IMG/VR virus record: IMGVR_UViG_3300022692_000007
Source of the DNA: a virus
DNA length: 46,181 nt
Reading direction: 5' to 3' (one strand)
The notes below the pieces were generated by a model that had not been told where the DNA came from, did not search any database, and saw only the letters and a program-made list of their open reading frames with translations. Shown in pieces: positions 1-46,181 of this stretch (positions within the stretch are counted from its first letter, which is position 1; every line of letters starts with the position of its first letter). Made by a program: the position numbers and the translations under genes.

Positions 1-55
1 TACTTCATAGTATATAAAATTAAAGAATAAATAAGCAAAATAAAAATTAAAAATA

Positions 56-70
56 GTGACTTCGTGTCAC
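56..70. repeat. Short palindrome GTGAC-ttcgt-GTCAC at the point where hsdS breaks off
   Basis: 5-bp inverted repeat (56-60 / 66-70) overlapping the premature TGA (67-69) of hsdS. Sequence beyond it is non-coding and AT-rich. Confidence 0.5.
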
Positions 71-1008
71 ATCCTCTGATTATACTTTTCTTCAGTGATA
101 AATCGTTCATTACTAAAATCATGAAAACCAACTTTTATATTATTTAATTGTATAATTGGAATTCCTTCATCTACATATTCCTCATTTTTTAAATCGGAAC
201 CGAAAGGTCCATCAACGAAAGAATAATTATCATCAGAAGCAGCATAATTTAAGTTGTTAATATCCCAATGCTCAGGAATTTCACCAATCCACTCAACACC
301 GCTATCTTTCATAGGCACATCAGGATTTAAACCTTTAGTAACAACTTGATTAATTAAAGCAGTTCTTTTTTCTTCAAGTAATTCTATCAATCGTTCGTTT
401 TTAGCTATTGTTTCGTCAATTTTAGCTGTTTTTTTGTCTAAGTAGTTAGCTATTTGTTGTTGTTCTTTAATAGTAGGCATTAATATTGATACTTTTGCCA
501 AATGTGTTGGTCCAAAATTAGGCTGACATGATCCAGTCATCATCAATCCCAATTGTTCACGAATATATTCAGATTGTAATGCCCATTTAATATAAGGTTG
601 TTTTAATTCATAATCTGATGTAGGATTTTTATTAATTCTAATTGTGCTTGTGTTTAAAATTACAGTTTCATCATCAGTATACTCAGCAACCTTGCCCCAA
701 GAGTTTCCTGAACTAGATAATAATAAATCTCCTTGGTCAACTGTAAAATGTGAATAAGTTTGTTTATATTCATCTTCAGAAATGAATTTTTCATAATTTG
801 AAAAATCAATCCCATTTGACGTAATATTTGTTACACAGATTACACGAACACCATCATCTGTAAATTGCCAATTTCTTAAACCTGGACCTTCTTGGAAGAA
901 AATTAAATTTTTAATTTTATGTATTTCCCAATGAATAGGAATCTTTCCAGCCCAAATATTATTTGAATTTTTATACTCAGGATAAGTTTTGTAACTCACA
1001 ATTTTCAC
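67..1008 (-). pseudogene. hsdS: Type I R-M specificity subunit, truncated within the second target-recognition domain
   Basis: HsdS conserved blocks: YKNSNNIWAGKIPIHW, PTIKEQQQIANYLDKKTAKIDETI...LEEKRTALINQVVTKGL, MKDSGVEWIGEIPEHW. The second TRD starts (GPFGSDLK) but stops after about 70 aa (EEKYNQRM*), with no second coiled-coil. Directly downstream of hsdM. Confidence 0.8.
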
Positions 1009-3015
1009 CTATTTGAGTAATTCTTGAATTTCTGCAGTTATTTTACTAATATCAGCTTCAATTTCTTCTAGTGGTCTTGGAGGTTCATAAACGTAGAAAT
1101 ATTGTGTAAAGTTAATTTCATAACCTACTTTATTTCTTCCTTCGTCATACCAAGCATCTGAATAATATTTTAATACTTCATCCTCAAAGTAATCATCAAT
1201 GTTTTGTACTAATGGTATTTTTTCAGTATCTCTTAAATTGCTGTCTGCTTTTGGTTTACCTTTTTTATCTGTAACATATTCTGCTGCATCATCATGCTCG
1301 GATAATTTCTCAATAACATTTTTAATGAATGCTGGTTTTAAATCAAAATCTTTTAATGCATTTTTAACTTTCGCTTCAAATGTGTTCCAATCTTTGTATA
1401 ATTCATCACCAATTGTTAGTAAAGCATCTTTAATAGCTTCTTGTTGTTTTTTACCTTCTTCTTCCTCAGCCATTTTCACTTCCAAATCTTTGCTTTTACT
1501 TTCAGCTAATTTTTTAAATTGGTTATATGAATAAAGGTTTTCAAGTCTTTCAGAAGTTACTTGATAATTAAGTTGCATCGGTCTTTCAACAGTTATTTTT
1601 GTGTAACCAAAGTCTTCATTATCAAATATTTTTACTTTTTCACTTTCTGTAAAGTCTTTGTAATTGTTAATTATTTTGTTAATGGATTCTTCAGGAATGA
1701 TATGTCTTTTACTTCCTAATGATTTTCTCATTCCTTCAAATTCTTCACGTGCATCAATTAGTTGCACTTTTCCTTCTCTTTGTGCTGTTTTTTTATTTGT
1801 CAATACCCAAACGTATGTTCCAATTCCTGTGTTGAAAAATAGTTGATCAGGTAATGCTACAAGTGCTTCGAGGTAATCGTTTTCAAATATCCATTTACGA
1901 ATATTGCTTTCACCTGAACCAGCATCACCAGTAAATAATGGTGAACCGTTTGTAATTACAGCTATTCTTGAACCACCATTATCTTTAGATTTCATTTTTG
2001 AAATCATGTGTTGGATAAATAACAACTGTCCGTCACTTTTACGTGGCAGTCCTGCTCCGAATCTTCCGTCAAATCCTTTTTCTTCAGCTTCTTTGGTTAC
2101 TACTTCTTTGTCTTGTTCCCAATCACGTCCGTATGGTGGATTTGAAATCATGTAGTCAAATTTATTTTCTGATAATTGGTCATCTGATAATGTGCTTGAA
2201 GGTCCTTTGATGTTTTCTGCATCTTCACCTTTCATTAGCATGTCTGCTTTACAAATTGCATATATTTCATCGTTTATTTCTTGTCCGTATAATACTACAT
2301 CAATATCTGGATTATTGTTGTTTATAAATTCTTGACAGCTTGTAAGCATTCCTCCGGTTCCGCATGCTGGATCATATACCAGTTTAATGCTTCCTGATGT
2401 TTTTTCTTCACCTACAAATAGTAATTCTGTCATTAGTTTTACCACGTCTCTTGGTGTGAAGTGCTCTCCAGCTTCTTCGTTTGATGTTTCTGAGAATTTA
2501 CGGATTAATTCTTCAAATAATGTTCCCATGTCATGGTTTGAAATGTTTTTAGGTGATAAATCAAGGCTTGTTTCATTGAATTTTTTTATTAATAAGTATA
2601 ATAGGTTTGCTTTGGAGAGTTTAGCGATTTGTTTTTCAATATCAAAGTTTTCTAAAATGTCTTTTACGTTTTTGCTGTAGCTTTCTATATAGAATTTGAT
2701 ATTTTCTTCAATATTGTCTGGGTCTTGTAGTAGTGTTTTAAAGTCAAATTTGGAATAATTATAAAATCCTAATTCATTACCTTTTTCATCAACTGATTTA
2801 CTCATTAATATTGGTTCTAAAAAATCAGTTCTGCTTTTATTTGATTCATATGTATCAACTACATTTTGTTTGGAGTGTTCCAATACACTATCAAATCTTT
2901 TAAGTACAGTAAATGGTAAAATTACTTTTTGATATTCGTTTCTTTTGTATGCTCCTCTCAATACTGCATCGGATATGCTCCATATAAATCCAGATATTTC
3001 ACTAATACTTGGCAA
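1009..3015 (-). CDS. hsdM: Type I restriction-modification N6-adenine methyltransferase subunit M
   Basis: Motif I YDPACGTGGML, motif IV SNPPYG, GEHFTPRDVV, LFFNTGIGTYVW. TTG start preceded by GGGTGA RBS. Stop abuts the hsdS start. Confidence 0.95.
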   Translation of the reverse strand: MPSISEISGFIWSISDAVLRGAYKRNEYQKVILPFTVLKRFDSVLEHSKQNVVDTYESNKSRTDFLEPILMSKSVDEKGNELGFYNYSKFDFKTLLQDPDNIEENIKFYIESYSKNVKDILENFDIEKQIAKLSKANLLYLLIKKFNETSLDLSPKNISNHDMGTLFEELIRKFSETSNEEAGEHFTPRDVVKLMTELLFVGEEKTSGSIKLVYDPACGTGGMLTSCQEFINNNNPDIDVVLYGQEINDEIYAICKADMLMKGEDAENIKGPSSTLSDDQLSENKFDYMISNPPYGRDWEQDKEVVTKEAEEKGFDGRFGAGLPRKSDGQLLFIQHMISKMKSKDNGGSRIAVITNGSPLFTGDAGSGESNIRKWIFENDYLEALVALPDQLFFNTGIGTYVWVLTNKKTAQREGKVQLIDAREEFEGMRKSLGSKRHIIPEESINKIINNYKDFTESEKVKIFDNEDFGYTKITVERPMQLNYQVTSERLENLYSYNQFKKLAESKSKDLEVKMAEEEEGKKQQEAIKDALLTIGDELYKDWNTFEAKVKNALKDFDLKPAFIKNVIEKLSEHDDAAEYVTDKKGKPKADSNLRDTEKIPLVQNIDDYFEDEVLKYYSDAWYDEGRNKVGYEINFTQYFYVYEPPRPLEEIEADISKITAEIQELLK

Positions 3016-3172
3016 TTTATCACCCTTGTAAATTATATGAATTATTTATGTTAGACACAATTTATATTATTTATTATTTGTGTGTATATTGAAGAATAAA
3101 TTGTAAGTTTAAATCCGACTTTAGTTGAAAATAATATAAACTTTTTTACTTAATTAGTAACAATATATTAAT

Positions 3173-4078
3173 ATGTCACTTTATCAAATTCAAAATTCTA
3201 ATCTGGAACCCATTAAAAAAGTTAATTTCAAATATGAAAAAGATTTGCAAAAGTTAACTGAAAAAAACTTAGAAAAAATATTTAATTTACAATTTGTTGA
3301 AACTGAATTTGCTGTTGATAATTTGAGGATAGATACATTAGCTTACAATAAAGAAACAAGCTCTTTTGTAATTATTGAATATAAAAGGGATAAGAATTAT
3401 AGTGTTATTGATCAAGGTTTTAGTTATCTTTCAATTTTATTAAATAATAAGGCTGAGTTTGTTTTAAAGTATAATGAAAATTTAAATGCAAATCTTAAAA
3501 AAGCTGATGTTGACTGGTCTCAAACATTAGTAATCTTTATTGCACCGAGTTTTACAACATATCAACTTAAATCTGTCGAATTTAATGATTTGGCTTTTGA
3601 ATTATGGGAGGTATCTAAATTTAACAATGGCACCATATTATTTGATAAAGTAAATGTTTCTGAAAATAAGGAGTCCATAAACACACTAAATCCAAAAAAT
3701 ACAAAAGTTACTAAAGAAATTAAGAAATATAAAGAATCACGTCATTTAAGAAAGAAATCTAAAAAAGTTAAAGAAATCTATAACAAAATAAAAGAAAACA
3801 TTTTAGAATATAATGATGTTGAAATAGTTGTTTTAAAACATTATTTTGCCGTAAAAATAAATAAAAAGAATATTTGCGAAATTGCACTTTTAAAAAATCA
3901 CATAACTATTTGGATAGATTTGGAATTTGATAGTATAAAGGATTCTTTAAATAAAGTGCAGGATGTTTCTAATGTTGGACATTGGGGTACTGGAAACTGT
4001 AAAATTCAGATTAATGAAATTGATGAGGTTCCTTATTTTATGGAATTATTTAAGCAGTCTTATGATGAAAAATTATAG
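3173..4078 (+). CDS. PD-(D/E)XK (NucS-like) nuclease domain with DUF5655-like C-terminal domain
   Basis: EKDLQ...RIDTLAY...FVIIEYKR nuclease motif. C-terminal DVSNVGHWGTGN motif. Sits divergent to an R-M locus. Confidence 0.75.
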   Translation: MSLYQIQNSNLEPIKKVNFKYEKDLQKLTEKNLEKIFNLQFVETEFAVDNLRIDTLAYNKETSSFVIIEYKRDKNYSVIDQGFSYLSILLNNKAEFVLKYNENLNANLKKADVDWSQTLVIFIAPSFTTYQLKSVEFNDLAFELWEVSKFNNGTILFDKVNVSENKESINTLNPKNTKVTKEIKKYKESRHLRKKSKKVKEIYNKIKENILEYNDVEIVVLKHYFAVKINKKNICEIALLKNHITIWIDLEFDSIKDSLNKVQDVSNVGHWGTGNCKIQINEIDEVPYFMELFKQSYDEKL

Positions 4079-4230
4079 TATATTCAAAGTAGTGATTATT
4101 TAAGGTGCATTACGAGCTAAAAGAACAACAAAATGGTATTGAAATATATAACGGTTTTATAGTAATATGAATTAAAATGGTTTATAAATGGAAATAACTC
4201 TATTAAACGTTCATTATATTTTTCTAATAG

Positions 4231-4784
4231 CTAAGATTTACGTATCTTGTCAAAAATATTATCTTTGCCAAAATTATCAGAAATTATAATATCATCACCA
4301 GATTCAATACTCATAATTCTATCTAATTCTTTTTCATTAAATTCCTTTTTCAATTTTTCTAATTCCTTTTTTAATCTAGAATTTTCCTTTTTCAGATTTA
4401 ATCTTTCATCTCTTAAACTATCAATTTTTTTAATTAATTCTGATTCAGGTTCAAATTGTAATTTTTCATTTTTCCTTCTTTCAATTCTCAAATCTAATTT
4501 TATCCCATATAAATCATGTTTCAATTGATCGTTTTCTTTTTTTAATCCATTATTTATTTTACTTAATCTTCTATTTTATTTTCTAGTTCTAAAATAATTT
4601 TATCCTTCTTATCAGCCTCATCATTTATTACTTGAGTTAAATTATTCATTTGTTCTTTACAAGCTTCAATTTCTTTATTGACCCCTTTAAGACCAAATTT
4701 TGCTATTACTAAGTCACCTTGTAGCTTTTCTTTTCTCTTTTCGAGTTGTTCCAATCTATTAGAATAATAACCTAATTCTACCAT
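4231..4784 (-). pseudogene. Coiled-coil protein split into two ORFs (4563-4784 and 4231-4524) by a 5-nt tandem duplication
   Basis: ATTTT-ATTTT at 4573-4582. Removing one copy restores a single 182-aa frame (...LELENRRLSKINNGLKKENDQLKHDLY...). Confidence 0.6.
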
Positions 4785-4803
4785 ATAAACGCCTTTTTAG
4801 ATT

Positions 4804-5214
4804 TTAACTTTTAATAGTTATTTTTTCCATATCTATAATAAAATCCTCATCAACGAAATGATTTTGCCATTCTGAATGTTTTCTATCTATAAAATCTGCA
4901 AAAACCAATTCATCACCAATATCTTCAAATCGAGATTTGATACTAATTAATAACTCTTTAAAGAGATTAAAATCTTCAGTTCCTTTTTCATGAGGATTTT
5001 TAGGTAGTGAATTTTTTAACTCGCTTCCCTCATAAAATTCAATGATCTTATCATATTCGTCAATTGGTTCTGTTATATCAGCTACTCCTCTGATATAAAT
5101 TCTTTTAGCATTTGGATGAGTTATGGCAAATAAGCAATAATCTGTCACGAATTGCCTCCTTGTTTTATATCCCCTATTTAAGACATTATTTTTTCTCTTT
5201 TTTGAGAATAACAT
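4804..5214 (-). CDS. Hypothetical protein (136 aa)
   Basis: ATG-started ORF co-oriented with its neighbours. No recognisable motif. Confidence 0.6.
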   Translation of the reverse strand: MLFSKKRKNNVLNRGYKTRRQFVTDYCLFAITHPNAKRIYIRGVADITEPIDEYDKIIEFYEGSELKNSLPKNPHEKGTEDFNLFKELLISIKSRFEDIGDELVFADFIDRKHSEWQNHFVDEDFIIDMEKITIKS

Positions 5215-5339
5215 AATGCCAATATAATTTTATTTAATATATTTTTTGTATTTTAATTCTTAAATATCCATTACTCATTATTAGTTTTTACATCAAGAGT
5301 TTAAATTGGTGATGATTAACTATTGTTTTAAAAAAACAT

Positions 5340-5567
5340 TTATTTAAAATCTCTATTGAGAATTTCATTTAATAGCTTAATCTGGCTTCTAATCTTCTGA
5401 CGGTTTTCAATAGGGTAGCGGCTGGTATTTCTAAACAGCATCGGATTATAAGCTACTTTCTTAAGAAACAAATCATTAACTTTTCTACTTTTCAAACTTT
5501 TGTGTTTCGCTTTACAGCAAACAGATAACTGATATTGTCTATTATTAAAACTATTAAATATTTTCAT
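5340..5567 (-). CDS. Small basic hypothetical protein (75 aa)
   Basis: ATG preceded by AGGAGA RBS. No recognisable motif. Confidence 0.55.
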   Translation of the reverse strand: MKIFNSFNNRQYQLSVCCKAKHKSLKSRKVNDLFLKKVAYNPMLFRNTSRYPIENRQKIRSQIKLLNEILNRDFK

Positions 5568-5651
5568 GTTATATCTCCTTTTTTGGATTATATGATATTT
5601 TATCTGCCATAAAAGTTATAATTAGTGTTTTAAATTTTCACCGAATACTTT

Positions 5652-5832
5652 CCAAATGCTCTCGCAAAAGTGTTATATTTTTTATTAGTTTAATATACTA
5701 ATTGAAGTCACATATTTCAGATGCTTTTTTTGATAAAAAAGTGTAAAATTGTTGGATTTAGTGATGGTTGAAATCCTGGAAATGTGACTTCTAACTATTT
5801 TTCAATATAAAAATTACTTACCAAATGCTCTC
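5652..5832. repeat. Direct repeat pair flanking an inverted repeat in a divergent intergenic region
   Basis: CCAAATGCTCTC at 5652-5663 and 5821-5832. GAAGTCACAT (5704-5713) and ATGTGACTTC (5782-5791), extendable imperfectly to about 16 bp. Confidence 0.6.
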
Positions 5833-6190
5833 TCACTTTCTTTATATGTATTAAAAATAAGATTAATAATTACAGCTCAAAAATATTTGGGCTGTTCATT
5901 TCGTAAAATTGCTTAGTTGAGTTTATTATGGGGTTTACCTCTCTATTACTGTTTTTCTAATCATTTGCTCCATAATAAAGTCAACGTTGAATAGGAGTAA
6001 TCTAATTTTTAATTTTAATAATTAATTTTGAGATTCCATAATACATAACTTTTTACTAAATTAATACTAAATATAAAAATATAAAAAATGAAACGAAATA
6101 GACTGGATGAATTAAAGTATTTACTTAAGAATAATGATAGCTTAAAAAGTTTATTTAATCGCTTATAATCAAATAATATTGGTGCTTTTC

Positions 6191-7423
6191 ATGTTAGAAG
6201 ATGAATATTTGGAAATTTCAAAAGAATTATCTTCTTTAAAAGAAGAACGCAATGAATTAGAAAAGAAATTAAATTTGCCGCATTCTAAAGAATTTATTAT
6301 TGAATGTAAATTTGATATAATAAAAATTGATGAAAAAATACCTGTTTTAGAAGATAAACTCAGAATTTTAAATATTCAAATCGAGGAAGAAAAGCGAAAA
6401 CAATTGGAAGAAGAAAGAAGACGAAAACAAGAAGAATTAGATTATAAAAAGATATACATTACTTTAACAGAATATATGTCTTTATTCATTCGTGTTTTTA
6501 ACATTACTGATTTATCTAATAAATCCGTTGAGTATTTATTAAATAATTATACGAAACAGGAACTTTTCAGAATAATAGATTTATCAAATTTTTTAGAATC
6601 ATCAGTATTTCATAATTTTATAAAAGATATTCACACTAACAACGCCTCACTAAACACTTTATTAGACAAATATGAGGATAAATGTAATTTCATTGAAAAT
6701 TTAAAACTTCCAATAAAAAATAAAATTAAAAAAGTCGAAGACAAATGTGATTTGAAGTTTAACGGAGTAATTAGGAGATATTATTTTTGTGTTGAATTTG
6801 TAAAGGATTTTTCTCAAGAAATTGATTTTGAATCTTTTATATTAAATAATTTTGAAGATTATGTGTATGGCGAGGTCGAATCTTACGTTTATGATAGGGA
6901 TGCATGGGCAAATCAGAGGATTGTTGAAGATTATTGGGAAGATATGTCTGAATATCAAAAACTTGAAATGGTATCAAAAGAAAATTTTTGTGTTCTTTAT
7001 GGAGAACAGTTATATGATAAATTAACTAAGGTTATTGGTGATGATTTTGATTTTGATGTTTATGTTAAAGCTCCAAAGAATACTACTCCAATACTTATGC
7101 AAACTCAAGAATACAAATATAAAAAAGACAAGGTTTATGAGAAAAATGTACAGAAATATGAGGATTTAATTGCTAAAAAAAGATACGAAAAAAAAGATAA
7201 ATCACATAGTTTTGATTGTATTAAAAATTTAAATGAAGATTCATCTATTGGAGATATTGCTAATTGTTACTGCAAATATGAAGGTTTTAATAATTGGGAA
7301 CATGATAAAAAAAATAAAAAGATAATTTTCAAACTTTTGAGAGCAGATGGTAAGAATTATTCAAAAATGAGAAAATTAGAAGTTAAAGAATTAGAGGGTT
7401 GGCCTAAAACAGTTAAAAAGTGA
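6191..7423 (+). CDS. Hypothetical protein with N-terminal coiled coil (410 aa from ATG 6191)
   Basis: Long ORF with E/K/R-rich heptads at the N-terminus. TGGTG RBS before ATG 6191. Confidence 0.7.
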   Translation: MLEDEYLEISKELSSLKEERNELEKKLNLPHSKEFIIECKFDIIKIDEKIPVLEDKLRILNIQIEEEKRKQLEEERRRKQEELDYKKIYITLTEYMSLFIRVFNITDLSNKSVEYLLNNYTKQELFRIIDLSNFLESSVFHNFIKDIHTNNASLNTLLDKYEDKCNFIENLKLPIKNKIKKVEDKCDLKFNGVIRRYYFCVEFVKDFSQEIDFESFILNNFEDYVYGEVESYVYDRDAWANQRIVEDYWEDMSEYQKLEMVSKENFCVLYGEQLYDKLTKVIGDDFDFDVYVKAPKNTTPILMQTQEYKYKKDKVYEKNVQKYEDLIAKKRYEKKDKSHSFDCIKNLNEDSSIGDIANCYCKYEGFNNWEHDKKNKKIIFKLLRADGKNYSKMRKLEVKELEGWPKTVKK

Positions 7424-7476
7424 GTTTATGAAATTCAAATAAAAATAATCTAAATTGAATAAGGAGGTAAATAATC

Positions 7477-7665
7477 ATGATAACTTGCAGCGTATGTGGA
7501 CATTTAAATGATTCATCAAGGGTAACATGTGAAGAATGCGGATCAGATTTATCAGACAGTGAAGATTGGGGAAATGATTATGATGATTTTGATGACGGTG
7601 ATGATGATTTAAACTATGATTACAGTGAAGATAGAGGGTATTATGATTCGGATTATTTTGATTAA
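7477..7665 (+). CDS. Zinc-ribbon protein with acidic D/Y-rich tail
   Basis: CSVC-x10-CEEC. AGGAGGT RBS. Confidence 0.75.
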   Translation: MITCSVCGHLNDSSRVTCEECGSDLSDSEDWGNDYDDFDDGDDDLNYDYSEDRGYYDSDYFD

Positions 7666-7845
7666 TTAGATGCCATAATTATATATTTCAGATAATTTTT
7701 TATCCCTAATTTCTCCCAAATCATTTATTTTCTTTCTAATTTTATTTTTATCATCTTCGGACAGTTCAGCATTATTTTTTAAAATCATTTCATATGCTTC
7801 AATGGTGGTTCTGATGCTGTGCAATTCAGCTTCTGCTCGTGTCAT
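7666..7845 (-). CDS. Small hypothetical protein (59 aa, absent from the ORF track)
   Basis: Read by hand: GGAG RBS, then MTRAEAELHSIRTTIEAYEMILKNNAELSEDDKNKIRKKINDLGEIRDKKLSEIYNYGI*. Confidence 0.6.
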   Translation of the reverse strand: MTRAEAELHSIRTTIEAYEMILKNNAELSEDDKNKIRKKINDLGEIRDKKLSEIYNYGI

Positions 7846-7904
7846 TATTTAATTCTCCATTTATTACAATATTTATCAAATCTTTCCTTAAATATTTTTC
7901 AAAA

Positions 7905-8087
7905 TTATTTTTGAGATATTTCTAATATAGTTTCATGTAGTTTTTTATTTTGTTTTTCAAGTTCTTTATTGCGAGCATTTAATTCTTTATTTTCATTTTC
8001 TAACTTGTCTATATATGATACTATTTTTTTCAGACTGCTATTAATGTAATCGAATTTCTCGTCAATACTCTTTTCAACGTAATTCAT
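7905..8087 (-). CDS. Small coiled-coil protein (60 aa)
   Basis: Heptad pattern LENENKELNARNKELEKQNKKL. Confidence 0.55.
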   Translation of the reverse strand: MNYVEKSIDEKFDYINSSLKKIVSYIDKLENENKELNARNKELEKQNKKLHETILEISQK

Positions 8088-8217
8088 TATTTTATTGTAA
8101 TTTAATTAATTATTATTTTTTTATGTAATTTAATTATTAATCTCTATAAATTAAAATAGTAAAAAATATTTATGCTGAATATAAAATATAATATTATTAA
8201 TATATTGGGGGTAACTT

Positions 8218-10098
8218 ATGTATTTTAAAAATAAGTTAGTCATTTTAGGGGTATTGATATTTATAATTTTATCAGTTTCTACTGTTTCCGCTGAGGATAA
8301 TATAACTGATATAAATACAAATGACATTAGTGAAGATATTATTTATGATGATGCTCCAGAAGAGAACAATAATAATAATTTAGATGATGATGAATTACTT
8401 TCAACCGATATGAATGATGAGGATAAACTTCAAAAAACTAGTTCGATTTCAACAACCATTACTGTTAATCCGGTTACTATTAATGAGGGAAGTGGATTTA
8501 GTTTTACCGCAAAAGTTAAAGCAAGCAATAATATGAATGTTCCAGGACAAGTTGAATTTAGGTGTGGCAACAATTTTACAAGGGATTTAGACTCAACAGG
8601 TACTGCCAAAATTAGTTTAACTGGTAAATTATCTCCAAAGCTTTATACTTGGACTGCTGTTTATTTAGGCGGAACAACTACTTCTGGATCAAATACATAT
8701 AAATTTTTGACTAGTACAACAACAATTAAATTAACTGTAATGGGTAATGCTGTTGTTACAGCAGATAATTTCAATTCATTTTATCAATCTGGTGAGAAAT
8801 ATAAAATCAAAGTAATAAATTCATATAATAATGAACCAATTATAAATAAAAAAATAAAAGTCTTATTTTACACAGACTCCAATAAGTATACAACTTCATA
8901 TTATTATACCAACAACAACGGTATTTATGAGGGAACAGTTGATAATTTGCCCGGAAATTATAAAATTGTTGCTAGTTTAGATGATTCTTATTATAACTCT
9001 AATCAGGCTTCTTTTAATGTTTCAATTGGTAAAAAACCGGTTAAATTAGTATCCAATCAAATTTCCAATACTCACCCCTATGCTACATTAAAAGTGCAGA
9101 TTATGGATACTTTGGGAAATAAGGTAAATAATGGTTTAGTAGTATTTTCAATTAATGGTAAAACATACTCAGCTAATGTTAAAAATGGAATAGCTACAAC
9201 TAATATTAAACTATCCACTGGAACATATGATTGTGTTGCATCATTTTCAGAAGATAATTCCTATTCAAATAATACTAAATTCAAAGTTGTAGTAAGCAAA
9301 GCTGGTGTAAAATTAAAAACATATAAATTAATTTCAACTACAAAACTTTACTTTAATTTAAAGGCACTTGTTAAAGATACTTCAGGAAATAAGATTAAAG
9401 AAGGTGTAATTAAATTTACTATTAATGGTAAAACATATTCCGTTAATGTTAAAAATGGAATAGCAACTAAAAAAATTAAATTGAAAAAAGCAAAATCCTA
9501 CAAATATAAAGCAACCTTTTCTTCAAAAAATTATCAAACAAAAACATCTTCTTCTAAAGTAATTGTAAAAAAAGCTAAAAAATATTATACATTTAAATAT
9601 GGCAAATTAAAAGGTAAACTTTCATATAAACAATATGTGAAATTACTTAAAGCGTATAATGATGGAAAATACAAAGAAATTTCTGTTAAAACTGGAAAAT
9701 ACAACACATACAAAGTCCCAAAATATACATATAAAAAAGTGACTTCTAAAAAATGGAAATATAAAAAAGTTTTAGCTTCTGAATACTGGAGTTGGGATAG
9801 TGGCAGTGAATGGGAAGATTATGATGACTGGAAAACCTATACTAAAAAAGGTTGGACTTGGTATGGAACATCATATGATGATGAAAGTTATGATGATTAT
9901 TACTATTCTGCTACTTATTATAAACTTAAAAAGAAAGTAAAAGTAACTGAAAAAAAGAAAGTTAAAAACGGGTATAAAAAAGCTAAATACAAAATAAAAA
10001 TGGTTGTATCAAGTACAGAAGGTTATAATGGATTTAGTATTGAATTCTATGATAACTATGAAGGATACTTGGGTGGAGGAAGAAAAAATATAATTTAA
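8218..10098 (+). CDS. Adhesin-like surface protein (signal peptide, Ig-like repeats, Lys/Tyr-rich C-terminus)
   Basis: Signal peptide ...LSVSTVSA-EDN, acidic N-terminal linker, duplicated 90-aa module (INGKTYSANVKNGIAT at 9151; INGKTYSVNVKNGIAT at 9421), K/Y-rich tail. Typical Methanobrevibacter ALP layout. Confidence 0.8.
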   Translation: MYFKNKLVILGVLIFIILSVSTVSAEDNITDINTNDISEDIIYDDAPEENNNNNLDDDELLSTDMNDEDKLQKTSSISTTITVNPVTINEGSGFSFTAKVKASNNMNVPGQVEFRCGNNFTRDLDSTGTAKISLTGKLSPKLYTWTAVYLGGTTTSGSNTYKFLTSTTTIKLTVMGNAVVTADNFNSFYQSGEKYKIKVINSYNNEPIINKKIKVLFYTDSNKYTTSYYYTNNNGIYEGTVDNLPGNYKIVASLDDSYYNSNQASFNVSIGKKPVKLVSNQISNTHPYATLKVQIMDTLGNKVNNGLVVFSINGKTYSANVKNGIATTNIKLSTGTYDCVASFSEDNSYSNNTKFKVVVSKAGVKLKTYKLISTTKLYFNLKALVKDTSGNKIKEGVIKFTINGKTYSVNVKNGIATKKIKLKKAKSYKYKATFSSKNYQTKTSSSKVIVKKAKKYYTFKYGKLKGKLSYKQYVKLLKAYNDGKYKEISVKTGKYNTYKVPKYTYKKVTSKKWKYKKVLASEYWSWDSGSEWEDYDDWKTYTKKGWTWYGTSYDDESYDDYYYSATYYKLKKKVKVTEKKKVKNGYKKAKYKIKMVVSSTEGYNGFSIEFYDNYEGYLGGGRKNII

Positions 10099-10216
10099 TC
10101 TTCCTTTTTTTATTTTTTTTTATTTTTCAACTTTATTTTATAACTCTTTTTTTATGTAATTTAATTCTTAATCTCACTTATAAATAATATTAACACACAA
10201 TATTGTATTGTAAAAC

Positions 10217-10372
10217 AAAAAAACATGTTTGGTCGCTTCTGTTTTTTTAGTTTTCAATAAAATAGGGAAAATAAGTCAGAATTGCTTTTTTTCAAACTGT
10301 TCTGTTCTAACCCTTGTCATGACTTATTTTTCCCTTACTCCTGTTTTGTGCCGATGAAAAGTAAAAGTCGGT
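10217..10372 (+). promoter_or_regulatory. Multi-hairpin intergenic element / leader upstream of the first provirus operon
   Basis: AGGGAAAATAAGTCA (10264-10278) pairs with TGACTTATTTTTCCCT (10320-10335), one-base bulge. AAAAAAACA/TGTTTTTTT (10217-10248). GCCGA/TCGGT (10350-10372). Confidence 0.4.
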
Positions 10373-10418
10373 GATAATATTGAAATTTTTAAATAATATT
10401 TTTGTGAGGTGATTTCTG

Positions 10419-11186
10419 ATGACACTTCACATTGCATTAGATGGAATTTACGTTAATGTAAACCAGCACATTACTCAAAAACTTGTAGAATATTTGGCCT
10501 CAAAGTCATATGCTGTTAAGACAATTTTTCCACTTGAAGATGAAATAATCCAGTCTATATTGAATAGCTATGATTTAACATTTTCTGAAAAAGCACTACT
10601 AACAGCACTTGACAGAAGCATTACCTGGAACAATCAAAACTTTAGTAATTATGATATTGTTATTTGGCAGACAAGCATTCTTTCAAGCTATGTTTTTCAC
10701 ACAGATCAAAATGTAAAGCCATCATTTATTAAAAGCATCAACAGATTTGTTCCCAATATGGATATCATTGTTGTGGTTCAGCCACTTGAGGAAAAAAATC
10801 AAATCATTCAGAAATTCAATGATTTTACAAAGCAATTTGATAATGTGTATCCTGTGAATTTTGTTAATGGTGCAATTGATCTAACCTTTAAAGAAGCTAT
10901 TGAGACTATTTTTGAGGTTTTACCAACTTGCAATTGGTGTGGACGTCTTTTTACAAAAACCACACACTTTAAAAAGTACTGCTCTAAAAATTGCAAGGAT
11001 TATGCAAAAGAAGAACAAAATCGCTTGAACTTTCGTAACTATTACAAAAGATACAAGGACACAATGAGTGAGGCTCAAAAAGGTGCTTTGGGAAGCAGAG
11101 GTGCAAATCTTCACGCTCATGCAAATTCTGATCATGAGGTTGAAGCACGTTTAATAAGTAATGAAAAGAAACGATTGGGATTATAG
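10419..11186 (+). CDS. Degenerate thymidylate-kinase-like fold fused to a CxxC...YCSxxC zinc finger
   Basis: HIALDG, ALLTALDR, IVIWQTSILSSY and PNMDIIVVV align by eye to dTMP kinase blocks, but the P-loop GxGK(S/T) is missing. C-terminal CNWCGRLF-x8-YCSKNC. Confidence 0.55.
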   Translation: MTLHIALDGIYVNVNQHITQKLVEYLASKSYAVKTIFPLEDEIIQSILNSYDLTFSEKALLTALDRSITWNNQNFSNYDIVIWQTSILSSYVFHTDQNVKPSFIKSINRFVPNMDIIVVVQPLEEKNQIIQKFNDFTKQFDNVYPVNFVNGAIDLTFKEAIETIFEVLPTCNWCGRLFTKTTHFKKYCSKNCKDYAKEEQNRLNFRNYYKRYKDTMSEAQKGALGSRGANLHAHANSDHEVEARLISNEKKRLGL

Positions 11187-11241
11187 GTTTTCTAATAATT
11201 TTAAGGTGGTTGAATTTTGTTTATTCTTATTATAGTTTTTA

Positions 11242-11511
11242 GTGAGGAGAGTATTGAAGTCAATGTGTAATCAAACATATTCAAACTTGGTATGTCCTGA
11301 ATGTGAAAATGAAGGTGAATTTGAAAAAGATGACAATGAGGAAGTTTACTGCAAAAATTGCGGTGTTGTTATCAAATCACCATACCCTTATACAGCTGGA
11401 ATAAGATTTAAGACATTAACTGAAATGCTTGAAGATAACAAAAACGAAGAAAAGAAAAAGGATTTCTGGAGGATGAGAAAATGTACAGTTTTAAAAAATA
11501 CAGTTGGTTAA
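11242..11511 (+). CDS. TFIIB/TFB-type zinc-ribbon protein (start may be ATG 11263)
   Basis: CPEC-x-EGEFEKDDNEEVYCKNCGVVI resembles the TFB N-terminal ribbon. No cyclin folds follow. Confidence 0.6.
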   Translation: MRRVLKSMCNQTYSNLVCPECENEGEFEKDDNEEVYCKNCGVVIKSPYPYTAGIRFKTLTEMLEDNKNEEKKKDFWRMRKCTVLKNTVG

Positions 11512-11741
11512 TTAGTGCAATATTTGCAATTTTAGTTTTTATAAGTGGTTTAACTGCAAGTGACATCAGTTTTTTACCTGTCAAATATCAGTCAATAGCT
11601 GTCGGTGTAATTGGTGCTGCTGCATTAATTGTTAAAATCATTCCTGAAAATTATCGTGTAAAAATAGCTGAAGGCCTTATCAGGGAAGAGTATGAAATTC
11701 CAAAAGAGAGCTTAGATGAAAGAGATGAGGATTATGTGTGA
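11481..11741 (+). CDS. Small two-TM membrane protein, holin candidate
   Basis: Two hydrophobic stretches (WLISAIFAILVFISGL; IAVGVIGAAALIV) and a charged C-terminus. GGAGG RBS. Confidence 0.45.
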   Translation: MYSFKKYSWLISAIFAILVFISGLTASDISFLPVKYQSIAVGVIGAAALIVKIIPENYRVKIAEGLIREEYEIPKESLDERDEDYV

Positions 11742-11961
11742 TGATAGAAGCTCAAATATCAAGGACCTTGTGAGATTTTCAACAAAAGCAACATTGACCG
11801 TTCCAACAATTCTTTTAGATGAAGCTACTGATGATTTTGAAGTATACAATGATTTTAAAATTGCAATGTTTTGTTTAAAAAATGATGATGGATTAATTTT
11901 AACTGAAAAAGAAATTGATGAGGAAATGTCTGAAATCACCATTGAACTTAAGGAGGATTAG
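11734..11961 (+). CDS. Small acidic hypothetical protein (75 aa from ATG 11734)
   Basis: GAGG RBS. Overlaps the previous stop within the operon. Confidence 0.55.
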   Translation: MCDDRSSNIKDLVRFSTKATLTVPTILLDEATDDFEVYNDFKIAMFCLKNDDGLILTEKEIDEEMSEITIELKED

Positions 11962-11962
11962 C

Positions 11963-12304
11963 ATGTCTAAGCCATTGACTGAAACAATATCCTGGAGGCG
12001 GACAATCTGGACCTACGGATTTGTTAAAACCACTCTTTCAGGTTCACTAATCTCAACAGGTGTGGTTTTGATATTTAATGGTGTAACAGAACATCCATTG
12101 TTTAATGGATTTAATGAAATAGCTATTTTTGCCGGTTTAATTGCAATAGTGTTGGCAATTGTTGTTATCACAAGCATTGACAGGTATAAGGAAAAAACCA
12201 AAAAAGAAGAGCTTGAGGCTATTGACAGACAAATCGATGAAAAAGCCAAACGCATTGCAGAAGAAAAAGTGTTGGAATATCTGAGGGCGATTGAAAATGA
12301 ATAA
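11963..12304 (+). CDS. Two-TM membrane protein with C-terminal coiled coil (113 aa)
   Basis: AGGAGG RBS before ATG 11963. TM segments LSGSLISTGVVLIF and IAIFAGLIAIVLAIVVI. Confidence 0.6.
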   Translation: MSKPLTETISWRRTIWTYGFVKTTLSGSLISTGVVLIFNGVTEHPLFNGFNEIAIFAGLIAIVLAIVVITSIDRYKEKTKKEELEAIDRQIDEKAKRIAEEKVLEYLRAIENE

Positions 12305-13133
12305 GTACAATTCTTTTTTTAAAACCGTTGGAGGATCGGAAGGTGATAGATGCTTTTATCCAACAAGACTTGATTTATACGGTAAAGGCTGTTTTTTCAA
12401 CTGCAATTACTGCTATGCAAAACAGGTTTTAGATTTTAGAAAACTTTGGAACCCTGCTGATGTTGGAGTTGCACCACTACTCCAGGTTTACCGCACAATC
12501 GATAAAATTCCAGCTGGAAGTGTTGTAAGATTAGGTGGTCTAACTGACTGTTTCCAGCCAATTGAGCTTAAATACAGAAACACCTATAATGCAATTAAAA
12601 GACTTAACGAGAGAGGTATTCATTATCTGATTGTTACAAAATCTGATTTGATTGTTGAAGATGAATATATCAATATTTTAGATAATAATTTGGCCCATAT
12701 TCAAATTTCAATACCAACAAATAATAATGAGGTTTTGGCAAAAACTGATAATGCACCATGCTTTGAGAGAAGAAGAAACGCTATTGAGATTTTATTTAAT
12801 CTTGGTTTTGATGTATCTTTGAGATTATCACCATTTTTATTTGACACAGCTGACTATGATGTGATAAATGATATTGCTGTAGATAAGTGTCTTGTTGAGT
12901 TTTTGCGAACAAAACCAAGTCTTGAAAAAGAATTAAATGACTTTATTGATTTTGAACAATACTCTCTTAAATCTGGAGGGTACCGTCATTTGACACTTGA
13001 TAAAAAACTTGAAGTATTGTCCAAATTAGATTTTAAAGAATTATCTGTTTGTGATGATGTAGATTCTCATTATGATTATTTTACAGATAATATTAACTAC
13101 AATCCGAATGATTGTTGTAATTTAAATACATAG
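12297..13133 (+). CDS. Radical SAM enzyme, spore-photoproduct-lyase-like family
   Basis: CX3CX2C motif (GCFFNCNYCYA) preceded by RLDLY. LGGLTDCFQP, LIVTKS, QISI, VSLRLSP core. Terminal NDCCNL. Confidence 0.85.
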   Translation: MNKYNSFFKTVGGSEGDRCFYPTRLDLYGKGCFFNCNYCYAKQVLDFRKLWNPADVGVAPLLQVYRTIDKIPAGSVVRLGGLTDCFQPIELKYRNTYNAIKRLNERGIHYLIVTKSDLIVEDEYINILDNNLAHIQISIPTNNNEVLAKTDNAPCFERRRNAIEILFNLGFDVSLRLSPFLFDTADYDVINDIAVDKCLVEFLRTKPSLEKELNDFIDFEQYSLKSGGYRHLTLDKKLEVLSKLDFKELSVCDDVDSHYDYFTDNINYNPNDCCNLNT

Positions 13134-13157
13134 AAAAATTTAACGGAGTCGCCAAAA

Positions 13158-13823
13158 ATGATAGAAGTAGAAAAGATAAAAATAACTGATTTAATCCCTA
13201 GTGATTATAATCCAAGAATAATGCCTGAAAACGAGTCCACCAAATTAAGAAATAGCTTAGAGACTTTTGGTTTAGTGGACCCTATTGTAATCAACCTTAA
13301 AAACAACCATATCATTGGAGGTCACCAAAGGTTTGAGGTTTTAATTGACCAGCACCTTGAAGATAATAAAATCTTTGATGAGTTGAATTTAATCAGGCTT
13401 GGTGATATTGGTTGGGTATTTACCGATACTGAATTAACTGTTGAGTCTGATGACCATGAAAAAGCGCTGAACTTGACTTTAAACAAGATTGGCGGTGAAT
13501 GGGATACTGAGAAATTATTCACTGTCTTGGAAGAATTGGAAGTTAATAATTTTGATTTGGGCCTAACAGGTTTTGATGGTTTTGATGAGGAAATTGAAAT
13601 CAAAGGTTTACTTGACAAGATGGAATTTACAGACCCTCAAAAACAAGCAGTTAGCAGTGAATCTTCTGATAGAGAAACCTTTGATGATGATTTTGATGAC
13701 GATGATGATTCTGGTATTGGTTTTTATGAGATTACATTATTATTTGACAGTGAAGATGAAATGACTGAGGCATTTGATAAATTAGTAGAAGAAGGTTATA
13801 ATTGCAGGATGTCAGATTCATGA
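13158..13823 (+). CDS. ParB/Srx-like N-terminal domain protein of the type linked to viral DNA modification
   Basis: DLIPSDYNPR, FGLVDPIVIN, IIGGHQR, LNLTLNKIGGEWD, DLGLTGFD. Acidic linker and small C-terminal domain. Confidence 0.85.
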   Translation: MIEVEKIKITDLIPSDYNPRIMPENESTKLRNSLETFGLVDPIVINLKNNHIIGGHQRFEVLIDQHLEDNKIFDELNLIRLGDIGWVFTDTELTVESDDHEKALNLTLNKIGGEWDTEKLFTVLEELEVNNFDLGLTGFDGFDEEIEIKGLLDKMEFTDPQKQAVSSESSDRETFDDDFDDDDDSGIGFYEITLLFDSEDEMTEAFDKLVEEGYNCRMSDS

Positions 13824-14575
13824 ACATTTTTTTAGCAGCCTCAGAACATCAGTGTTTGCACAATTATGTTCAAGAGACCAATATAAGGCCGATAAACCAT
13901 CTTTTCAGCTATTTTTATATTCAGCAAAAGAAGATGTATGAGGATTATCTATTTTTCAAATCCAAATCTGAAAGGATTTTGATTGACAGTGGAGCTCATA
14001 CATTCCACACAGCTAAGGATATTGATTTTACTGAGTTTACTGTGAACTACTCAAAGTTTATAAAACAGACCGACACTTCAAATGTTGTTGGGTATTTTGA
14101 AATGGATATTGACAACCGTATAGGTTTTAAGAATGTTTTGAAGTTGAGAAAAATCATTGAAGAGGTTACAGATAAAGTTATTCCGGTTTGGCACAAGAAT
14201 CGTGGATTTAAAAAGTTCAAAAGGATGTGCAGCAATTATGATTATGTTTCAATATCCTGTCTTCCTATTGAGGGTATACCTGATCATGATTTGATTAAGT
14301 TTGCAAATGTTGCACATGATTATGATTGTAAAATTCATGGTCTTGGAGGTACCAGGAAATTCATTTTGAATCATGTTCCCTTTGATAGTGTTGATAGTGC
14401 CAGTTGGCTTTTTAGTGCTGTTAATGGAAGATACAAAAGTAAACACATTGACAGAAATAGCTTGACCTATTGTGAAAAACTTGTTTTGAGTTTACTTGAT
14501 TGGAGAAAAAAGCAGAGATATTACGAAAAATATTGGAGAGAGAAAAATAAGAGGTTAAAAAATGGTAAAATATGA
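13820..14575 (+). CDS. dpdA: tRNA-guanine-transglycosylase-fold protein, viral DpdA-like DNA base-exchange enzyme (251 aa)
   Basis: LIDSGAHTF, FEMDID, IPVWH, KIHGLG and FDSVDSASW match the TGT barrel and catalytic Asp motifs. Lacks the tRNA-TGT zinc site. ATGA overlap with the ParB gene. Confidence 0.75.
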   Translation: MNIFLAASEHQCLHNYVQETNIRPINHLFSYFYIQQKKMYEDYLFFKSKSERILIDSGAHTFHTAKDIDFTEFTVNYSKFIKQTDTSNVVGYFEMDIDNRIGFKNVLKLRKIIEEVTDKVIPVWHKNRGFKKFKRMCSNYDYVSISCLPIEGIPDHDLIKFANVAHDYDCKIHGLGGTRKFILNHVPFDSVDSASWLFSAVNGRYKSKHIDRNSLTYCEKLVLSLLDWRKKQRYYEKYWREKNKRLKNGKI

Positions 14576-15251
14576 TTATAATGTTAGAAATGATTTGAAA
14601 TTGAATTTTACACAGAAAAAAATTGTGTTGATTACTATATTTGCGGTTGCTGGAGTTTTAAGTGATTTGCTTGCAACTAAAGTTTGCAGTTGGGGATTTT
14701 TCAGCATTGAATGCGGTTGTATATTGTTCCCGGTTTGCTATTTGGTGGCTGATGTAATCACTGAGGTTTTTGGAGAAAAGACCATGATTAAAACAGCACT
14801 GTTGGGAATGAGTATGAAGGTTATGATGGTTATTTGTGGTTTGTTGTGTATTATGATGCCGTTTGATCCGGCCACTTTTACAGCTCAACCTCATTTGGCT
14901 TATGTGTTCGGTTTTGTTCCAAGAATCACCTTTGCAAGTCTTTGCGGTTATATTGTAGGTCAGTTTGTAAATGCTCGTTTGATGACAGTAATTGGAAATT
15001 ATACAAATGGTGAGCATCTGTTTTTACGTACCATTGGCTCAACTGTTGGTGGAGAATTGGTGGATACAATTTTATTTATTGGAATTGCTTTTGTTGGAAC
15101 CATGCCTCCAGTAATGTTGCTTGGTTTTATTTTAACTCAATATGTGATGAAGGTTTTAATTGAAACGGTACTTCAACCTGTTACATATAGGGCGGTTTCC
15201 TGGTGCAGAAGTGATGAATCCAGCATCATTTATAGAAAAGAAGATTTGTAA
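14562..15251 (+). CDS. yhhQ: Queuosine-precursor (preQ0/preQ1) transporter, YhhQ/VUT family
   Basis: Multi-TM protein with DVITEVFG, PRITFASLCGYIVGQFVN and RTIGSTVGGELVDTILF motifs. Overlaps the dpdA-like gene by 14 nt. Confidence 0.85.
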   Translation: MVKYDYNVRNDLKLNFTQKKIVLITIFAVAGVLSDLLATKVCSWGFFSIECGCILFPVCYLVADVITEVFGEKTMIKTALLGMSMKVMMVICGLLCIMMPFDPATFTAQPHLAYVFGFVPRITFASLCGYIVGQFVNARLMTVIGNYTNGEHLFLRTIGSTVGGELVDTILFIGIAFVGTMPPVMLLGFILTQYVMKVLIETVLQPVTYRAVSWCRSDESSIIYRKEDL

Positions 15252-15283
15252 GTGATTATTTTTTATTTTTTTAAATCACTTAC
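15248..15283 (+). terminator. Hairpin with T-rich loop closing the 10.4-15.25 kb operon
   Basis: GTAAGTGATT (15248-15257) / AATCACTTAC (15274-15283), with T-tracts in the loop and downstream. Confidence 0.5.
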
Positions 15284-15325
15284 TCTCAATTTTTTATTTA
15301 AAGAGTTTTAAAGTCTTTAAATTAG

Positions 15326-15346
15326 GAACACCTTTATATATGATGT
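15326..15346 (+). promoter_or_regulatory. Conserved archaeal promoter, copy 1
   Basis: GAACACCTTTATATATGATGT contains a TTTATATA box. Followed by a short leader, GGTGA RBS and ATG 15382. Confidence 0.75.
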
Positions 15347-15381
15347 AGAAGAGATTAATAAGTAGACACAGGTGATTTAAA

Positions 15382-15639
15382 ATGAACAAAATGGTTATTG
15401 ATTTCTTAAATGAGCAAATTGAAATGGTTGAAGAACTTTGTGGCGATTTAACTGCTGATGATAAAGAAGCTTTAAAAAATGACTTCTTTAAAAAGTTTGA
15501 AAAAATCGCAACTGAGTTTCATGTTGATGTAAATTTGATTTATGAAAACTTCCACACTGTAATGATCCCGATTTATGAATCTGATTTTGACAGTAATGTG
15601 GCAGCTGAAGTAATCTTAGCTACTGGAGGAGATTACTAA
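15382..15639 (+). CDS. Small acidic hypothetical protein (85 aa)
   Basis: AGGTGA RBS directly after promoter copy 1. Confidence 0.7.
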   Translation: MNKMVIDFLNEQIEMVEELCGDLTADDKEALKNDFFKKFEKIATEFHVDVNLIYENFHTVMIPIYESDFDSNVAAEVILATGGDY

Positions 15640-15685
15640 GTGGGTTAATCCCACAACTTAAAATTTTAAAAGAAGGTGAATTATT

Positions 15686-15922
15686 ATGCAGAAATTAAAA
15701 CAAGCTGGTTTAGGTAACAAACTCGCAAACGAAATTAAATTCATGAGCAACTCAAGCAAACATGAAGGAATGCAGAACATCAACATCTTAAGCAGACACA
15801 AACAGAAAATCCGTGACTGGGATGTTGGATACAGGAACAAATATGCTTGTGACAGATGGATTAACGACTCAAGAGGTTGCGGATACGGTTGTTTAGTAAG
15901 TAAAAAAAGATTTATTTACTAA
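15686..15922 (+). CDS. Small basic hypothetical protein (78 aa)
   Basis: GAAGGTGA RBS. C-terminal SRGCGYGC. Confidence 0.6.
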   Translation: MQKLKQAGLGNKLANEIKFMSNSSKHEGMQNINILSRHKQKIRDWDVGYRNKYACDRWINDSRGCGYGCLVSKKRFIY

Positions 15923-15947
15923 ATAATATTTTTTTGAGGTGATTTTA

Positions 15948-16217
15948 ATGGCAATGAGTAAAACTATGGAAAAGTTCTTTGATGATTTGCACAGGGCTGA
16001 ATTTGGATACGTGCGTGGTGAAGCTGAACCATTATATCCAAAAGAAAATAAAAAGGCTATGGTGAAGTTATTGAAAAGATCACTATCCTGGAAAACCCAC
16101 AAAAACCTTGAGGCATTATGTGTGTATTTAGGTGCTGAGTGTGATCATAGGATTGAATCTGTTGAAGGCTGCAAAGCAATAATAAATGAAGATTTGGATT
16201 ATTGGAAAAACCAATAA
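15948..16217 (+). CDS. Small hypothetical protein (89 aa from ATG 15948)
   Basis: GAGGTGA RBS. Confidence 0.65.
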   Translation: MAMSKTMEKFFDDLHRAEFGYVRGEAEPLYPKENKKAMVKLLKRSLSWKTHKNLEALCVYLGAECDHRIESVEGCKAIINEDLDYWKNQ

Positions 16218-16259
16218 TCTCTATTTTTAAATTAAAGAGTAAACTGGTCTAAAAATCAT

Positions 16260-16280
16260 GAACACCTTTATATATGATGT
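16260..16280 (+). promoter_or_regulatory. Conserved archaeal promoter, copy 2
   Basis: GAACACCTTTATATATGATGT, identical to copy 1. GGTGATTATTATG start at 16316. Confidence 0.75.
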
Positions 16281-16315
16281 GGAATAGATAATATAAACAG
16301 AGAAAGGTGATTATT

Positions 16316-16576
16316 ATGGCTTACGGTAAACTTAAAAGATTTGCAGAAGAAAACGAAACTTGTAATGGCTTTTTAGAAGAAGGACAAGTTTTTGAAGCTT
16401 GGACCATTTACATCCGTGAATGTGAAAAAAGTGCTGATGAAATTTGTGAAGACATCGATCAGGAAGTCACTAAAAAATCCTGTCCTATGAGTGAAGATGA
16501 AAAAGAAAGTCTTCAAGTTGAAAGTATGGAATATTTACGCTCAAGAAGATGGGAAACAAACATCTATTTCAATTAA
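16316..16576 (+). CDS. Small acidic hypothetical protein (86 aa)
   Basis: AGGTGA RBS. Glu-rich. Confidence 0.7.
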   Translation: MAYGKLKRFAEENETCNGFLEEGQVFEAWTIYIRECEKSADEICEDIDQEVTKKSCPMSEDEKESLQVESMEYLRSRRWETNIYFN

Positions 16577-16594
16577 TTTAAAAAGGTGAGATTT

Positions 16595-16888
16595 ATGATT
16601 GCAGATTGCGGATTTTTAGACAACATTGCTTATGACTATGAAAAAGGAGATTTAACTCCAGAATATGAAGTTAAACAAATGTGTGATTCATTAACATTTG
16701 AAGAACAAACAAAGTTAATTAAACACTACAATTTGGCAAAAGCTGCCGGAGCTGGAAGTGGTGAACATTTCAAACTTGTAACTGTTGCGTGTGACATTAT
16801 CAAAGACAACATGGCAAATTATGTTAAAAACACAATTTGTCCTTCTCCACTTACAAGCAGTAAAAAATACATCAACTGGAAGTGCTGA
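16595..16888 (+). CDS. Small hypothetical protein (97 aa from ATG 16595)
   Basis: AGGTGA RBS. Confidence 0.65.
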   Translation: MIADCGFLDNIAYDYEKGDLTPEYEVKQMCDSLTFEEQTKLIKHYNLAKAAGAGSGEHFKLVTVACDIIKDNMANYVKNTICPSPLTSSKKYINWKC

Positions 16889-16890
16889 AA

Positions 16891-17148
16891 ATGTTTGATC
16901 ATTCTGTTTGCGATAATTGCATTGCCTGGACAAGAAACAAAAATTCTTGTCCCTACCGCAACATGAGCTTGCTACAATACTTGGAATATAAAAATATTCC
17001 ATATCAATTCAAAGATGCTGGAGCAAAGATTGTAATTGACACCAGCAACTTAATGAACAGCAGCGCAATGATAGAACTTAATAAAGAAATCAAAAGAAGT
17101 AAAAACACACTTCTTGAAACCGGTTGGAATTATAAAGTGGTGGTTTAA
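16891..17148 (+). CDS. Small hypothetical protein with N-terminal CxxC...C cluster
   Basis: CDNC-x8-CPY. Starts 2 nt after the previous stop. Confidence 0.6.
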   Translation: MFDHSVCDNCIAWTRNKNSCPYRNMSLLQYLEYKNIPYQFKDAGAKIVIDTSNLMNSSAMIELNKEIKRSKNTLLETGWNYKVVV

Positions 17149-17259
17149 ATGTTTGAAACAGAAGCAGAAATTGTTGAAGATTTAATTCTTGCTTATGGCC
17201 GAGAAATTACTCTTGGTGAATTGTTGGATCAATTGCAAGAAAAAGAAGCTATAAATTAA
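17149..17259 (+). CDS. Very small acidic protein (36 aa, absent from the ORF track)
   Basis: Read by hand: MFETEAEIVEDLILAYGREITLGELLDQLQEKEAIN*. ATG abuts the previous TAA. GGTGG RBS. Confidence 0.5.
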   Translation: MFETEAEIVEDLILAYGREITLGELLDQLQEKEAIN

Positions 17260-17337
17260 ATCAAAAAATCGCTGTTATTTTTTTTCACCTTGTCTTAAAG
17301 TTTCGTTTGCGAAAAAATACTTTTCAACTAAAAAAAA

Positions 17338-17532
17338 TTAGAAAATCCTGAAAAACATGCTTTTTTCAATATCTGCTAAGTCTTCACCGCCAATCAATCT
17401 TTCAATAACTTCCTTAGCTTCACTTAAAGAAATGTATCCATGTTTTTCATCAAGTTCATATAATAAGTTTTTGTGAGCTCTTACATCTTTTTCATTATCA
17501 AATTTCTTGCAAACAAAATCAAATCTGCTCAT
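17338..17532 (-). CDS. Small hypothetical protein (64 aa from ATG 17532)
   Basis: AAGGA RBS. Second gene of the minus-strand unit. Confidence 0.55.
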   Translation of the reverse strand: MSRFDFVCKKFDNEKDVRAHKNLLYELDEKHGYISLSEAKEVIERLIGGEDLADIEKSMFFRIF

Positions 17533-17543
17533 AACAATCATCC

Positions 17544-17723
17544 TTAAAATTCTGGAATAACTGTATTTTCATCAAAATATTCCATCTCTTTAGAAAATTC
17601 AATTTGATCATAAACATCTTGACGGGTTTCACAAATCCACATTAAGTGTCCGTTAACATACATTAAAAATCCACTATCATCGTCACCAGTTATTTTTACA
17701 ATTTTAGAATCAACGTTTTTCAT
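17544..17723 (-). CDS. Small acidic hypothetical protein (59 aa from ATG 17723)
   Basis: GGTGATTATTATG start directly after promoter copy 3. Confidence 0.65.
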   Translation of the reverse strand: MKNVDSKIVKITGDDDSGFLMYVNGHLMWICETRQDVYDQIEFSKEMEYFDENTVIPEF

Positions 17724-17758
17724 AATAATCACCGTTCTCTACTTATAATATCTATTTG

Positions 17759-17779
17759 ACATCATATATAAATGTGTTC
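17759..17779 (-). promoter_or_regulatory. Conserved archaeal promoter, copy 3
   Basis: Reverse complement GAACACATTTATATATGATGT, one mismatch to copies 1 and 2. Confidence 0.75.
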
Positions 17780-17951
17780 CTAAAAATAACTAATTATTAT
17801 TGGTTAAAATTAAAATAAAATTCAGAAATTATTCAGTGAGGAATTTGGAGTGAAATTATGATTTTAAATGCAACAAAAATATTCATTTTGACAATTATTA
17901 TAATTTTTTCAATAGCTTTGATTTATGAGATAAAAATAATGAGGTGAGTGT

Positions 17952-18650
17952 ATGGAAATCTGGGAAGAGCGTTTTTATGATGAAAAGTACGGCCTGGAGC
18001 CTCCAGTATCATTTAGACATTTCTCCAGGCTGTTGATAAAAAATGACAGGAATTTAAGAAAATTTGCAGAAGAGCTGGTTTATGAACAAATTGCAGATGA
18101 AAAAAAGCGAGCAGTAATGAAAGGTGAAAAATACAAAAAACTAACTGAAAAACAAATCCAAACGAGGATTAAAAAAAAGTATAGTTCAGTTACAACCAAT
18201 TCAGCCAAATACAAATACCAAATGCGCTTCGATGCTTATGATAATCATTTTAAAGAATTACATATTAAAAGCAAAGAAAAAGAGGTTATTGAATGGGAAT
18301 CTGAGCAGCTGAAATTTGCAAAACAAAGATGCAACTATCACAATGACACTTTACAAAAACTTCACGAAGCTCCAGAACGTGACCAAAAACAAGCTGACGG
18401 ATCAGTGATAAAAGGAATTCCACTTGATAAAAAAGTAGACAGTGAAGCTGAAAACCAGCGTGCATATGATAAAAGTCTTGACAGTGTTTACAAGCTATTA
18501 TTTGGAGGTGTTCAAAAACGTGAAAACCACAATCACAATGACAATAGTGGTGAAATGAACATTAATAACAAATTTAATGTAAAAACACTTGCTGAAGAGG
18601 AAATTGAAGCTGATGAGTATTTCAAGCAATTAGATGAGGAATTACAATAA
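17952..18650 (+). CDS. terS: Probable terminase small subunit
   Basis: Immediately upstream of and overlapping terL. Helical, charged, suitable size. GAGGTGA RBS. Positional call only. Confidence 0.55.
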   Translation: MEIWEERFYDEKYGLEPPVSFRHFSRLLIKNDRNLRKFAEELVYEQIADEKKRAVMKGEKYKKLTEKQIQTRIKKKYSSVTTNSAKYKYQMRFDAYDNHFKELHIKSKEKEVIEWESEQLKFAKQRCNYHNDTLQKLHEAPERDQKQADGSVIKGIPLDKKVDSEAENQRAYDKSLDSVYKLLFGGVQKRENHNHNDNSGEMNINNKFNVKTLAEEEIEADEYFKQLDEELQ

Positions 18651-20040
18651 TCAATTCTGTGGTATTATGAATGTAGATGCAACAACTGATTGGCGAAAAC
18701 TATGGCTACAGCAAAGAAACCATTTTAAAGCCACTATTTACAATAATATATTCATACCACAAAACCCTTTTGGTAGACAAGCAAGATTTATCATTTATCC
18801 TGGAGAAGAATCGTTTTACGGTGGCCAAGCAGGTGGTGGAAAAAGCTCAGCCCTTTTAATGAGTGCACTCCAATACGTTGAAGAAAAACACATTCCAGAA
18901 GATCAAAACAAATTAAAGTATAATGCACTTATTATACGTAGAACTCTTGAAGATTTGGACATGCCAAATGCAATAATGGATCGGGCAAAACAATGGCTGC
19001 TTCCAAAAGAAGATGAAGGATTACTTGTTTGGAAAGACCAAAAGAAAAGATTTATCTTCAACAGTGGTGCAACACTAACTTTCAGATATTTGTCCCACAA
19101 CAAGCATTTAAACTCTTATCAAGGTGCTGAGCTTCAGTTTGTCGGCTTTGATGAGCTCACACAGTTTCCAGAAAACCAATACAATTATCTTCATTCACGT
19201 TTACGTAAACTTGAAGACTCAGATATTCCAATCAGAATGCGCGGAGCATCAAATCCTGGAGGTATTGGTCATGATTGGGTTAAAAAAAGATTTGTAGATG
19301 ATGAATCTAAATTACCTTTTATTCCTTCAGCTTATACTGACAACCAATACTTGAACCAGGAAGAATATTCAAAGCAATTAGACAAGCTTGATGAGCTTAC
19401 ACGTTTGCAGCTTAAATATGGTGATTGGAATGCTGTTTTAAGAAGTGGTTTACTTGTCTCACGTGATAAATTAAATAGTGCTTTAATCTCATATCAAAAC
19501 ACCTACAAAACATGGCAGCCTAATTTCTGTACAATTGGAATTGACCCTGCAAGTACCGGACATGATAAATTTGCAATGAGCTGTCTTGTATACTTTAATA
19601 ATGGAAATATTGTACTTGTAGATCTGGATTCAACACCTTCAGCATATCCTGAAGAATTGCTTAGAAATTTCATTATTCGAAATGCTCATTGGAACCCATA
19701 CATTATTAATTTTGAGCAGGAACCTGGAAGTGATTCAACATATGCCTTGAAGCATTGGCAACACATATTAAGAGATTTGGTTAAAAAATATGGAATTACA
19801 GTGAAGAAAACTCAAACCAGCCACTCCAAATACAATCGTGCAAGACCAACAGCAAATATGATCAGACAAAACAGACTGTTTTTTGATGATAGAATAAATG
19901 CTGAAAAGCTAAGGAGCTTGTTTAATCAATATGTTTATATTCATCCGGATAAAGAAGTTATGAAAGAATATCCTTCTCCTGATGAATTAGATAGTTTAGG
20001 ATATGCTTTTATGGAGATTCAGAATGTAATTAGGTTATAA
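18634..20040 (+). CDS. terL: Terminase large subunit
   Basis: Walker A YGGQAGGGKS, Walker B FVGFDE, coupling motif GASNPGG, nuclease IGIDPA...D and PDELDS. Confidence 0.93.
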   Translation: MRNYNNQFCGIMNVDATTDWRKLWLQQRNHFKATIYNNIFIPQNPFGRQARFIIYPGEESFYGGQAGGGKSSALLMSALQYVEEKHIPEDQNKLKYNALIIRRTLEDLDMPNAIMDRAKQWLLPKEDEGLLVWKDQKKRFIFNSGATLTFRYLSHNKHLNSYQGAELQFVGFDELTQFPENQYNYLHSRLRKLEDSDIPIRMRGASNPGGIGHDWVKKRFVDDESKLPFIPSAYTDNQYLNQEEYSKQLDKLDELTRLQLKYGDWNAVLRSGLLVSRDKLNSALISYQNTYKTWQPNFCTIGIDPASTGHDKFAMSCLVYFNNGNIVLVDLDSTPSAYPEELLRNFIIRNAHWNPYIINFEQEPGSDSTYALKHWQHILRDLVKKYGITVKKTQTSHSKYNRARPTANMIRQNRLFFDDRINAEKLRSLFNQYVYIHPDKEVMKEYPSPDELDSLGYAFMEIQNVIRL

Positions 20041-20072
20041 AAAAATAGAAAATTGTAGATGAATAAATTCAC

Positions 20073-23000
20073 CTACTTTTTAACTTTAACAGTCACTTTC
20101 TTGGTAACTTTACTATATGTTGCTGTGTAAGTTACTTTTTTACCCTTTTTAAGTTTTTTGAGAACTGATTTTTTAATAGTTATTTTTGCAACACCTTTGG
20201 CATTGGTTTTGGCTTTGTAGGATTTCTTATTAAACTTGAATTTAATAACTTTACCTTTGACAGCTTTACCATTTATTTTCAATGTTGCTTGGATAACCAG
20301 TTTTTTAGCAGATCTTTTGACCTTGACCTTTTTAAGTGTCAGTGTTGTTTTTGTCACAGGTTTTGGAGCAGGCTTATTCACTGTTACCTTGCCTGTTTTT
20401 GTGAATGATGAATATTTACTATCTCCAGAGTAGGTGATTGAGTAGGAGTATGCAGCATTGGCCAAATCAGGCACTTTAACGTTAGCCACACCATTGACAA
20501 CATCAAATTTATAGTCTTTACCGCCAATGCTTAAAGTGACAGTACCAGTTGCATCGCTAGGCAATTTTACAGTTACTGTTCCAGAAGCGGAACTAGGTAA
20601 AGTCGGAATAACAATATCTTTTTCATCAATATCATATGTGTACTTTCCGGTTGAACTGGATTTAACAAATAATTTATTAGTTTTATTATCATTTGTAACC
20701 GTGTTAATTGAAATAATATCATAAATTCCGATATTTAAATTCAATTTTAAACTAGCAACACCATCATCATTGGTCCAAACAACCTTATCTTCTCCATTAA
20801 TTTTAAATAAAACAGGAACATTGACTAATTTATCTCCAAAGTCATCTAAGAAAATTACATTAAATTCAAAATCAGTATTATTTACAGTATAAACATCATT
20901 TGATTCAATAGTTGAGAAGATTAACAAATAATTTGTTCTATTTTCATTGGCTATAGGATTAATAATCATTATGCGATAATAACCTATTTCCAAATCTTTA
21001 TCTAATATTGCAACACCATTCGAATCTGTCTGTGTTGAATAAAATGTGCCATTCACATTAAACATCACATATTTATTAACTAATAACTCTCCATATTCAT
21101 CATAGAACGTTGCTTGGAAATGCTCATCACTACCATAAACAATCCTAGTATCGTATGATTCAATAGGGTAAAAAGAAAATACTTTAAATATTCTTGTCAA
21201 TGAAACTGATTCAAAATTATCATCACCACTATAAATTATCTCTATTTCATGTTCACCCATCTCAGGTTCAAGAATATACTCATCACCAACATCCATAGAG
21301 TATTCATATTCACCATCAACATAAATATCAAATGTTCCAGTAGCATCACTTACGACACTTGGTCTAACAACTAAATCTTCACCTTCAACAACATTATTAA
21401 TAATCAAATCCAAATGAGGATTTTCTAATGGCAAAACATTAATTTCATCTGTTAGATTGCAAGAGGTATAATTAGTATTGCCGGAATAAAAGAGTGTGAT
21501 TCTGTATGTATCAACTTCCAAATCGTCTATGTTAAATTCAACATATCCATCAGTTATTTCGGAAGTATAGTTTCTACCGTTAAAGTTAACTGTAAATTCT
21601 CCTGTTAAATCTTCAGGTTGAATAATATTAATTGTAAACAAACCATTAACATTTACATCATCATATTCGATTTTTATTGTTGGAACCATTTTATATACTT
21701 CAAAAAATGCTCCACAACCAGTTCTTGAGACATTATTTACAAAATCAATATGGATAGAATAAACACCCGCTGCCAAATTAGGAATGGTTATGCTACCTTT
21801 ACGATTTTCAACATTACTATAAAAAGTCTGATTTAAAATTGAAGTTGAAATAATTCCTGAAACAGAATCTTGAAGCTCCACTTCAATAATTACATCATTA
21901 TTATAAGTAACATTTCTAACAGTAATGTTCATAGGTTCCTGTAAAACGGTAATGACACTTGAAGCTGAACAATAATTCATGTTTATAGTGTCATTGTTGC
22001 TTACCGTTAAGTCATAGTCTCCTCCCACTAAATTTTTTGCAGAAATTCTTCCAGTACCATTTGCATCAGTTTGGACATAATAGGTTTGGTAAGTAAGTTG
22101 AGGCATGTACAATTTAAGAATTATCCCTGGAACTGGCAATCCACTGTTAACGTTAGTGACATGAATTGTGACCTTATTGTCATCACCATAATATTCTTTA
22201 TATGGATCGATTTCGATTTTAATATTTGCTTTTATAACAGTAATGTTAGTTGTCAGTTTTTCAGATTTTAAAGCACCTGAAGTACTCATTTCAACACTAT
22301 AGCTCCCAACTTCAAGCTGTTTCATGCTGAGTGTACCGCCACTTTGATCGAAAATGTACAAGTTAGCTGTTTTAAATGAAGCTATACCATTTTCATCAAT
22401 GGTTGCAGAGTGGCCAACTGAAATGCTTCCTCTAAGGAGCAATGATAATTTTTTACCTTTTAATGAAGTAGTGTTATCATCCACATCAGTTACTTTAAAT
22501 GTGAAGTTACCGTCTTGGTATTCGTTAACTGTGTTTGCTGCAACAATTTGGACATTGTAAATCCTGTTTAAATTAATGTCTTTAGTTGCATTTACGATTC
22601 CTGTATATTTAATGTTTAAGTTTGCGGTGGTAAAGTTACCGTTTTCAAGAGTAAATATTACTGTTCTATTAACTAATTCCCATTCAGTAACTGTGATGTT
22701 TTTGGTTTCATTTCCATCATTATAGGTTACTGTAATGTTTAAGTTTTCTTTACTGAAATCATAGGTATCCACGCCATTGGTAATATTGATAATATGGATT
22801 TCACCTTTTTTAGTGGAATTCACATTAATTGAATTGCTGTTTATTTTAATTTCAGCATCATCATTTGTATTAATATCATTTAATTCATTATTTTCATTGT
22901 TTGTCTTACTATGAAGTTTATTTGTTTCATAATATGAATCAATTTTTCCAGTATCTTCCATAGAACTCATATCATTATTCTCTTTAGAAATAATATTTTC

Positions 23001-23138
23001 ATTTTCCACAGAAATAATTTCATCACTTTGATATTCACTAAACACAGTTGTTTCATTCGCATCACTAGCTACTGCACTAGCAATACTGAACAAACAAATT
23101 AGTAAACAAATGAATACTAAACTCTTTTTATATTTCAT
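20073..23138 (-). CDS. Large adhesin-like surface protein (1021 aa), antisense, between terL and portal
   Basis: GGGAG RBS then MKYKKSLVFICLLICLFSIASAVA signal peptide. Repeated Ig-like modules (YSGD, TDSNGVA). Lys-rich C-terminal domain (KAKTNAKGVAKITIKK). Confidence 0.85.
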   Translation of the reverse strand: MKYKKSLVFICLLICLFSIASAVASDANETTVFSEYQSDEIISVENENIISKENNDMSSMEDTGKIDSYYETNKLHSKTNNENNELNDINTNDDAEIKINSNSINVNSTKKGEIHIINITNGVDTYDFSKENLNITVTYNDGNETKNITVTEWELVNRTVIFTLENGNFTTANLNIKYTGIVNATKDINLNRIYNVQIVAANTVNEYQDGNFTFKVTDVDDNTTSLKGKKLSLLLRGSISVGHSATIDENGIASFKTANLYIFDQSGGTLSMKQLEVGSYSVEMSTSGALKSEKLTTNITVIKANIKIEIDPYKEYYGDDNKVTIHVTNVNSGLPVPGIILKLYMPQLTYQTYYVQTDANGTGRISAKNLVGGDYDLTVSNNDTINMNYCSASSVITVLQEPMNITVRNVTYNNDVIIEVELQDSVSGIISTSILNQTFYSNVENRKGSITIPNLAAGVYSIHIDFVNNVSRTGCGAFFEVYKMVPTIKIEYDDVNVNGLFTINIIQPEDLTGEFTVNFNGRNYTSEITDGYVEFNIDDLEVDTYRITLFYSGNTNYTSCNLTDEINVLPLENPHLDLIINNVVEGEDLVVRPSVVSDATGTFDIYVDGEYEYSMDVGDEYILEPEMGEHEIEIIYSGDDNFESVSLTRIFKVFSFYPIESYDTRIVYGSDEHFQATFYDEYGELLVNKYVMFNVNGTFYSTQTDSNGVAILDKDLEIGYYRIMIINPIANENRTNYLLIFSTIESNDVYTVNNTDFEFNVIFLDDFGDKLVNVPVLFKINGEDKVVWTNDDGVASLKLNLNIGIYDIISINTVTNDNKTNKLFVKSSSTGKYTYDIDEKDIVIPTLPSSASGTVTVKLPSDATGTVTLSIGGKDYKFDVVNGVANVKVPDLANAAYSYSITYSGDSKYSSFTKTGKVTVNKPAPKPVTKTTLTLKKVKVKRSAKKLVIQATLKINGKAVKGKVIKFKFNKKSYKAKTNAKGVAKITIKKSVLKKLKKGKKVTYTATYSKVTKKVTVKVKK

Positions 23139-23436
23139 ATAATTTCTCCCTAATTTTATTTTAATTGATATATATTTATGCACAAGATATGTATTAATAG
23201 TTTCGATTTAAAAAAATATTAAAACCACCTATTTTCTTTAATAGAATAATATTCTAATAATTATCACTAAATCAACTGACACTATTTTTATTAGAGTATA
23301 TATTGAAGGTGCATTTAATTTTACAAATTATGTTGCCGAATTTTACTTAGAAAATATTGCCACTAATGTGTCTAACCATTTTGTTTTTCCTTCTTAAAAA
23401 AATGTACCTTCATAATTCACCTTTTGAGCTGATTAA

Positions 23437-24771
23437 ATGAAAGTTAATTTCTCCAGAATAAATAATGGCTTGGAAATTAATAAAAAACAAATTCAAGCTA
23501 GTATTGCTCCAAAAACAAGAAAAGAAGATAAAGACTACAAATATAAACTTTATCCATTGGTTAGTGTTTCAATAGCTCAAAATCTTATCTTGCAAAATAA
23601 TAAACTTGACAAGGCAATACGTATTCTAGCTCAAGATGTGATATTAAATGAATTCACTTATCTAAATGATGAGAAAGAAACTGATGAAAATCTGATAAAT
23701 TTCTGGAAGAATAACATTAATGAATTGTACAAGCAAGTCCAAGAATTTTACAGTTATGGCTTTGGAGCTTCTGAAATTATTTTTGATGAAAAAACAGGCC
23801 GTCCAAAAGAACTGTATCAGATTCCAGCTGAAACCGTATGCATCAAACAAGAATCAAATGGTGATGGAACCTTCAGCTATTATGCTATTCAGGAAATTGT
23901 TGGAAAACCGGCTATTAAAATGAAGCTTTCAAGGTTTAAATATGATGCTGAAGACGATGATCTACCAACTTGCTTCTGGTTGGGTGGTGGAAAAACTTCT
24001 GAGTTTTATGAAATCCCTTATTGGGTGCCGGCTGTTAATAGTATTAGTGCAAAAGTTGCACTGGATGAGCTTAACGCCAAAAAAATTAATGAAGGTAACT
24101 TGATGAGCGGGATTTTAGTCATTAGACGTCCGCCGGCTATTGATGGTGAAAAAGAGGAAACCAAAAAAGATTTACAAAATCAAATGGCTGATGCTGGAAC
24201 AGGAATTTTGACTTTAGACTTGGAAAGTTTCAATACTGAAATTCCTTTAGAGGTGCAATATGTACCAATCAGTGAGCAAAACTATTCATATTTATCTGAA
24301 TTAGCCGATAGATGTGATGATGATATTTTGGCCTGTTTTAGTATACCAAAAGTACGTTTAATGATCGATGATGTTACGGAATCAATGAATTCAAATAAAT
24401 CTAATACAATCTATGAAATTTACACTAAAAGCTTAGAAAATGAGCAGCTACCATTTGAAATTGAAATCAACAAATTCAATAAAAAATATTTTGAATATGC
24501 TGGAACCGTTAATATTGAAACACCAATATTTAGTGATAAAAAAGATGTTGAAATCAATACAATTCTTACATTGTTCAATAACGGTTTAATTACTCTTGGT
24601 GAGGCTATTAAAGCAGTTAGTGTTTACTATCCGGCTTTACAATTGGAATATAATGATACAAATCCATTGTTTAGTGAAAGATATTACAATGGTAGGATTT
24701 TAGGAATGGCTGAAGCTTCCGAAGAAGATTTTAGTCAATTGAATGGTGTGATGGCATGGCTTCAATCTTAA
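23437..24771 (+). CDS. Portal protein
   Basis: EFYSYGFGASEIIFD...PKELYQIPAETV and ILACFSIP motifs, 444 aa, position after the terminase. Confidence 0.85.
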   Translation: MKVNFSRINNGLEINKKQIQASIAPKTRKEDKDYKYKLYPLVSVSIAQNLILQNNKLDKAIRILAQDVILNEFTYLNDEKETDENLINFWKNNINELYKQVQEFYSYGFGASEIIFDEKTGRPKELYQIPAETVCIKQESNGDGTFSYYAIQEIVGKPAIKMKLSRFKYDAEDDDLPTCFWLGGGKTSEFYEIPYWVPAVNSISAKVALDELNAKKINEGNLMSGILVIRRPPAIDGEKEETKKDLQNQMADAGTGILTLDLESFNTEIPLEVQYVPISEQNYSYLSELADRCDDDILACFSIPKVRLMIDDVTESMNSNKSNTIYEIYTKSLENEQLPFEIEINKFNKKYFEYAGTVNIETPIFSDKKDVEINTILTLFNNGLITLGEAIKAVSVYYPALQLEYNDTNPLFSERYYNGRILGMAEASEEDFSQLNGVMAWLQS

Positions 24772-25595
24772 ATAACAAATATTGGATAAATAAATCTCTT
24801 ATTGAAAAAAGAGAAAACCAGAAGGCAGCCTATAGAATTCAAGTTTATAATAATAATGTAATTGATAAGTATATTGAAGATTTTACAAATGATGAAGCAA
24901 TTGCAAGACCGTCACAGGCAACTTTATATGCTGATTTATGGATTTTAAACAAACCACATGTAAACAAGCAATATCAAAAAATTCTTAACTCCAAATACAC
25001 AAGCGATAAAGCATTGTTTGAGATGCTAATTAAAAATAAAGCTAATGCACGTCTTACAACTGTTGTTGAAGCTGAACTTGAAAGAATTAATAAGAATTTA
25101 GACTACACTGAAAAGGTGCTAAAAACTCATGAATTAAATCTAAAAGAATATCAAAAAATAGCTAAGCGTGAAAGCAATATTGCAAACCGTAAAAATATTA
25201 TGGAACGTAGTGTAAAAGATTTAGATTTCATCAGGAGCAAATTTGGTGTAAATATTCAACCAAACGTTTTTTCTTATCGTGATTTGGAAAATACTGCTGA
25301 AGCTTTAAACCGGCAAACTCAAATGGCTGCTGGTTGGGAAGAATATGATGCAATAAATCAAGAAGCAAAAGAAAAAGGCCTTCCGGATGTTTACACACAA
25401 AAAGAGTGGATTTGGACCGGTGAAGGTTTAACTACAAGACATGAATCAAATCATGGTCAGATTGTAGATTTTTATGAAACATTCACTATTGTAAATGATG
25501 CAAATGGTGATGTTGATGAGTTAATGTATCCATGTGATCCAAACGGTAGTTTTTCAAATACTGGTATTTGTTATTGTCAGATGAGAGCATTCTAA
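24756..25595 (+). CDS. Head morphogenesis / minor head protein (SPP1 gp7, Mu gpF-like)
   Basis: C-terminal KEWIW...TRH...HGQIV...F...LMYPCDP...CYC pattern. Confidence 0.8.
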   Translation: MASILNNKYWINKSLIEKRENQKAAYRIQVYNNNVIDKYIEDFTNDEAIARPSQATLYADLWILNKPHVNKQYQKILNSKYTSDKALFEMLIKNKANARLTTVVEAELERINKNLDYTEKVLKTHELNLKEYQKIAKRESNIANRKNIMERSVKDLDFIRSKFGVNIQPNVFSYRDLENTAEALNRQTQMAAGWEEYDAINQEAKEKGLPDVYTQKEWIWTGEGLTTRHESNHGQIVDFYETFTIVNDANGDVDELMYPCDPNGSFSNTGICYCQMRAF

Positions 25596-25695
25596 AATAT
25601 ATTTTTTTATAATTTTTCGTAACATAGCTAAATTACTTTTTGTTTTTTCTAGTTTGAGTCTAGAGGCTATGATTTAATCTTAAATAAAATTTAAT

Positions 25696-26703
25696 GTGAG
25701 GTTATTCAAATTGAGCGAAGCAACTTATATTACTGGAGTTGTAATAGCCAATGGTGTTCCAGATAGTGACGGAGATTGTCTTTATAAAAAGGACATTAAA
25801 AAAATCTTCACGAAATATCTTGACCGGGCCACTGATGTAATGCACACCAGAATTAAAAACGAAGGTGTTGAAGTTCTTGCAAATTGGATTACTGAAAGTG
25901 ACACACAATTAAATGGCAAGACCGTTCCCGCTGGTTCCTGGATGGCTACATTTGCAGTAACAAATGAAGAATTATTATCTTCAATACTTGATGGTAGTAT
26001 TCAAGGTTTAAGTCTTGGTTCAGTTTCTGAAGATGCTATGACTAAAAAATATTGGTTTATCAATAAATCAATACATTATCAGGACTTAGAGGATATGGAA
26101 GAAGTTATTCCATTGTTTATTAGTTTTGTAGATAAAGGAGCGAACCAATATGGCTTAGAAATAATGGACTATAATGTTTACATTAATAAAAATGATAAAA
26201 ACGGTGAAAAAATGACTGAAGAAGAAATAGTAACTAATGAAGAACCTATGATTCCAATATCTGCACTTGATAAACTTCGTGAGTTCTTTAGCTTTACAAA
26301 AAATGAAGCTATTGATGAAACTCCTGAAGTTAACAAACAAGAAACAGATGTTGAAGAACCTGTCAATGATGACATTTCAAATAAGGAATTGCTGGAAAAA
26401 TTACCTGCTGCCTTAGCAGAATCTGTTAAAGAAGCAATCAGTGAAGCAGTCGCCAATGCTAATACTGATGAAGATATTGATAAGAATGACAAAAATGATG
26501 AAGAAGAAAAAGATGAAGGCTCTGAAGAGGAAAATGTAGAAGAAAAACCTGAAGAGTCTGAAAATGATGAAAAAGAAAAAGAAGATGTCGAAATTAATAA
26601 AAGACAAACTTCTATGACTGATATTGTAGTCGATGATGCTCCTTCACAAGATTTCTATCAAAGAACCCATAGGGATCATTTAGGAAGGAAAATAAGAAAC
26701 TAA
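25696..26703 (+). CDS. XkdF-like prohead protease with acidic C-terminal scaffold region
   Basis: PDSDGD, DVMH, VPAGSWM and GSIQGLSLGS motifs. Long E/D-rich tail. Precedes the capsid gene. Confidence 0.8.
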   Translation: MRLFKLSEATYITGVVIANGVPDSDGDCLYKKDIKKIFTKYLDRATDVMHTRIKNEGVEVLANWITESDTQLNGKTVPAGSWMATFAVTNEELLSSILDGSIQGLSLGSVSEDAMTKKYWFINKSIHYQDLEDMEEVIPLFISFVDKGANQYGLEIMDYNVYINKNDKNGEKMTEEEIVTNEEPMIPISALDKLREFFSFTKNEAIDETPEVNKQETDVEEPVNDDISNKELLEKLPAALAESVKEAISEAVANANTDEDIDKNDKNDEEEKDEGSEEENVEEKPEESENDEKEKEDVEINKRQTSMTDIVVDDAPSQDFYQRTHRDHLGRKIRN

Positions 26704-26737
26704 TTTTTTTTAAAATAATTTTAATGAGCTGATAAAT

Positions 26738-27826
26738 ATGTCTGTTACAATTGTAGATGCAAAAACTATTGAAGATAATTTGCCATTTATTTTAAAATGG
26801 TCTAAAAATCCAATTGGAAACGGTGGAGCAATCAATCCAGGTTGGAAACAGCAAACTGAAATTGATAGGTTCCTTGAATTAGTTGAAAGTACTCCAAGTA
26901 TATTAAACGATGCAAGATTTATTCAAATGGATAGTATTGAACACGATATTAACTACCTTCGTGTAAAAGCAAGATTACAATCCATGAAAAAATTGTCTGG
27001 TGAAAATAAAGGTGCACCACTTCAAAAAGATTACACCACTGCTATTGAAGAAACCGTACCTGAATTTAGTAGGTCCAGACTTGTAGCTGAACCATTCTCA
27101 ATATTTACATACACCAGCAAATTATTCTTAAAAACCAATATCGAGCACGATTCTTTCTTGACTCATATTGAAGCTATTCTTGCTGAAAGGGCAGGTTATT
27201 CTGCTGAAAATATTGGAATGTATGGTATCAAAAACGAGAACACTACAAGTACTGATGGTGTACATCAAATTGACGGTGTTTTCAAACAATTGGAAGATAT
27301 TGCAAGTAATTACGAAACCAATGTTGCAATTGACCGCAGAGCGCCTATGGGTTATTACCATGACATTGATGCAAGTGGTGATTTGGCAAAACAAATCAAA
27401 AGAATGATTACCCAATTCACCAAACAGAAAGGTAAAAGGTCTAAAGCAAAAATCTATGTTTCTACTGAACTTGAAGGTTTATTAATTGAACAGGCTGACC
27501 AAAGACCAACTCAAAGAGGTGATAACCTTTACTTTGATGATAATGGTCAGTTAACACTTTGGGGTGTTCCAATTGTTCAAGCTGATTTCTTAGATGAACC
27601 TGATAATGGATTTGAAGAACAAATCTTAATGGCTGATCCAGATAGCATTGTATTTGGTTTTTTAAATGAAATCGAATCTGAAAACGAATATGAATTATCT
27701 GCAAAAGCATATCTTTCAACTGTAGATGTTTACTTTGATGTATTGATTTTATACAACAAAGATGTATTGGCTGCAAGAATCACCAATATACCATCAGCTG
27801 TTGAGGACGGTGAGGATTCTCCCTAA
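26738..27826 (+). CDS. Major capsid protein (HK97 fold)
   Basis: 362 aa after the protease. LWGVPIVQADFL and ILMADPDSIVFG are typical of the HK97-type C-terminal part. Ends CCC-TAA. Confidence 0.85.
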   Translation: MSVTIVDAKTIEDNLPFILKWSKNPIGNGGAINPGWKQQTEIDRFLELVESTPSILNDARFIQMDSIEHDINYLRVKARLQSMKKLSGENKGAPLQKDYTTAIEETVPEFSRSRLVAEPFSIFTYTSKLFLKTNIEHDSFLTHIEAILAERAGYSAENIGMYGIKNENTTSTDGVHQIDGVFKQLEDIASNYETNVAIDRRAPMGYYHDIDASGDLAKQIKRMITQFTKQKGKRSKAKIYVSTELEGLLIEQADQRPTQRGDNLYFDDNGQLTLWGVPIVQADFLDEPDNGFEEQILMADPDSIVFGFLNEIESENEYELSAKAYLSTVDVYFDVLILYNKDVLAARITNIPSAVEDGEDSP

Positions 27827-28148
27827 TAGTGAGGTGAATCCTGAAAAAAGAAATATTGGTGTAACTGTAACTGATGGTTCCACTTCTATCAGTGGAGTTT
27901 CTGTCGGATTATATCCATCAGCGGAACATCCTGAAGGGGAGCCAATTAAATCATGTACTACTGGTAGTGCTGGTGGTTGTACATTAAGAGATGTGGAAGA
28001 TGGAGAATATCTATTATTTGCATCAGCAACTATATCTGGTGAAGATTATACTGCTGAAAGAATTATTGATGTTTCTGATAGTAATGATGAGTTTGAACTG
28101 ATTTTAATTAATGTTTCGGAACCTATAGATAGTGGAAGGATTACTTGA
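27825..28148 (+). CDS. Ig-like domain in the +1 frame, probably expressed as a capsid C-terminal extension
   Basis: Open in the +1 frame across the MCP stop (CCT AAT AGT GAG...). No in-frame ATG after the MCP stop. IGVTVTD...GVSV...TTGSAGGCTLRDVEDGEY is an Ig/prealbumin-like beta-sandwich pattern. Confidence 0.7.
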   Translation, partial: NSEVNPEKRNIGVTVTDGSTSISGVSVGLYPSAEHPEGEPIKSCTTGSAGGCTLRDVEDGEYLLFASATISGEDYTAERIIDVSDSNDEFELILINVSEPIDSGRIT

Positions 28149-28238
28149 TTATGATTAATTTTTAGGTTGAAAATTACTTATCAAATTTTCAATCCTATGA
28201 TTAATTATTTTAGTACTTTTTTAAAGGTTGTGTGAATA

Positions 28239-28625
28239 ATGGATGATGAAACAATAATTAAAGAAGTGTTATTTAAACTGGATAACTGGACGGTTGCTGA
28301 TGTAGATAACGAGGACAATTTAATTGATTCTGAGTACAATGGCATGGACTATAATAAAAAAGTGTCAAGTGAAGAAATCCTACACTTCTATAATGTGGCA
28401 CAAAACTACGCTTTATCCTACACACAATTGTCTGATTTTTCAGATATTGCAATCAGCGACACTGCATTGATATTGTGGACAGCTGGACTTCTTTGGAGGA
28501 AATATGATATAAGGCCAAATGACCAAATTGACGAATCTATTTCAATCGGTTATGGAGACTCATTGATAATTCAAGCAAAAGAAATGTTAAAACCTTATAA
28601 AAAATACAATTTCAATATTTTCTAA
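28239..28625 (+). CDS. Probable head-tail adaptor
   Basis: Small helical protein directly after the capsid gene. Positional call. Confidence 0.55.
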   Translation: MDDETIIKEVLFKLDNWTVADVDNEDNLIDSEYNGMDYNKKVSSEEILHFYNVAQNYALSYTQLSDFSDIAISDTALILWTAGLLWRKYDIRPNDQIDESISIGYGDSLIIQAKEMLKPYKKYNFNIF

Positions 28626-28641
28626 AACGTAGGTGGAAAAT

Positions 28642-29160
28642 ATGGGTACTTGGGATGAATTAGATACTGAAGTCAATGTAAATCTGGATACTGGTGAGTT
28701 AGATGAGTTAATTGATGTTTTAGGTAGTGACCCAATTTTTGAACCTGCTGTTGAAATTGCTCAAAGATATAAAAATGGAATAATTGAAGGCTCAAAGACG
28801 GGAGCAAAAGCAATAGCTGACGTTGATAAATCTCTTCAGGAATTAGCAATAGCAACTAATGCAACTATGTTTTCCAATAATCTTTTAAATAGTATTGAAA
28901 TTACTAAAGAATCTGAAACCAGCTACACCATTGGGACAAACATCACACATTTCTATCCATTATGTGTAGAAAAAGGCCGAAGAGAAGTAAGGCCAATAAG
29001 AGCAAAATTCTTGCATTGGTTTACATTATCTGGAAAAGAAATTTTCAGTAAATACTCATCACCGGCTCCTCCAAGACCTTTTGTAAAACCGGCTTTTGAA
29101 GAGACAAGCAATCGAGCAGTAGAAATTGTTAAGGTGGAGATTTATAATGCTACAAACTGA
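28642..29160 (+). CDS. HK97 gp10-like neck / tail-completion protein
   Basis: VEKG...PPRPFVKPAFEE motif. AGGTGG RBS before ATG 28642. Confidence 0.7.
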   Translation: MGTWDELDTEVNVNLDTGELDELIDVLGSDPIFEPAVEIAQRYKNGIIEGSKTGAKAIADVDKSLQELAIATNATMFSNNLLNSIEITKESETSYTIGTNITHFYPLCVEKGRREVRPIRAKFLHWFTLSGKEIFSKYSSPAPPRPFVKPAFEETSNRAVEIVKVEIYNATN

Positions 29161-29617
29161 TGAAATAATTTTAAAAATATTATTAAATGCAAAAAATGAT
29201 GGAAACACATTATTAAAACATTTTAAAATTTCCTATCCTTCTAAACAGGTTGTCCAGGAAAGCAATAGTATTTTTGTTGGGGCTGTTGATAGTGAAAGTA
29301 ATATTGAAGGTTTTGATTTTTCAAGTTTCACAGATCTGGTTGAAGTTCTTATAGTTACTAAAAACCGCAACTACACCGAAGCACTTAAAATCATCAAAAC
29401 TGTTTCTAAAGAAATCACCAGATTAATCTATGAAAATACTGATTTGTTTGACAATAAACCAGTTATTAGAAATATAACTCCTGAATACAATAGGGATTTT
29501 GTCTTAACAAGAGGTCATTTAAGAATACAGGTTAAAACCAAACCAGAATCATTAGTTCCATCTGAGGAAGATTATTATTTATGTAATTTATTATTAGAAA
29601 AAATTGAAGAAAAGTGA
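29147..29617 (+). CDS. Probable tail terminator protein
   Basis: Position between neck and sheath, alternating beta pattern. Positional call. Confidence 0.5.
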   Translation: MLQTDEIILKILLNAKNDGNTLLKHFKISYPSKQVVQESNSIFVGAVDSESNIEGFDFSSFTDLVEVLIVTKNRNYTEALKIIKTVSKEITRLIYENTDLFDNKPVIRNITPEYNRDFVLTRGHLRIQVKTKPESLVPSEEDYYLCNLLLEKIEEK

Positions 29618-29623
29618 TTGTTT

Positions 29624-29788
29624 ATGGTAAAATTTGATTTAGATAAAGAATTAGATGATTTACTTTGTCCCAACATGTTCAAATCTGGATTAAGATATTA
29701 CATTTCATCTAATAATATTTCTATCAATAATAAAAAAGAATTTGAAAAAATCATTAAAGAATATGCGAATTTGAAAATAGGAGGTTGA
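29624..29788 (+). CDS. Small protein (54 aa, absent from the ORF track) preceding the sheath gene
   Basis: Read by hand: MVKFDLDKELDDLLCPNMFKSGLRYYISSNNISINNKKEFEKIIKEYANLKIGG*. Fills the gap exactly and its 3' end carries the sheath RBS. Confidence 0.6.
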   Translation: MVKFDLDKELDDLLCPNMFKSGLRYYISSNNISINNKKEFEKIIKEYANLKIGG

Positions 29789-29793
29789 AATTA

Positions 29794-30825
29794 ATGGCTT
29801 CATTACCAAAAGTTCAGATTTTCAATAAACCAAATCCTGTAAAAAGCAAACCTGGACTAGCATCCAAAATAGCTTTAATCGGTGCTTTTGATTCCACTGA
29901 AACTGAACCATTATTATTTACCAATATTGATGATGCTTATGAAGAATTGGGAACTGACACTACTTATGCTGGTGTTGCTTGTTTGGATGAATTGTTTTAC
30001 GGAGCTTCAAGTATTTTAGCTGTAAATATCACCACCAAATCTGGAAGCGGTGATAATGAGGTTGTTGATAAAGACATCACTCCAGGAAAACTTACATCAG
30101 CATTGTCTAAAATAGGCGGTGAGGACTTTAACATGTTATACATTGCAGTTAAAGTTGATTCCAATTTAATTCCAATAATTACTGAATTTTTAGACAAAAG
30201 GTTCAGGGATAAATTACCTGCTGGTTATGTATCATTTATAAATTTCAATGCAAGTTTGGCTGGAGATTTCAGTTACGGATTGTTGAACCAGCAGTTAATG
30301 GTTAATGGTACATTACTCTCTGATGTTGAAAGTGCAGCATATTATTGCGGAGTTCTTGCAAGCTTAAATGTTGGAAATAGCATGACAATGAAAGTTGTTC
30401 CAAATGTAACTGGTGTAACTCCAGAATTATCATTTGAAACAGGTGGAAATGGTTTATCATTACTTGAATCTGGTATAACTACATTCAGATGTCAAGATCG
30501 TGGAAATAACAAATATGTTGTTGTCAACAGCGAACAACCAAACGGTTATGATTTATATATCAACCGGGCACGTGATTTTATTGTACGTGAAATGAGCCTA
30601 CATCAATTCTTAGGTGAAAGAAACCGTACTGCAACTTTAAATGAAATCAAACAGGAATTGGATAGGGTCAAAGATAGGTGTGTAAACACTTTAGATTTAC
30701 TTGAAGACATTGAATACACTGTAGAAAAGAAATCTCCAAAGTGCGTTGATATAAACATTACCAAATTGTTATTTGCTGGAATTATCACAGAAATCGACGT
30801 TTACATTACAATTGAGGTGGAATAG
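29794..30825 (+). CDS. Contractile tail sheath protein (compact, 343 aa)
   Basis: AAYYCGVLASL, SMT, LLESGITTF and INRARDFI resemble the sheath C-terminal core. Followed by tube and baseplate genes. Confidence 0.75.
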   Translation: MASLPKVQIFNKPNPVKSKPGLASKIALIGAFDSTETEPLLFTNIDDAYEELGTDTTYAGVACLDELFYGASSILAVNITTKSGSGDNEVVDKDITPGKLTSALSKIGGEDFNMLYIAVKVDSNLIPIITEFLDKRFRDKLPAGYVSFINFNASLAGDFSYGLLNQQLMVNGTLLSDVESAAYYCGVLASLNVGNSMTMKVVPNVTGVTPELSFETGGNGLSLLESGITTFRCQDRGNNKYVVVNSEQPNGYDLYINRARDFIVREMSLHQFLGERNRTATLNEIKQELDRVKDRCVNTLDLLEDIEYTVEKKSPKCVDINITKLLFAGIITEIDVYITIEVE

Positions 30826-31221
30826 ATGGCTAATAAGGAAGTTATTATTGACGGTAAAAAAATGATGTATGGAACATCAGCAAAAGCAAGTCCTGAAACA
30901 AATACTTCAAGCACTTCCACCTTTGACGGTGTAGTAAATGAGGGACTTGATGAAGTACCGTGGAGTCTTGAATTTTCAAAATTAAGATATGAAGGATTGG
31001 CTTCACACAAAGAGATGTCAGAAACTTTAGATAAAATGATAAGCACACCTGCAATGGTTACTATAAGAGAAACTGTCATCACACCAGATGAGTCATACAC
31101 CATCGTAGATAATTATTTCAATTGTTTAGTAAATGGTAACGATTATGAAGTAAAACCTGATGAAAAAACCGTTGAAAATATCAAGCTCAAAGCAAGTAGA
31201 AGAGAGAGGAAATATGAATAA
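30826..31221 (+). CDS. Tail tube protein
   Basis: 131 aa, beta-rich, abuts the sheath stop. Confidence 0.7.
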   Translation: MANKEVIIDGKKMMYGTSAKASPETNTSSTSTFDGVVNEGLDEVPWSLEFSKLRYEGLASHKEMSETLDKMISTPAMVTIRETVITPDESYTIVDNYFNCLVNGNDYEVKPDEKTVENIKLKASRRERKYE

Positions 31222-31302
31222 AACATTTTAATCTTGTTTTATTCATTCTTTTTTTTTTAAAAAATTTTTAAACAAATTATTTTTATTTATGGAGATTTGA
31301 AA

Positions 31303-31716
31303 ATGTCTGCTGAAAAAGAAAAGCAAAAAGAATTAGAACACTTACAAAAAGAGGAAGAAATTTTTGAATTGGATCAGATAATCACTGAAGGAACAAATGC
31401 TAAAATACCATTCACATTCATTTATCCAAATACTACAAAAAAGGTTGGAGTTTTAATAAGACCATTATCAACAAATGAATATCAAAAAGCCATATTATCA
31501 AGTAAAAGACTGAAAACTAATCTATTGATTGAACTTGCTAAATTAGGCGTTTACAAACTTGATGAAACCAAATTCCCTGATGATTTACTGGCTGAATTGC
31601 CGGCTGGTGTAATAACAAGAATTACAAATGAAATTAACAGAATAAGTGGTGTGGAATTGATGGATACATCAGAAGATGCACAACAACAAATATTTGATGA
31701 TTTAATGGGGTTTTAG
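31303..31716 (+). CDS. Tail assembly chaperone (G-like)
   Basis: Between tube and tape measure. VLIRPLS motif. Ends ATG-GGG-TTT-TAG. Confidence 0.7.
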   Translation: MSAEKEKQKELEHLQKEEEIFELDQIITEGTNAKIPFTFIYPNTTKKVGVLIRPLSTNEYQKAILSSKRLKTNLLIELAKLGVYKLDETKFPDDLLAELPAGVITRITNEINRISGVELMDTSEDAQQQIFDDLMGF

Positions 31717-31889
31717 ACCTAAAAACTGGTAAATTAAGACATTTAACTCAATTATATATTGCGGGACATAGATTAAACAATGGAAATATTGAAAATTTGA
31801 CAATCTTACAACAAATGGCAATAATATGTATGAAAGAAATTGCAAGACAACATAGCTTGAAAAATAAAGCATTTTTAGTAGTTGATTAA
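31707..31889 (+). CDS. -1 frame extension of the tail chaperone (T-like), absent from the ORF track
   Basis: Frame open 31701-31889 (GVLDLKTGKLRHLTQLYIAGHRLNNGNIENLTILQQMAIICMKEIARQHSLKNKAFLVVD*). No early start codon. Ends 2 nt before the TMP ATG. Confidence 0.6.
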   Translation, partial: GVLDLKTGKLRHLTQLYIAGHRLNNGNIENLTILQQMAIICMKEIARQHSLKNKAFLVVD

Positions 31890-31891
31890 CA

Positions 31892-34087
31892 ATGGTAGAT
31901 AATAATCTTGATATTAACATTACAGCAAGAGCTGACAAGACTGAAGTTGAGGATTTGTCCGAAGCCATATCCACACTAAAAGAAATGGAAAGTGATGTAG
32001 ATATTGATGTTAATGTTGAAGATTCAGAAGTTGTTAATGCTGAAGAATCTGTAGAAAATCTTGATACCTCAATGCAAAATGCCTCAAATAGTTCTGATAA
32101 TTTATCTTCATCATTAAGTGGCATTGACAGTTCACCTATAGATGAATTAGGGGTTTCTGCTCAAAATGCTGAATCAGATGTTGAAGGATTAGGAAATAGT
32201 CTTGAATTAATTGAAGCCGGAGCTTTAATGAGTATATCAAGTGAGTTATCCAGTATTGGTAGTAACGCTGAAGGTATGGCTCAAGATATGAACACAGCAG
32301 CCATAAGTGTTGGTCAACTATCGACACAAACAGGTGTTGCCGAACCTAAAATGATTAGTTTAATTAATAATATATCAAATGCTACATTTCCAAATGATGA
32401 AGCAATGATGTATGTTAAAAGTCTTGACCAAATCGGTGTTTCTAGTGAAAATCTTGGCAAATCAGCAACAGATTTAGACCGTATTAATGATGCATTTGGT
32501 CTGGGTGCTCAAACTACAAATAGCTTAGGTCAGGAACTTAGTGTTCTTGGTGTAGATATGAATAATGTTTCATCAAGTTTTAATGCACTTGCTTATGCTA
32601 ATTCAAACACTGTCGGCGGAATGCAGAACTATTATACTTTCTTAAGAAAATATGACTCCCAATTCAATGAATTAGGTTTTAATGTTGATCAAGCATCTGT
32701 CATTATTGCTGGTGCCACACAAAAATTTGGTGGCGGTCGTGCAGCGTTAACTGGTTTATCAGATGCATTAAAAGAATCTAATGGTGATACAAAAGCATTA
32801 GAACAAGCACTTGGACTTCAAGCTGGATCAATTTCAAATGCTTCTCAACTAACTGGTGAATATGAAGGTCAATTACAAACACTTGCTAGTGAAGAAGCTG
32901 AACATAAAACTTGGTTGGACCAAATAAATGCTGCTTGGGAAGATATGAGTCTTTTAATGTCTCCTGTATTAGCTCCAATGACTAGTTTTTTAGGTTTAAT
33001 TGGTCAAGCCGGTTCATTTGCTGTGGGTATTAATGGTATTGTAACTCTTGCAGGTTCATTAAAGACATTAGAATTAACTCAAATTGCAAGTAATATTGCA
33101 ACTAAAGCGGGTGCTGCAGCTCAATGGTTAATGAATGCAGCAATGAGTGCAAATCCAATAATGATTGTTGTACTTGCAATCATCGCATTGATTGCAGTTT
33201 TAGGTTATCTTTACTTTAATAACGAGCAAGTAAGGGCCGCAATAGATGCTTTGGGCCAATCTTTCATATTGGCTGGTCAAATAATTTATACTTCTGTTAT
33301 GAACTTTGTAAATTGGGTTATAAGTTCACTGCAAAACCTTTACACTTATATTATGACATTAGGAGGATTATTACAATCCAATGTTTCAATAACTGGCAAT
33401 AATATTGTTGATGGTGTAATTGGTGTAATGATTTTTATTGCAACTCTTCCATTCCAATTAGCAATGATATTCACCAATATGATTGCAAGAACACTTGGAT
33501 TTGGTAATAATTTTGTCCAGAGAATGTTAAGTGCTGGTGTAAATTCAGTTACTCGATTTATGGGTCAAATTTCAAGCATGCCTGGTAGGTTTGTGGCTGA
33601 ATTGAACAGTATGTTAAGTGCTGTAGGACAATGGGCTGCAACATTACCTCAAAAATTTTGGGAAGCCGGTGTCAATGCTGTTAAAAATTTCCTGAATGCT
33701 TTAGGTATTCATTCTCCAGGAATTATGCAAATAAAATTGCTCAAGGAGATGGAGGATACAGGTGATAGAATTCCAACTGCAAGTCAAAACATCATCAGAA
33801 ATCTCGGAAATGTAGGGGAAAATGCTGTTAAATCCTTCGGAAATCCAAGATTCAATGTTGGTTTTAATACCGACAGTTTAAATGATACCAACGCATCAAA
33901 TTTCGATTTTTCTAACGAAAATTTATTAGAAGTATTATTGGCTATTGGTGATAATAAAAATGGTAATGTGTTAAATCTCACTTTAAATGTTGGCACAGTT
34001 GATAAAAGGGAAAGAATTGATGAAATCATTGAAGTTATCAGAGAATACATATTTTGGGATAATAAAACAGCAGGGAGGACAGTATGA
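31892..34087 (+). CDS. Tape measure protein
   Basis: 731 aa, Ala/Gly/Ser-rich helical protein. ANPIMIVVLAIIALIAVLGYLY segment. C-terminal LGIHSPG motif. Confidence 0.88.
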   Translation: MVDNNLDINITARADKTEVEDLSEAISTLKEMESDVDIDVNVEDSEVVNAEESVENLDTSMQNASNSSDNLSSSLSGIDSSPIDELGVSAQNAESDVEGLGNSLELIEAGALMSISSELSSIGSNAEGMAQDMNTAAISVGQLSTQTGVAEPKMISLINNISNATFPNDEAMMYVKSLDQIGVSSENLGKSATDLDRINDAFGLGAQTTNSLGQELSVLGVDMNNVSSSFNALAYANSNTVGGMQNYYTFLRKYDSQFNELGFNVDQASVIIAGATQKFGGGRAALTGLSDALKESNGDTKALEQALGLQAGSISNASQLTGEYEGQLQTLASEEAEHKTWLDQINAAWEDMSLLMSPVLAPMTSFLGLIGQAGSFAVGINGIVTLAGSLKTLELTQIASNIATKAGAAAQWLMNAAMSANPIMIVVLAIIALIAVLGYLYFNNEQVRAAIDALGQSFILAGQIIYTSVMNFVNWVISSLQNLYTYIMTLGGLLQSNVSITGNNIVDGVIGVMIFIATLPFQLAMIFTNMIARTLGFGNNFVQRMLSAGVNSVTRFMGQISSMPGRFVAELNSMLSAVGQWAATLPQKFWEAGVNAVKNFLNALGIHSPGIMQIKLLKEMEDTGDRIPTASQNIIRNLGNVGENAVKSFGNPRFNVGFNTDSLNDTNASNFDFSNENLLEVLLAIGDNKNGNVLNLTLNVGTVDKRERIDEIIEVIREYIFWDNKTAGRTV

Positions 34088-34842
34088 GTTTTTTTAGTGT
34101 AATAAGTGCTGATGAAATTAGTAAAGGTTCAACCCCTATGTCTTTAAAAGTTATCCAAAACAACGGTGTTGGTGTAACTCCTGATTTAAAAATCATCGTC
34201 AATGACCTGAATGAGGGAAACAAACAATTTCTAAACAACGGTTACGGTGGAATTTCATTTAAAATAGATGTAATAATCAATAAAAATGATATGTTTGGAA
34301 ATACTACCGTTCTTGAAAAGTTACATGAATGGATGATAACCATGACTCCATTATATGTAGTTACTGAAGCCATTGACATTAAAAATGACCGATATATCAT
34401 TTCAAAAAACAGTGATAGAAAACAGACCTATCGTGATAATACTGTTTGGTCATTGGAATTCATTCAATTCAAGGGTATCAACATTACTAAATTTAAAAAT
34501 GATAATTCTTATGTTAATAAAGCTAAGAAAAATTATGCAAAGGCAAAAAAGAAAGCAAAGGTCAGTAAAAAATCAAAGGCTAACAGCACCAACAAGAATA
34601 AATTAAAAAAATGCAAACTCTCAAATCTGAAATATGGTTTAAAAAAGAGTAATTGTGTTAAATACATGCAGAAGGTGTTGAAAAAGAAGGGATACCTGAC
34701 TAAAAAACAGGTTGATGGTTATTTTGGTCCTGTAACAAAAACAGCACTTAAAAAGTTTCAGAAAAAATATAAAAAGAAATACAAATTAAAGGTGAACGGG
34801 AAGGTTGATAAGGCAACTTTAAAAGCATTAATCAATGTATAA
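34084..34842 (+). CDS. Tail tube initiator-position protein with C-terminal PG_binding_1-like domain
   Basis: Follows the TMP. Lys-rich linker, then VKYMQKVLKKKGY...VDGYFGPVTKTALKKFQ...LKVNGKVDKATL. Confidence 0.7.
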   Translation: MSFFSVISADEISKGSTPMSLKVIQNNGVGVTPDLKIIVNDLNEGNKQFLNNGYGGISFKIDVIINKNDMFGNTTVLEKLHEWMITMTPLYVVTEAIDIKNDRYIISKNSDRKQTYRDNTVWSLEFIQFKGINITKFKNDNSYVNKAKKNYAKAKKKAKVSKKSKANSTNKNKLKKCKLSNLKYGLKKSNCVKYMQKVLKKKGYLTKKQVDGYFGPVTKTALKKFQKKYKKKYKLKVNGKVDKATLKALINV

Positions 34843-34855
34843 GGTGGTTTTGAAT

Positions 34856-37252
34856 ATGGCAATAAGCAGTATTGTTGAAAAGGTGTATTATGACACCAAT
34901 CTTGTTCAAAATCATTCAATCATTTATGTAGGTAGGTTTGCCAATGCCAAATCAAAAACTCTTGGTAATGATTTTTGGAAAAACAAATTGCAGATTTATT
35001 GGACCAAATATCAGATAAAAGAAACTGATATGAGGCAAAAGACTGCAACTTTCACCAGCCCACATTATTTTGACCTAACGACCGGTTTATATACAATTTT
35101 GATTACAAGTCCTTATCATGAAGACTTTGGAGGCATCATTTTAACTGTAGATTATGATAAATCAACAGGATTATACAGCTACCAATGTCAGGACTTCAGC
35201 AGAAAGTACCAAAGCAAATTTAATCTGATTTCTAAAAACAATAGCTATTATGATTTATTGAGATTGTTCCTCACTCAAAATGGTGTTAATAATGGAAAGG
35301 GTCGGGTATCAGCTAAAAAATTAAGCAAGTACAAAACAGAACTTTCAGGGCTGAGGCCTAAACTTTATTATGATCAGGGAGTTTGGGAAAATGGTATAAA
35401 CTTCAATCCAATGAAATCAACTACCCAAATGGTATTTCGTGATGTGTCATATATTGAAGCGATACGTAATTTGGTGTTTAGTACAGGTGCTTATATTGAC
35501 GTATACTTCAATAAATATGGTGTGCTTCAAATAGAACCATTTAGTAAAGAAGATTGGCTTCAAAGTGGTATTTATCTAACAACACCAGAATTGGCAAGTA
35601 GCAAATTCAAGTTTGACACCACCAACATTATCACCGGAGTTGTTGTTAATTCTCAAGACAGTTTAAAGAAAGGACACAGCTATTCAAGTGAAAAACTTGT
35701 TAGGCTGGATTTAAGTGCATTTTTCGGTAATTTAACAACAACTATTGATAATCCAAACAAAACAACTGCTGCAAAAACTTCATCTTCTAAAAAAGTTTCC
35801 AGTAAAAAATCAACCAATACAAAGCAAAAAGAGGGAACTGGTATCACTGTGTTTATGAACATTGACAATATTCATTCTAAATCAAGAGATATGAAGTTAA
35901 TGAAGGATATTGGTAAATATCTTAAAAAAAGAGGTTACAAGGTTGAAATTGGTGGTATCGGACCAAGTTATCATTATTCTCAAATAAACCGTGTGAAAAA
36001 GAATGGAATATACATGTGCATTTATGGCGGTGCATGTGCTGGAACCTTAAAGGAGCACTGGTCTTCCAATCACTATAAAAGTGTTCTCAAAAAGAAAAAG
36101 GCAAAAATGGTAGTGGCATTCTTATCACCACCAAGTACAAATATTCACAATTTAAAATGGCTGCCTCGTGCTCATGATGACAATTTTTCACCTTCAAGTT
36201 TCAGAGGCGTCAGCAATCCTGAAAAACATCTTTTAAATGCTGGTGTAGGTGTTGTCATTGGTAAAAATGCAAAGGAAATTGCTTCCAAATTCCCTAATTT
36301 CAAAACTTCTGATAAAAAAACAACTAAATCTACAAAGAAAACTACAACTCCAATTTCCACAAATACTGCCATGTCAATTAATAATGAAATGGCTAGTGCC
36401 AGAAACAGATTAAGTGACAGTATTCGTGATTTATTGAGTTTAAAACTCACATTACCGTTGGGAAATCCATTATTAAAAAAACTGCATACTAATATGTTTT
36501 TATATACAGAATTGCCAACTGAATTTGTATTAGAAAACTTTTCTACACTTGCAGAAGTTCTAAATTCAACCTATAATCGTTATGTCGGATATTCATTGAA
36601 TAGATGGTATATTGAAGCTGTTACAATAACCAATGATGGAACAAAGTTTGACGCTGAAGTTGAACTAAATCCGTTCCCAAGTAGTGTCAGACAATATCGC
36701 GAAAGTAGGCTTAAATGGGAAGAGGATTATAAATCCGCTCAACAATCAAATTCAAGTTCATCTAAAACATCATCTAAATCTAAAACAACCAGTAAATCAA
36801 AGAAAAACACCAGCTTAAAAGGTGGAGAAGGAAAAGTCATAGATAATCTTGTTAAAAAGATTGTTGGAAATGAAACCAATGATTTAAAGAAAGCCAAATT
36901 AATACATTCCTGGTTATTGGATAATGTAACTTATTCAGGTTATAGGAATTCTAAGTACAAAACACCAGTTAAATGTTATAATAACCGTCGACATTTGAAT
37001 TGTGCAGACACCAGTAGGTTGACAGCAAGTATGTTCCGTTCTGCAGGTATAAATTGTTTTGTTGTACATTCTACATGTCATTACTACACTGTTATGAAAT
37101 ATAAAGGCAAATTGTATTGCAGTGATGCAACAAGTAAGCAAAGATCATTCAACACCTATTGGAGAGCATCATCATGTGGTAATGGTAAGACAGCCAAATT
37201 TACAGGTAAAAATTGCTATTATGCTGTATGTGGTAAAGCTCCATGTAGTTAG
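34856..37252 (+). CDS. Baseplate hub protein with an inserted enzymatic-looking domain and a C-terminal transglutaminase-like (Pei-type) cysteine peptidase
   Basis: Hub-like N-terminal and late segments (WYIEAVTIT...VELNPF). Insert with GIGP, GGACAGT and WLPRAHDDNFS. C-terminal NCAD / CHYY / SDAT Cys-His-Asp triad. Confidence 0.75.
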   Translation: MAISSIVEKVYYDTNLVQNHSIIYVGRFANAKSKTLGNDFWKNKLQIYWTKYQIKETDMRQKTATFTSPHYFDLTTGLYTILITSPYHEDFGGIILTVDYDKSTGLYSYQCQDFSRKYQSKFNLISKNNSYYDLLRLFLTQNGVNNGKGRVSAKKLSKYKTELSGLRPKLYYDQGVWENGINFNPMKSTTQMVFRDVSYIEAIRNLVFSTGAYIDVYFNKYGVLQIEPFSKEDWLQSGIYLTTPELASSKFKFDTTNIITGVVVNSQDSLKKGHSYSSEKLVRLDLSAFFGNLTTTIDNPNKTTAAKTSSSKKVSSKKSTNTKQKEGTGITVFMNIDNIHSKSRDMKLMKDIGKYLKKRGYKVEIGGIGPSYHYSQINRVKKNGIYMCIYGGACAGTLKEHWSSNHYKSVLKKKKAKMVVAFLSPPSTNIHNLKWLPRAHDDNFSPSSFRGVSNPEKHLLNAGVGVVIGKNAKEIASKFPNFKTSDKKTTKSTKKTTTPISTNTAMSINNEMASARNRLSDSIRDLLSLKLTLPLGNPLLKKLHTNMFLYTELPTEFVLENFSTLAEVLNSTYNRYVGYSLNRWYIEAVTITNDGTKFDAEVELNPFPSSVRQYRESRLKWEEDYKSAQQSNSSSSKTSSKSKTTSKSKKNTSLKGGEGKVIDNLVKKIVGNETNDLKKAKLIHSWLLDNVTYSGYRNSKYKTPVKCYNNRRHLNCADTSRLTASMFRSAGINCFVVHSTCHYYTVMKYKGKLYCSDATSKQRSFNTYWRASSCGNGKTAKFTGKNCYYAVCGKAPCS

Positions 37253-37276
37253 AATTTAATTTTGAAGGTGTTTTTT

Positions 37277-37678
37277 ATGGAAGAGATAATTGAATTAGGG
37301 ACAGATTTAAACACCAATTGGGAATTTAAAGACGGTGATTTGATATTGGTTGAAAATAAAGACAATCTAATACAATCTATCTTGAATAGGTTAAATTCTG
37401 AATATGATAGTTTAGATTTGTTCTATTATGATTACGGTAGTGTGTTATCTAATTTTCTTGGTTGGAAACGTAATGATGAAACATTGGAATTTATACGATT
37501 GGAAATTGAGGATACTCTTGAACAAGAACCTCGATTAAGTGATTTTAGTGTTGAGGCATCATTTAATGAAGTTGGTGGAATTTTAATCAAATTATTCATT
37601 GTTTTTGATGATGAAACTGATTTTAGTTTAAGTTTAGTTCTTGAAAAGGATGGTGAAATCGTTGCCGATAGAGAATGA
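37277..37678 (+). CDS. Baseplate wedge protein, gp25 / Mu gp46-like
   Basis: NLIQSILNRL...DYGS...IRLEIEDTLEQEPRL pattern. Confidence 0.75.
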   Translation: MEEIIELGTDLNTNWEFKDGDLILVENKDNLIQSILNRLNSEYDSLDLFYYDYGSVLSNFLGWKRNDETLEFIRLEIEDTLEQEPRLSDFSVEASFNEVGGILIKLFIVFDDETDFSLSLVLEKDGEIVADRE

Positions 37679-38828
37679 AAGTTTTTACAATCTCATTGGA
37701 GATGAAATCTCTCGTGAAAGCATTGTAGAGCGAATGATAGAATATTACAAAGAAAAGTTAGAAGTAGGTGAAACAAGAGTAACTGATTTTAACGAAGGTT
37801 CAGAAATCAGAAACCTTTTAGAATCAATTGCTGTTGATTTATATGACTTGATGGAAGATAATTATGAAGCAACAAAAATTGCTTTTATATCTTCTGCCTA
37901 TGGTGAATGGCTTGATTTACATGGTGAAAATCCACTAATCAATCTTCCACGTGATACAGGATCAGAGGCTGCAGGTTTTGTAACCTTTTCAATACCTGAT
38001 GTTAGAACAGTTGATATTATCATTCCTGAAGAAACATTGCTTGTTTGTGAGGATAATGATTTGGAATATATTACAGATTCTGAAGCTGTTATTATTGCTG
38101 GAGATACAAGTGTTGATGTTTATTGTACCTGTTTAACTGTTGGCGAAGATGGGAATTGTCCGGCAAATACAATTACAATGATTGATGATGATACTGTTGA
38201 GGATACTGTTGAGGTAACAAATGCTGAGGCTTTTAGTGAAGGTACGGATTATGAGGAAGATGATGAATACCAGGAAAGACTTTTAAGTGCCATTAGAATT
38301 GATAACTTTGGAAGTATTGGCTATTATCAGGATTTAGGTAATAATATTGATGGAGTTCATGATATTTATTTAATTGATGATGAGACCTATACTCGCAAAA
38401 TCCTTGTTAACGGTTATGAAAAACCTGTTTCTGAAGAGGTTTTAGTTAATGTCCTGCAGGAATTCACAAGACCGGAAAATATCGTTTTAGGGCATCGCTT
38501 TATAGTAGACGTTCCTGAATACATTGTCTTGAATCTGAATTTGGAGTTGGTGGTTGAATATGAGTTTGAAGATGAATTAATCATGAATAGGTTGCAATCA
38601 TTTTTCAATGGTGGCATAACAGATGATGGATTTGATTTTGAAGGATTTTCAATAGGACAAAGCTTAAATGAAAACATTTTTTATTCAGCCTTAGAAAGTT
38701 TAGATGGAGTTTTAAGAGTTTCGGCCACCATTCTTGATGATGATTCTAATTTAAGTTCAATTACAGTTAATAATAATGAAGTAATTAAACTTGGTGAGGT
38801 ATCAATTAATAAAACTTTAAGTGATTGA
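37641..38828 (+). CDS. Baseplate J-like protein (start may be TTG 37662)
   Basis: EGSEIRNLLE, AYGEWLDLHG, G+E+D+EY+ERLL and GSIGYY motifs. Confidence 0.85.
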   Translation: MKRMVKSLPIENESFYNLIGDEISRESIVERMIEYYKEKLEVGETRVTDFNEGSEIRNLLESIAVDLYDLMEDNYEATKIAFISSAYGEWLDLHGENPLINLPRDTGSEAAGFVTFSIPDVRTVDIIIPEETLLVCEDNDLEYITDSEAVIIAGDTSVDVYCTCLTVGEDGNCPANTITMIDDDTVEDTVEVTNAEAFSEGTDYEEDDEYQERLLSAIRIDNFGSIGYYQDLGNNIDGVHDIYLIDDETYTRKILVNGYEKPVSEEVLVNVLQEFTRPENIVLGHRFIVDVPEYIVLNLNLELVVEYEFEDELIMNRLQSFFNGGITDDGFDFEGFSIGQSLNENIFYSALESLDGVLRVSATILDDDSNLSSITVNNNEVIKLGEVSINKTLSD

Positions 38829-38841
38829 ATAGGTGATTTAC

Positions 38842-39306
38842 ATGTCTGAATATGGAGAGGAAATTCTTGAAAGATTATCTGAAAATTCAAGTTTAAAATC
38901 AGCTAATAATCCTGCTCGAAAAGTTATTATGAATACTCTCGGAGAATGGCTGGACAATTATGATGATAATTTTGAAAATTTGTTTTTAAATGAATCTGTA
39001 GGTGAATATATAGACTGTCATGGCCGGGAATATGGAGTTTATCGAAAACTCAATGAATCTGATGAGGATTATAAAAAAAGAATAATTTATCAAATTTTAG
39101 GTCATTTAACAGCTGATTATTTGATTGATATTTATAAAGTGAATTTATATGTGAATATTCCAAATTACAATCCCAACAACAATGAATTGACAAGTGACAA
39201 TCATTATATTAATGATGAAAATGGCTTTATGGCTTTGGCTGATGAGGTAACAAGATCCATCTTAAATAAAAAATTTGTTTTGGGAAGTGGTATTCGATGG
39301 CTTTAA
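38842..39306 (+). CDS. Baseplate wedge protein (gpI / Mu gp48-like)
   Basis: GEYIDCHGREYGVYRKLNESDEDYKKRI motif. Follows baseplate J. Confidence 0.7.
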   Translation: MSEYGEEILERLSENSSLKSANNPARKVIMNTLGEWLDNYDDNFENLFLNESVGEYIDCHGREYGVYRKLNESDEDYKKRIIYQILGHLTADYLIDIYKVNLYVNIPNYNPNNNELTSDNHYINDENGFMALADEVTRSILNKKFVLGSGIRWL

Positions 39307-39497
39307 GTGAATACTTCACAGATGAAGATCTGATTAGTCAGTTAAGATTACAATTTGAATGGGAAGAAATGTGGGACATTGATTTTACCACAATTTTTCA
39401 ATCCATCGAAGATATGGGAGATTATTTTAGTTTGAATTTCAGAAATCGTGTTTTTCACATTGATAAAATAACTGGGATTGTTGTTGAGGTGGAATAA
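39297..39497 (+). CDS. Small hypothetical tail-region protein (66 aa)
   Basis: Translationally coupled on both sides. Confidence 0.55.
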   Translation: MALSEYFTDEDLISQLRLQFEWEEMWDIDFTTIFQSIEDMGDYFSLNFRNRVFHIDKITGIVVEVE

Positions 39498-41234
39498 ATG
39501 AGCTTTTTAACTGTTGAAGATGTTAATAGTGTTAATTTAAATCACATTAACGAATATTATGAGCTGGATACCGGAAAAATTTCACAACAGGAATTTAGGA
39601 ACGTCTTATATGATTTTTGCATTGTCTCTCATACAATTAACGGTTCTGAGCATACATTTACTTTTGAAGTACACAATAGCTTATGGCAAGGTAAATGTTA
39701 TTTTAGAAAGTCCGACGGAAGTCTGATTAATCGAACCTCAACTAATAATAATTATAATAATGGGGTCATTACTTTAATAACGGAAGAATCAAGTGTTAAA
39801 TTATATTTGTACTTATGTAGTTTTACAACATCTTTTAGTTACAGTATGGCAGATTTGGTTACTCTTGACGACTATTCAACAATTATTTTTACTAAAGCTG
39901 ATGAAGGCAAAAATGTTACTATTTATAGTAGATTTTTATCTAATGGCAATAGACAGGCTGCTGGAACGGTTACATTAAATTCAGGTGTCAATTACATTTC
40001 AGGAACTATAAAAGAGTATATTCTTTGTTTATTAAAAAAAACAGACCTTATTTATAATTTAGATAATGATGTTACTGTAGGTATTGTAAATAACGTACCT
40101 TTGAATGTTGATACTGATTATTTGCCTGGTGGGAATTTAGTCGATGAAGAATTACTTGATATTATTGTTAAATATAATGATATTGAAATTCCTGTTTATT
40201 ATGATGAAAATATTGATGATTATTGCTTTGATTTGGATTTAACTAATAAACGAGACAATAAACCTGTAAAATTAGAAATAATAGTGAATGAAATCGATTT
40301 AATAAATAATAGTATTGATAATGTTATTTTAAATTGTAATTATTCATCTGCAAGTAGTTATGAGGAATTGCAAAGTACTATAGTTTCAGGTGCTGAGATT
40401 ATAGAATTGGCCGGTGACATTACTTTAAACAATAATTTGATTATCCCTCATAATTTATTGATTTTAGCAAATAATCATAGCATTTATCTGGGTTCTCATA
40501 ATATTCAAATCCCAAATAATGTTTCTTTTGAAATAGATGGTGGAAACTTCTTTAATGGAATAAATTGCTTTAATCAAAAAATTAATAGTAAATTAGTTTT
40601 GAAAAACTGTAGATTTAATAATGCAACAATTAGCGATAACTACAAGGGAAGTGTGATATCAGCTGATTATGATGGAATTGATGATAGCATTATAACAGAA
40701 TTGATTGGCTGTACCTTTATTAATTGCCATCATACCATTTATCATGGTGGTGAATTAACCATTAAAAATTGCAAAGCATTATTCAATAGTTTTAATGATG
40801 CTGTTGATACGGATTATCCAGCATTTCTAACAGCTTATGATGGTACAGTTGAGATAACAAATTCTACTTTTGACATTGATTATGACATTGATAATTTATG
40901 TGATAATGGTGTTGATATTAAGTTTGCAGAAGCATTGGTGGGATTAGGTGAAAATACAGTATTTAATGGAGCCACCACCAATCAATTGAAGTATAATAAT
41001 AGCTTACCATTCTTTGAATCTTCTTTCAATAATAAAAGCCATATTTTTGTCAAATATTATTATCCTCAAATCAACGCATGTGTTATCTCAAGTCCGGTTT
41101 TAGGAAAAGAGGACTCTTCAGTTTGTCACATGATTTTAGGTACTGATTGGGTTTACAAGAATAATGTTCAAGTAACTCGATTAAGTTGGCAAAGTGAAAA
41201 TGATGTTCGCAAAATTGAGTGGAGGGATATTTAA
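39498..41234 (+). CDS. Tail fibre/spike-like protein with parallel beta-helix region
   Basis: SSYEELQSTI...IELAGDITL onset and NCRFNN/GCTFINC/NCK/NSTF repeats resemble the beta-helix of Methanobacteriales adhesins. Confidence 0.6.
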   Translation: MSFLTVEDVNSVNLNHINEYYELDTGKISQQEFRNVLYDFCIVSHTINGSEHTFTFEVHNSLWQGKCYFRKSDGSLINRTSTNNNYNNGVITLITEESSVKLYLYLCSFTTSFSYSMADLVTLDDYSTIIFTKADEGKNVTIYSRFLSNGNRQAAGTVTLNSGVNYISGTIKEYILCLLKKTDLIYNLDNDVTVGIVNNVPLNVDTDYLPGGNLVDEELLDIIVKYNDIEIPVYYDENIDDYCFDLDLTNKRDNKPVKLEIIVNEIDLINNSIDNVILNCNYSSASSYEELQSTIVSGAEIIELAGDITLNNNLIIPHNLLILANNHSIYLGSHNIQIPNNVSFEIDGGNFFNGINCFNQKINSKLVLKNCRFNNATISDNYKGSVISADYDGIDDSIITELIGCTFINCHHTIYHGGELTIKNCKALFNSFNDAVDTDYPAFLTAYDGTVEITNSTFDIDYDIDNLCDNGVDIKFAEALVGLGENTVFNGATTNQLKYNNSLPFFESSFNNKSHIFVKYYYPQINACVISSPVLGKEDSSVCHMILGTDWVYKNNVQVTRLSWQSENDVRKIEWRDI

Positions 41235-43381
41235 TGTATTTTTCAAATATTACAAATGAAGAATTACAGCATTTTCATGGAATTGTTGGTGCAGACTTCA
41301 GTATGAGCTTAACAGATATTTTAACAAGTAATTTGTTTAAAGTTGAAACGGTTATTGTTGATAAAATTTATAGGGTGTATCCATTATTTTATTGCAGGGA
41401 GGTTATCAGCAGCAATGTAAATGACAAATTATTAGATACTAAATGTTTAATTTTACAAAAATCCAATCATGAAAGCTATTTATCTTTTATCACTAATTCT
41501 TCAAGGGATAATATAATTTTAAATGAAGATATTTTGAATATTAAAGATATAGGAGATATCTTAACAACAAATGATTTCAATGCTTTTGTTTATCGTTTAA
41601 GACAAATTGGAAGCTTAAAAGGAAATTTGAATTTTGAAGATGAAACCACTATTGCCGGAGTTTATGCAACATATGAGTTCAATAATATAGATGGACAATT
41701 AAGAAATGATTCTGGCATTATTGTTAATGATAAAGTTAAAAATAATCCTTTAACAGTTAAATTGACTAATCCATTCTTTTTAAATGCAAAATATACATTA
41801 AATTTCACAGTATTTTCAATTTCTGGAGCAAATGTTTGTGAAGAAAGTAAAGGTGATTTCATAACTAAAGACTCATTTAGTGTTGATTTGGTTGAGGATT
41901 CAGATGTTGCAATTCCTTTAGGAGATTATGTCAATGACAGTATTTTGGATTTTGATGTAACCGTCAGTATATCATTTGATGTTCCAGAAATAGTTAATAG
42001 TAACTTTATTTTGCTTTTAAATGTTGATAAAAATAGTATCAATATAGGTGATGAAATTAATCTAACTGCAAATTTGAACGGTGAGGATAATATTGCAAAT
42101 TATACAATCCAATTTTTTGAGGATAATGTTTTAATTGGCAGCCAATCAACCAACAATGAAGGTATTGCTTCTTTAACATTTACTCCAAGCGTTGTTGGTA
42201 ATCACATATATTCTGCAAAAGTACTTGGGTTGGCAAGTGAGGTTAATGTGGTAGTTAATAAATTGAATACTTCATTATCAGTTAATGTAAATAAGGACAG
42301 TATTGTTTACGGTGATGAAATTACCTTAAGCGGAACATTACTTATAGATGATGAGGCAGTTAATGGTTTAACTGTTAAATTGTATAACAATAACATTTTA
42401 ATTGACACTTTAACAACCGATAATTTGGGAAATATATCTGTTACTTTAAATAATCTTGATCCGGGAAACAATAATTTAAAATTGGTATATGAGGAAACAA
42501 ATGTTCATAAAACCTGTAATGCAAGTGTTAGTGTAATTGTTAAAATTCCTACTTATATTATGATACAACGCTACACTTCTCCACCAATCTATGCTGTTGA
42601 AACATCATATGAAACAGAAGGTATTTTATATAATTCTATTGATAACACGCCAATAGCAAATAAAACTGTCACTGTCAGGGAAAATGGTAGTAATAATTTA
42701 ACTTCACTCACCACTGATGAAAACGGTGTTTTTTATACAAGAAGAATATTGGCCAGTGGAAATAGAAGTTTAATTTTTAATTTTAATGGCGATACTTATT
42801 ATGATGCTTCTACAATAACTCACAGCTTCACTGTAATTAAGCACACTTCTGAATTTAGAGATGTTTCTATCAAAGCAAATACTATTTCTGGTTATTTAGT
42901 ACAATCTGAAACTAATAACCCTATTAAAAGAGCCCGCGTTGAAGTTCTTTTTGATACTAATTATGTTCATGGTTGTACCACTGATAATGAGGGTTATTTT
43001 GTTAATTCTCAACGTAATGCTGGTCAGGATTACAGCCCTAGAATTTGGAATAGTTTAAATTATGCTGGAGATTATTATAACAGTGCGTTAGAATTAGATT
43101 TGACTGAATTTGCTGTTTTAAGAACTACCAAAATATTAGATATAAGTCAAAATGATCCAAACGGAGAATATTTCAACCATGTTGGTAAATTAGTTGATGA
43201 TTTAGGAAATCCCATTCCAAATGCTACAATTAATATAACTCAAACTGTTAATAACTACAAATTCTCAAGAATTACCGATGAAAATGGCCTATTTACTGTA
43301 AATAGCACTATTGTTACAAGTCTTGAATGTGAATATATGGGAGACAATGGAATTGAAGGTTGTACTGGTAATGTAGTATAG
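41234..43381 (+). CDS. Tail fibre / receptor-binding protein with tandem Ig-like domains (715 aa)
   Basis: Repeats such as NVDKNSINIGDEINLTANL, NVNKDSIVYGDEITLSGTL and TTDENGVF. Confidence 0.65.
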   Translation: MYFSNITNEELQHFHGIVGADFSMSLTDILTSNLFKVETVIVDKIYRVYPLFYCREVISSNVNDKLLDTKCLILQKSNHESYLSFITNSSRDNIILNEDILNIKDIGDILTTNDFNAFVYRLRQIGSLKGNLNFEDETTIAGVYATYEFNNIDGQLRNDSGIIVNDKVKNNPLTVKLTNPFFLNAKYTLNFTVFSISGANVCEESKGDFITKDSFSVDLVEDSDVAIPLGDYVNDSILDFDVTVSISFDVPEIVNSNFILLLNVDKNSINIGDEINLTANLNGEDNIANYTIQFFEDNVLIGSQSTNNEGIASLTFTPSVVGNHIYSAKVLGLASEVNVVVNKLNTSLSVNVNKDSIVYGDEITLSGTLLIDDEAVNGLTVKLYNNNILIDTLTTDNLGNISVTLNNLDPGNNNLKLVYEETNVHKTCNASVSVIVKIPTYIMIQRYTSPPIYAVETSYETEGILYNSIDNTPIANKTVTVRENGSNNLTSLTTDENGVFYTRRILASGNRSLIFNFNGDTYYDASTITHSFTVIKHTSEFRDVSIKANTISGYLVQSETNNPIKRARVEVLFDTNYVHGCTTDNEGYFVNSQRNAGQDYSPRIWNSLNYAGDYYNSALELDLTEFAVLRTTKILDISQNDPNGEYFNHVGKLVDDLGNPIPNATINITQTVNNYKFSRITDENGLFTVNSTIVTSLECEYMGDNGIEGCTGNVV

Positions 43382-43392
43382 GAGTTGATTTA

Positions 43393-44307
43393 ATGGCTAG
43401 AGAACTAATTGATGAAATAATAACACTGATAAATAGTGAAGCTAATAACAATCCTCCACCAAAACCTTGCAAAATAATAAAAAATTATGATGGTGAACCT
43501 TACTGTGATGTTGCGGTTGAAGATTTAGGCATTTTAATTCATAAAAAAACTATTGGAACTGCTGAAATTGGATTGGAAGGTATTATTTGTTTTTTAAATG
43601 GGGATTTAAATGAAGGAATTGTAATTACTTCAACAATTATTGAAGAAGTTGATCTGTCTCCAATATTAAATGATTTGGCTGAATTAAATGAGACGAAATC
43701 GGATATTAATCATCTCCACAGCCAATATTTAACTGAACATCAGGATTTAAGCAATTATGCTAATAGGGCTGAATTAAATAACTCATTAGCTATGAAAGTT
43801 GGTTATGGCGATTTATTTGATTTGATTTATCCTGTTGGCAGTATTTATATGAGCGTTAATGAATTTAATCCGGCTCATCTCTTTGGAGGGATATGGGTTC
43901 AAATCAAAGATAAATTCTTATTGGCCAGTGGTGAGTCATATTCTAATGGTTCTAGTGGGGGTTCACCAGATTCTGTTGTGGTAGAACATAATCACGAGCA
44001 AAATCCACACACTCACACACAGAATTCTCATGCACATAGACCATCAAACAATAGTAATTTCTTAACAAGCAATGATAACATCGCAGTTAATGGAGATAGA
44101 AGAGCTTGGGCTTCAAAAGTGTCGAGTGGAGGTACTCATTATGTTTATAGTGGAGCAACAGGTGGTATTGATGAACCAGGATATACAAGTGGGACTGTTG
44201 CTGGAAACCAAAATACAACAGCTACAAACATAAAAACAGGTGTAAATGGAGCTGGTAAAAACATGCCACCATATTTGGCTGTGAATGTTTGGCAAAGAAC
44301 AGAATAA
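43393..44307 (+). CDS. Spike-like (gpV / Mu gp45 OB-fold) N-terminus fused to a YPVGSIY-type baseplate/fibre C-terminal domain
   Basis: N-terminal CKIIK...CDV...IGLEGIICFLNGD. C-terminal YPVGSIYMS...NP..LFGG.W...NMPPYLAVNVWQRT. Confidence 0.6.
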   Translation: MARELIDEIITLINSEANNNPPPKPCKIIKNYDGEPYCDVAVEDLGILIHKKTIGTAEIGLEGIICFLNGDLNEGIVITSTIIEEVDLSPILNDLAELNETKSDINHLHSQYLTEHQDLSNYANRAELNNSLAMKVGYGDLFDLIYPVGSIYMSVNEFNPAHLFGGIWVQIKDKFLLASGESYSNGSSGGSPDSVVVEHNHEQNPHTHTQNSHAHRPSNNSNFLTSNDNIAVNGDRRAWASKVSSGGTHYVYSGATGGIDEPGYTSGTVAGNQNTTATNIKTGVNGAGKNMPPYLAVNVWQRTE

Positions 44308-44329
44308 ATGAATAACGAGCTGATAAATT

Positions 44330-45316
44330 ATGGTAAAAACAAATGAAATTCAGTCAATGGCTGATAAAATCAAAAAATATGTAGAAAAAAACAAGAAAAT
44401 TCCAAGTTCTGTTAAAATAAACAATACAGAATATAGTAAAAATGAATGTTTATATGTGTTGTCATATGCTATAAACAATTTTAAAAAAGAAATTGCTGTA
44501 AAAGAAGTTAAAAAAGCAAGTAATCCTGTAAATACTACAATCAATGAAGATATTTATGAATCTGATTATAAGGATCAGGCCAAAAGATTATTTCAATTTA
44601 TAAAACAAAACGGCCAAGTTCCAAATTATATTAAATCTGTTAAATCCAAAAAAGAGATTAGTCCTGATTTGGAGTTATTTGCTTTTTCAAAAATCATTGT
44701 TTATTATAATGTACATAAGAGATTGCCAAATTATTGCAATTATAATTCCAATGATTTAAAGGCTGTTAAATCAAGTAAAAATAATTGCACTAATCCATAC
44801 AAATCATCTCCACATCCAACTTCTAAAGGTTGTGATGCTATGGGTCAAAATAATGGTTATTATTGTGCAGATGCTGCAATGCAACATTCACTTTATAAAT
44901 TTGGTATTAAAGTCTCTCAAAGCCAATTAGCAAAATGGGCCGGCACTACAACTTCAGGAACATCTCACGAAGGAATCCGTACAGCTATTGCAATGGTAAA
45001 TAAGAAATTTGGAGTTAACATTTCAGTTAAAGAAGTAAATTTCTCAGATATTGGAATTAAAGGTTTAGCTGAAATAATTTGTAAAAAGAATGTTGATGCG
45101 ATCATACATTTGTGTTATCGTTTAAAATGGGGACATTATGAGTCTATAAATGAAATTAATGTGAAAACAAATATGTTGAAGGTTTTAAACTCACTTGGAG
45201 ATAAATGCACAGGCAGCTGCTATTGCGGTTATGTTGAAGAAAGATCATTAGCTGTAGAAAAATCATACATCAGTGGAGTCAGTCAAAAATCCGTAATTAT
45301 TTTAACTAAAAATTAG
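44330..45316 (+). CDS. Endolysin: pseudomurein-binding repeats plus C39-type cysteine peptidase (PeiR-like endoisopeptidase)
   Basis: PMBR-like units (MADKIKKYVEKNKKIPSSV; QAKRLFQFIKQNGQVPNYI). C39 motifs GQNNGYYCA, SQSQLAKWAGTT.GTS, WGHY, VLNSLG. Confidence 0.85.
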   Translation: MVKTNEIQSMADKIKKYVEKNKKIPSSVKINNTEYSKNECLYVLSYAINNFKKEIAVKEVKKASNPVNTTINEDIYESDYKDQAKRLFQFIKQNGQVPNYIKSVKSKKEISPDLELFAFSKIIVYYNVHKRLPNYCNYNSNDLKAVKSSKNNCTNPYKSSPHPTSKGCDAMGQNNGYYCADAAMQHSLYKFGIKVSQSQLAKWAGTTTSGTSHEGIRTAIAMVNKKFGVNISVKEVNFSDIGIKGLAEIICKKNVDAIIHLCYRLKWGHYESINEINVKTNMLKVLNSLGDKCTGSCYCGYVEERSLAVEKSYISGVSQKSVIILTKN

Positions 45317-45324
45317 GTGATAAA

Positions 45325-45513
45325 ATGAATTTTATTGTTAAAAAAATTTATAGTATTTATTTAAATCAAAAACAAAGAGAAGTTTCCAATTTATATAAAT
45401 CTGAAGGATTAACTGATAGAGTATTGGAAAAACAAGCAAGAATTAATGAGAAAAGACACGAACTTGATTTGCCGGACAGGTATGAAATGCAATATAAAAG
45501 GTTTGTACAATGA
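45325..45513 (+). CDS. Small hypothetical protein (62 aa)
   Basis: AGGTGA RBS. Follows the endolysin. Confidence 0.6.
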   Translation: MNFIVKKIYSIYLNQKQREVSNLYKSEGLTDRVLEKQARINEKRHELDLPDRYEMQYKRFVQ

Positions 45514-45779
45514 ATGTTTTAGTTTTAATTAAGAAATTTGATGCTACACCGTTACAGCGTGAAGTACGTAGTGGTGGAGCTCATGGTGAGGTAATTAGTT
45601 TTTATAATGGAAGTAATAATAATGTTAGTTTTATTATAGATGATGTTGAGTATTCAAATATTGTCCAGGTTTGTATCATTTTTAAAGATTGGCAATATTA
45701 TATTTATATTCAACAAGGTGAAAATCCGAATTTAGTTAAGTTGAATGTAGCTGAAATTAGAAATATTAATGTAATTTAA
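45510..45779 (+). CDS. Small hypothetical protein (89 aa)
   Basis: ATGA overlap with the previous gene. Confidence 0.55.
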   Translation: MNVLVLIKKFDATPLQREVRSGGAHGEVISFYNGSNNNVSFIIDDVEYSNIVQVCIIFKDWQYYIYIQQGENPNLVKLNVAEIRNINVI

Positions 45780-45789
45780 AAAAAGAAAA

Positions 45790-45814
45790 AAATAAGGAAT
45801 AAAAATCCTTATTT
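45790..45814. terminator. Hairpin between convergent genes
   Basis: AAATAAGGA (45790-45798) / TCCTTATTT (45806-45814), with an A-tract (T-tract on the minus strand) beside it. Confidence 0.55.
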
Positions 45815-46181
45815 AAATTAATCCAAGTTTTTTAGCTGTCTTTTCATCAACCTTACCAGTCACTTTCAATCCTTTGTCCTTTTGGAACTCCTTGACTGAT
45901 CTTTCAGTGCAGCCTTTGAACTTACCGTCAACTTTAAGGTAGTGTCCTTTGTATGAAAGGTAGTATCCGTGGTCTTTTAGGGCCTGTTGGATTTCCTTAA
46001 CTGTGGATTTGTCCTTGCTTCCTTTGGATACTGTCTTGAAGGTTACAATGACTTTAATGTTGGCTTTTTTGGATACCTTGTTGTAGTATTTGTTTCCTTT
46101 ATATGTTATTGTTGCCTTGAAGGTTCCTTTCTTTTTGAGATTTTTGATTTTGAAGACTGCTTTGCCTTTGCTGTTTGTGGT
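45813..46181 (-). CDS. 3' end of an adhesin-like protein with C-terminal PG_binding_1-like domain (partial, runs off the window)
   Basis: Read by hand: TTNSKGKAVFKIKNLKKKGTFKATITYKGNKYY...VKEIQQALKDHGY...KVDGKF...VKEFQKDKGLKVTGKVDEKTAKKLGLI*. Confidence 0.8.
   Translation of the reverse strand, partial: TTNSKGKAVFKIKNLKKKGTFKATITYKGNKYYNKVSKKANIKVIVTFKTVSKGSKDKSTVKEIQQALKDHGYYLSYKGHYLKVDGKFKGCTERSVKEFQKDKGLKVTGKVDEKTAKKLGLI

Follow-up and report, generated by a model that had tools for sequence, protein, structure and literature searches.

A probable ParB-DpdA-YhhQ module for 7-deazaguanine modification of viral DNA in a virus of a Methanobrevibacter-type methanogen, with an adjacent radical SAM gene that is most likely separate

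Phages of the Queuovirinae (CAjan, 9g) encode the transglycosylase DpdA1. This enzyme exchanges guanine in DNA for preQ0 after replication, with protection from restriction, and a preQ0 transporter gene is present as well in some such phages (Hutinet et al. 2019, PMC6884629). The presence of dPreQ0 in CAjan DNA requires dpdA (PMC6884629). Phages that have only DpdA and use a precursor from the host or from import are a recognised group (76 phages). Among DpdA-only phages, Mycobacterium phage Orion is unmodified and Salmonella phage 7-11 has the modification at trace level only (0.02% of G) (PMC6884629). In bacteria (Salmonella Montevideo), insertion of preQ0 by DpdA needs the ATPase activity of DpdB (PMC10164549), and some dpd clusters contain yhhQ (PMC5699537). 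A ParB-like protein is also required by a phage enzyme: 5mYOX176 acts on dsDNA only with its activator ParB176, and activation is unimpaired when the NTP-binding residues of ParB176 are mutated (O'Toole et al. 2026, PMC13229309). M6 gp53 is a radical SAM isomerase related to spore photoproduct lyase (SPL) and acts on phage DNA modifications (PMC8989533).

The locus described here is from a tailed virus or provirus of a Methanobrevibacter-type methanogen (rumen or gut). The window (the whole stretch of DNA analysed, 46,181 nucleotides) encodes a lysin with a pseudomurein-binding repeat, and the host is a pseudomurein methanogen. The following features precede the gene for the terminase large subunit (18634-20040).

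12297-13133, plus strand: radical SAM protein, 278 aa; Pfam Radical_SAM, SPL-like
13158-13823, plus strand: ParB-like protein, 221 aa; phrog_620, ParB/Srx domain with GGHQR box
13820-14575, plus strand: DpdA-like protein, 251 aa; phrog_887, TGT barrel
14562-15251, plus strand: YhhQ/COG1738 protein, 229 aa; Vut_1, TIGR00697
15248-15295, plus strand: hairpin (10-bp stem, 16-nt loop) and T6 tract; fold energy compared with shuffles

A sequence-only reading had described 12297-15251 as four co-oriented, tightly packed genes; its motifs, overlaps, closing hairpin and position ahead of the terminase gene were all confirmed. According to the ORF coordinates, the radical SAM and ParB-like genes are separated by a 24-nt gap, the ParB-like and DpdA-like genes share an ATGA overlap, and the DpdA-like and YhhQ genes overlap by 14 nt. 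The translations contain CFFNCNYC (CX3CX2C), GGHQR, LIDSGAH, HGLG and FDSVDS. The radical SAM start (ATG at 12297) agrees with the N-termini of homologues; an alternative TTG is found at 12291. The close packing stands, but not a closed operon of four genes. An upstream ORF (11915-12304) overlaps the radical SAM start by 8 nt and is itself preceded by more small co-oriented ORFs, so the four genes close a longer run of co-directional genes. The hairpin and T6 tract are the probable end of the transcription unit. The hairpin (15248-15283) overlaps the yhhQ stop codon, and the T6 tract follows at 15290-15295. None of 200 shuffles reached the -9.9 kcal/mol (z -3.29) of its 10-bp stem. It escaped a scan for bacterial-type terminators, having too long a loop and a stem poor in G-C pairs.

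The region 13158-15251 is most likely a conserved three-part module that replaces guanine in viral DNA with a scavenged 7-deazaguanine. Taken as a whole, with the radical SAM gene as an independent add-on, we consider this explanation fairly probable. Its observed parts are gene families, folds and neighbourhood statistics; we infer that DNA is the substrate, which base is inserted, that ParB is needed and that the radical SAM protein carries out any chemistry on DNA. The module would act after replication, resulting in 7-deazaguanine modification of viral DNA. YhhQ would bring in preQ0 or preQ1 from gut or rumen fluid, supplementing the small pool that the host makes for archaeosine, and DpdA would swap guanine in double-stranded viral DNA for either base. 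The translationally coupled ParB-like protein would activate DpdA on duplex DNA, in parallel to the DpdB ATPase for bacterial DpdA and to ParB176 for the phage thymine dioxygenase. The product would be dPreQ0 (or dPreQ1) DNA, resistant to host restriction.

By sequence comparison, the TGT-fold protein groups with phage DpdA, as had been proposed. It matches phrog_887 (1.9e-34, annotated as "queuine tRNA-ribosyltransferase"). Its tblastn matches include proteins of Bacillus phage BCD7 (2e-20) and of Streptomyces phage BRock (9e-11), which Hutinet et al. 2019 (PMC6884629) count as DpdA. The best match in a cultured phage is DpdA from phage phiFN37 (34% identity). An HMM of the window DpdA clade matches DpdA from CAjan (8.8e-31), BCD7 (1e-46) and BRock (4e-28), and has no match to the 683-aa host arcTGT at E<=10. 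There was no match of the protein with Pfam TGT at E 0.01, nor with the NCBIfam and PADLOC models. The protein is a bare TGT barrel of 251 aa that is devoid of a tRNA-binding extension; its model (pLDDT 93.5) matches the TGT fold across residues 1-251. The invariant residues are D56, S57, D96, D98, G176 and D192, and the CxCxxC zinc motif is absent from the translation. A search by HMM and by structure had been suggested for separating DpdA from tRNA-acting TGTs. The HMM sides with DpdA, while the fold search returned Cap10 (Z 15.6), a bacterial TGT (Z 15.2) and DpdA 7ui4 (Z 14.7), a tie within 1 at which DNA-acting and tRNA-acting TGTs are inseparable by fold.

Given this structural tie, and since the host archaeosine pathway uses preQ0, the protein might modify host or viral tRNA rather than DNA, shifting the deazaguanine content of the tRNA to favour viral translation. 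We regard this as very unlikely. It conflicts with the HMM and Pfam results, and a 251-aa barrel without the zinc motif has no room for the C-terminal tRNA-binding domains of arcTGT. The protein is also a near-obligate partner of a ParB family that is characterised on DNA, and no tRNA genes were found in the window.

YhhQ was assigned by Pfam Vut_1 (3.9e-42) and by NCBIfam TIGR00697 ("queuosine precursor transporter"; 107.6 bits, cut-off 50.95). It shares only 36% identity with a YhhQ encoded on the chromosome in a related host MAG. Genes for precursor synthesis (folE, queD, queE, queC) had been reported as absent from the window, and tblastn with the BCD7 proteins indeed found no homologue of QueC, QueD, QueE or FolE there. 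The suggested salvage or import of the base is supported by a DpdA-type enzyme and a YhhQ importer in a window without synthesis genes, and by two related MAGs that encode QueC (1e-64) and arcTGT (1e-90). The DpdA-clade locus set comprises 69 full-flank loci from non-redundant relatives: 39 have YhhQ, 5 have queC/D/E plus folE instead of YhhQ, and 25 lack both YhhQ and que genes within reach.

In the ParB-like protein, an N-terminal ParB/Srx nucleotide-binding domain, which includes the GGHQR box, is followed by an acidic C-terminal half. Its match to ParB_N (E 2.6e-4) is below Pfam's cut-off. Matches were found to phrog_620 (2e-33), to phrog_498, which represents the N-terminus of ParB-methyltransferases (1e-32), to the N-terminus of PADLOC MTase_II (9e-22) and to Spo0J in the PDB (6sdk, E 4.6e-4); the PADLOC Dpd models gave no match. 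G55 and R58 are invariant among 26 DpdA-linked homologues. We predict that this protein activates or partners DpdA, and possibly the radical SAM protein as well. Its proposed role as a partner is supported by its position: the gene adjoins dpdA in 68 of the 69 full-flank loci, usually with a 4-nt overlap. In 80 of 83 viral loci it lies upstream of dpdA in the same orientation (median gap -4 nt), and 70 of 88 ParB/dpdA pairs overlap. Among GTDB genomes, all 13 loci have ParB with DpdA. Even in one of them, a Methanomicrobiales locus with permuted gene order (YhhQ-DpdA-ParB; L182), the trio is kept. Complex prediction for DpdA and ParB gave "weak support", scoring 0.54 where the highest of 3 controls scored 0.00. 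Of 80 solved complexes, 58 pass the mark, as do 2 of 110 mismatched pairs; passing scores up to 0.60 comprise only 7 of the 80 solved complexes and both passing mismatches. At least 42% of contacts are shared between runs, and the partner pLDDT is at least 70.

Alternatively, the ParB-like gene could be an ordinary phage gene for partition, packaging or a nuclease in the variable pre-terminase region, with DpdA and the radical SAM protein independent of it. Neither enzyme is associated with 21 of 143 ParB-like ORFs from this region, and phiFN37 has three ParB-like genes inside 12 kb. DpdA has no ParB-like neighbour in CAjan (validated), BCD7 or BRock, and DpdA from 9g alone puts preQ0 into plasmids in E. 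coli (PMC6884629). This alternative is nevertheless improbable in view of the near-universal adjacency with 4-nt start-stop overlaps, the survival of the trio in permuted order, the experimental precedents (DpdB, ParB176) and the weak pass in complex prediction. In addition, relatives have the ParB N-domain fused to DNA methyltransferases (L098; phrog_498). As ParB-like genes are common before the terminase even without either enzyme, the adjacency of the radical SAM and ParB-like genes could be partly positional.

The transglycosylase is thus homologous to that of the Queuovirinae, with about 24% identity to CAjan DpdA (251 aa versus 306 aa). Base exchange and restriction protection are predicted here, folE and queC/D/E are lacking, and the host is a methanogenic archaeon. 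What sets the window clade apart from CAjan, BCD7 and BRock is a ParB-like gene that is near-obligate and translationally coupled. As in the DpdA/DpdB core (PMC10164549), a TGT-fold insertase is combined with a ParB-superfamily partner that has a GxxR-type NTP box (DGQQR in DpdB, GGHQR in the window). However, the DpdA-like protein matches no PADLOC model and lacks the Zn-site motif, the ParB-like protein is of 221 aa and matches only MTase_II, and dpdC and the restriction genes dpdD-K are absent. The system would be viral counter-defence, not cellular restriction-modification. The pair 5mYOX176/ParB176 likewise has a small phage ParB-like gene beside a post-replicative base-modifying enzyme. 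That family has ParB-dependent and ParB-independent subclasses (PMC13229309), and DpdA appears to be alike in this. Yet 5mYOX176 is an Fe/2OG dioxygenase acting on thymine, thus from another catalytic family, and PMC13229309 mentions neither DpdA nor radical SAM. The Fusobacterium phage phiFN37 (OR492271, CDS0147-0144) has ParB-like, DpdA and YhhQ genes in the same order, with a ParB/DpdA start-stop overlap. It differs in that its host is bacterial, one further gene (144 aa) separates DpdA from YhhQ, and the radical SAM gene is missing; its annotation is automatic only.

The radical SAM protein matches Pfam Radical_SAM (E 1.9e-12), with the CX3CX2C cluster motif at residues 32-39. Other cysteines conserved over 88 homologues are C19, C85, C252, C273 and C274. 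Its best NCBIfam matches are SplB-type (rSAM_mob_pairB, PA0069, Rv2578c), all far under the cut-offs; neither the Pfam SPL domain nor the SplB model matches. The model (pLDDT 82.7) has SPL 4fhc as its top structural match (VIA Z 14.8, rmsd 3.3, 235 residues aligned; Foldseek E 7e-8), while QueE is at rank 25 (Z 10.1), which bears out the view that the protein is SPL-like rather than QueE-like. This top match, together with the action of M6 gp53 on phage DNA, indicates a fold that is able to work on DNA bases. Identity to SPL is 14%, and the host is from the anaerobic gut and has no spores. There are more than 3,000 homologues. In 50,697 phage records, tblastn matched only two unannotated faecal contigs. 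Among 73 non-redundant loci, ParB is within 3 kb of the radical SAM gene in 58%, and DpdA or YhhQ is nearby in only about 19%. Thymidine-hypermodification genes (kinase, aGPT-Pplase, PLP enzyme) were not found among the annotated recurring neighbours.

The sequence-only reading had the radical SAM protein act after DpdA, converting the inserted preQ0/preQ1 into a new hypermodified base, with ParB as the DNA-engaging partner in both steps. In the window virus and its closest relatives (L173, L094, L006, L015), the four genes adjoin one another in unchanged order. All 10 DpdA loci with a radical SAM gene also have YhhQ or que genes, compared to 34 of the 59 others. DpdA is near about 19% of radical SAM genes, whereas only 133 of the 50,697 phage records match this DpdA in tblastn, and M6 gp53 sets a precedent for an SPL-like enzyme that reshapes an installed DNA modification (PMC8989533). 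Still, we consider such an elaboration unlikely. About 80% of radical SAM loci lack both DpdA and YhhQ, and the 10 loci are only a small part of the 69 full-flank DpdA loci. Homologues with 70-73% identity are found only beside a ParB gene or a ParB-methyltransferase fusion. Six virus records (92-100% complete) have the radical SAM gene and DpdA nowhere; the same profile detected DpdA in a seventh. Closely related radical SAM proteins differ in the presence of DpdA (e.g. L054 and L049), and their tree requires at least 8 gains or losses of this association. An enzyme dependent on dPreQ0-DNA should not persist in genomes unable to make it. Co-occurrence with dpdA and yhhQ, named beforehand as the test that could refute this elaboration, fails in most relatives and holds in the closest ones. 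For Methanobacteriales proviruses, conservation of the four-gene neighbourhood was borne out in part: a Methanobrevibacter MAG has all four genes (its DpdA is 96% identical to that of the window), but a second Methanobrevibacter provirus (L174) keeps ParB-DpdA-YhhQ without the radical SAM gene.

Neighbourhood and family evidence therefore supports salvage-type deazaguanine modification with a ParB partner, and leaves the elaboration by the radical SAM protein unsupported. This protein is most likely an enzyme in its own right, widespread among phages, rather than one devoted to completing the deazaguanine pathway. As a member of a large SPL-related phage family, it would carry out a radical reaction of its own on DNA, may share the ParB-like helper, and would have joined and left DpdA modules repeatedly. 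In the ParB tree, DpdA-linked proteins and those linked only to radical SAM genes are interleaved.

The best-supported reading of the four-gene locus at 12297-15251 is a salvage-type deazaguanine DNA-modification module that consists of a ParB-like activator, DpdA and the transporter YhhQ. The radical SAM protein is probably a separate, ParB-associated enzyme that joined this module, and its chemistry is probably DNA-directed. The following features of the window are relevant here:

12297-13133, + strand, ORF for the radical SAM protein (278 aa)
13158-13823, + strand, ORF for the ParB-like protein (221 aa)
13820-14575, + strand, ORF for the DpdA-like protein (251 aa)
14562-15251, + strand, ORF for YhhQ (229 aa)
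18634-20040, downstream of the module, terminase large subunit
44330-45316, + strand, lysin (pseudomurein-binding repeat; C39-like cysteine peptidase domain)

The gene arrangement described in the sequence-only reading was found in full. The four ORFs are co-oriented, with a gap of 24 nt between the radical SAM and ParB-like genes, an ATGA overlap between the ParB-like gene and dpdA and a 14-nt overlap between dpdA and yhhQ (spacing computed from the coordinates). The translated ORFs contain the motifs CFFNCNYC, GGHQR, LIDSGAH, HGLG and FDSVDS, and the unit is closed by a hairpin ahead of the terminase gene. This hairpin (15248-15283, 10-bp stem) overlaps the yhhQ stop codon, with a T6 tract behind it; its stability exceeds that of 200 of 200 shuffled sequences (z -3.3). 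Because an upstream ORF (11915-12304) overlaps the start of the radical SAM gene, the four genes are the end of a longer co-directional block. For the small ORFs up- and downstream of the module, PHROGs and Pfam were uninformative, except for a weak HNH-like tail (10419-11186). The left edge of the window (67-3015, - strand) codes for HsdS and HsdM of a type I restriction-modification system, which may belong to the virus or to host flank.

The sequence of the DpdA-like protein places it, as a putative member, among the phage DpdA proteins rather than the tRNA TGTs. It matches phrog_887 (1.9e-34, PHROGs). Upon tblastn to phage DpdAs, its closest annotated relatives are from Bacillus phage BCD7 (2e-20) and Streptomyces phage BRock (9e-11), and both genes are classed as DpdA in the supplement of Hutinet 2019. 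A profile built from relatives of the window protein (the clade HMM) matches the DpdAs of BCD7 (1e-46), BRock (4e-28) and Escherichia phage CAjan (8.8e-31); CAjan requires its dpdA gene for the presence of dPreQ0 in its DNA (PMC6884629). There is no match to the host archaeosine TGT (arcTGT), even at E<=10. As the clade HMM finds CAjan DpdA and not the host arcTGT, the protein clusters with DpdA and not with the tRNA enzymes, so that the choice between DpdA and tRNA TGT, which accompanied the sequence-only reading, falls on the DpdA side.

The family is detectable only via PHROGs, tblastn to phage DpdAs, the clade HMM and its fold. Pfam (including TGT) and NCBIfam returned nothing for it, as did PDB sequence searches with the single protein and with a profile, and a PADLOC scan (E<=1) returned no model, including any Dpd models of PADLOC. 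The AlphaFold model (pLDDT 93.5) is a bare TGT-type (beta/alpha)8 barrel. It aligns over residues 1-251 to Cap10, to bacterial, archaeal and human TGTs and to DpdA 7ui4 (VIA Z 14.7-15.6; for 7ui4, rmsd 3.5 with 238 residues aligned). By itself, the predicted fold cannot separate DNA from tRNA enzymes. The protein has no C-terminal extension and ends shortly past the barrel, and the 251-aa sequence has no Zn-site motif of the CxCxxC type (the Cys cluster plus His site of TGT and bacterial DpdA). D56 (DSG), D96, D98 and D192 are invariant among 34 homologues, and D189 (FDSVDS) is nearly invariant; from this conservation, they are candidates for the catalytic aspartates (nucleophile and general acid/base). 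Elsewhere in two Methanobrevibacter MAGs, there are ORFs of about 250 aa with weak Pfam TGT matches. The one at G002:C112:4071-4439 was rejected, as the clade HMM does not match it at E<=10, and the other is found in the second MAG (G003:C117:998-1399). They may represent another small TGT-like family.

YhhQ matches TIGR00697 at 107.6 bits (cut-off 50.95) and Vut_1 at 3.9e-42, an equivalog-level profile match that predicts a queuosine-precursor transporter (YhhQ/COG1738). The reported absence of folE, queC, queD and queE was borne out: tblastn with the BCD7 proteins QueC, QueD, QueE and FolE as queries gave no match in the window. With yhhQ beside dpdA and without preQ0 synthesis genes in the window, the proposed salvage of the base holds.

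The window also encodes terminase, a prohead protease, a tail tape-measure-like protein, a baseplate protein and the lysin, and this gene content, including the pseudomurein-binding repeat of the lysin, places the host among the pseudomurein-walled methanogens. The peptidase domain of the lysin is C39-like, instead of matching the classical Pei peptidase family. In a goat-gut Methanobrevibacter MAG, the four genes stand in the identical order and DpdA has 96% identity, and a second Methanobrevibacter MAG contains a homologue at 65% identity. Both MAGs encode QueC (E 1e-64) and an archaeosine TGT of 663-685 aa (E 1e-90); therefore, such hosts make preQ0. The two MAGs also have chromosomal YhhQ genes, and the copy compared is only 36% identical to the viral YhhQ. 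The virus codes for three large, adhesin-like proteins with Ig-like domains (Big_3_5/Big_1), located at 20073-23183 (- strand), 8218-10098 (+ strand) and 41219-43381 (+ strand). The gene for the 1036-aa protein lies between the terminase gene and the presumed portal gene, in opposite orientation, and resembles a moron.

For a census of gene neighbourhoods, 80 viral loci seeded on the radical SAM protein, 80 seeded on the DpdA alignment and 15 loci from GTDB genomes were collected, and the four family HMMs were run over all of their ORFs. The viral loci stem from pattern-seeded searches, which are biased towards this DpdA clade, and some contigs are truncated. The DpdA counts are based on 69 non-redundant loci with adequate flanks. 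A ParB-like gene is adjacent to dpdA in 68 of these; YhhQ is found in 39, queC/D/E and folE instead in five, and an SPL-like radical SAM protein in ten. In locus L164, the apparent radical SAM protein near DpdA is QueE, caught by the radical SAM HMM, and stricter thresholds were hence used in the final count. The ParB gene is located upstream of dpdA; the median gap is -4 nt, and the two overlap in 70 of 88 pairs. ParB is present in all 13 GTDB genome loci where dpdA is intact, YhhQ in 10 and the radical SAM protein in one; the hosts of the GTDB dpdA loci are Clostridia, Lachnospiraceae, lactobacilli, Verrucomicrobium, two Methanobrevibacter and one member of the Methanomicrobiales. The order is permuted to YhhQ-DpdA-ParB in the MAG from Methanomicrobiales, a second methanogen order (L182, 5345-7361), and is ParB-DpdA-x-YhhQ in Fusobacterium phage phiFN37. 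From these counts, ParB-DpdA is the conserved unit, and a source of precursor usually accompanies it. The clade is genomically linked to 7-deazaguanine supply, since YhhQ alternates with the que genes. A 377-aa protein from a 3.1-kb metagenome contig (P0036) reads as DpdA in residues 1-221 and as the first half of YhhQ in residues 239-349. This could be a real fusion or else a frameshift or assembly artefact; being a single short contig with half of YhhQ, it was not used as evidence for fusion.

The ParB-like protein had been proposed as the DNA-engaging partner, and the adjacency in 68 of 69 loci supports its predicted role as a partner. It has a ParB/Srx N-domain, in which G55 and R58 of the GGHQR motif (GxxR box) are invariant. 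The sole PADLOC model that it matches at E<=1 is MTase_II, with no match to any Dpd models of PADLOC, and the same N-domain is found fused to DNA methyltransferases (phrog_498, PADLOC MTase_II, locus L098). Bacterial DpdA needs the ParB-like ATPase DpdB for preQ0 insertion (PMC10164549), and a thymine dioxygenase is activated by a phage ParB-like protein, specifically on dsDNA (PMC13229309). The window resembles the bacterial DpdA/DpdB system in that dpdA adjoins a ParB-superfamily gene with a predicted NTP-binding box, but its DpdA-like protein is devoid of the structural Zn-site motif and of a Dpd profile match in PADLOC. Prediction of a DpdA-ParB complex gave a score of 0.54 (best of three controls 0.00), with at least 42% of contacts in agreement between runs and a partner pLDDT of at least 70, and was graded as weak support. 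Of 80 solved complexes, 58 attain the mark applied, as do 2 of 110 mismatched pairs; passing scores of up to 0.60 comprise seven of the 80 solved complexes and both passing mismatches. As gene order gives a strong prior, the prediction lends mild support to a direct partnership.

No ParB-like gene was found near the dpdA genes of CAjan, BCD7 and BRock. The large clade analyzed here is nearly always ParB-coupled while the experimentally studied Queuovirinae DpdA is not, which suggests ParB-dependent and ParB-independent subclasses of DpdA, of the kind recently demonstrated among phage thymine dioxygenases. In print, this near-obligate coupling of the clade to ParB is only hinted at (PMC6392294), and the main phage DpdA surveys do not contain it. 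A phage-type DpdA in a methanogen virus is new with respect to host range and would widen DpdA-type modification to include methanogen viruses; the Methanobrevibacter virus papers searched make no mention of it.

The radical SAM protein had been considered SPL-like rather than QueE-like, and structure comparison agrees. SPL is the top match in an exhaustive VIA search (Z 14.8, rmsd 3.3, 235 residues; next match 13.3) and with Foldseek (7e-8 vs 1e-5), whereas Bacillus subtilis QueE ranks 25th (VIA Z 10.1). No QueE model is among the Pfam and NCBIfam matches, and no NCBIfam match has the name RaSEA. The only Pfam matches are Radical_SAM and, under its cut-off, Fer4_12. The nearest NCBIfam models are of the SplB type (rSAM_mob_pairB with 60.9 bits vs 410, PA0069 and Rv2578c), all far under their cut-offs, so that no curated SPL/SplB model of Pfam or NCBIfam is reached at cut-off; PF20903 (SPL) is recorded for few homologues only. 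The family is viral, with 3,368 homologues, the best 120 of which all have at least 60% identity. Besides the CX3CX2C motif (CFFNCNYC), five cysteines (C19, C85, C252, C273 and C274) are kept in 88-97% of the 88 homologues having a residue there. They could belong to an auxiliary metal or Fe-S site or include an SPL-like hydrogen-donor cysteine. Among these 88 homologues, C85 (91%) and Y124 (98%) are conserved, and from this conservation they may be candidates for a catalytic Cys/Tyr hydrogen-atom relay like that of SPL (C140, Y98). An SPL-like radical SAM protein, gp53 of phage M6, reshapes a DNA modification (PMC8989533).

According to the sequence-only reading, the radical SAM protein may elaborate the deazaguanine inserted by DpdA. 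This turned out to be unparsimonious and is improbable, if conceivable, for this virus. In 73 non-redundant radical SAM loci, a same-strand ParB-like gene is located within 3 kb in 58%, DpdA and YhhQ in 19%. The genes are found a few kb upstream of terminase genes, amid methyltransferases, SSB and other accessory genes, and homologues with 70-73% identity have ParB or a ParB-methyltransferase fusion beside them, with DpdA absent. Ten virus records have the radical SAM protein without a nearby DpdA. One of these has DpdA 11 kb off; in six records that are 92-100% complete, there is no DpdA anywhere. In the 42.5-kb faecal phage MT835521, tblastn found the radical SAM protein (47% identity) but not ParB, DpdA or YhhQ. 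At least eight changes are needed to explain the DpdA association in the radical SAM tree, and DpdA-linked and radical SAM-only-linked ParBs are interleaved in a quick ParB tree. Census, complete genomes and trees thus argue for a function that is independent of deazaguanine. The partner most regularly seen beside the radical SAM gene is of the same ParB family.

It is possible, if rather doubtful, that the SPL-like radical SAM and ParB-like proteins form a second DNA-modifying pair, widespread among phages of gut and rumen, and that in this methanogen virus one ParB serves two unrelated base-modifying enzymes, with both marks present in virion DNA. If true, this DNA would contain 7-deazaguanine plus a new mark from anaerobic radical chemistry. 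That the latter sits on the deazaguanine itself is the boldest subcase, and a quite improbable one. Because the same ParB family flanks the SPL-like radical SAM gene in many uncultured phages, ParB-like proteins may be general access factors for enzymes that need to reach or flip bases within duplex DNA. The pairing, for which no description was found in the literature searched, further raises the possibility of an unrecorded, oxygen-independent DNA modification. Were the DNA of rumen and gut methanogen viruses modified, their restriction, cloning and nanopore base-calling would all be affected.

Some radical SAM loci have additional neighbours. A contig of GCA_016295295.1 (L188, 1-7000) codes for a second radical SAM protein, a xanthine/uracil permease, an N6/N4 methyltransferase and ParB, and further for rubrerythrin, the SPL-like radical SAM protein, an ASCH protein and an MjaI-type restriction enzyme; the permease is another nucleobase importer next to ParB and the radical SAM protein. 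In locus L097 (3858-6849), ParB is followed by a 436-aa weak radical SAM match and then by the SPL-like protein (73% identity to that of the window). This recalls the "radical SAM mobile pair" of NCBIfam, and ADP-ribosyltransferase toxin-like genes are close by. In nine loci (e.g., L077, 7374-8522), a 382-aa ABC-type ATPase is encoded on the same strand, about 0.5 kb downstream of the radical SAM gene.

Follow-up and report, generated by a model that had tools for sequence, protein, structure and literature searches.

Does the stop codon of a viral major capsid protein (MCP) gene end the protein for every ribosome, or is it passed by some that shift forward by one base and thereby add a further domain to the capsid? 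This question is raised by a stretch of 46,181 nucleotides, referred to in its entirety as the window, in which the MCP reading frame ends with GAT TCT CCC TAA (CCC at 27821-23, TAA at 27824-26) and the +1 frame continues for another 107 codons that do not include a single ATG. A preliminary description of this DNA had reported these features, and they are seen as described there. Programmed +1 frameshifting has been elucidated for bacteria and eukaryotes; to our knowledge, it has never been demonstrated experimentally on archaeal ribosomes. The comparison of homologous loci presented here makes it highly probable that a programmed +1 frameshift at the CCC_U of the MCP stop gives rise to a predicted 469-aa MCP-domain form in addition to the 362-aa MCP.

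The capsid gene, the virus and its host

In a profile search, residues 39-338 of the MCP match phrog_1623 ('virion structural protein', E 4e-26), and by tblastn it shows 25-27% identity to the capsid/XkdG genes of Bacillus and Clostridium phages. The gene is preceded by genes for the portal, for head morphogenesis and for an XkdF-type prohead protease, and it is followed by neck/head-tail genes and the tail sheath gene. With respect to both the profile match and the portal-protease-MCP head module the protein is, as far as sequence can tell, a member of the HK97-fold XkdG/PBSX-like group. The window has a G + C content of 30%, and near-identical or related copies can be found on IMG/VR contigs as well as on contigs of 110-188 kb belonging to Methanobrevibacter MAGs of goat, reindeer and rumen origin. 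Since these copies sit inside Methanobrevibacter MAG contigs, the host is considered to be a methanogenic archaeon, and its genes and its relatives mark the window as a myovirus-type tailed virus, or provirus, of Methanobrevibacter, a methanogen of the gut and rumen. The features of the locus are listed in Table 1.

Table 1. Features at and around the end of the capsid gene, in positions of the window.
Feature	Position	Strand	Remarks
Major capsid protein (MCP) gene	26738..27826	+	0 frame, 362 aa; XkdG/PBSX-like, HK97-type; phrog_1623 match
Proposed +1 shift site CCC_U	27821..27824	+	proposed re-pairing of peptidyl-tRNA-Pro from CCC (27821-23) to CCU (27822-24)
Three tandem 0-frame stops TAA TAG TGA	27824..27832	+	TAA first, in the A site during the proposed shift
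+1-frame extension ORF	27825..28148	+	107 codons + stop; without ATG, conserved start or Shine-Dalgarno sequence
Predicted prealbumin/transthyretin-like beta-sandwich (PEGA/CarboxypepD_reg type)	27846..28103	+	extension residues 8-93
Hairpin + U-rich tract	28151..28222	+	behind the extension ORF instead of the MCP stop; -19.8 kcal/mol, z = -3.2 vs shuffles

The proposed shift site in the window

Directly behind the TAA the 0 frame is closed twice more, by TAG (27827-29) and TGA (27830-32), and the -1 frame is closed after 3 codons. The +1 frame, in turn, reads N-S-E-V-N-P-E-K from position 27825 onwards and reaches its stop at 28146-48 with zero methionines. CCC is a rare codon in this DNA, accounting for 10 of the 337 proline codons (3%) in window ORFs of at least 120 aa, and, if a CCC in a spurious antisense ORF (minus strand, 31702-32124) is disregarded, the CCC at the MCP end is the only in-frame CCC of the window from which the +1 frame outruns the stop of the ORF containing it, namely by 108 codons. 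Because CCC is rare and no other genuine in-frame CCC of the window has a +1 frame extending past the stop, the extension ORF cannot be put down to chance.

Positions 27821-27826 are bridged without an indel by contigs from four runs of different studies, three of RNA libraries and one of DNA; this agreement rules out an assembly artefact and gives no hint of a correction at the RNA level, although such contigs are consensus sequences that are blind to expression level, transcript ends and rare indel variants and are no proof of transcription. With regard to the transcript, the hairpin and U-rich tract in the last row of Table 1 have a similar counterpart in two close relatives (L003 and L004) and may mark the end of a transcription unit. 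As this stable hairpin lies behind the extension ORF, it would fit a single transcription unit comprising both the MCP gene and the extension.

Conservation of the site among related capsid genes

The preliminary description had suggested that conservation in homologous proviruses be examined, and this comparison comes out in favour of its reading. A protein search yielded 121 homologues, down to 52% identity, and two pattern scans added about 50 further loci with DNA; together they contain 44 distinct unfused homologous genes, which, at 80% identity, group into 11 clusters, with the L027 clade as a twelfth. An in-frame CCC located 0-5 codons before the MCP stop, with a +1 ORF behind it, is present in 44 of these 44 genes, a count that overstates the number of independent observations, since the loci share ancestry. 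In the remainder of these genes CCC makes up only 6 of 535 proline codons (1.1%), and the prolines beside the site are encoded by CCT or CCA. While the flanking codons and the stop codon vary across the 12 groups, the CCC is invariant, and the base 3' of it is always T (of TAA, TAG or TGA) or A. CCC_stop is found in at least three of the clusters; in other clades the CCC is followed by one of seven sense codons (AGC, AAT, ATT, ATC, AGT, AAA or AAC), so that the +1 codon is CCA. In line with these findings, a search of 5.8 billion proteins shows that 114 of 114 unfused cluster representatives end 0-6 residues past a proline.

Within the window's own clade (84-97% MCP identity), CCC is the last sense codon in all unfused close relatives, and the position of the TAA is taken by TAA (L006, L007, L035), TAG (L003) or TGA (L004, L008, L010), often with more 0-frame stops behind it. 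Each of these relatives has a +1 ORF of 84-178 codons comprising one or two copies of the same domain, and in the wider family an ORF of 77-178 codons follows every unfused MCP. At every unfused locus the domain ORF lies in the +1 frame, which is already open upstream of the CCC, by just 1-2 codons in L056, L036 and L044; in no relative is the -1 frame open for more than 38 codons.

In some members of the family MCP and domain are joined in frame, and in those compared at the DNA level the terminal CCC is missing. Thus, in L009, a member of the window clade without the terminal CCC, the MCP continues through a linker rich in Ser, Thr, Gln and Glu into the domain as a single protein of 465 aa, so that the covalent fusion of the two is a functional form. 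L061 has an in-frame MCP-domain fusion likewise lacking the terminal CCC, and P0020 (444 aa) is seen to be an in-frame fusion from its protein sequence; further examples would be P0022 (442 aa) and P0114 (527 aa), judging by their length and by Pfam matches to PEGA/CarboxypepD_reg.

The locus accordingly shares the properties by which +1 sites of the CCC_N kind are recognised, i.e., a rare in-frame CCC at or beside a 0-frame stop, followed by a base with which the +1 codon still reads as proline, a downstream ORF in the +1 frame that is uninterrupted at the site and lacks initiation signals, and retention of the site among diverged relatives beyond coding need. The site in the window is therefore best classed, from its sequence context, with this known kind of frameshift; what sets it apart is the archaeal host, the conservation throughout a family and the natural variation of the site.

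The domain encoded in the +1 frame

The AlphaFold2 model of the extension domain is a seven-strand sandwich (mean pLDDT 86), and Foldseek matches it to CnaB, transthyretin and carboxypeptidase regulatory domains with TM scores of about 0.5-0.6; a further structural match is a 97-aa protein labelled 'carboxypeptidase regulatory-like', which is listed as a separate gene on a gut virome contig (BFVD). Amongst 20 homologous extensions, 16-17 have Pfam matches to PEGA, CarbopepD_reg_2 or CarboxypepD_reg, down to 1e-9, and the window's own domain, the most diverged copy, stays below the Pfam gathering cut-off with E ~0.01. Conversely, neither I-set nor Big_2 matches any of the 20, and stray matches are confined to Big_1 in one (E 1.4e-3) and fn3_3 (polysaccharide lyase family 4 domain II) in two (E 1.6e-3). 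By the predicted structure and the profile matches of its homologues, the extension is probably a sandwich of the prealbumin/PEGA/CarboxypepD_reg type. Of the 'Ig-like beta-sandwich' originally proposed, the beta-sandwich is thus retained, whereas a classical Ig domain is not, and 'Ig-like' applies only in a loose sense. The homologous extensions align well, sharing a TTGSAGGC motif and a terminal strand TSFTISL, and with a median pairwise dN/dS of 0.41 the sequence comparison indicates that the extension is under purifying selection.

A proposed programmed shift and its alternatives

In the mechanism that we propose, termination at TAA 27824 would be the outcome for most ribosomes and yield the 362-aa MCP. 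Some ribosomes would stall while peptidyl-tRNA-Pro occupies the very rare CCC and the A site contains the stop codon; from there the tRNA would slip by one base onto the overlapping CCU, and decoding would resume at AAU 27825. The product would be an MCP of 469 aa carrying at its C-terminus a short linker and the prealbumin/PEGA-type beta-sandwich. The expected junction reads D-S-P-N-S-E, corresponding to a junction peptide ending in GEDSPNSEVNPEK and, in its tryptic form, to ITNIPSAVEDGEDSPNSEVNPEK. Both forms would co-assemble, so that sub-stoichiometric subunits display the domain on the head surface, where it would probably act as an adhesion or stabilisation module.

If the domain ORF were instead a separate small gene, with ribosomes starting afresh or reinitiating after termination at a non-ATG codon close to the MCP stop, it would supply a free decoration protein bound non-covalently to the capsid, as is common among phages. 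The +1 frame of the window does contain TTG 27801, GTG 27810 and GTG 27834 (at -23, -14 and +10 relative to the stop, respectively), so that this one sequence by itself would be compatible with separate initiation, the clade whose extension starts with the motif KYxFDSFG has a TTG right after the CCC with GAGGTGGTG about 10 nt upstream, and the 97-aa homologue mentioned above is annotated as a gene in its own right. However, a GAGGA ending only 2 nt before GTG 27810 is too close to serve as a Shine-Dalgarno sequence, and no start codon of the domain ORF is conserved across the compared loci. GTG 27834, the sole ATG, GTG or TTG within the first 150 nt of the extension ORF, is replaced by GTC in L004, by GTA in L007 and L008 and by GGA in L010, and ATG 27762 is severed from the domain by +1-frame stops in L003, L006 and L035, where it is excluded as a start because no more than 26-29 nt of open +1 frame precede the stop. 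Neither of these two codons, a start at which was to have spoken against the frameshift, is thus maintained among the relatives. L056 lacks ATG, GTG and TTG throughout the part of the +1 ORF in question, and L039 has none of them before +46. Moreover, independent genes would not be expected to lie in the +1 frame at all 44 loci, nor to retain an invariant rare CCC, and the in-frame fusions indicate that the domain works when covalently attached to the MCP. Translation as a separate gene is therefore considered improbable. In turn, the invariant rare codon, the fixed frame, the lack of a conserved start and the interchange with fusions are what a programmed +1 frameshift would predict, and slippage of tRNA-Pro at the MCP stop, as originally suggested, gains strong support from these comparisons of related loci.

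The shift might also come about by a route other than tRNA-Pro slippage on CCC, such as transcriptional slippage, editing or a shift at another nearby codon, and since the two frames overlap by up to 59 codons in the CCC_A clades, other sites are formally conceivable. A run of three Cs is far too short for polymerase slippage, however, the contigs from RNA libraries have no indel at the site (as far as consensus sequences can reveal one), the late opening of the +1 frame in L056, L036 and L044 leaves room for the shift only at the CCC or in the short stretch from there to the stop, and nothing besides the CCC is conserved in the frame overlap, all of which makes such a route very improbable. 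Even less probable is that the +1 ORF represents the decaying, unexpressed remnant of an ancestral in-frame fusion similar to L009 that was broken by a frameshift mutation. Fusions do occur in the family, but the ORF has stayed open over 77-178 codons in about 40 distinct loci of genomes with around 30% G + C, dN/dS is about 0.4, the domain architecture varies and yet stays intact, and the break point is always the CCC.

Possible stimulators of the proposed shift

With the programmed +1 frameshift at CCC as the preferred reading, the surroundings of the site can be searched for elements that might promote it. A hairpin starting 5-9 nt 3' of the CCC (5-7 nt in 14 cases) is found in 15 of 38 distinct junctions as compared to 7% at control positions, a result of a per-sequence scan against an internal background (control codon positions of the same genes) and not of a formal covariation test. 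Its stems comprise 5-7 bp and show compensatory changes, e.g., TCAGGA/TCCTGA, TCAGAG/CTCTGA and CAGAC/GTCTG. RNAalifold did not return a consensus structure for 18 junctions, because the stems of the different clades were set out of register by MAFFT and the stem of the window clade is imperfect. The window's own downstream hairpin, TGAGG/CCTGA, has one mismatch, and the fold of 101 nt around the window site is not significant (z = -1.2); here the stop codon is probably the main stimulator. Two further candidates were discarded. A 7-bp complementarity that brackets the site (AGGAUUC 27813-19 with GAAUCCU 27836-42) was rejected as a stimulator, as a ribosome positioned on the CCC would melt it. 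Shine-Dalgarno-like sequences 4-6 nt before the CCC in the window clade, GGTGAT or GGTGAGGA, were set aside as a speculative prfB-like stimulator because Gly-Asp codons give the same letters in this codon usage.

A more general stimulus might come from the host's tRNA pool. In four host MAGs (G002-G005, with 31-39 tRNA hits per genome) tRNA-Pro occurs with the UGG anticodon only, followed by G37, and a tRNA scan together with a similarity search detected no tRNA-Pro(GGG) or tRNA-Pro(CGG) isoacceptor in these four incomplete genomes. ARAGORN finds no tRNA gene in the window, so the virus would not bring a tRNA-Pro supply of its own. If the restriction to UGG holds in complete genomes, CCC would be read by a weak U:C wobble and the tRNA would pair better after a slip to CCA or CCU; this would also explain why the base after the CCC is always A or T. 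It is accordingly conceivable, though we advance it tentatively and stop short of calling it probable, that Methanobrevibacter reads all CCN codons with a single tRNA-Pro(UGG), which would make every CCC_A and CCC_U prone to slippage, and that this virus family has fixed the weakness as a programmed signal, tuned by the stop codon or by a covarying hairpin 5-7 nt 3' of the site, to set what share of the capsid subunits bears a surface-binding domain.

Implications

The family offers a natural series for the study of +1 frameshifting in archaea, as CCC is combined with three different stops, with seven A-initial sense codons, with or without a 3' hairpin, and is contrasted with in-frame fusions; this series lends itself to the design of reporter constructs and to searches in metaproteomes. 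Should the explanation by tRNA-Pro(UGG) prove true, it would represent the first experimentally tractable and evolutionarily replicated case of an archaeal +1 programmed frameshift, with about a dozen variants and with the fusions as controls. There are also consequences for annotation, since the ORFs of 84-178 codons behind these capsid genes are annotated as separate genes, overlooked or termed 'hypothetical', and the long form of the capsid protein goes unpredicted.

Comparison with known systems

The closest match to the site itself is found in the Bacillus phage SPP1, where a +1 shift at CCC_UAA, from the rare CCC to CCU, yields the tail tube proteins gp17.1 and gp17.1* at a ratio of 3:1, the extension of gp17.1* being a non-essential beta-sandwich (FN3) domain (PMC6316719). 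The hexamer CCCUAA is identical, and in both cases a rare CCC shifts, or is proposed to shift, to the overlapping CCU at the stop, with a C-terminally extended structural protein as the outcome. On the other hand, SPP1 concerns a tail tube protein in a bacterial host and is experimentally proven, whereas the present case concerns an MCP in an archaeal host with a PEGA/prealbumin-like domain and is predicted from sequence.

In the Listeria phage PSA the capsid gene cps uses the site ACA_CCC_UCC together with a pseudoknot and the tail gene tsh the site CCC_UGA, and +1 frameshifting at CCC also operates in tsh of the Listeria phages A118 and A500; CCC makes up 5% of proline codons in the low-GC genus Listeria (PMC5009743). 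The preliminary description had assigned CCC-UAA to both PSA and SPP1, which is correct for SPP1 alone, as PSA employs the two other sites (PMC5009743, PMC6316719). As is proposed for the Methanobrevibacter viruses, it is nevertheless a major capsid gene, cps, that is extended in PSA by a +1 shift on a proline CCC, and both site types of the archaeal virus MCP family, CCC_stop and CCC_sense with a 3' structure, have counterparts in this phage. PSA differs in its bacterial host and its unrelated MCP family; furthermore, the sense sites of the Methanobrevibacter viruses are always CCC_A, and their 3' element, if present, is a simple hairpin of 5-7 bp and not a demonstrated pseudoknot.

Amongst archaeal viruses, no CCC-type +1 site in a capsid gene was encountered in the literature by full-text search, a search whose coverage did not extend to Medvedeva et al. 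2023. The earlier claim of novelty thus holds for the CCC-type +1 capsid site, but not for frameshifting as such, since the addition of a domain to an archaeal virus MCP by a -1 shift has been predicted (PMC11375127) and, according to the citation in PMC5009743, a +1 frameshift has been proposed for the tail assembly chaperone of the haloarchaeal myovirus HSTV-2. As far as this second-hand account goes, HSTV-2 resembles the present case as an archaeal tailed virus with a proposed +1 frameshift and differs in that the shift would act on a tail chaperone gene pair of the G/GT type and not on a capsid gene, in a high-GC halophile host.

With respect to the outcome, the MSTV1-like 'Usuviridae', siphoviruses of Methanobrevibacter, offer the nearest parallel: a predicted -1 frameshift at A_AAG_GAA adds an Ig-like domain to the MCP, and one relative has the two fused (Baquero et al. 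2024, PMC11375127). Host genus and gut/rumen habitat are the same, a fraction of MCPs would carry a C-terminal beta-sandwich in both, in-frame fusion occurs as an alternative, and both cases are predictions. The routes differ, however, as the MSTV1 shift is a -1 shift on A_AAG_GAA in a siphovirus, whereas the one described here would be a +1 shift on CCC_U/A in a sheath-bearing virus of the myovirus type; a domain in the -1 frame behind a slippery heptamer, as in MSTV1, was not seen, the domain always lying in the +1 frame, and the two are likened by outcome and not by kinship of their MCPs. The +1 shift would thus constitute a second, mechanistically distinct route to the decoration of heads with beta-sandwich domains in viruses of gut and rumen methanogens, and the existence of two such routes would be consistent with these domains being an adaptation to the gut environment.

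Modular make-up of the predicted capsid protein extensions

The +1-frame extensions that would be appended to the major capsid protein (MCP) are modular, consisting of one or two PEGA-like domains or of a PEGA-like domain together with another kind of module, some 80 aa long, which either precedes or follows it and carries the motifs KYxFDSFG and AYQLYT (see table). Domain shuffling seems to have taken place downstream of a shift site that itself stays fixed. A minor contig of sequencing run X5 departs from the window sequence just past the junction of MCP and extension, at 27846.

With respect to domain relatives, the best viral structural match to the domain in the window is BFVD A0A8S5MT17 (32% identity). 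The matched protein (97 aa, 'carboxypeptidase regulatory-like domain protein'), encoded on a Siphoviridae contig from the human gut, is annotated as stand-alone, and possibly it, too, is a frameshift extension that gene calling treated as a gene in its own right. In the homologous locus L009 (JAFRCC010000006.1, a 64-kb contig), an MCP 88% identical to that of the window is fused in frame to the domain; the contig, binned and labelled as a 'Clostridia bacterium' MAG, most likely comes from a Methanobrevibacter (pro)virus and went into the wrong bin.

Downstream of the extension ORF and ahead of the next gene (28239), positions 28151-28222 form a stable hairpin (z = -3.2) with a U-rich tract behind it, and similar elements are found in two homologous loci (L003, L004). 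It possibly represents the transcript end or a processing site of the abundant capsid mRNA.

Host proline tRNA and sequence context of the proposed shift site

In all four incomplete Methanobrevibacter MAGs (G002-G005) only one proline tRNA gene per MAG was found, with anticodon TGG followed by G37, and neither among 31-39 tRNA hits nor by similarity search could GGG or CGG proline isoacceptors be found in these incomplete MAGs.

Many relatives of the window have a hairpin with a stem of 5-7 bp, starting 5-7 nt 3' of CCC, and a loop of 3-9 nt. Such hairpins follow CCC at 15 of 38 junctions, as compared to 7% at control positions, and stem differences between clades are compensatory (TCAGGA/TCCTGA, TCAGAG/CTCTGA, CAGAC/GTCTG). 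They are candidate frameshift stimulators, above all where a sense codon follows CCC.

In the window, AGGATTC (27813-19) and GAATCCT (27836-42) flank CCC_TAA on both sides with perfect 7-nt complementarity (27813-27842). Covarying counterparts exist in L003 (GATTCA/TGAATC) and L027 (GATTCT/AGAATC), and none is present in L004, L007, L008, L010 and L035.

Features at the junction, in the extensions and in the host
Feature	Locus	Coordinates	Remark
Modular +1 extension	L007	4097-4630	
Modular +1 extension	L010	4097-4612	
Modular +1 extension	L019	2216-2710	
Modular +1 extension	L037	2197-2685	
Modular +1 extension	L039	1361-1855	
Post-CCC hairpin	L015	3530-3565	
Post-CCC hairpin	L016	3560-3595	
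Post-CCC hairpin	L021	3527-3562	
Post-CCC hairpin	L022	3530-3565	
Post-CCC hairpin	L042	1558-1593	
Post-CCC hairpin	L056	626-661	
Post-CCC hairpin	window	27830-27844	imperfect
Shine-Dalgarno-like stretch	window	27809-27816	
Shine-Dalgarno-like stretch	L004, L007, L008, L010, L027, L035		equivalent position
Proline tRNA gene (example)	L067 (host MAG locus)	1870-1947	minus strand

In the clade in which a stop codon directly follows CCC, the window and the six loci listed in the table carry a Shine-Dalgarno-like GGTGAGGA or GGTGAT 4-6 nt 5' of CCC. This stretch recalls the prfB stimulator, but Gly-Asp codons could account for it just as well.

Follow-up and report, generated by a model that had tools for sequence, protein, structure and literature searches.

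A methanogen-virus baseplate hub with two candidate wall-acting modules

How do tailed viruses cross the pseudomurein wall of their methanogenic hosts? We know of no described route, and to our knowledge the Pei endolysins are the only characterised pseudomurein-lytic enzymes. A review from 2011 stated that no enzyme was known that cuts the pseudomurein glycan strand (PMC3210951). A gene that bears on this question is located in the IMG/VR virus record IMGVR_UViG_3300022692_000007, which was analysed as one window of 46,181 nucleotides. Its source is a contractile-tailed provirus of a Methanobrevibacter-like (gut or rumen) methanogen, and the gene stands among the following neighbours:

31892..34087, plus strand, tape measure protein (PhageMin_Tail match)
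34084..34842, plus strand, gene next upstream of the hub, in the XkdP position, whose product ends in a PG_binding_1 domain (E 1.5e-13)
34856..37252, plus strand, baseplate hub gene (probable true start 34856; the longest open reading frame starts at 34835)
37262..38828, plus strand, gp25-like sheath initiator and baseplate J genes, downstream of the hub
44330..45316, plus strand, separate exit lysin with PMBR and a C39-like cysteine peptidase, not related to domain (b) of the hub

The open reading frame 34835-37252 (plus strand) gives a stop-free translation of 805 amino acids, and residues of the hub protein are counted here from 34835. Judged from the sequence, the ATG at 34856 is most likely the real start, as the initial annotation had proposed, because the ribosome-binding site AAGGTGGT is found 7 nt upstream and the homologues begin at residue 8. 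The gene order (sheath, tape measure, PG_binding_1 protein, hub, gp25, gpJ) is that of a myovirus-like provirus, and the succession of tape measure, wall-binding protein, hub and gp25/gpJ is matched in loci L001, L003, L004 and L008, with a PG_binding_1 gene directly ahead of the hub also in the last three. The PG_binding_1 protein (34084..34842) is probably a third wall-binding part of the tail tip. Separate genes for Ig-like fibres are located downstream of the hub. A search of GenBank phage records found no relative.

By its predicted structure and canonical gene position, the product of 34856-37252 is the central baseplate hub with the gp27 / Mu gp44 / XkdQ fold. Its model has the four-domain channel-forming fold typical of hubs (VIA, Foldseek), and in the VIA structure comparison residues 23-618 (~23-620 over the various matches) can be laid on Mu-type hubs when the insert is skipped. 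Closest in fold are the hubs of the Mu gp44, MuSo2 43-kDa tail protein, diffocin and phiCD508 type (Z 17.5-18.7), including 3cdd_E (Z 18.7, 293 residues, rmsd 3.5), diffocin 8v3w_H (Z 18.1) and Mu gp44 1wru (Z 17.9); the phage 812 hub 9euf_E (Z 14.8) and 1k28_D (Z 13.6) follow at lower scores. Foldseek comparison with hubs of contractile systems gave E values from 8e-12 to 1e-4. The protein can be divided into the following parts:

34856..35749, plus strand, N-terminal part of the hub, residues 8-305, with the domains of the gp27/gp44 fold that form the channel (structure alignments)
35750..35836, plus strand, linker 1, residues 306-334, K/S/T-rich and disordered
35837..36292, plus strand, domain (a), residues 335-486, flavodoxin/CheY-like module inserted in the hub
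36293..36358, plus strand, linker 2, residues 487-508, where the hub is divided into two genes in many relatives
36359..36754, plus strand, hub C-terminal part, residues 509-640, completing the gp44-like fold (alignments reach residues 613-648)
36755..36826, plus strand, linker 3, residues 641-664, with the highest K/S/T content
36827..37249, plus strand, domain (b), residues 665-805, transglutaminase-core / Pei-like cysteine peptidase fold

The N-terminal part is modelled mostly with pLDDT >85, and the alignments with Mu gp44, MuSo2, diffocin and phiCD508 begin at model residue 23-28. The C-terminal part shares 38% identity with a separate 303-aa gene of L001. The interruption of hub-like segments by linkers rich in K, S and T, noticed already in the initial annotation, is borne out both by the structure alignment and by the low-confidence stretches of the model: the three stretches (residues ~305-335, 487-510 and 640-662) consist of 60-95% K/S/T, and the segments with pLDDT <50 (311-330, 491-508 and 643-657) fall on them. 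Flexible linkers hang two extra modules on the hub scaffold. As in XkdQ/YqbQ-type hubs, the gene comes after those for the tape measure and an XkdP-like wall binder, and a relative of the hub (P0163) matches Pfam YQBQ; in contrast with those hubs, which have ~320-380 aa and no enzyme domain, this one possesses ~300 extra residues in two modules and three low-complexity linkers. Within the hub family modules are shuffled, with domain (a) internal or N-terminal and the gene fused or split.

The C-terminal module carries a Cys-His-Asp triad at the positions originally assigned to it:

37001-37003, plus strand, Cys723 of domain (b)
37079-37081, plus strand, His749 of domain (b)
37124-37126, plus strand, Asp764 of domain (b)

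Pfam PF01841 (Transglut_core) matches residues 671-748 at E 1.3e-10, scoring 41.9 bits where the gathering cut-off is 23, and among the relatives Cys723 is retained in 71 of 71, His749 in 68 and Asp764 in 64. In the predicted model Cys723 stands at the N-terminus of a helix, with His749 and Asp764 on the next two strands, which is the canonical topology; we infer from it that the triad would be clustered in space. VIA places residues 661-805 on the cysteine protease 3isr_B (Z 11.4) and on PeiP 8z4f_A (Z 11.0, rmsd 3.0 Å, 120 residues, chain positions 158-300), with rmsd values of 2.6-3.0 Å for these two structures. This superposition and the conservation of the triad in the family substantiate the original description of domain (b) as a transglutaminase-like Cys-His-Asp domain. 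A PDB search with the family profile gave PeiW 8jx4 as top match, weak in score (E 0.007) and with Cys and His aligned. The Pfam search found no match to PF12386 (C71) in the hub protein at E <= 1 and no PMBR (PF09373), and by sequence domain (b) does not belong to the C71/Pei family. With PeiW and PeiP (MEROPS C71; PDB 8jx4, 8z4f), which cleave the epsilon-Ala-Lys isopeptide bond, it shares the catalytic fold and the carriage by a Methanobacteriales virus; it differs from them in sequence (identity ~12%), in lacking PF12386 and an N-terminal PMBR, and in being part of a predicted virion hub and not of a soluble endolysin.

Domain (b) is most closely related to transglutaminase-like proteins that cells export (hhalign probability 97%, E 3.9e-11). 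In hhalign its NCAD, GH and SxD motifs align with those of a DUF11+Transglut_core protein at L032:4720-6144, a gene that adjoins two PMBR-domain (a) genes. Such exported proteins of Methanobacteria (OG0000044 of PMC11915815), the closest sequence kin, have been proposed to form the pseudomurein cross-links (PMC11915815). They are cellular and have a signal peptide, whereas viral domain (b) resides on a hub and presumably works in the hydrolytic direction. Derivation from the lysin that the virus itself encodes (44330-45316) was rejected (hhalign probability 0.4%). Domain (b) is probably a cysteine peptidase that cuts the wall.

A comparable arrangement is known from the hub of Staphylococcus phage 812 / phage K, whose active C-terminal CHAP “cleaver” degrades the host wall at injection (PMC13433997; PDB 9euf). 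Both proteins are gp27-type contractile-tail hubs (Z 14.8) with a C-terminal papain-clan peptidase domain (Cys-His in 812). The hub described here, known from sequence and model, differs in its archaeal host with a pseudomurein wall, in a peptidase that is transglutaminase/Pei-like instead of CHAP, in the lack of a saposin-like clamp domain and in the additional inserted flavodoxin-like module.

This inserted domain (a) is modelled with an AF2 pLDDT of 95.7, and the predicted fold is confidently flavodoxin/CheY-like. It shares with CheY and B12-binding domains the five-stranded parallel α/β sandwich (Z 9.5-10.1) and with the receiver metal pocket the acidic residues at the ends of strands 1 and 3. 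In contrast with those domains it shows no sequence relation to them, is extracellular and wall-associated, and possesses a ~40-residue excursion that carries the RAHDDNFSP loop. Fold searches gave only generic CheY/B12-binding-like matches with many unrelated families tied at Z 8-10, values that define a fold class and not a family assignment; the best of them are domains that bind ligands or are of the receiver type (CheY-like, B12-binding, and halves of sugar-binding proteins). Pfam, PHROGs and NCBIfam assigned no family and gave only stray sub-threshold hits to B12-binding, TIR_2 and DAGK_cat, and Pfam never detected PMBR (PF09373) within domain (a) itself. Single-sequence PDB searches gave no meaningful match, the family profile had nothing significant in the PDB (best an “endolysine”, 9jzo, E 0.12), and an ESM Atlas look-up was uninformative (scores <=0.83).

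The initial annotation had suggested a second hydrolase here, a claim that the fold does not support: profile and fold searches matched no known hydrolase fold or family. Among the matches listed by three fold searches there was no lysozyme, amidase, glycosidase, SGNH or class I amidotransferase-like fold, which means lack of support and not exclusion. The structure prediction and fold search proposed for each domain have been productive for domain (b), which falls on PeiP, but yielded no hydrolase match for domain (a). An SGNH/GDSL enzyme, with its Ser nucleophile in block I (GDS) and DxxH in block V, does not fit, the residue before Asp344 being Ile here and in 44 hub copies and DxxH being absent; the resemblance is restricted to weak BFVD fold matches (E 1e-3 to 1e-2, TM ~0.4). 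An N-acetylmuramoyl-L-alanine amidase of the Amidase_3 type, with His-Glu-His zinc ligands, was considered too, with no recurrent Pfam match and no place among the top fold matches listed. A class I amidotransferase-like G-x-Cys-x-G “nucleophile elbow” with His-x-Asp was rejected as a firm reading, His447 being replaced by Trp, Tyr or Ser in about one fifth of the sequences.

The motifs reported for domain (a) are all found in place, namely DNI at 35864-35872 (residues 344-346), GIGP at 35954-35965, GGACAGT at 36026-36046 and WLPRAHDDNFS at 36158-36190. The key residues are D344, D352, H380, C401, D448 and D449, with D344, D352 and D448 near-invariant across the family, and at four acidic or thiol positions there is hardly any variation even among sequences of ~25-30% identity. 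The cysteine of GGACAGT, previously singled out for mutation, is Cys401 in 164 of 254 sequences but Asp in 88, so it is not universal. The position, which is strict for these two residues, covaries with its neighbourhood (Cys401/Thr404 versus Asp401/hydrophobic404), which could be plain helix capping; Ser, Thr and Asn never occur at 401, and this argues for a functional anion there. The polar residues are strictly retained in all 120 hub copies, and these copies are strongly basic (mean net charge +15).

With domain (a) alone as query 180 representative clusters were obtained, 102 of them at E <= 1e-10, which, like the Pfam score of domain (b), speaks against a chance resemblance. Of the 329 Methanobacterium-phylum genomes searched, 271 (some four fifths) carry it, and 53 of 55 genome loci with the domain are labelled Methanobacteriaceae or relatives. 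PMBR occurs alongside it in 29 of 112 proteins, and other partners are Peptidase_C71, Transglut_core, PG_binding_1 and Prophage_tail; the architectures include SP-(PMBR)1-6-A, A-PMBR-C39, A-Prophage_tail-PMBR-C39, YQBQ-A-TG and an N-terminal A on other hubs. In cellular proteins it is usually placed after the pseudomurein-binding repeats, always with one copy per protein, and among viral proteins it recurs in further hubs, in tail-tip proteins and in Pei-like lysins. The likeness to Methanobacteriales cell-wall proteins, raised in the initial annotation, has been confirmed by the fusion of domain (a) to pseudomurein-binding repeats in many cellular proteins. Domain (a) represents an uncharacterised mobile family with a single copy per protein. 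It is nearly restricted to Methanobacteria with pseudomurein walls and to the viruses of these, and its usual fusion partners are pseudomurein-binding repeats or cysteine peptidases.

The best explanation, to which we give a probability of roughly 0.6, is a hub with two wall-acting modules used at injection, a C-terminal cutter and an inserted wall-targeting module, with a separate lysin for exit. Tail contraction would bring the tip of the tube, with each module in three copies, up against the wall. Domain (b) would hydrolyse a bond of the pseudomurein cross-link, either isopeptide or peptide, via a Cys723 acyl-enzyme and could so open a local hole, as with the hub- or spike-borne lysins of Gram-positive phages. 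Domain (a) would act on the same pseudomurein wall, and the PMBR-peptidase lysin (44330-45316) would serve exit. Several observations count against this explanation. Domain (b) has no C71 match, and its kin are cellular exported transglutaminase-like proteins, proposed to make the cross-link and not to break it; domain (a) does not resemble any known wall hydrolase and has the binder-like traits named below.

The role of domain (a) is divided between two readings. A second catalytic activity has about even odds, somewhat ahead of a non-catalytic wall-binding or positioning module. If catalytic, it would use an acidic, possibly metal-binding pocket (Asp344, Asp352, His380, Cys/Asp401, Asp448/449), sited, as far as the topology indicates, at the C-terminal edge of the parallel sheet. 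Alternatively, and this is a serious contender at a little below even odds, domain (a) is a non-catalytic recogniser of pseudomurein or cell wall, possibly metal-dependent and lectin-like, and only domain (b) cuts; on the hub it would dock and orient the tail tip, and on cellular surface proteins it would be a wall anchor. This agrees with the ligand-binding or receiver-type fold matches, with the position of the domain at the very C-terminus of proteins with signal peptide and Ig array, with P0231, where it takes the place of PMBR beside a Pei-type catalytic domain, and with the variability of His447 and Cys401. The anchor-like terminal site in Ig-repeat surface proteins and the strongly basic hub copies also suit a binder. 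Wall-binding modules are typically repeated, yet domain (a) always occurs as a single copy. It also follows up to six PMBR sets in proteins with no other effector (L028, L034), in P0174 a PMBR already separates domain (a) from the peptidase, and the near-invariance of the four acidic or thiol positions is likewise not what a binder would lead one to expect. More tentatively, and with the odds against it, domain (a) could found a group of non-Pei pseudomurein-active enzymes, the wall-remodelling autolysins of Methanobacteria themselves (SP-PMBR-A), captured by viruses onto hubs, tail tips and lysins and working with a cysteine peptidase. Within this reading the enzyme might be a hydrolase, dependent on a metal or on Cys/Asp, that attacks either the glycan backbone or the amide between talosaminuronic acid and peptide; that it cuts glycan is purely speculative.

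It is unlikely that domain (b) has no part in entry and is instead a true transglutaminase cross-linking virion or wall parts, or a protease of tail-tip assembly or maturation. Its cellular transglutaminase-core kin, their proposed function in cross-linking and the missing C71 match would suit such a role, but it hangs from the hub by a flexible linker, in the manner of known virion-associated lysins, and its fold matches the PeiP catalytic domain. Moreover, unrelated cysteine peptidases recur on other tail-tip proteins of methanogen viruses (P0227, C39-like), which points to a common wall-cutting role and not to transglutaminase-specific chemistry. Still less probable, and in our view very unlikely, are both modules as host-range or adhesion decorations, exchangeable cargo from host surface proteins that takes no part in wall penetration. 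Both do occur in host adhesin-like proteins, and the shuffling of modules within the hub family would be in accordance with this; the retained triad of domain (b) and the polar residues of domain (a) kept in the hub copies argue against it. Receptor-binding proteins normally sit elsewhere than in the hub centre, and the Ig-like fibres are encoded separately.

With two wall-acting modules as the preferred reading, the predicted hub is a concrete virion-borne candidate for entry through the pseudomurein wall, and its two modules are testable candidates for wall breaching by viruses of pseudomurein-walled methanogens. The strategy of the “hub-borne lysin” of Gram-positive phages would have a candidate archaeal counterpart made of different parts. 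The inserted domain (a) may matter more than domain (b), as it has a confident fold, lacks a family assignment, is widespread in the phylum and keeps company with pseudomurein-binding repeats. As a binder it would join PMBR as a second module that targets pseudomurein. As a catalyst it would represent a new class of wall enzymes and a candidate cellular autolysin, and possibly a tool that could be used together with PeiR against the methanogens of rumen and gut.

The window carries a myovirus-like provirus (G+C about 30%) in which the genes follow the order terminase, XkdF-type protease, tail sheath, tape measure, PG_binding_1 protein and hub, and thereafter gp25-like sheath initiator, baseplate J, Ig-like fibre proteins with a Gp10_C protein, and lysin. 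Two clues, the pseudomurein-binding repeats and the way related contigs are labelled, place its host in Methanobrevibacter and relatives.

From 29785: tail sheath
From 31892: tape measure
34084-34842, + strand: 252-aa protein with C-terminal PG_binding_1 domain (E 1.5e-13), directly before the hub
34835-37252, + strand: hub, one long gene (longest open reading frame, 805 aa)
36035-36046: hub residues 401-404
44330-45316, + strand: exit lysin with pseudomurein-binding repeats and a C39-like cysteine peptidase

The window holds several further genes. At its left edge (67-3015, - strand) are type I restriction-modification genes for HsdS (specificity) and HsdM (methylase), of either the provirus or the host. 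In the early region (12291-15251, + strand) a radical SAM protein, a ParB_N-like protein and a Vut_1 (YhhQ-type) transporter are grouped and may form a viral nucleobase or DNA-modification module. The provirus also contains two large adhesin-like genes with Ig repeats (Big_3_5/Big_1; 20073-23183, - strand; 8218-10098, + strand). The one on the opposite strand sits moron-like, with the terminase gene on one side and the next gene of the head module (23437-24771) on the other. The PG_binding_1 gene occupies the XkdP position of PBSX-like phages and also precedes the hub in the related contigs L001, L003, L004 and L008. This domain is familiar from bacterial murein-binding proteins and is borne here by an archaeal virus.

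The hub model matches hubs of contractile systems, with Foldseek E-values down to 8e-12.

Structure alignments of the hub model, each covering model residues of about 23-620
3cdd_E, MuSo2 tail protein: Z 18.7 (293 residues, rmsd 3.5 A)
8v3w_H, diffocin hub: Z 18.1
1wru, Mu gp44: Z 17.9
9g8s_q, phiCD508 needle: Z 17.5
9h4p_BD, Haloferax tailed virus 1 tail protein: Z 15.1
9euf_E, phage 812 hub: Z 14.8
1k28_D, T4 gp27: Z 13.6

In these alignments a hub of about 320 residues is stretched over about 600 residues of the viral protein, which makes residues 335-486, here called domain (a), a genuine insertion within that fold. The initial annotation had framed this insert and a C-terminal domain by K/S/T-rich linkers. 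Three such stretches (about 305-335, 487-510 and 640-662) correspond to the sole long low-confidence segments of the otherwise sound AlphaFold model (mean pLDDT 82), and the four insert motifs and three triad residues named there lie exactly where they had been placed. Its start codon, ATG 34856, is likely the true one, because the first residue aligned by homologues is residue 8 (all residue numbers count from 34835) and the AAGGTGGT ribosome-binding site stands 7 nt before it. In many relatives the hub is encoded by two genes with the break exactly at linker 2, the stretch behind domain (a): the first comprises the N-part and domain (a), the second the C-part and the peptidase. Thus contig L001 (6001-8429) has a 509-aa gene for N-terminal hub and domain (a), then a 303-aa gene with 38% identity to residues 518-774 of the hub studied here; L008 (1976-4451) is split likewise. 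In the window both parts are fused in a single gene, and about half of the 120 homologues listed are short forms ending at residue ~486. The family is common in metagenomes (of the candidates scored, 475 proteins reach E <= 0.001; 27 IMG/VR contigs share 33-99% identity), and none of its members was found among GenBank phage records. Contigs L003 (hub, 92% identical domain) and L056 (domain (a)) sit in MAGs labelled Clostridia and Gammaproteobacteria and probably come from a methanogen or virus and were binned wrongly.

The C-terminal module, domain (b) (residues 665-805), lies above the Pfam cut-off for Transglut_core. The transglutaminase-like Cys-His-Asp triad proposed for it is kept across the family alignment, namely Cys723 in 71/71, His749 in 68/71 and Asp764 in 64/71 sequences. 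Against the whole PDB the family profile finds PeiW (8jx4) as best match (E 0.007, Cys and His aligned) with a second Pei entry next, and the model superimposes on PeiP (8z4f_A; Z 11.0, rmsd 3.0 A, 120 residues) and on a transglutaminase-like cysteine protease (3isr_B; Z 11.4). Membership in C71 was rejected at sequence level, as the module has neither a PF12386 match nor PMBR. The nearest relative compared is a cellular DUF11+Transglut_core protein of Methanobacterium (hhalign probability 97%, E 3.9e-11), itself a weak match to the C71 model. In a pangenome study exported transglutaminases are put forward as the strongest candidates to form the pseudomurein cross-link (PMC11915815); in the simplest reading the virus runs a relative of this class towards hydrolysis. 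As a precedent the phage 812 hub comes closest: its CHAP 'cleaver' was shown to degrade cell walls (PMC13433997). The exit lysin peptidase is C39-like and not C71 in the Pfam reading and has no profile similarity to domain (b), so that the virus is predicted to bear two unrelated cysteine peptidases.

Domain (a) is covered by no Pfam, PHROG or NCBIfam model and appears undescribed in the literature searched. Folded alone with 51 relatives (pLDDT 95.7, pTM 0.90) it is modelled as a five-stranded parallel alpha/beta sandwich, and in fold searches nothing but flavodoxin-type domains came up, broadly tied (top Z 9.6-10.1, Foldseek TM about 0.5), namely CheY-like receivers, B12-binding domains, type II dehydroquinase and halves of sugar-binding proteins. 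Scanning 1.84 billion representatives in full yielded 180 clusters. Among 55 genome loci, 53 bear labels such as Methanobrevibacter, Methanobacterium or Methanobacteriaceae, and the other two look like mis-binned contigs. Domain (a) occurs in 271/329 genomes of the phylum of a Methanobacterium genome, often in several copies per genome and always once per protein. The single clear viral match of the fold searches, a metagenomic 'endopeptidase tail' protein (E 1e-6), is probably a true relative.

Architectures of proteins with domain (a)
Signal peptide and domain (a), nothing else
Signal peptide and one to six PMBR sets, then domain (a)
Signal peptide and Ig-like arrays, domain (a) at the extreme C-terminus
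P0174: domain (a), PMBR and C39-like peptidase
P0227, siphovirus-type tail-tip protein: domain (a), Prophage_tail, PMBR and C39-like peptidase
P0163: YQBQ-type hub, domain (a) and Transglut_core
P0131 and P0178: domain (a) N-terminal on other hubs

On the Methanobacterium ERen5 chromosome (L032:699-6144) a row of wall-protein genes comprises Big_5+PMBR, two PMBR-domain (a) genes and, adjoining these, DUF11+Transglut_core. This cellular neighbourhood echoes the pair of modules fused on the viral hub.

Over 254 copies of domain (a) Asp344 is present in all ungapped sequences, Asp352 in 240/242, Asp448 in 251/254 and His380 in 226 (120/120 hub copies). The Cys of the GGACAGT motif, previously regarded as conserved-looking, is not universal: position 401 alternates between Cys (164 copies) and Asp (88), Ser, Thr and Asn being absent there, and it covaries with position 404 in a clean two-state manner (Cys401 with Thr404 in 161 cases, Asp401 with Val, Met or Leu404 in 75). 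In the model the conserved residues stand directly behind strands 1, 2 and 3, at the start of helix 1, or in a long excursion preceding the last strand. In flavodoxin-type folds ligands and metals bind at such an edge; judged by fold class, these residues would line a putative ligand or metal edge, and their pattern agrees with a pocket for catalysis or metal binding.

We estimate at about 50% the probability that domain (a) is a second enzyme. Many binding repeats with one terminal effector is the architecture of a catalytic domain, and pairing with cysteine peptidases recurs in three independent viral settings. However, the fold is closer to binders than to any hydrolase, the C-terminal place on Ig-array proteins is anchor-like and the hub copies are very basic, so that a wall-binding or positioning module is nearly as probable; some other function seems improbable. 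For the glycan-cutting role once suggested for the insert nothing speaks.

Fold, position, conservation and distribution of the hub modules are results of the analysis. As to their virion location, exposure, substrates and chemistry, we infer that when the tail contracts, the hub trimer at the end of the tube would show the wall three linker-tethered copies of each. Domain (b) would cleave cross-link peptides locally, and domain (a), as second enzyme or as binder, would remove a second bond type or keep the tip on the wall. The PG_binding_1 protein encoded upstream probably adds a third wall contact, and the PMBR-C39 lysin would work at exit. Bacteriophages are known to carry lysins on their hubs, and a hub with a Pei-fold peptidase in an archaeal virus would represent a new form of this arrangement.
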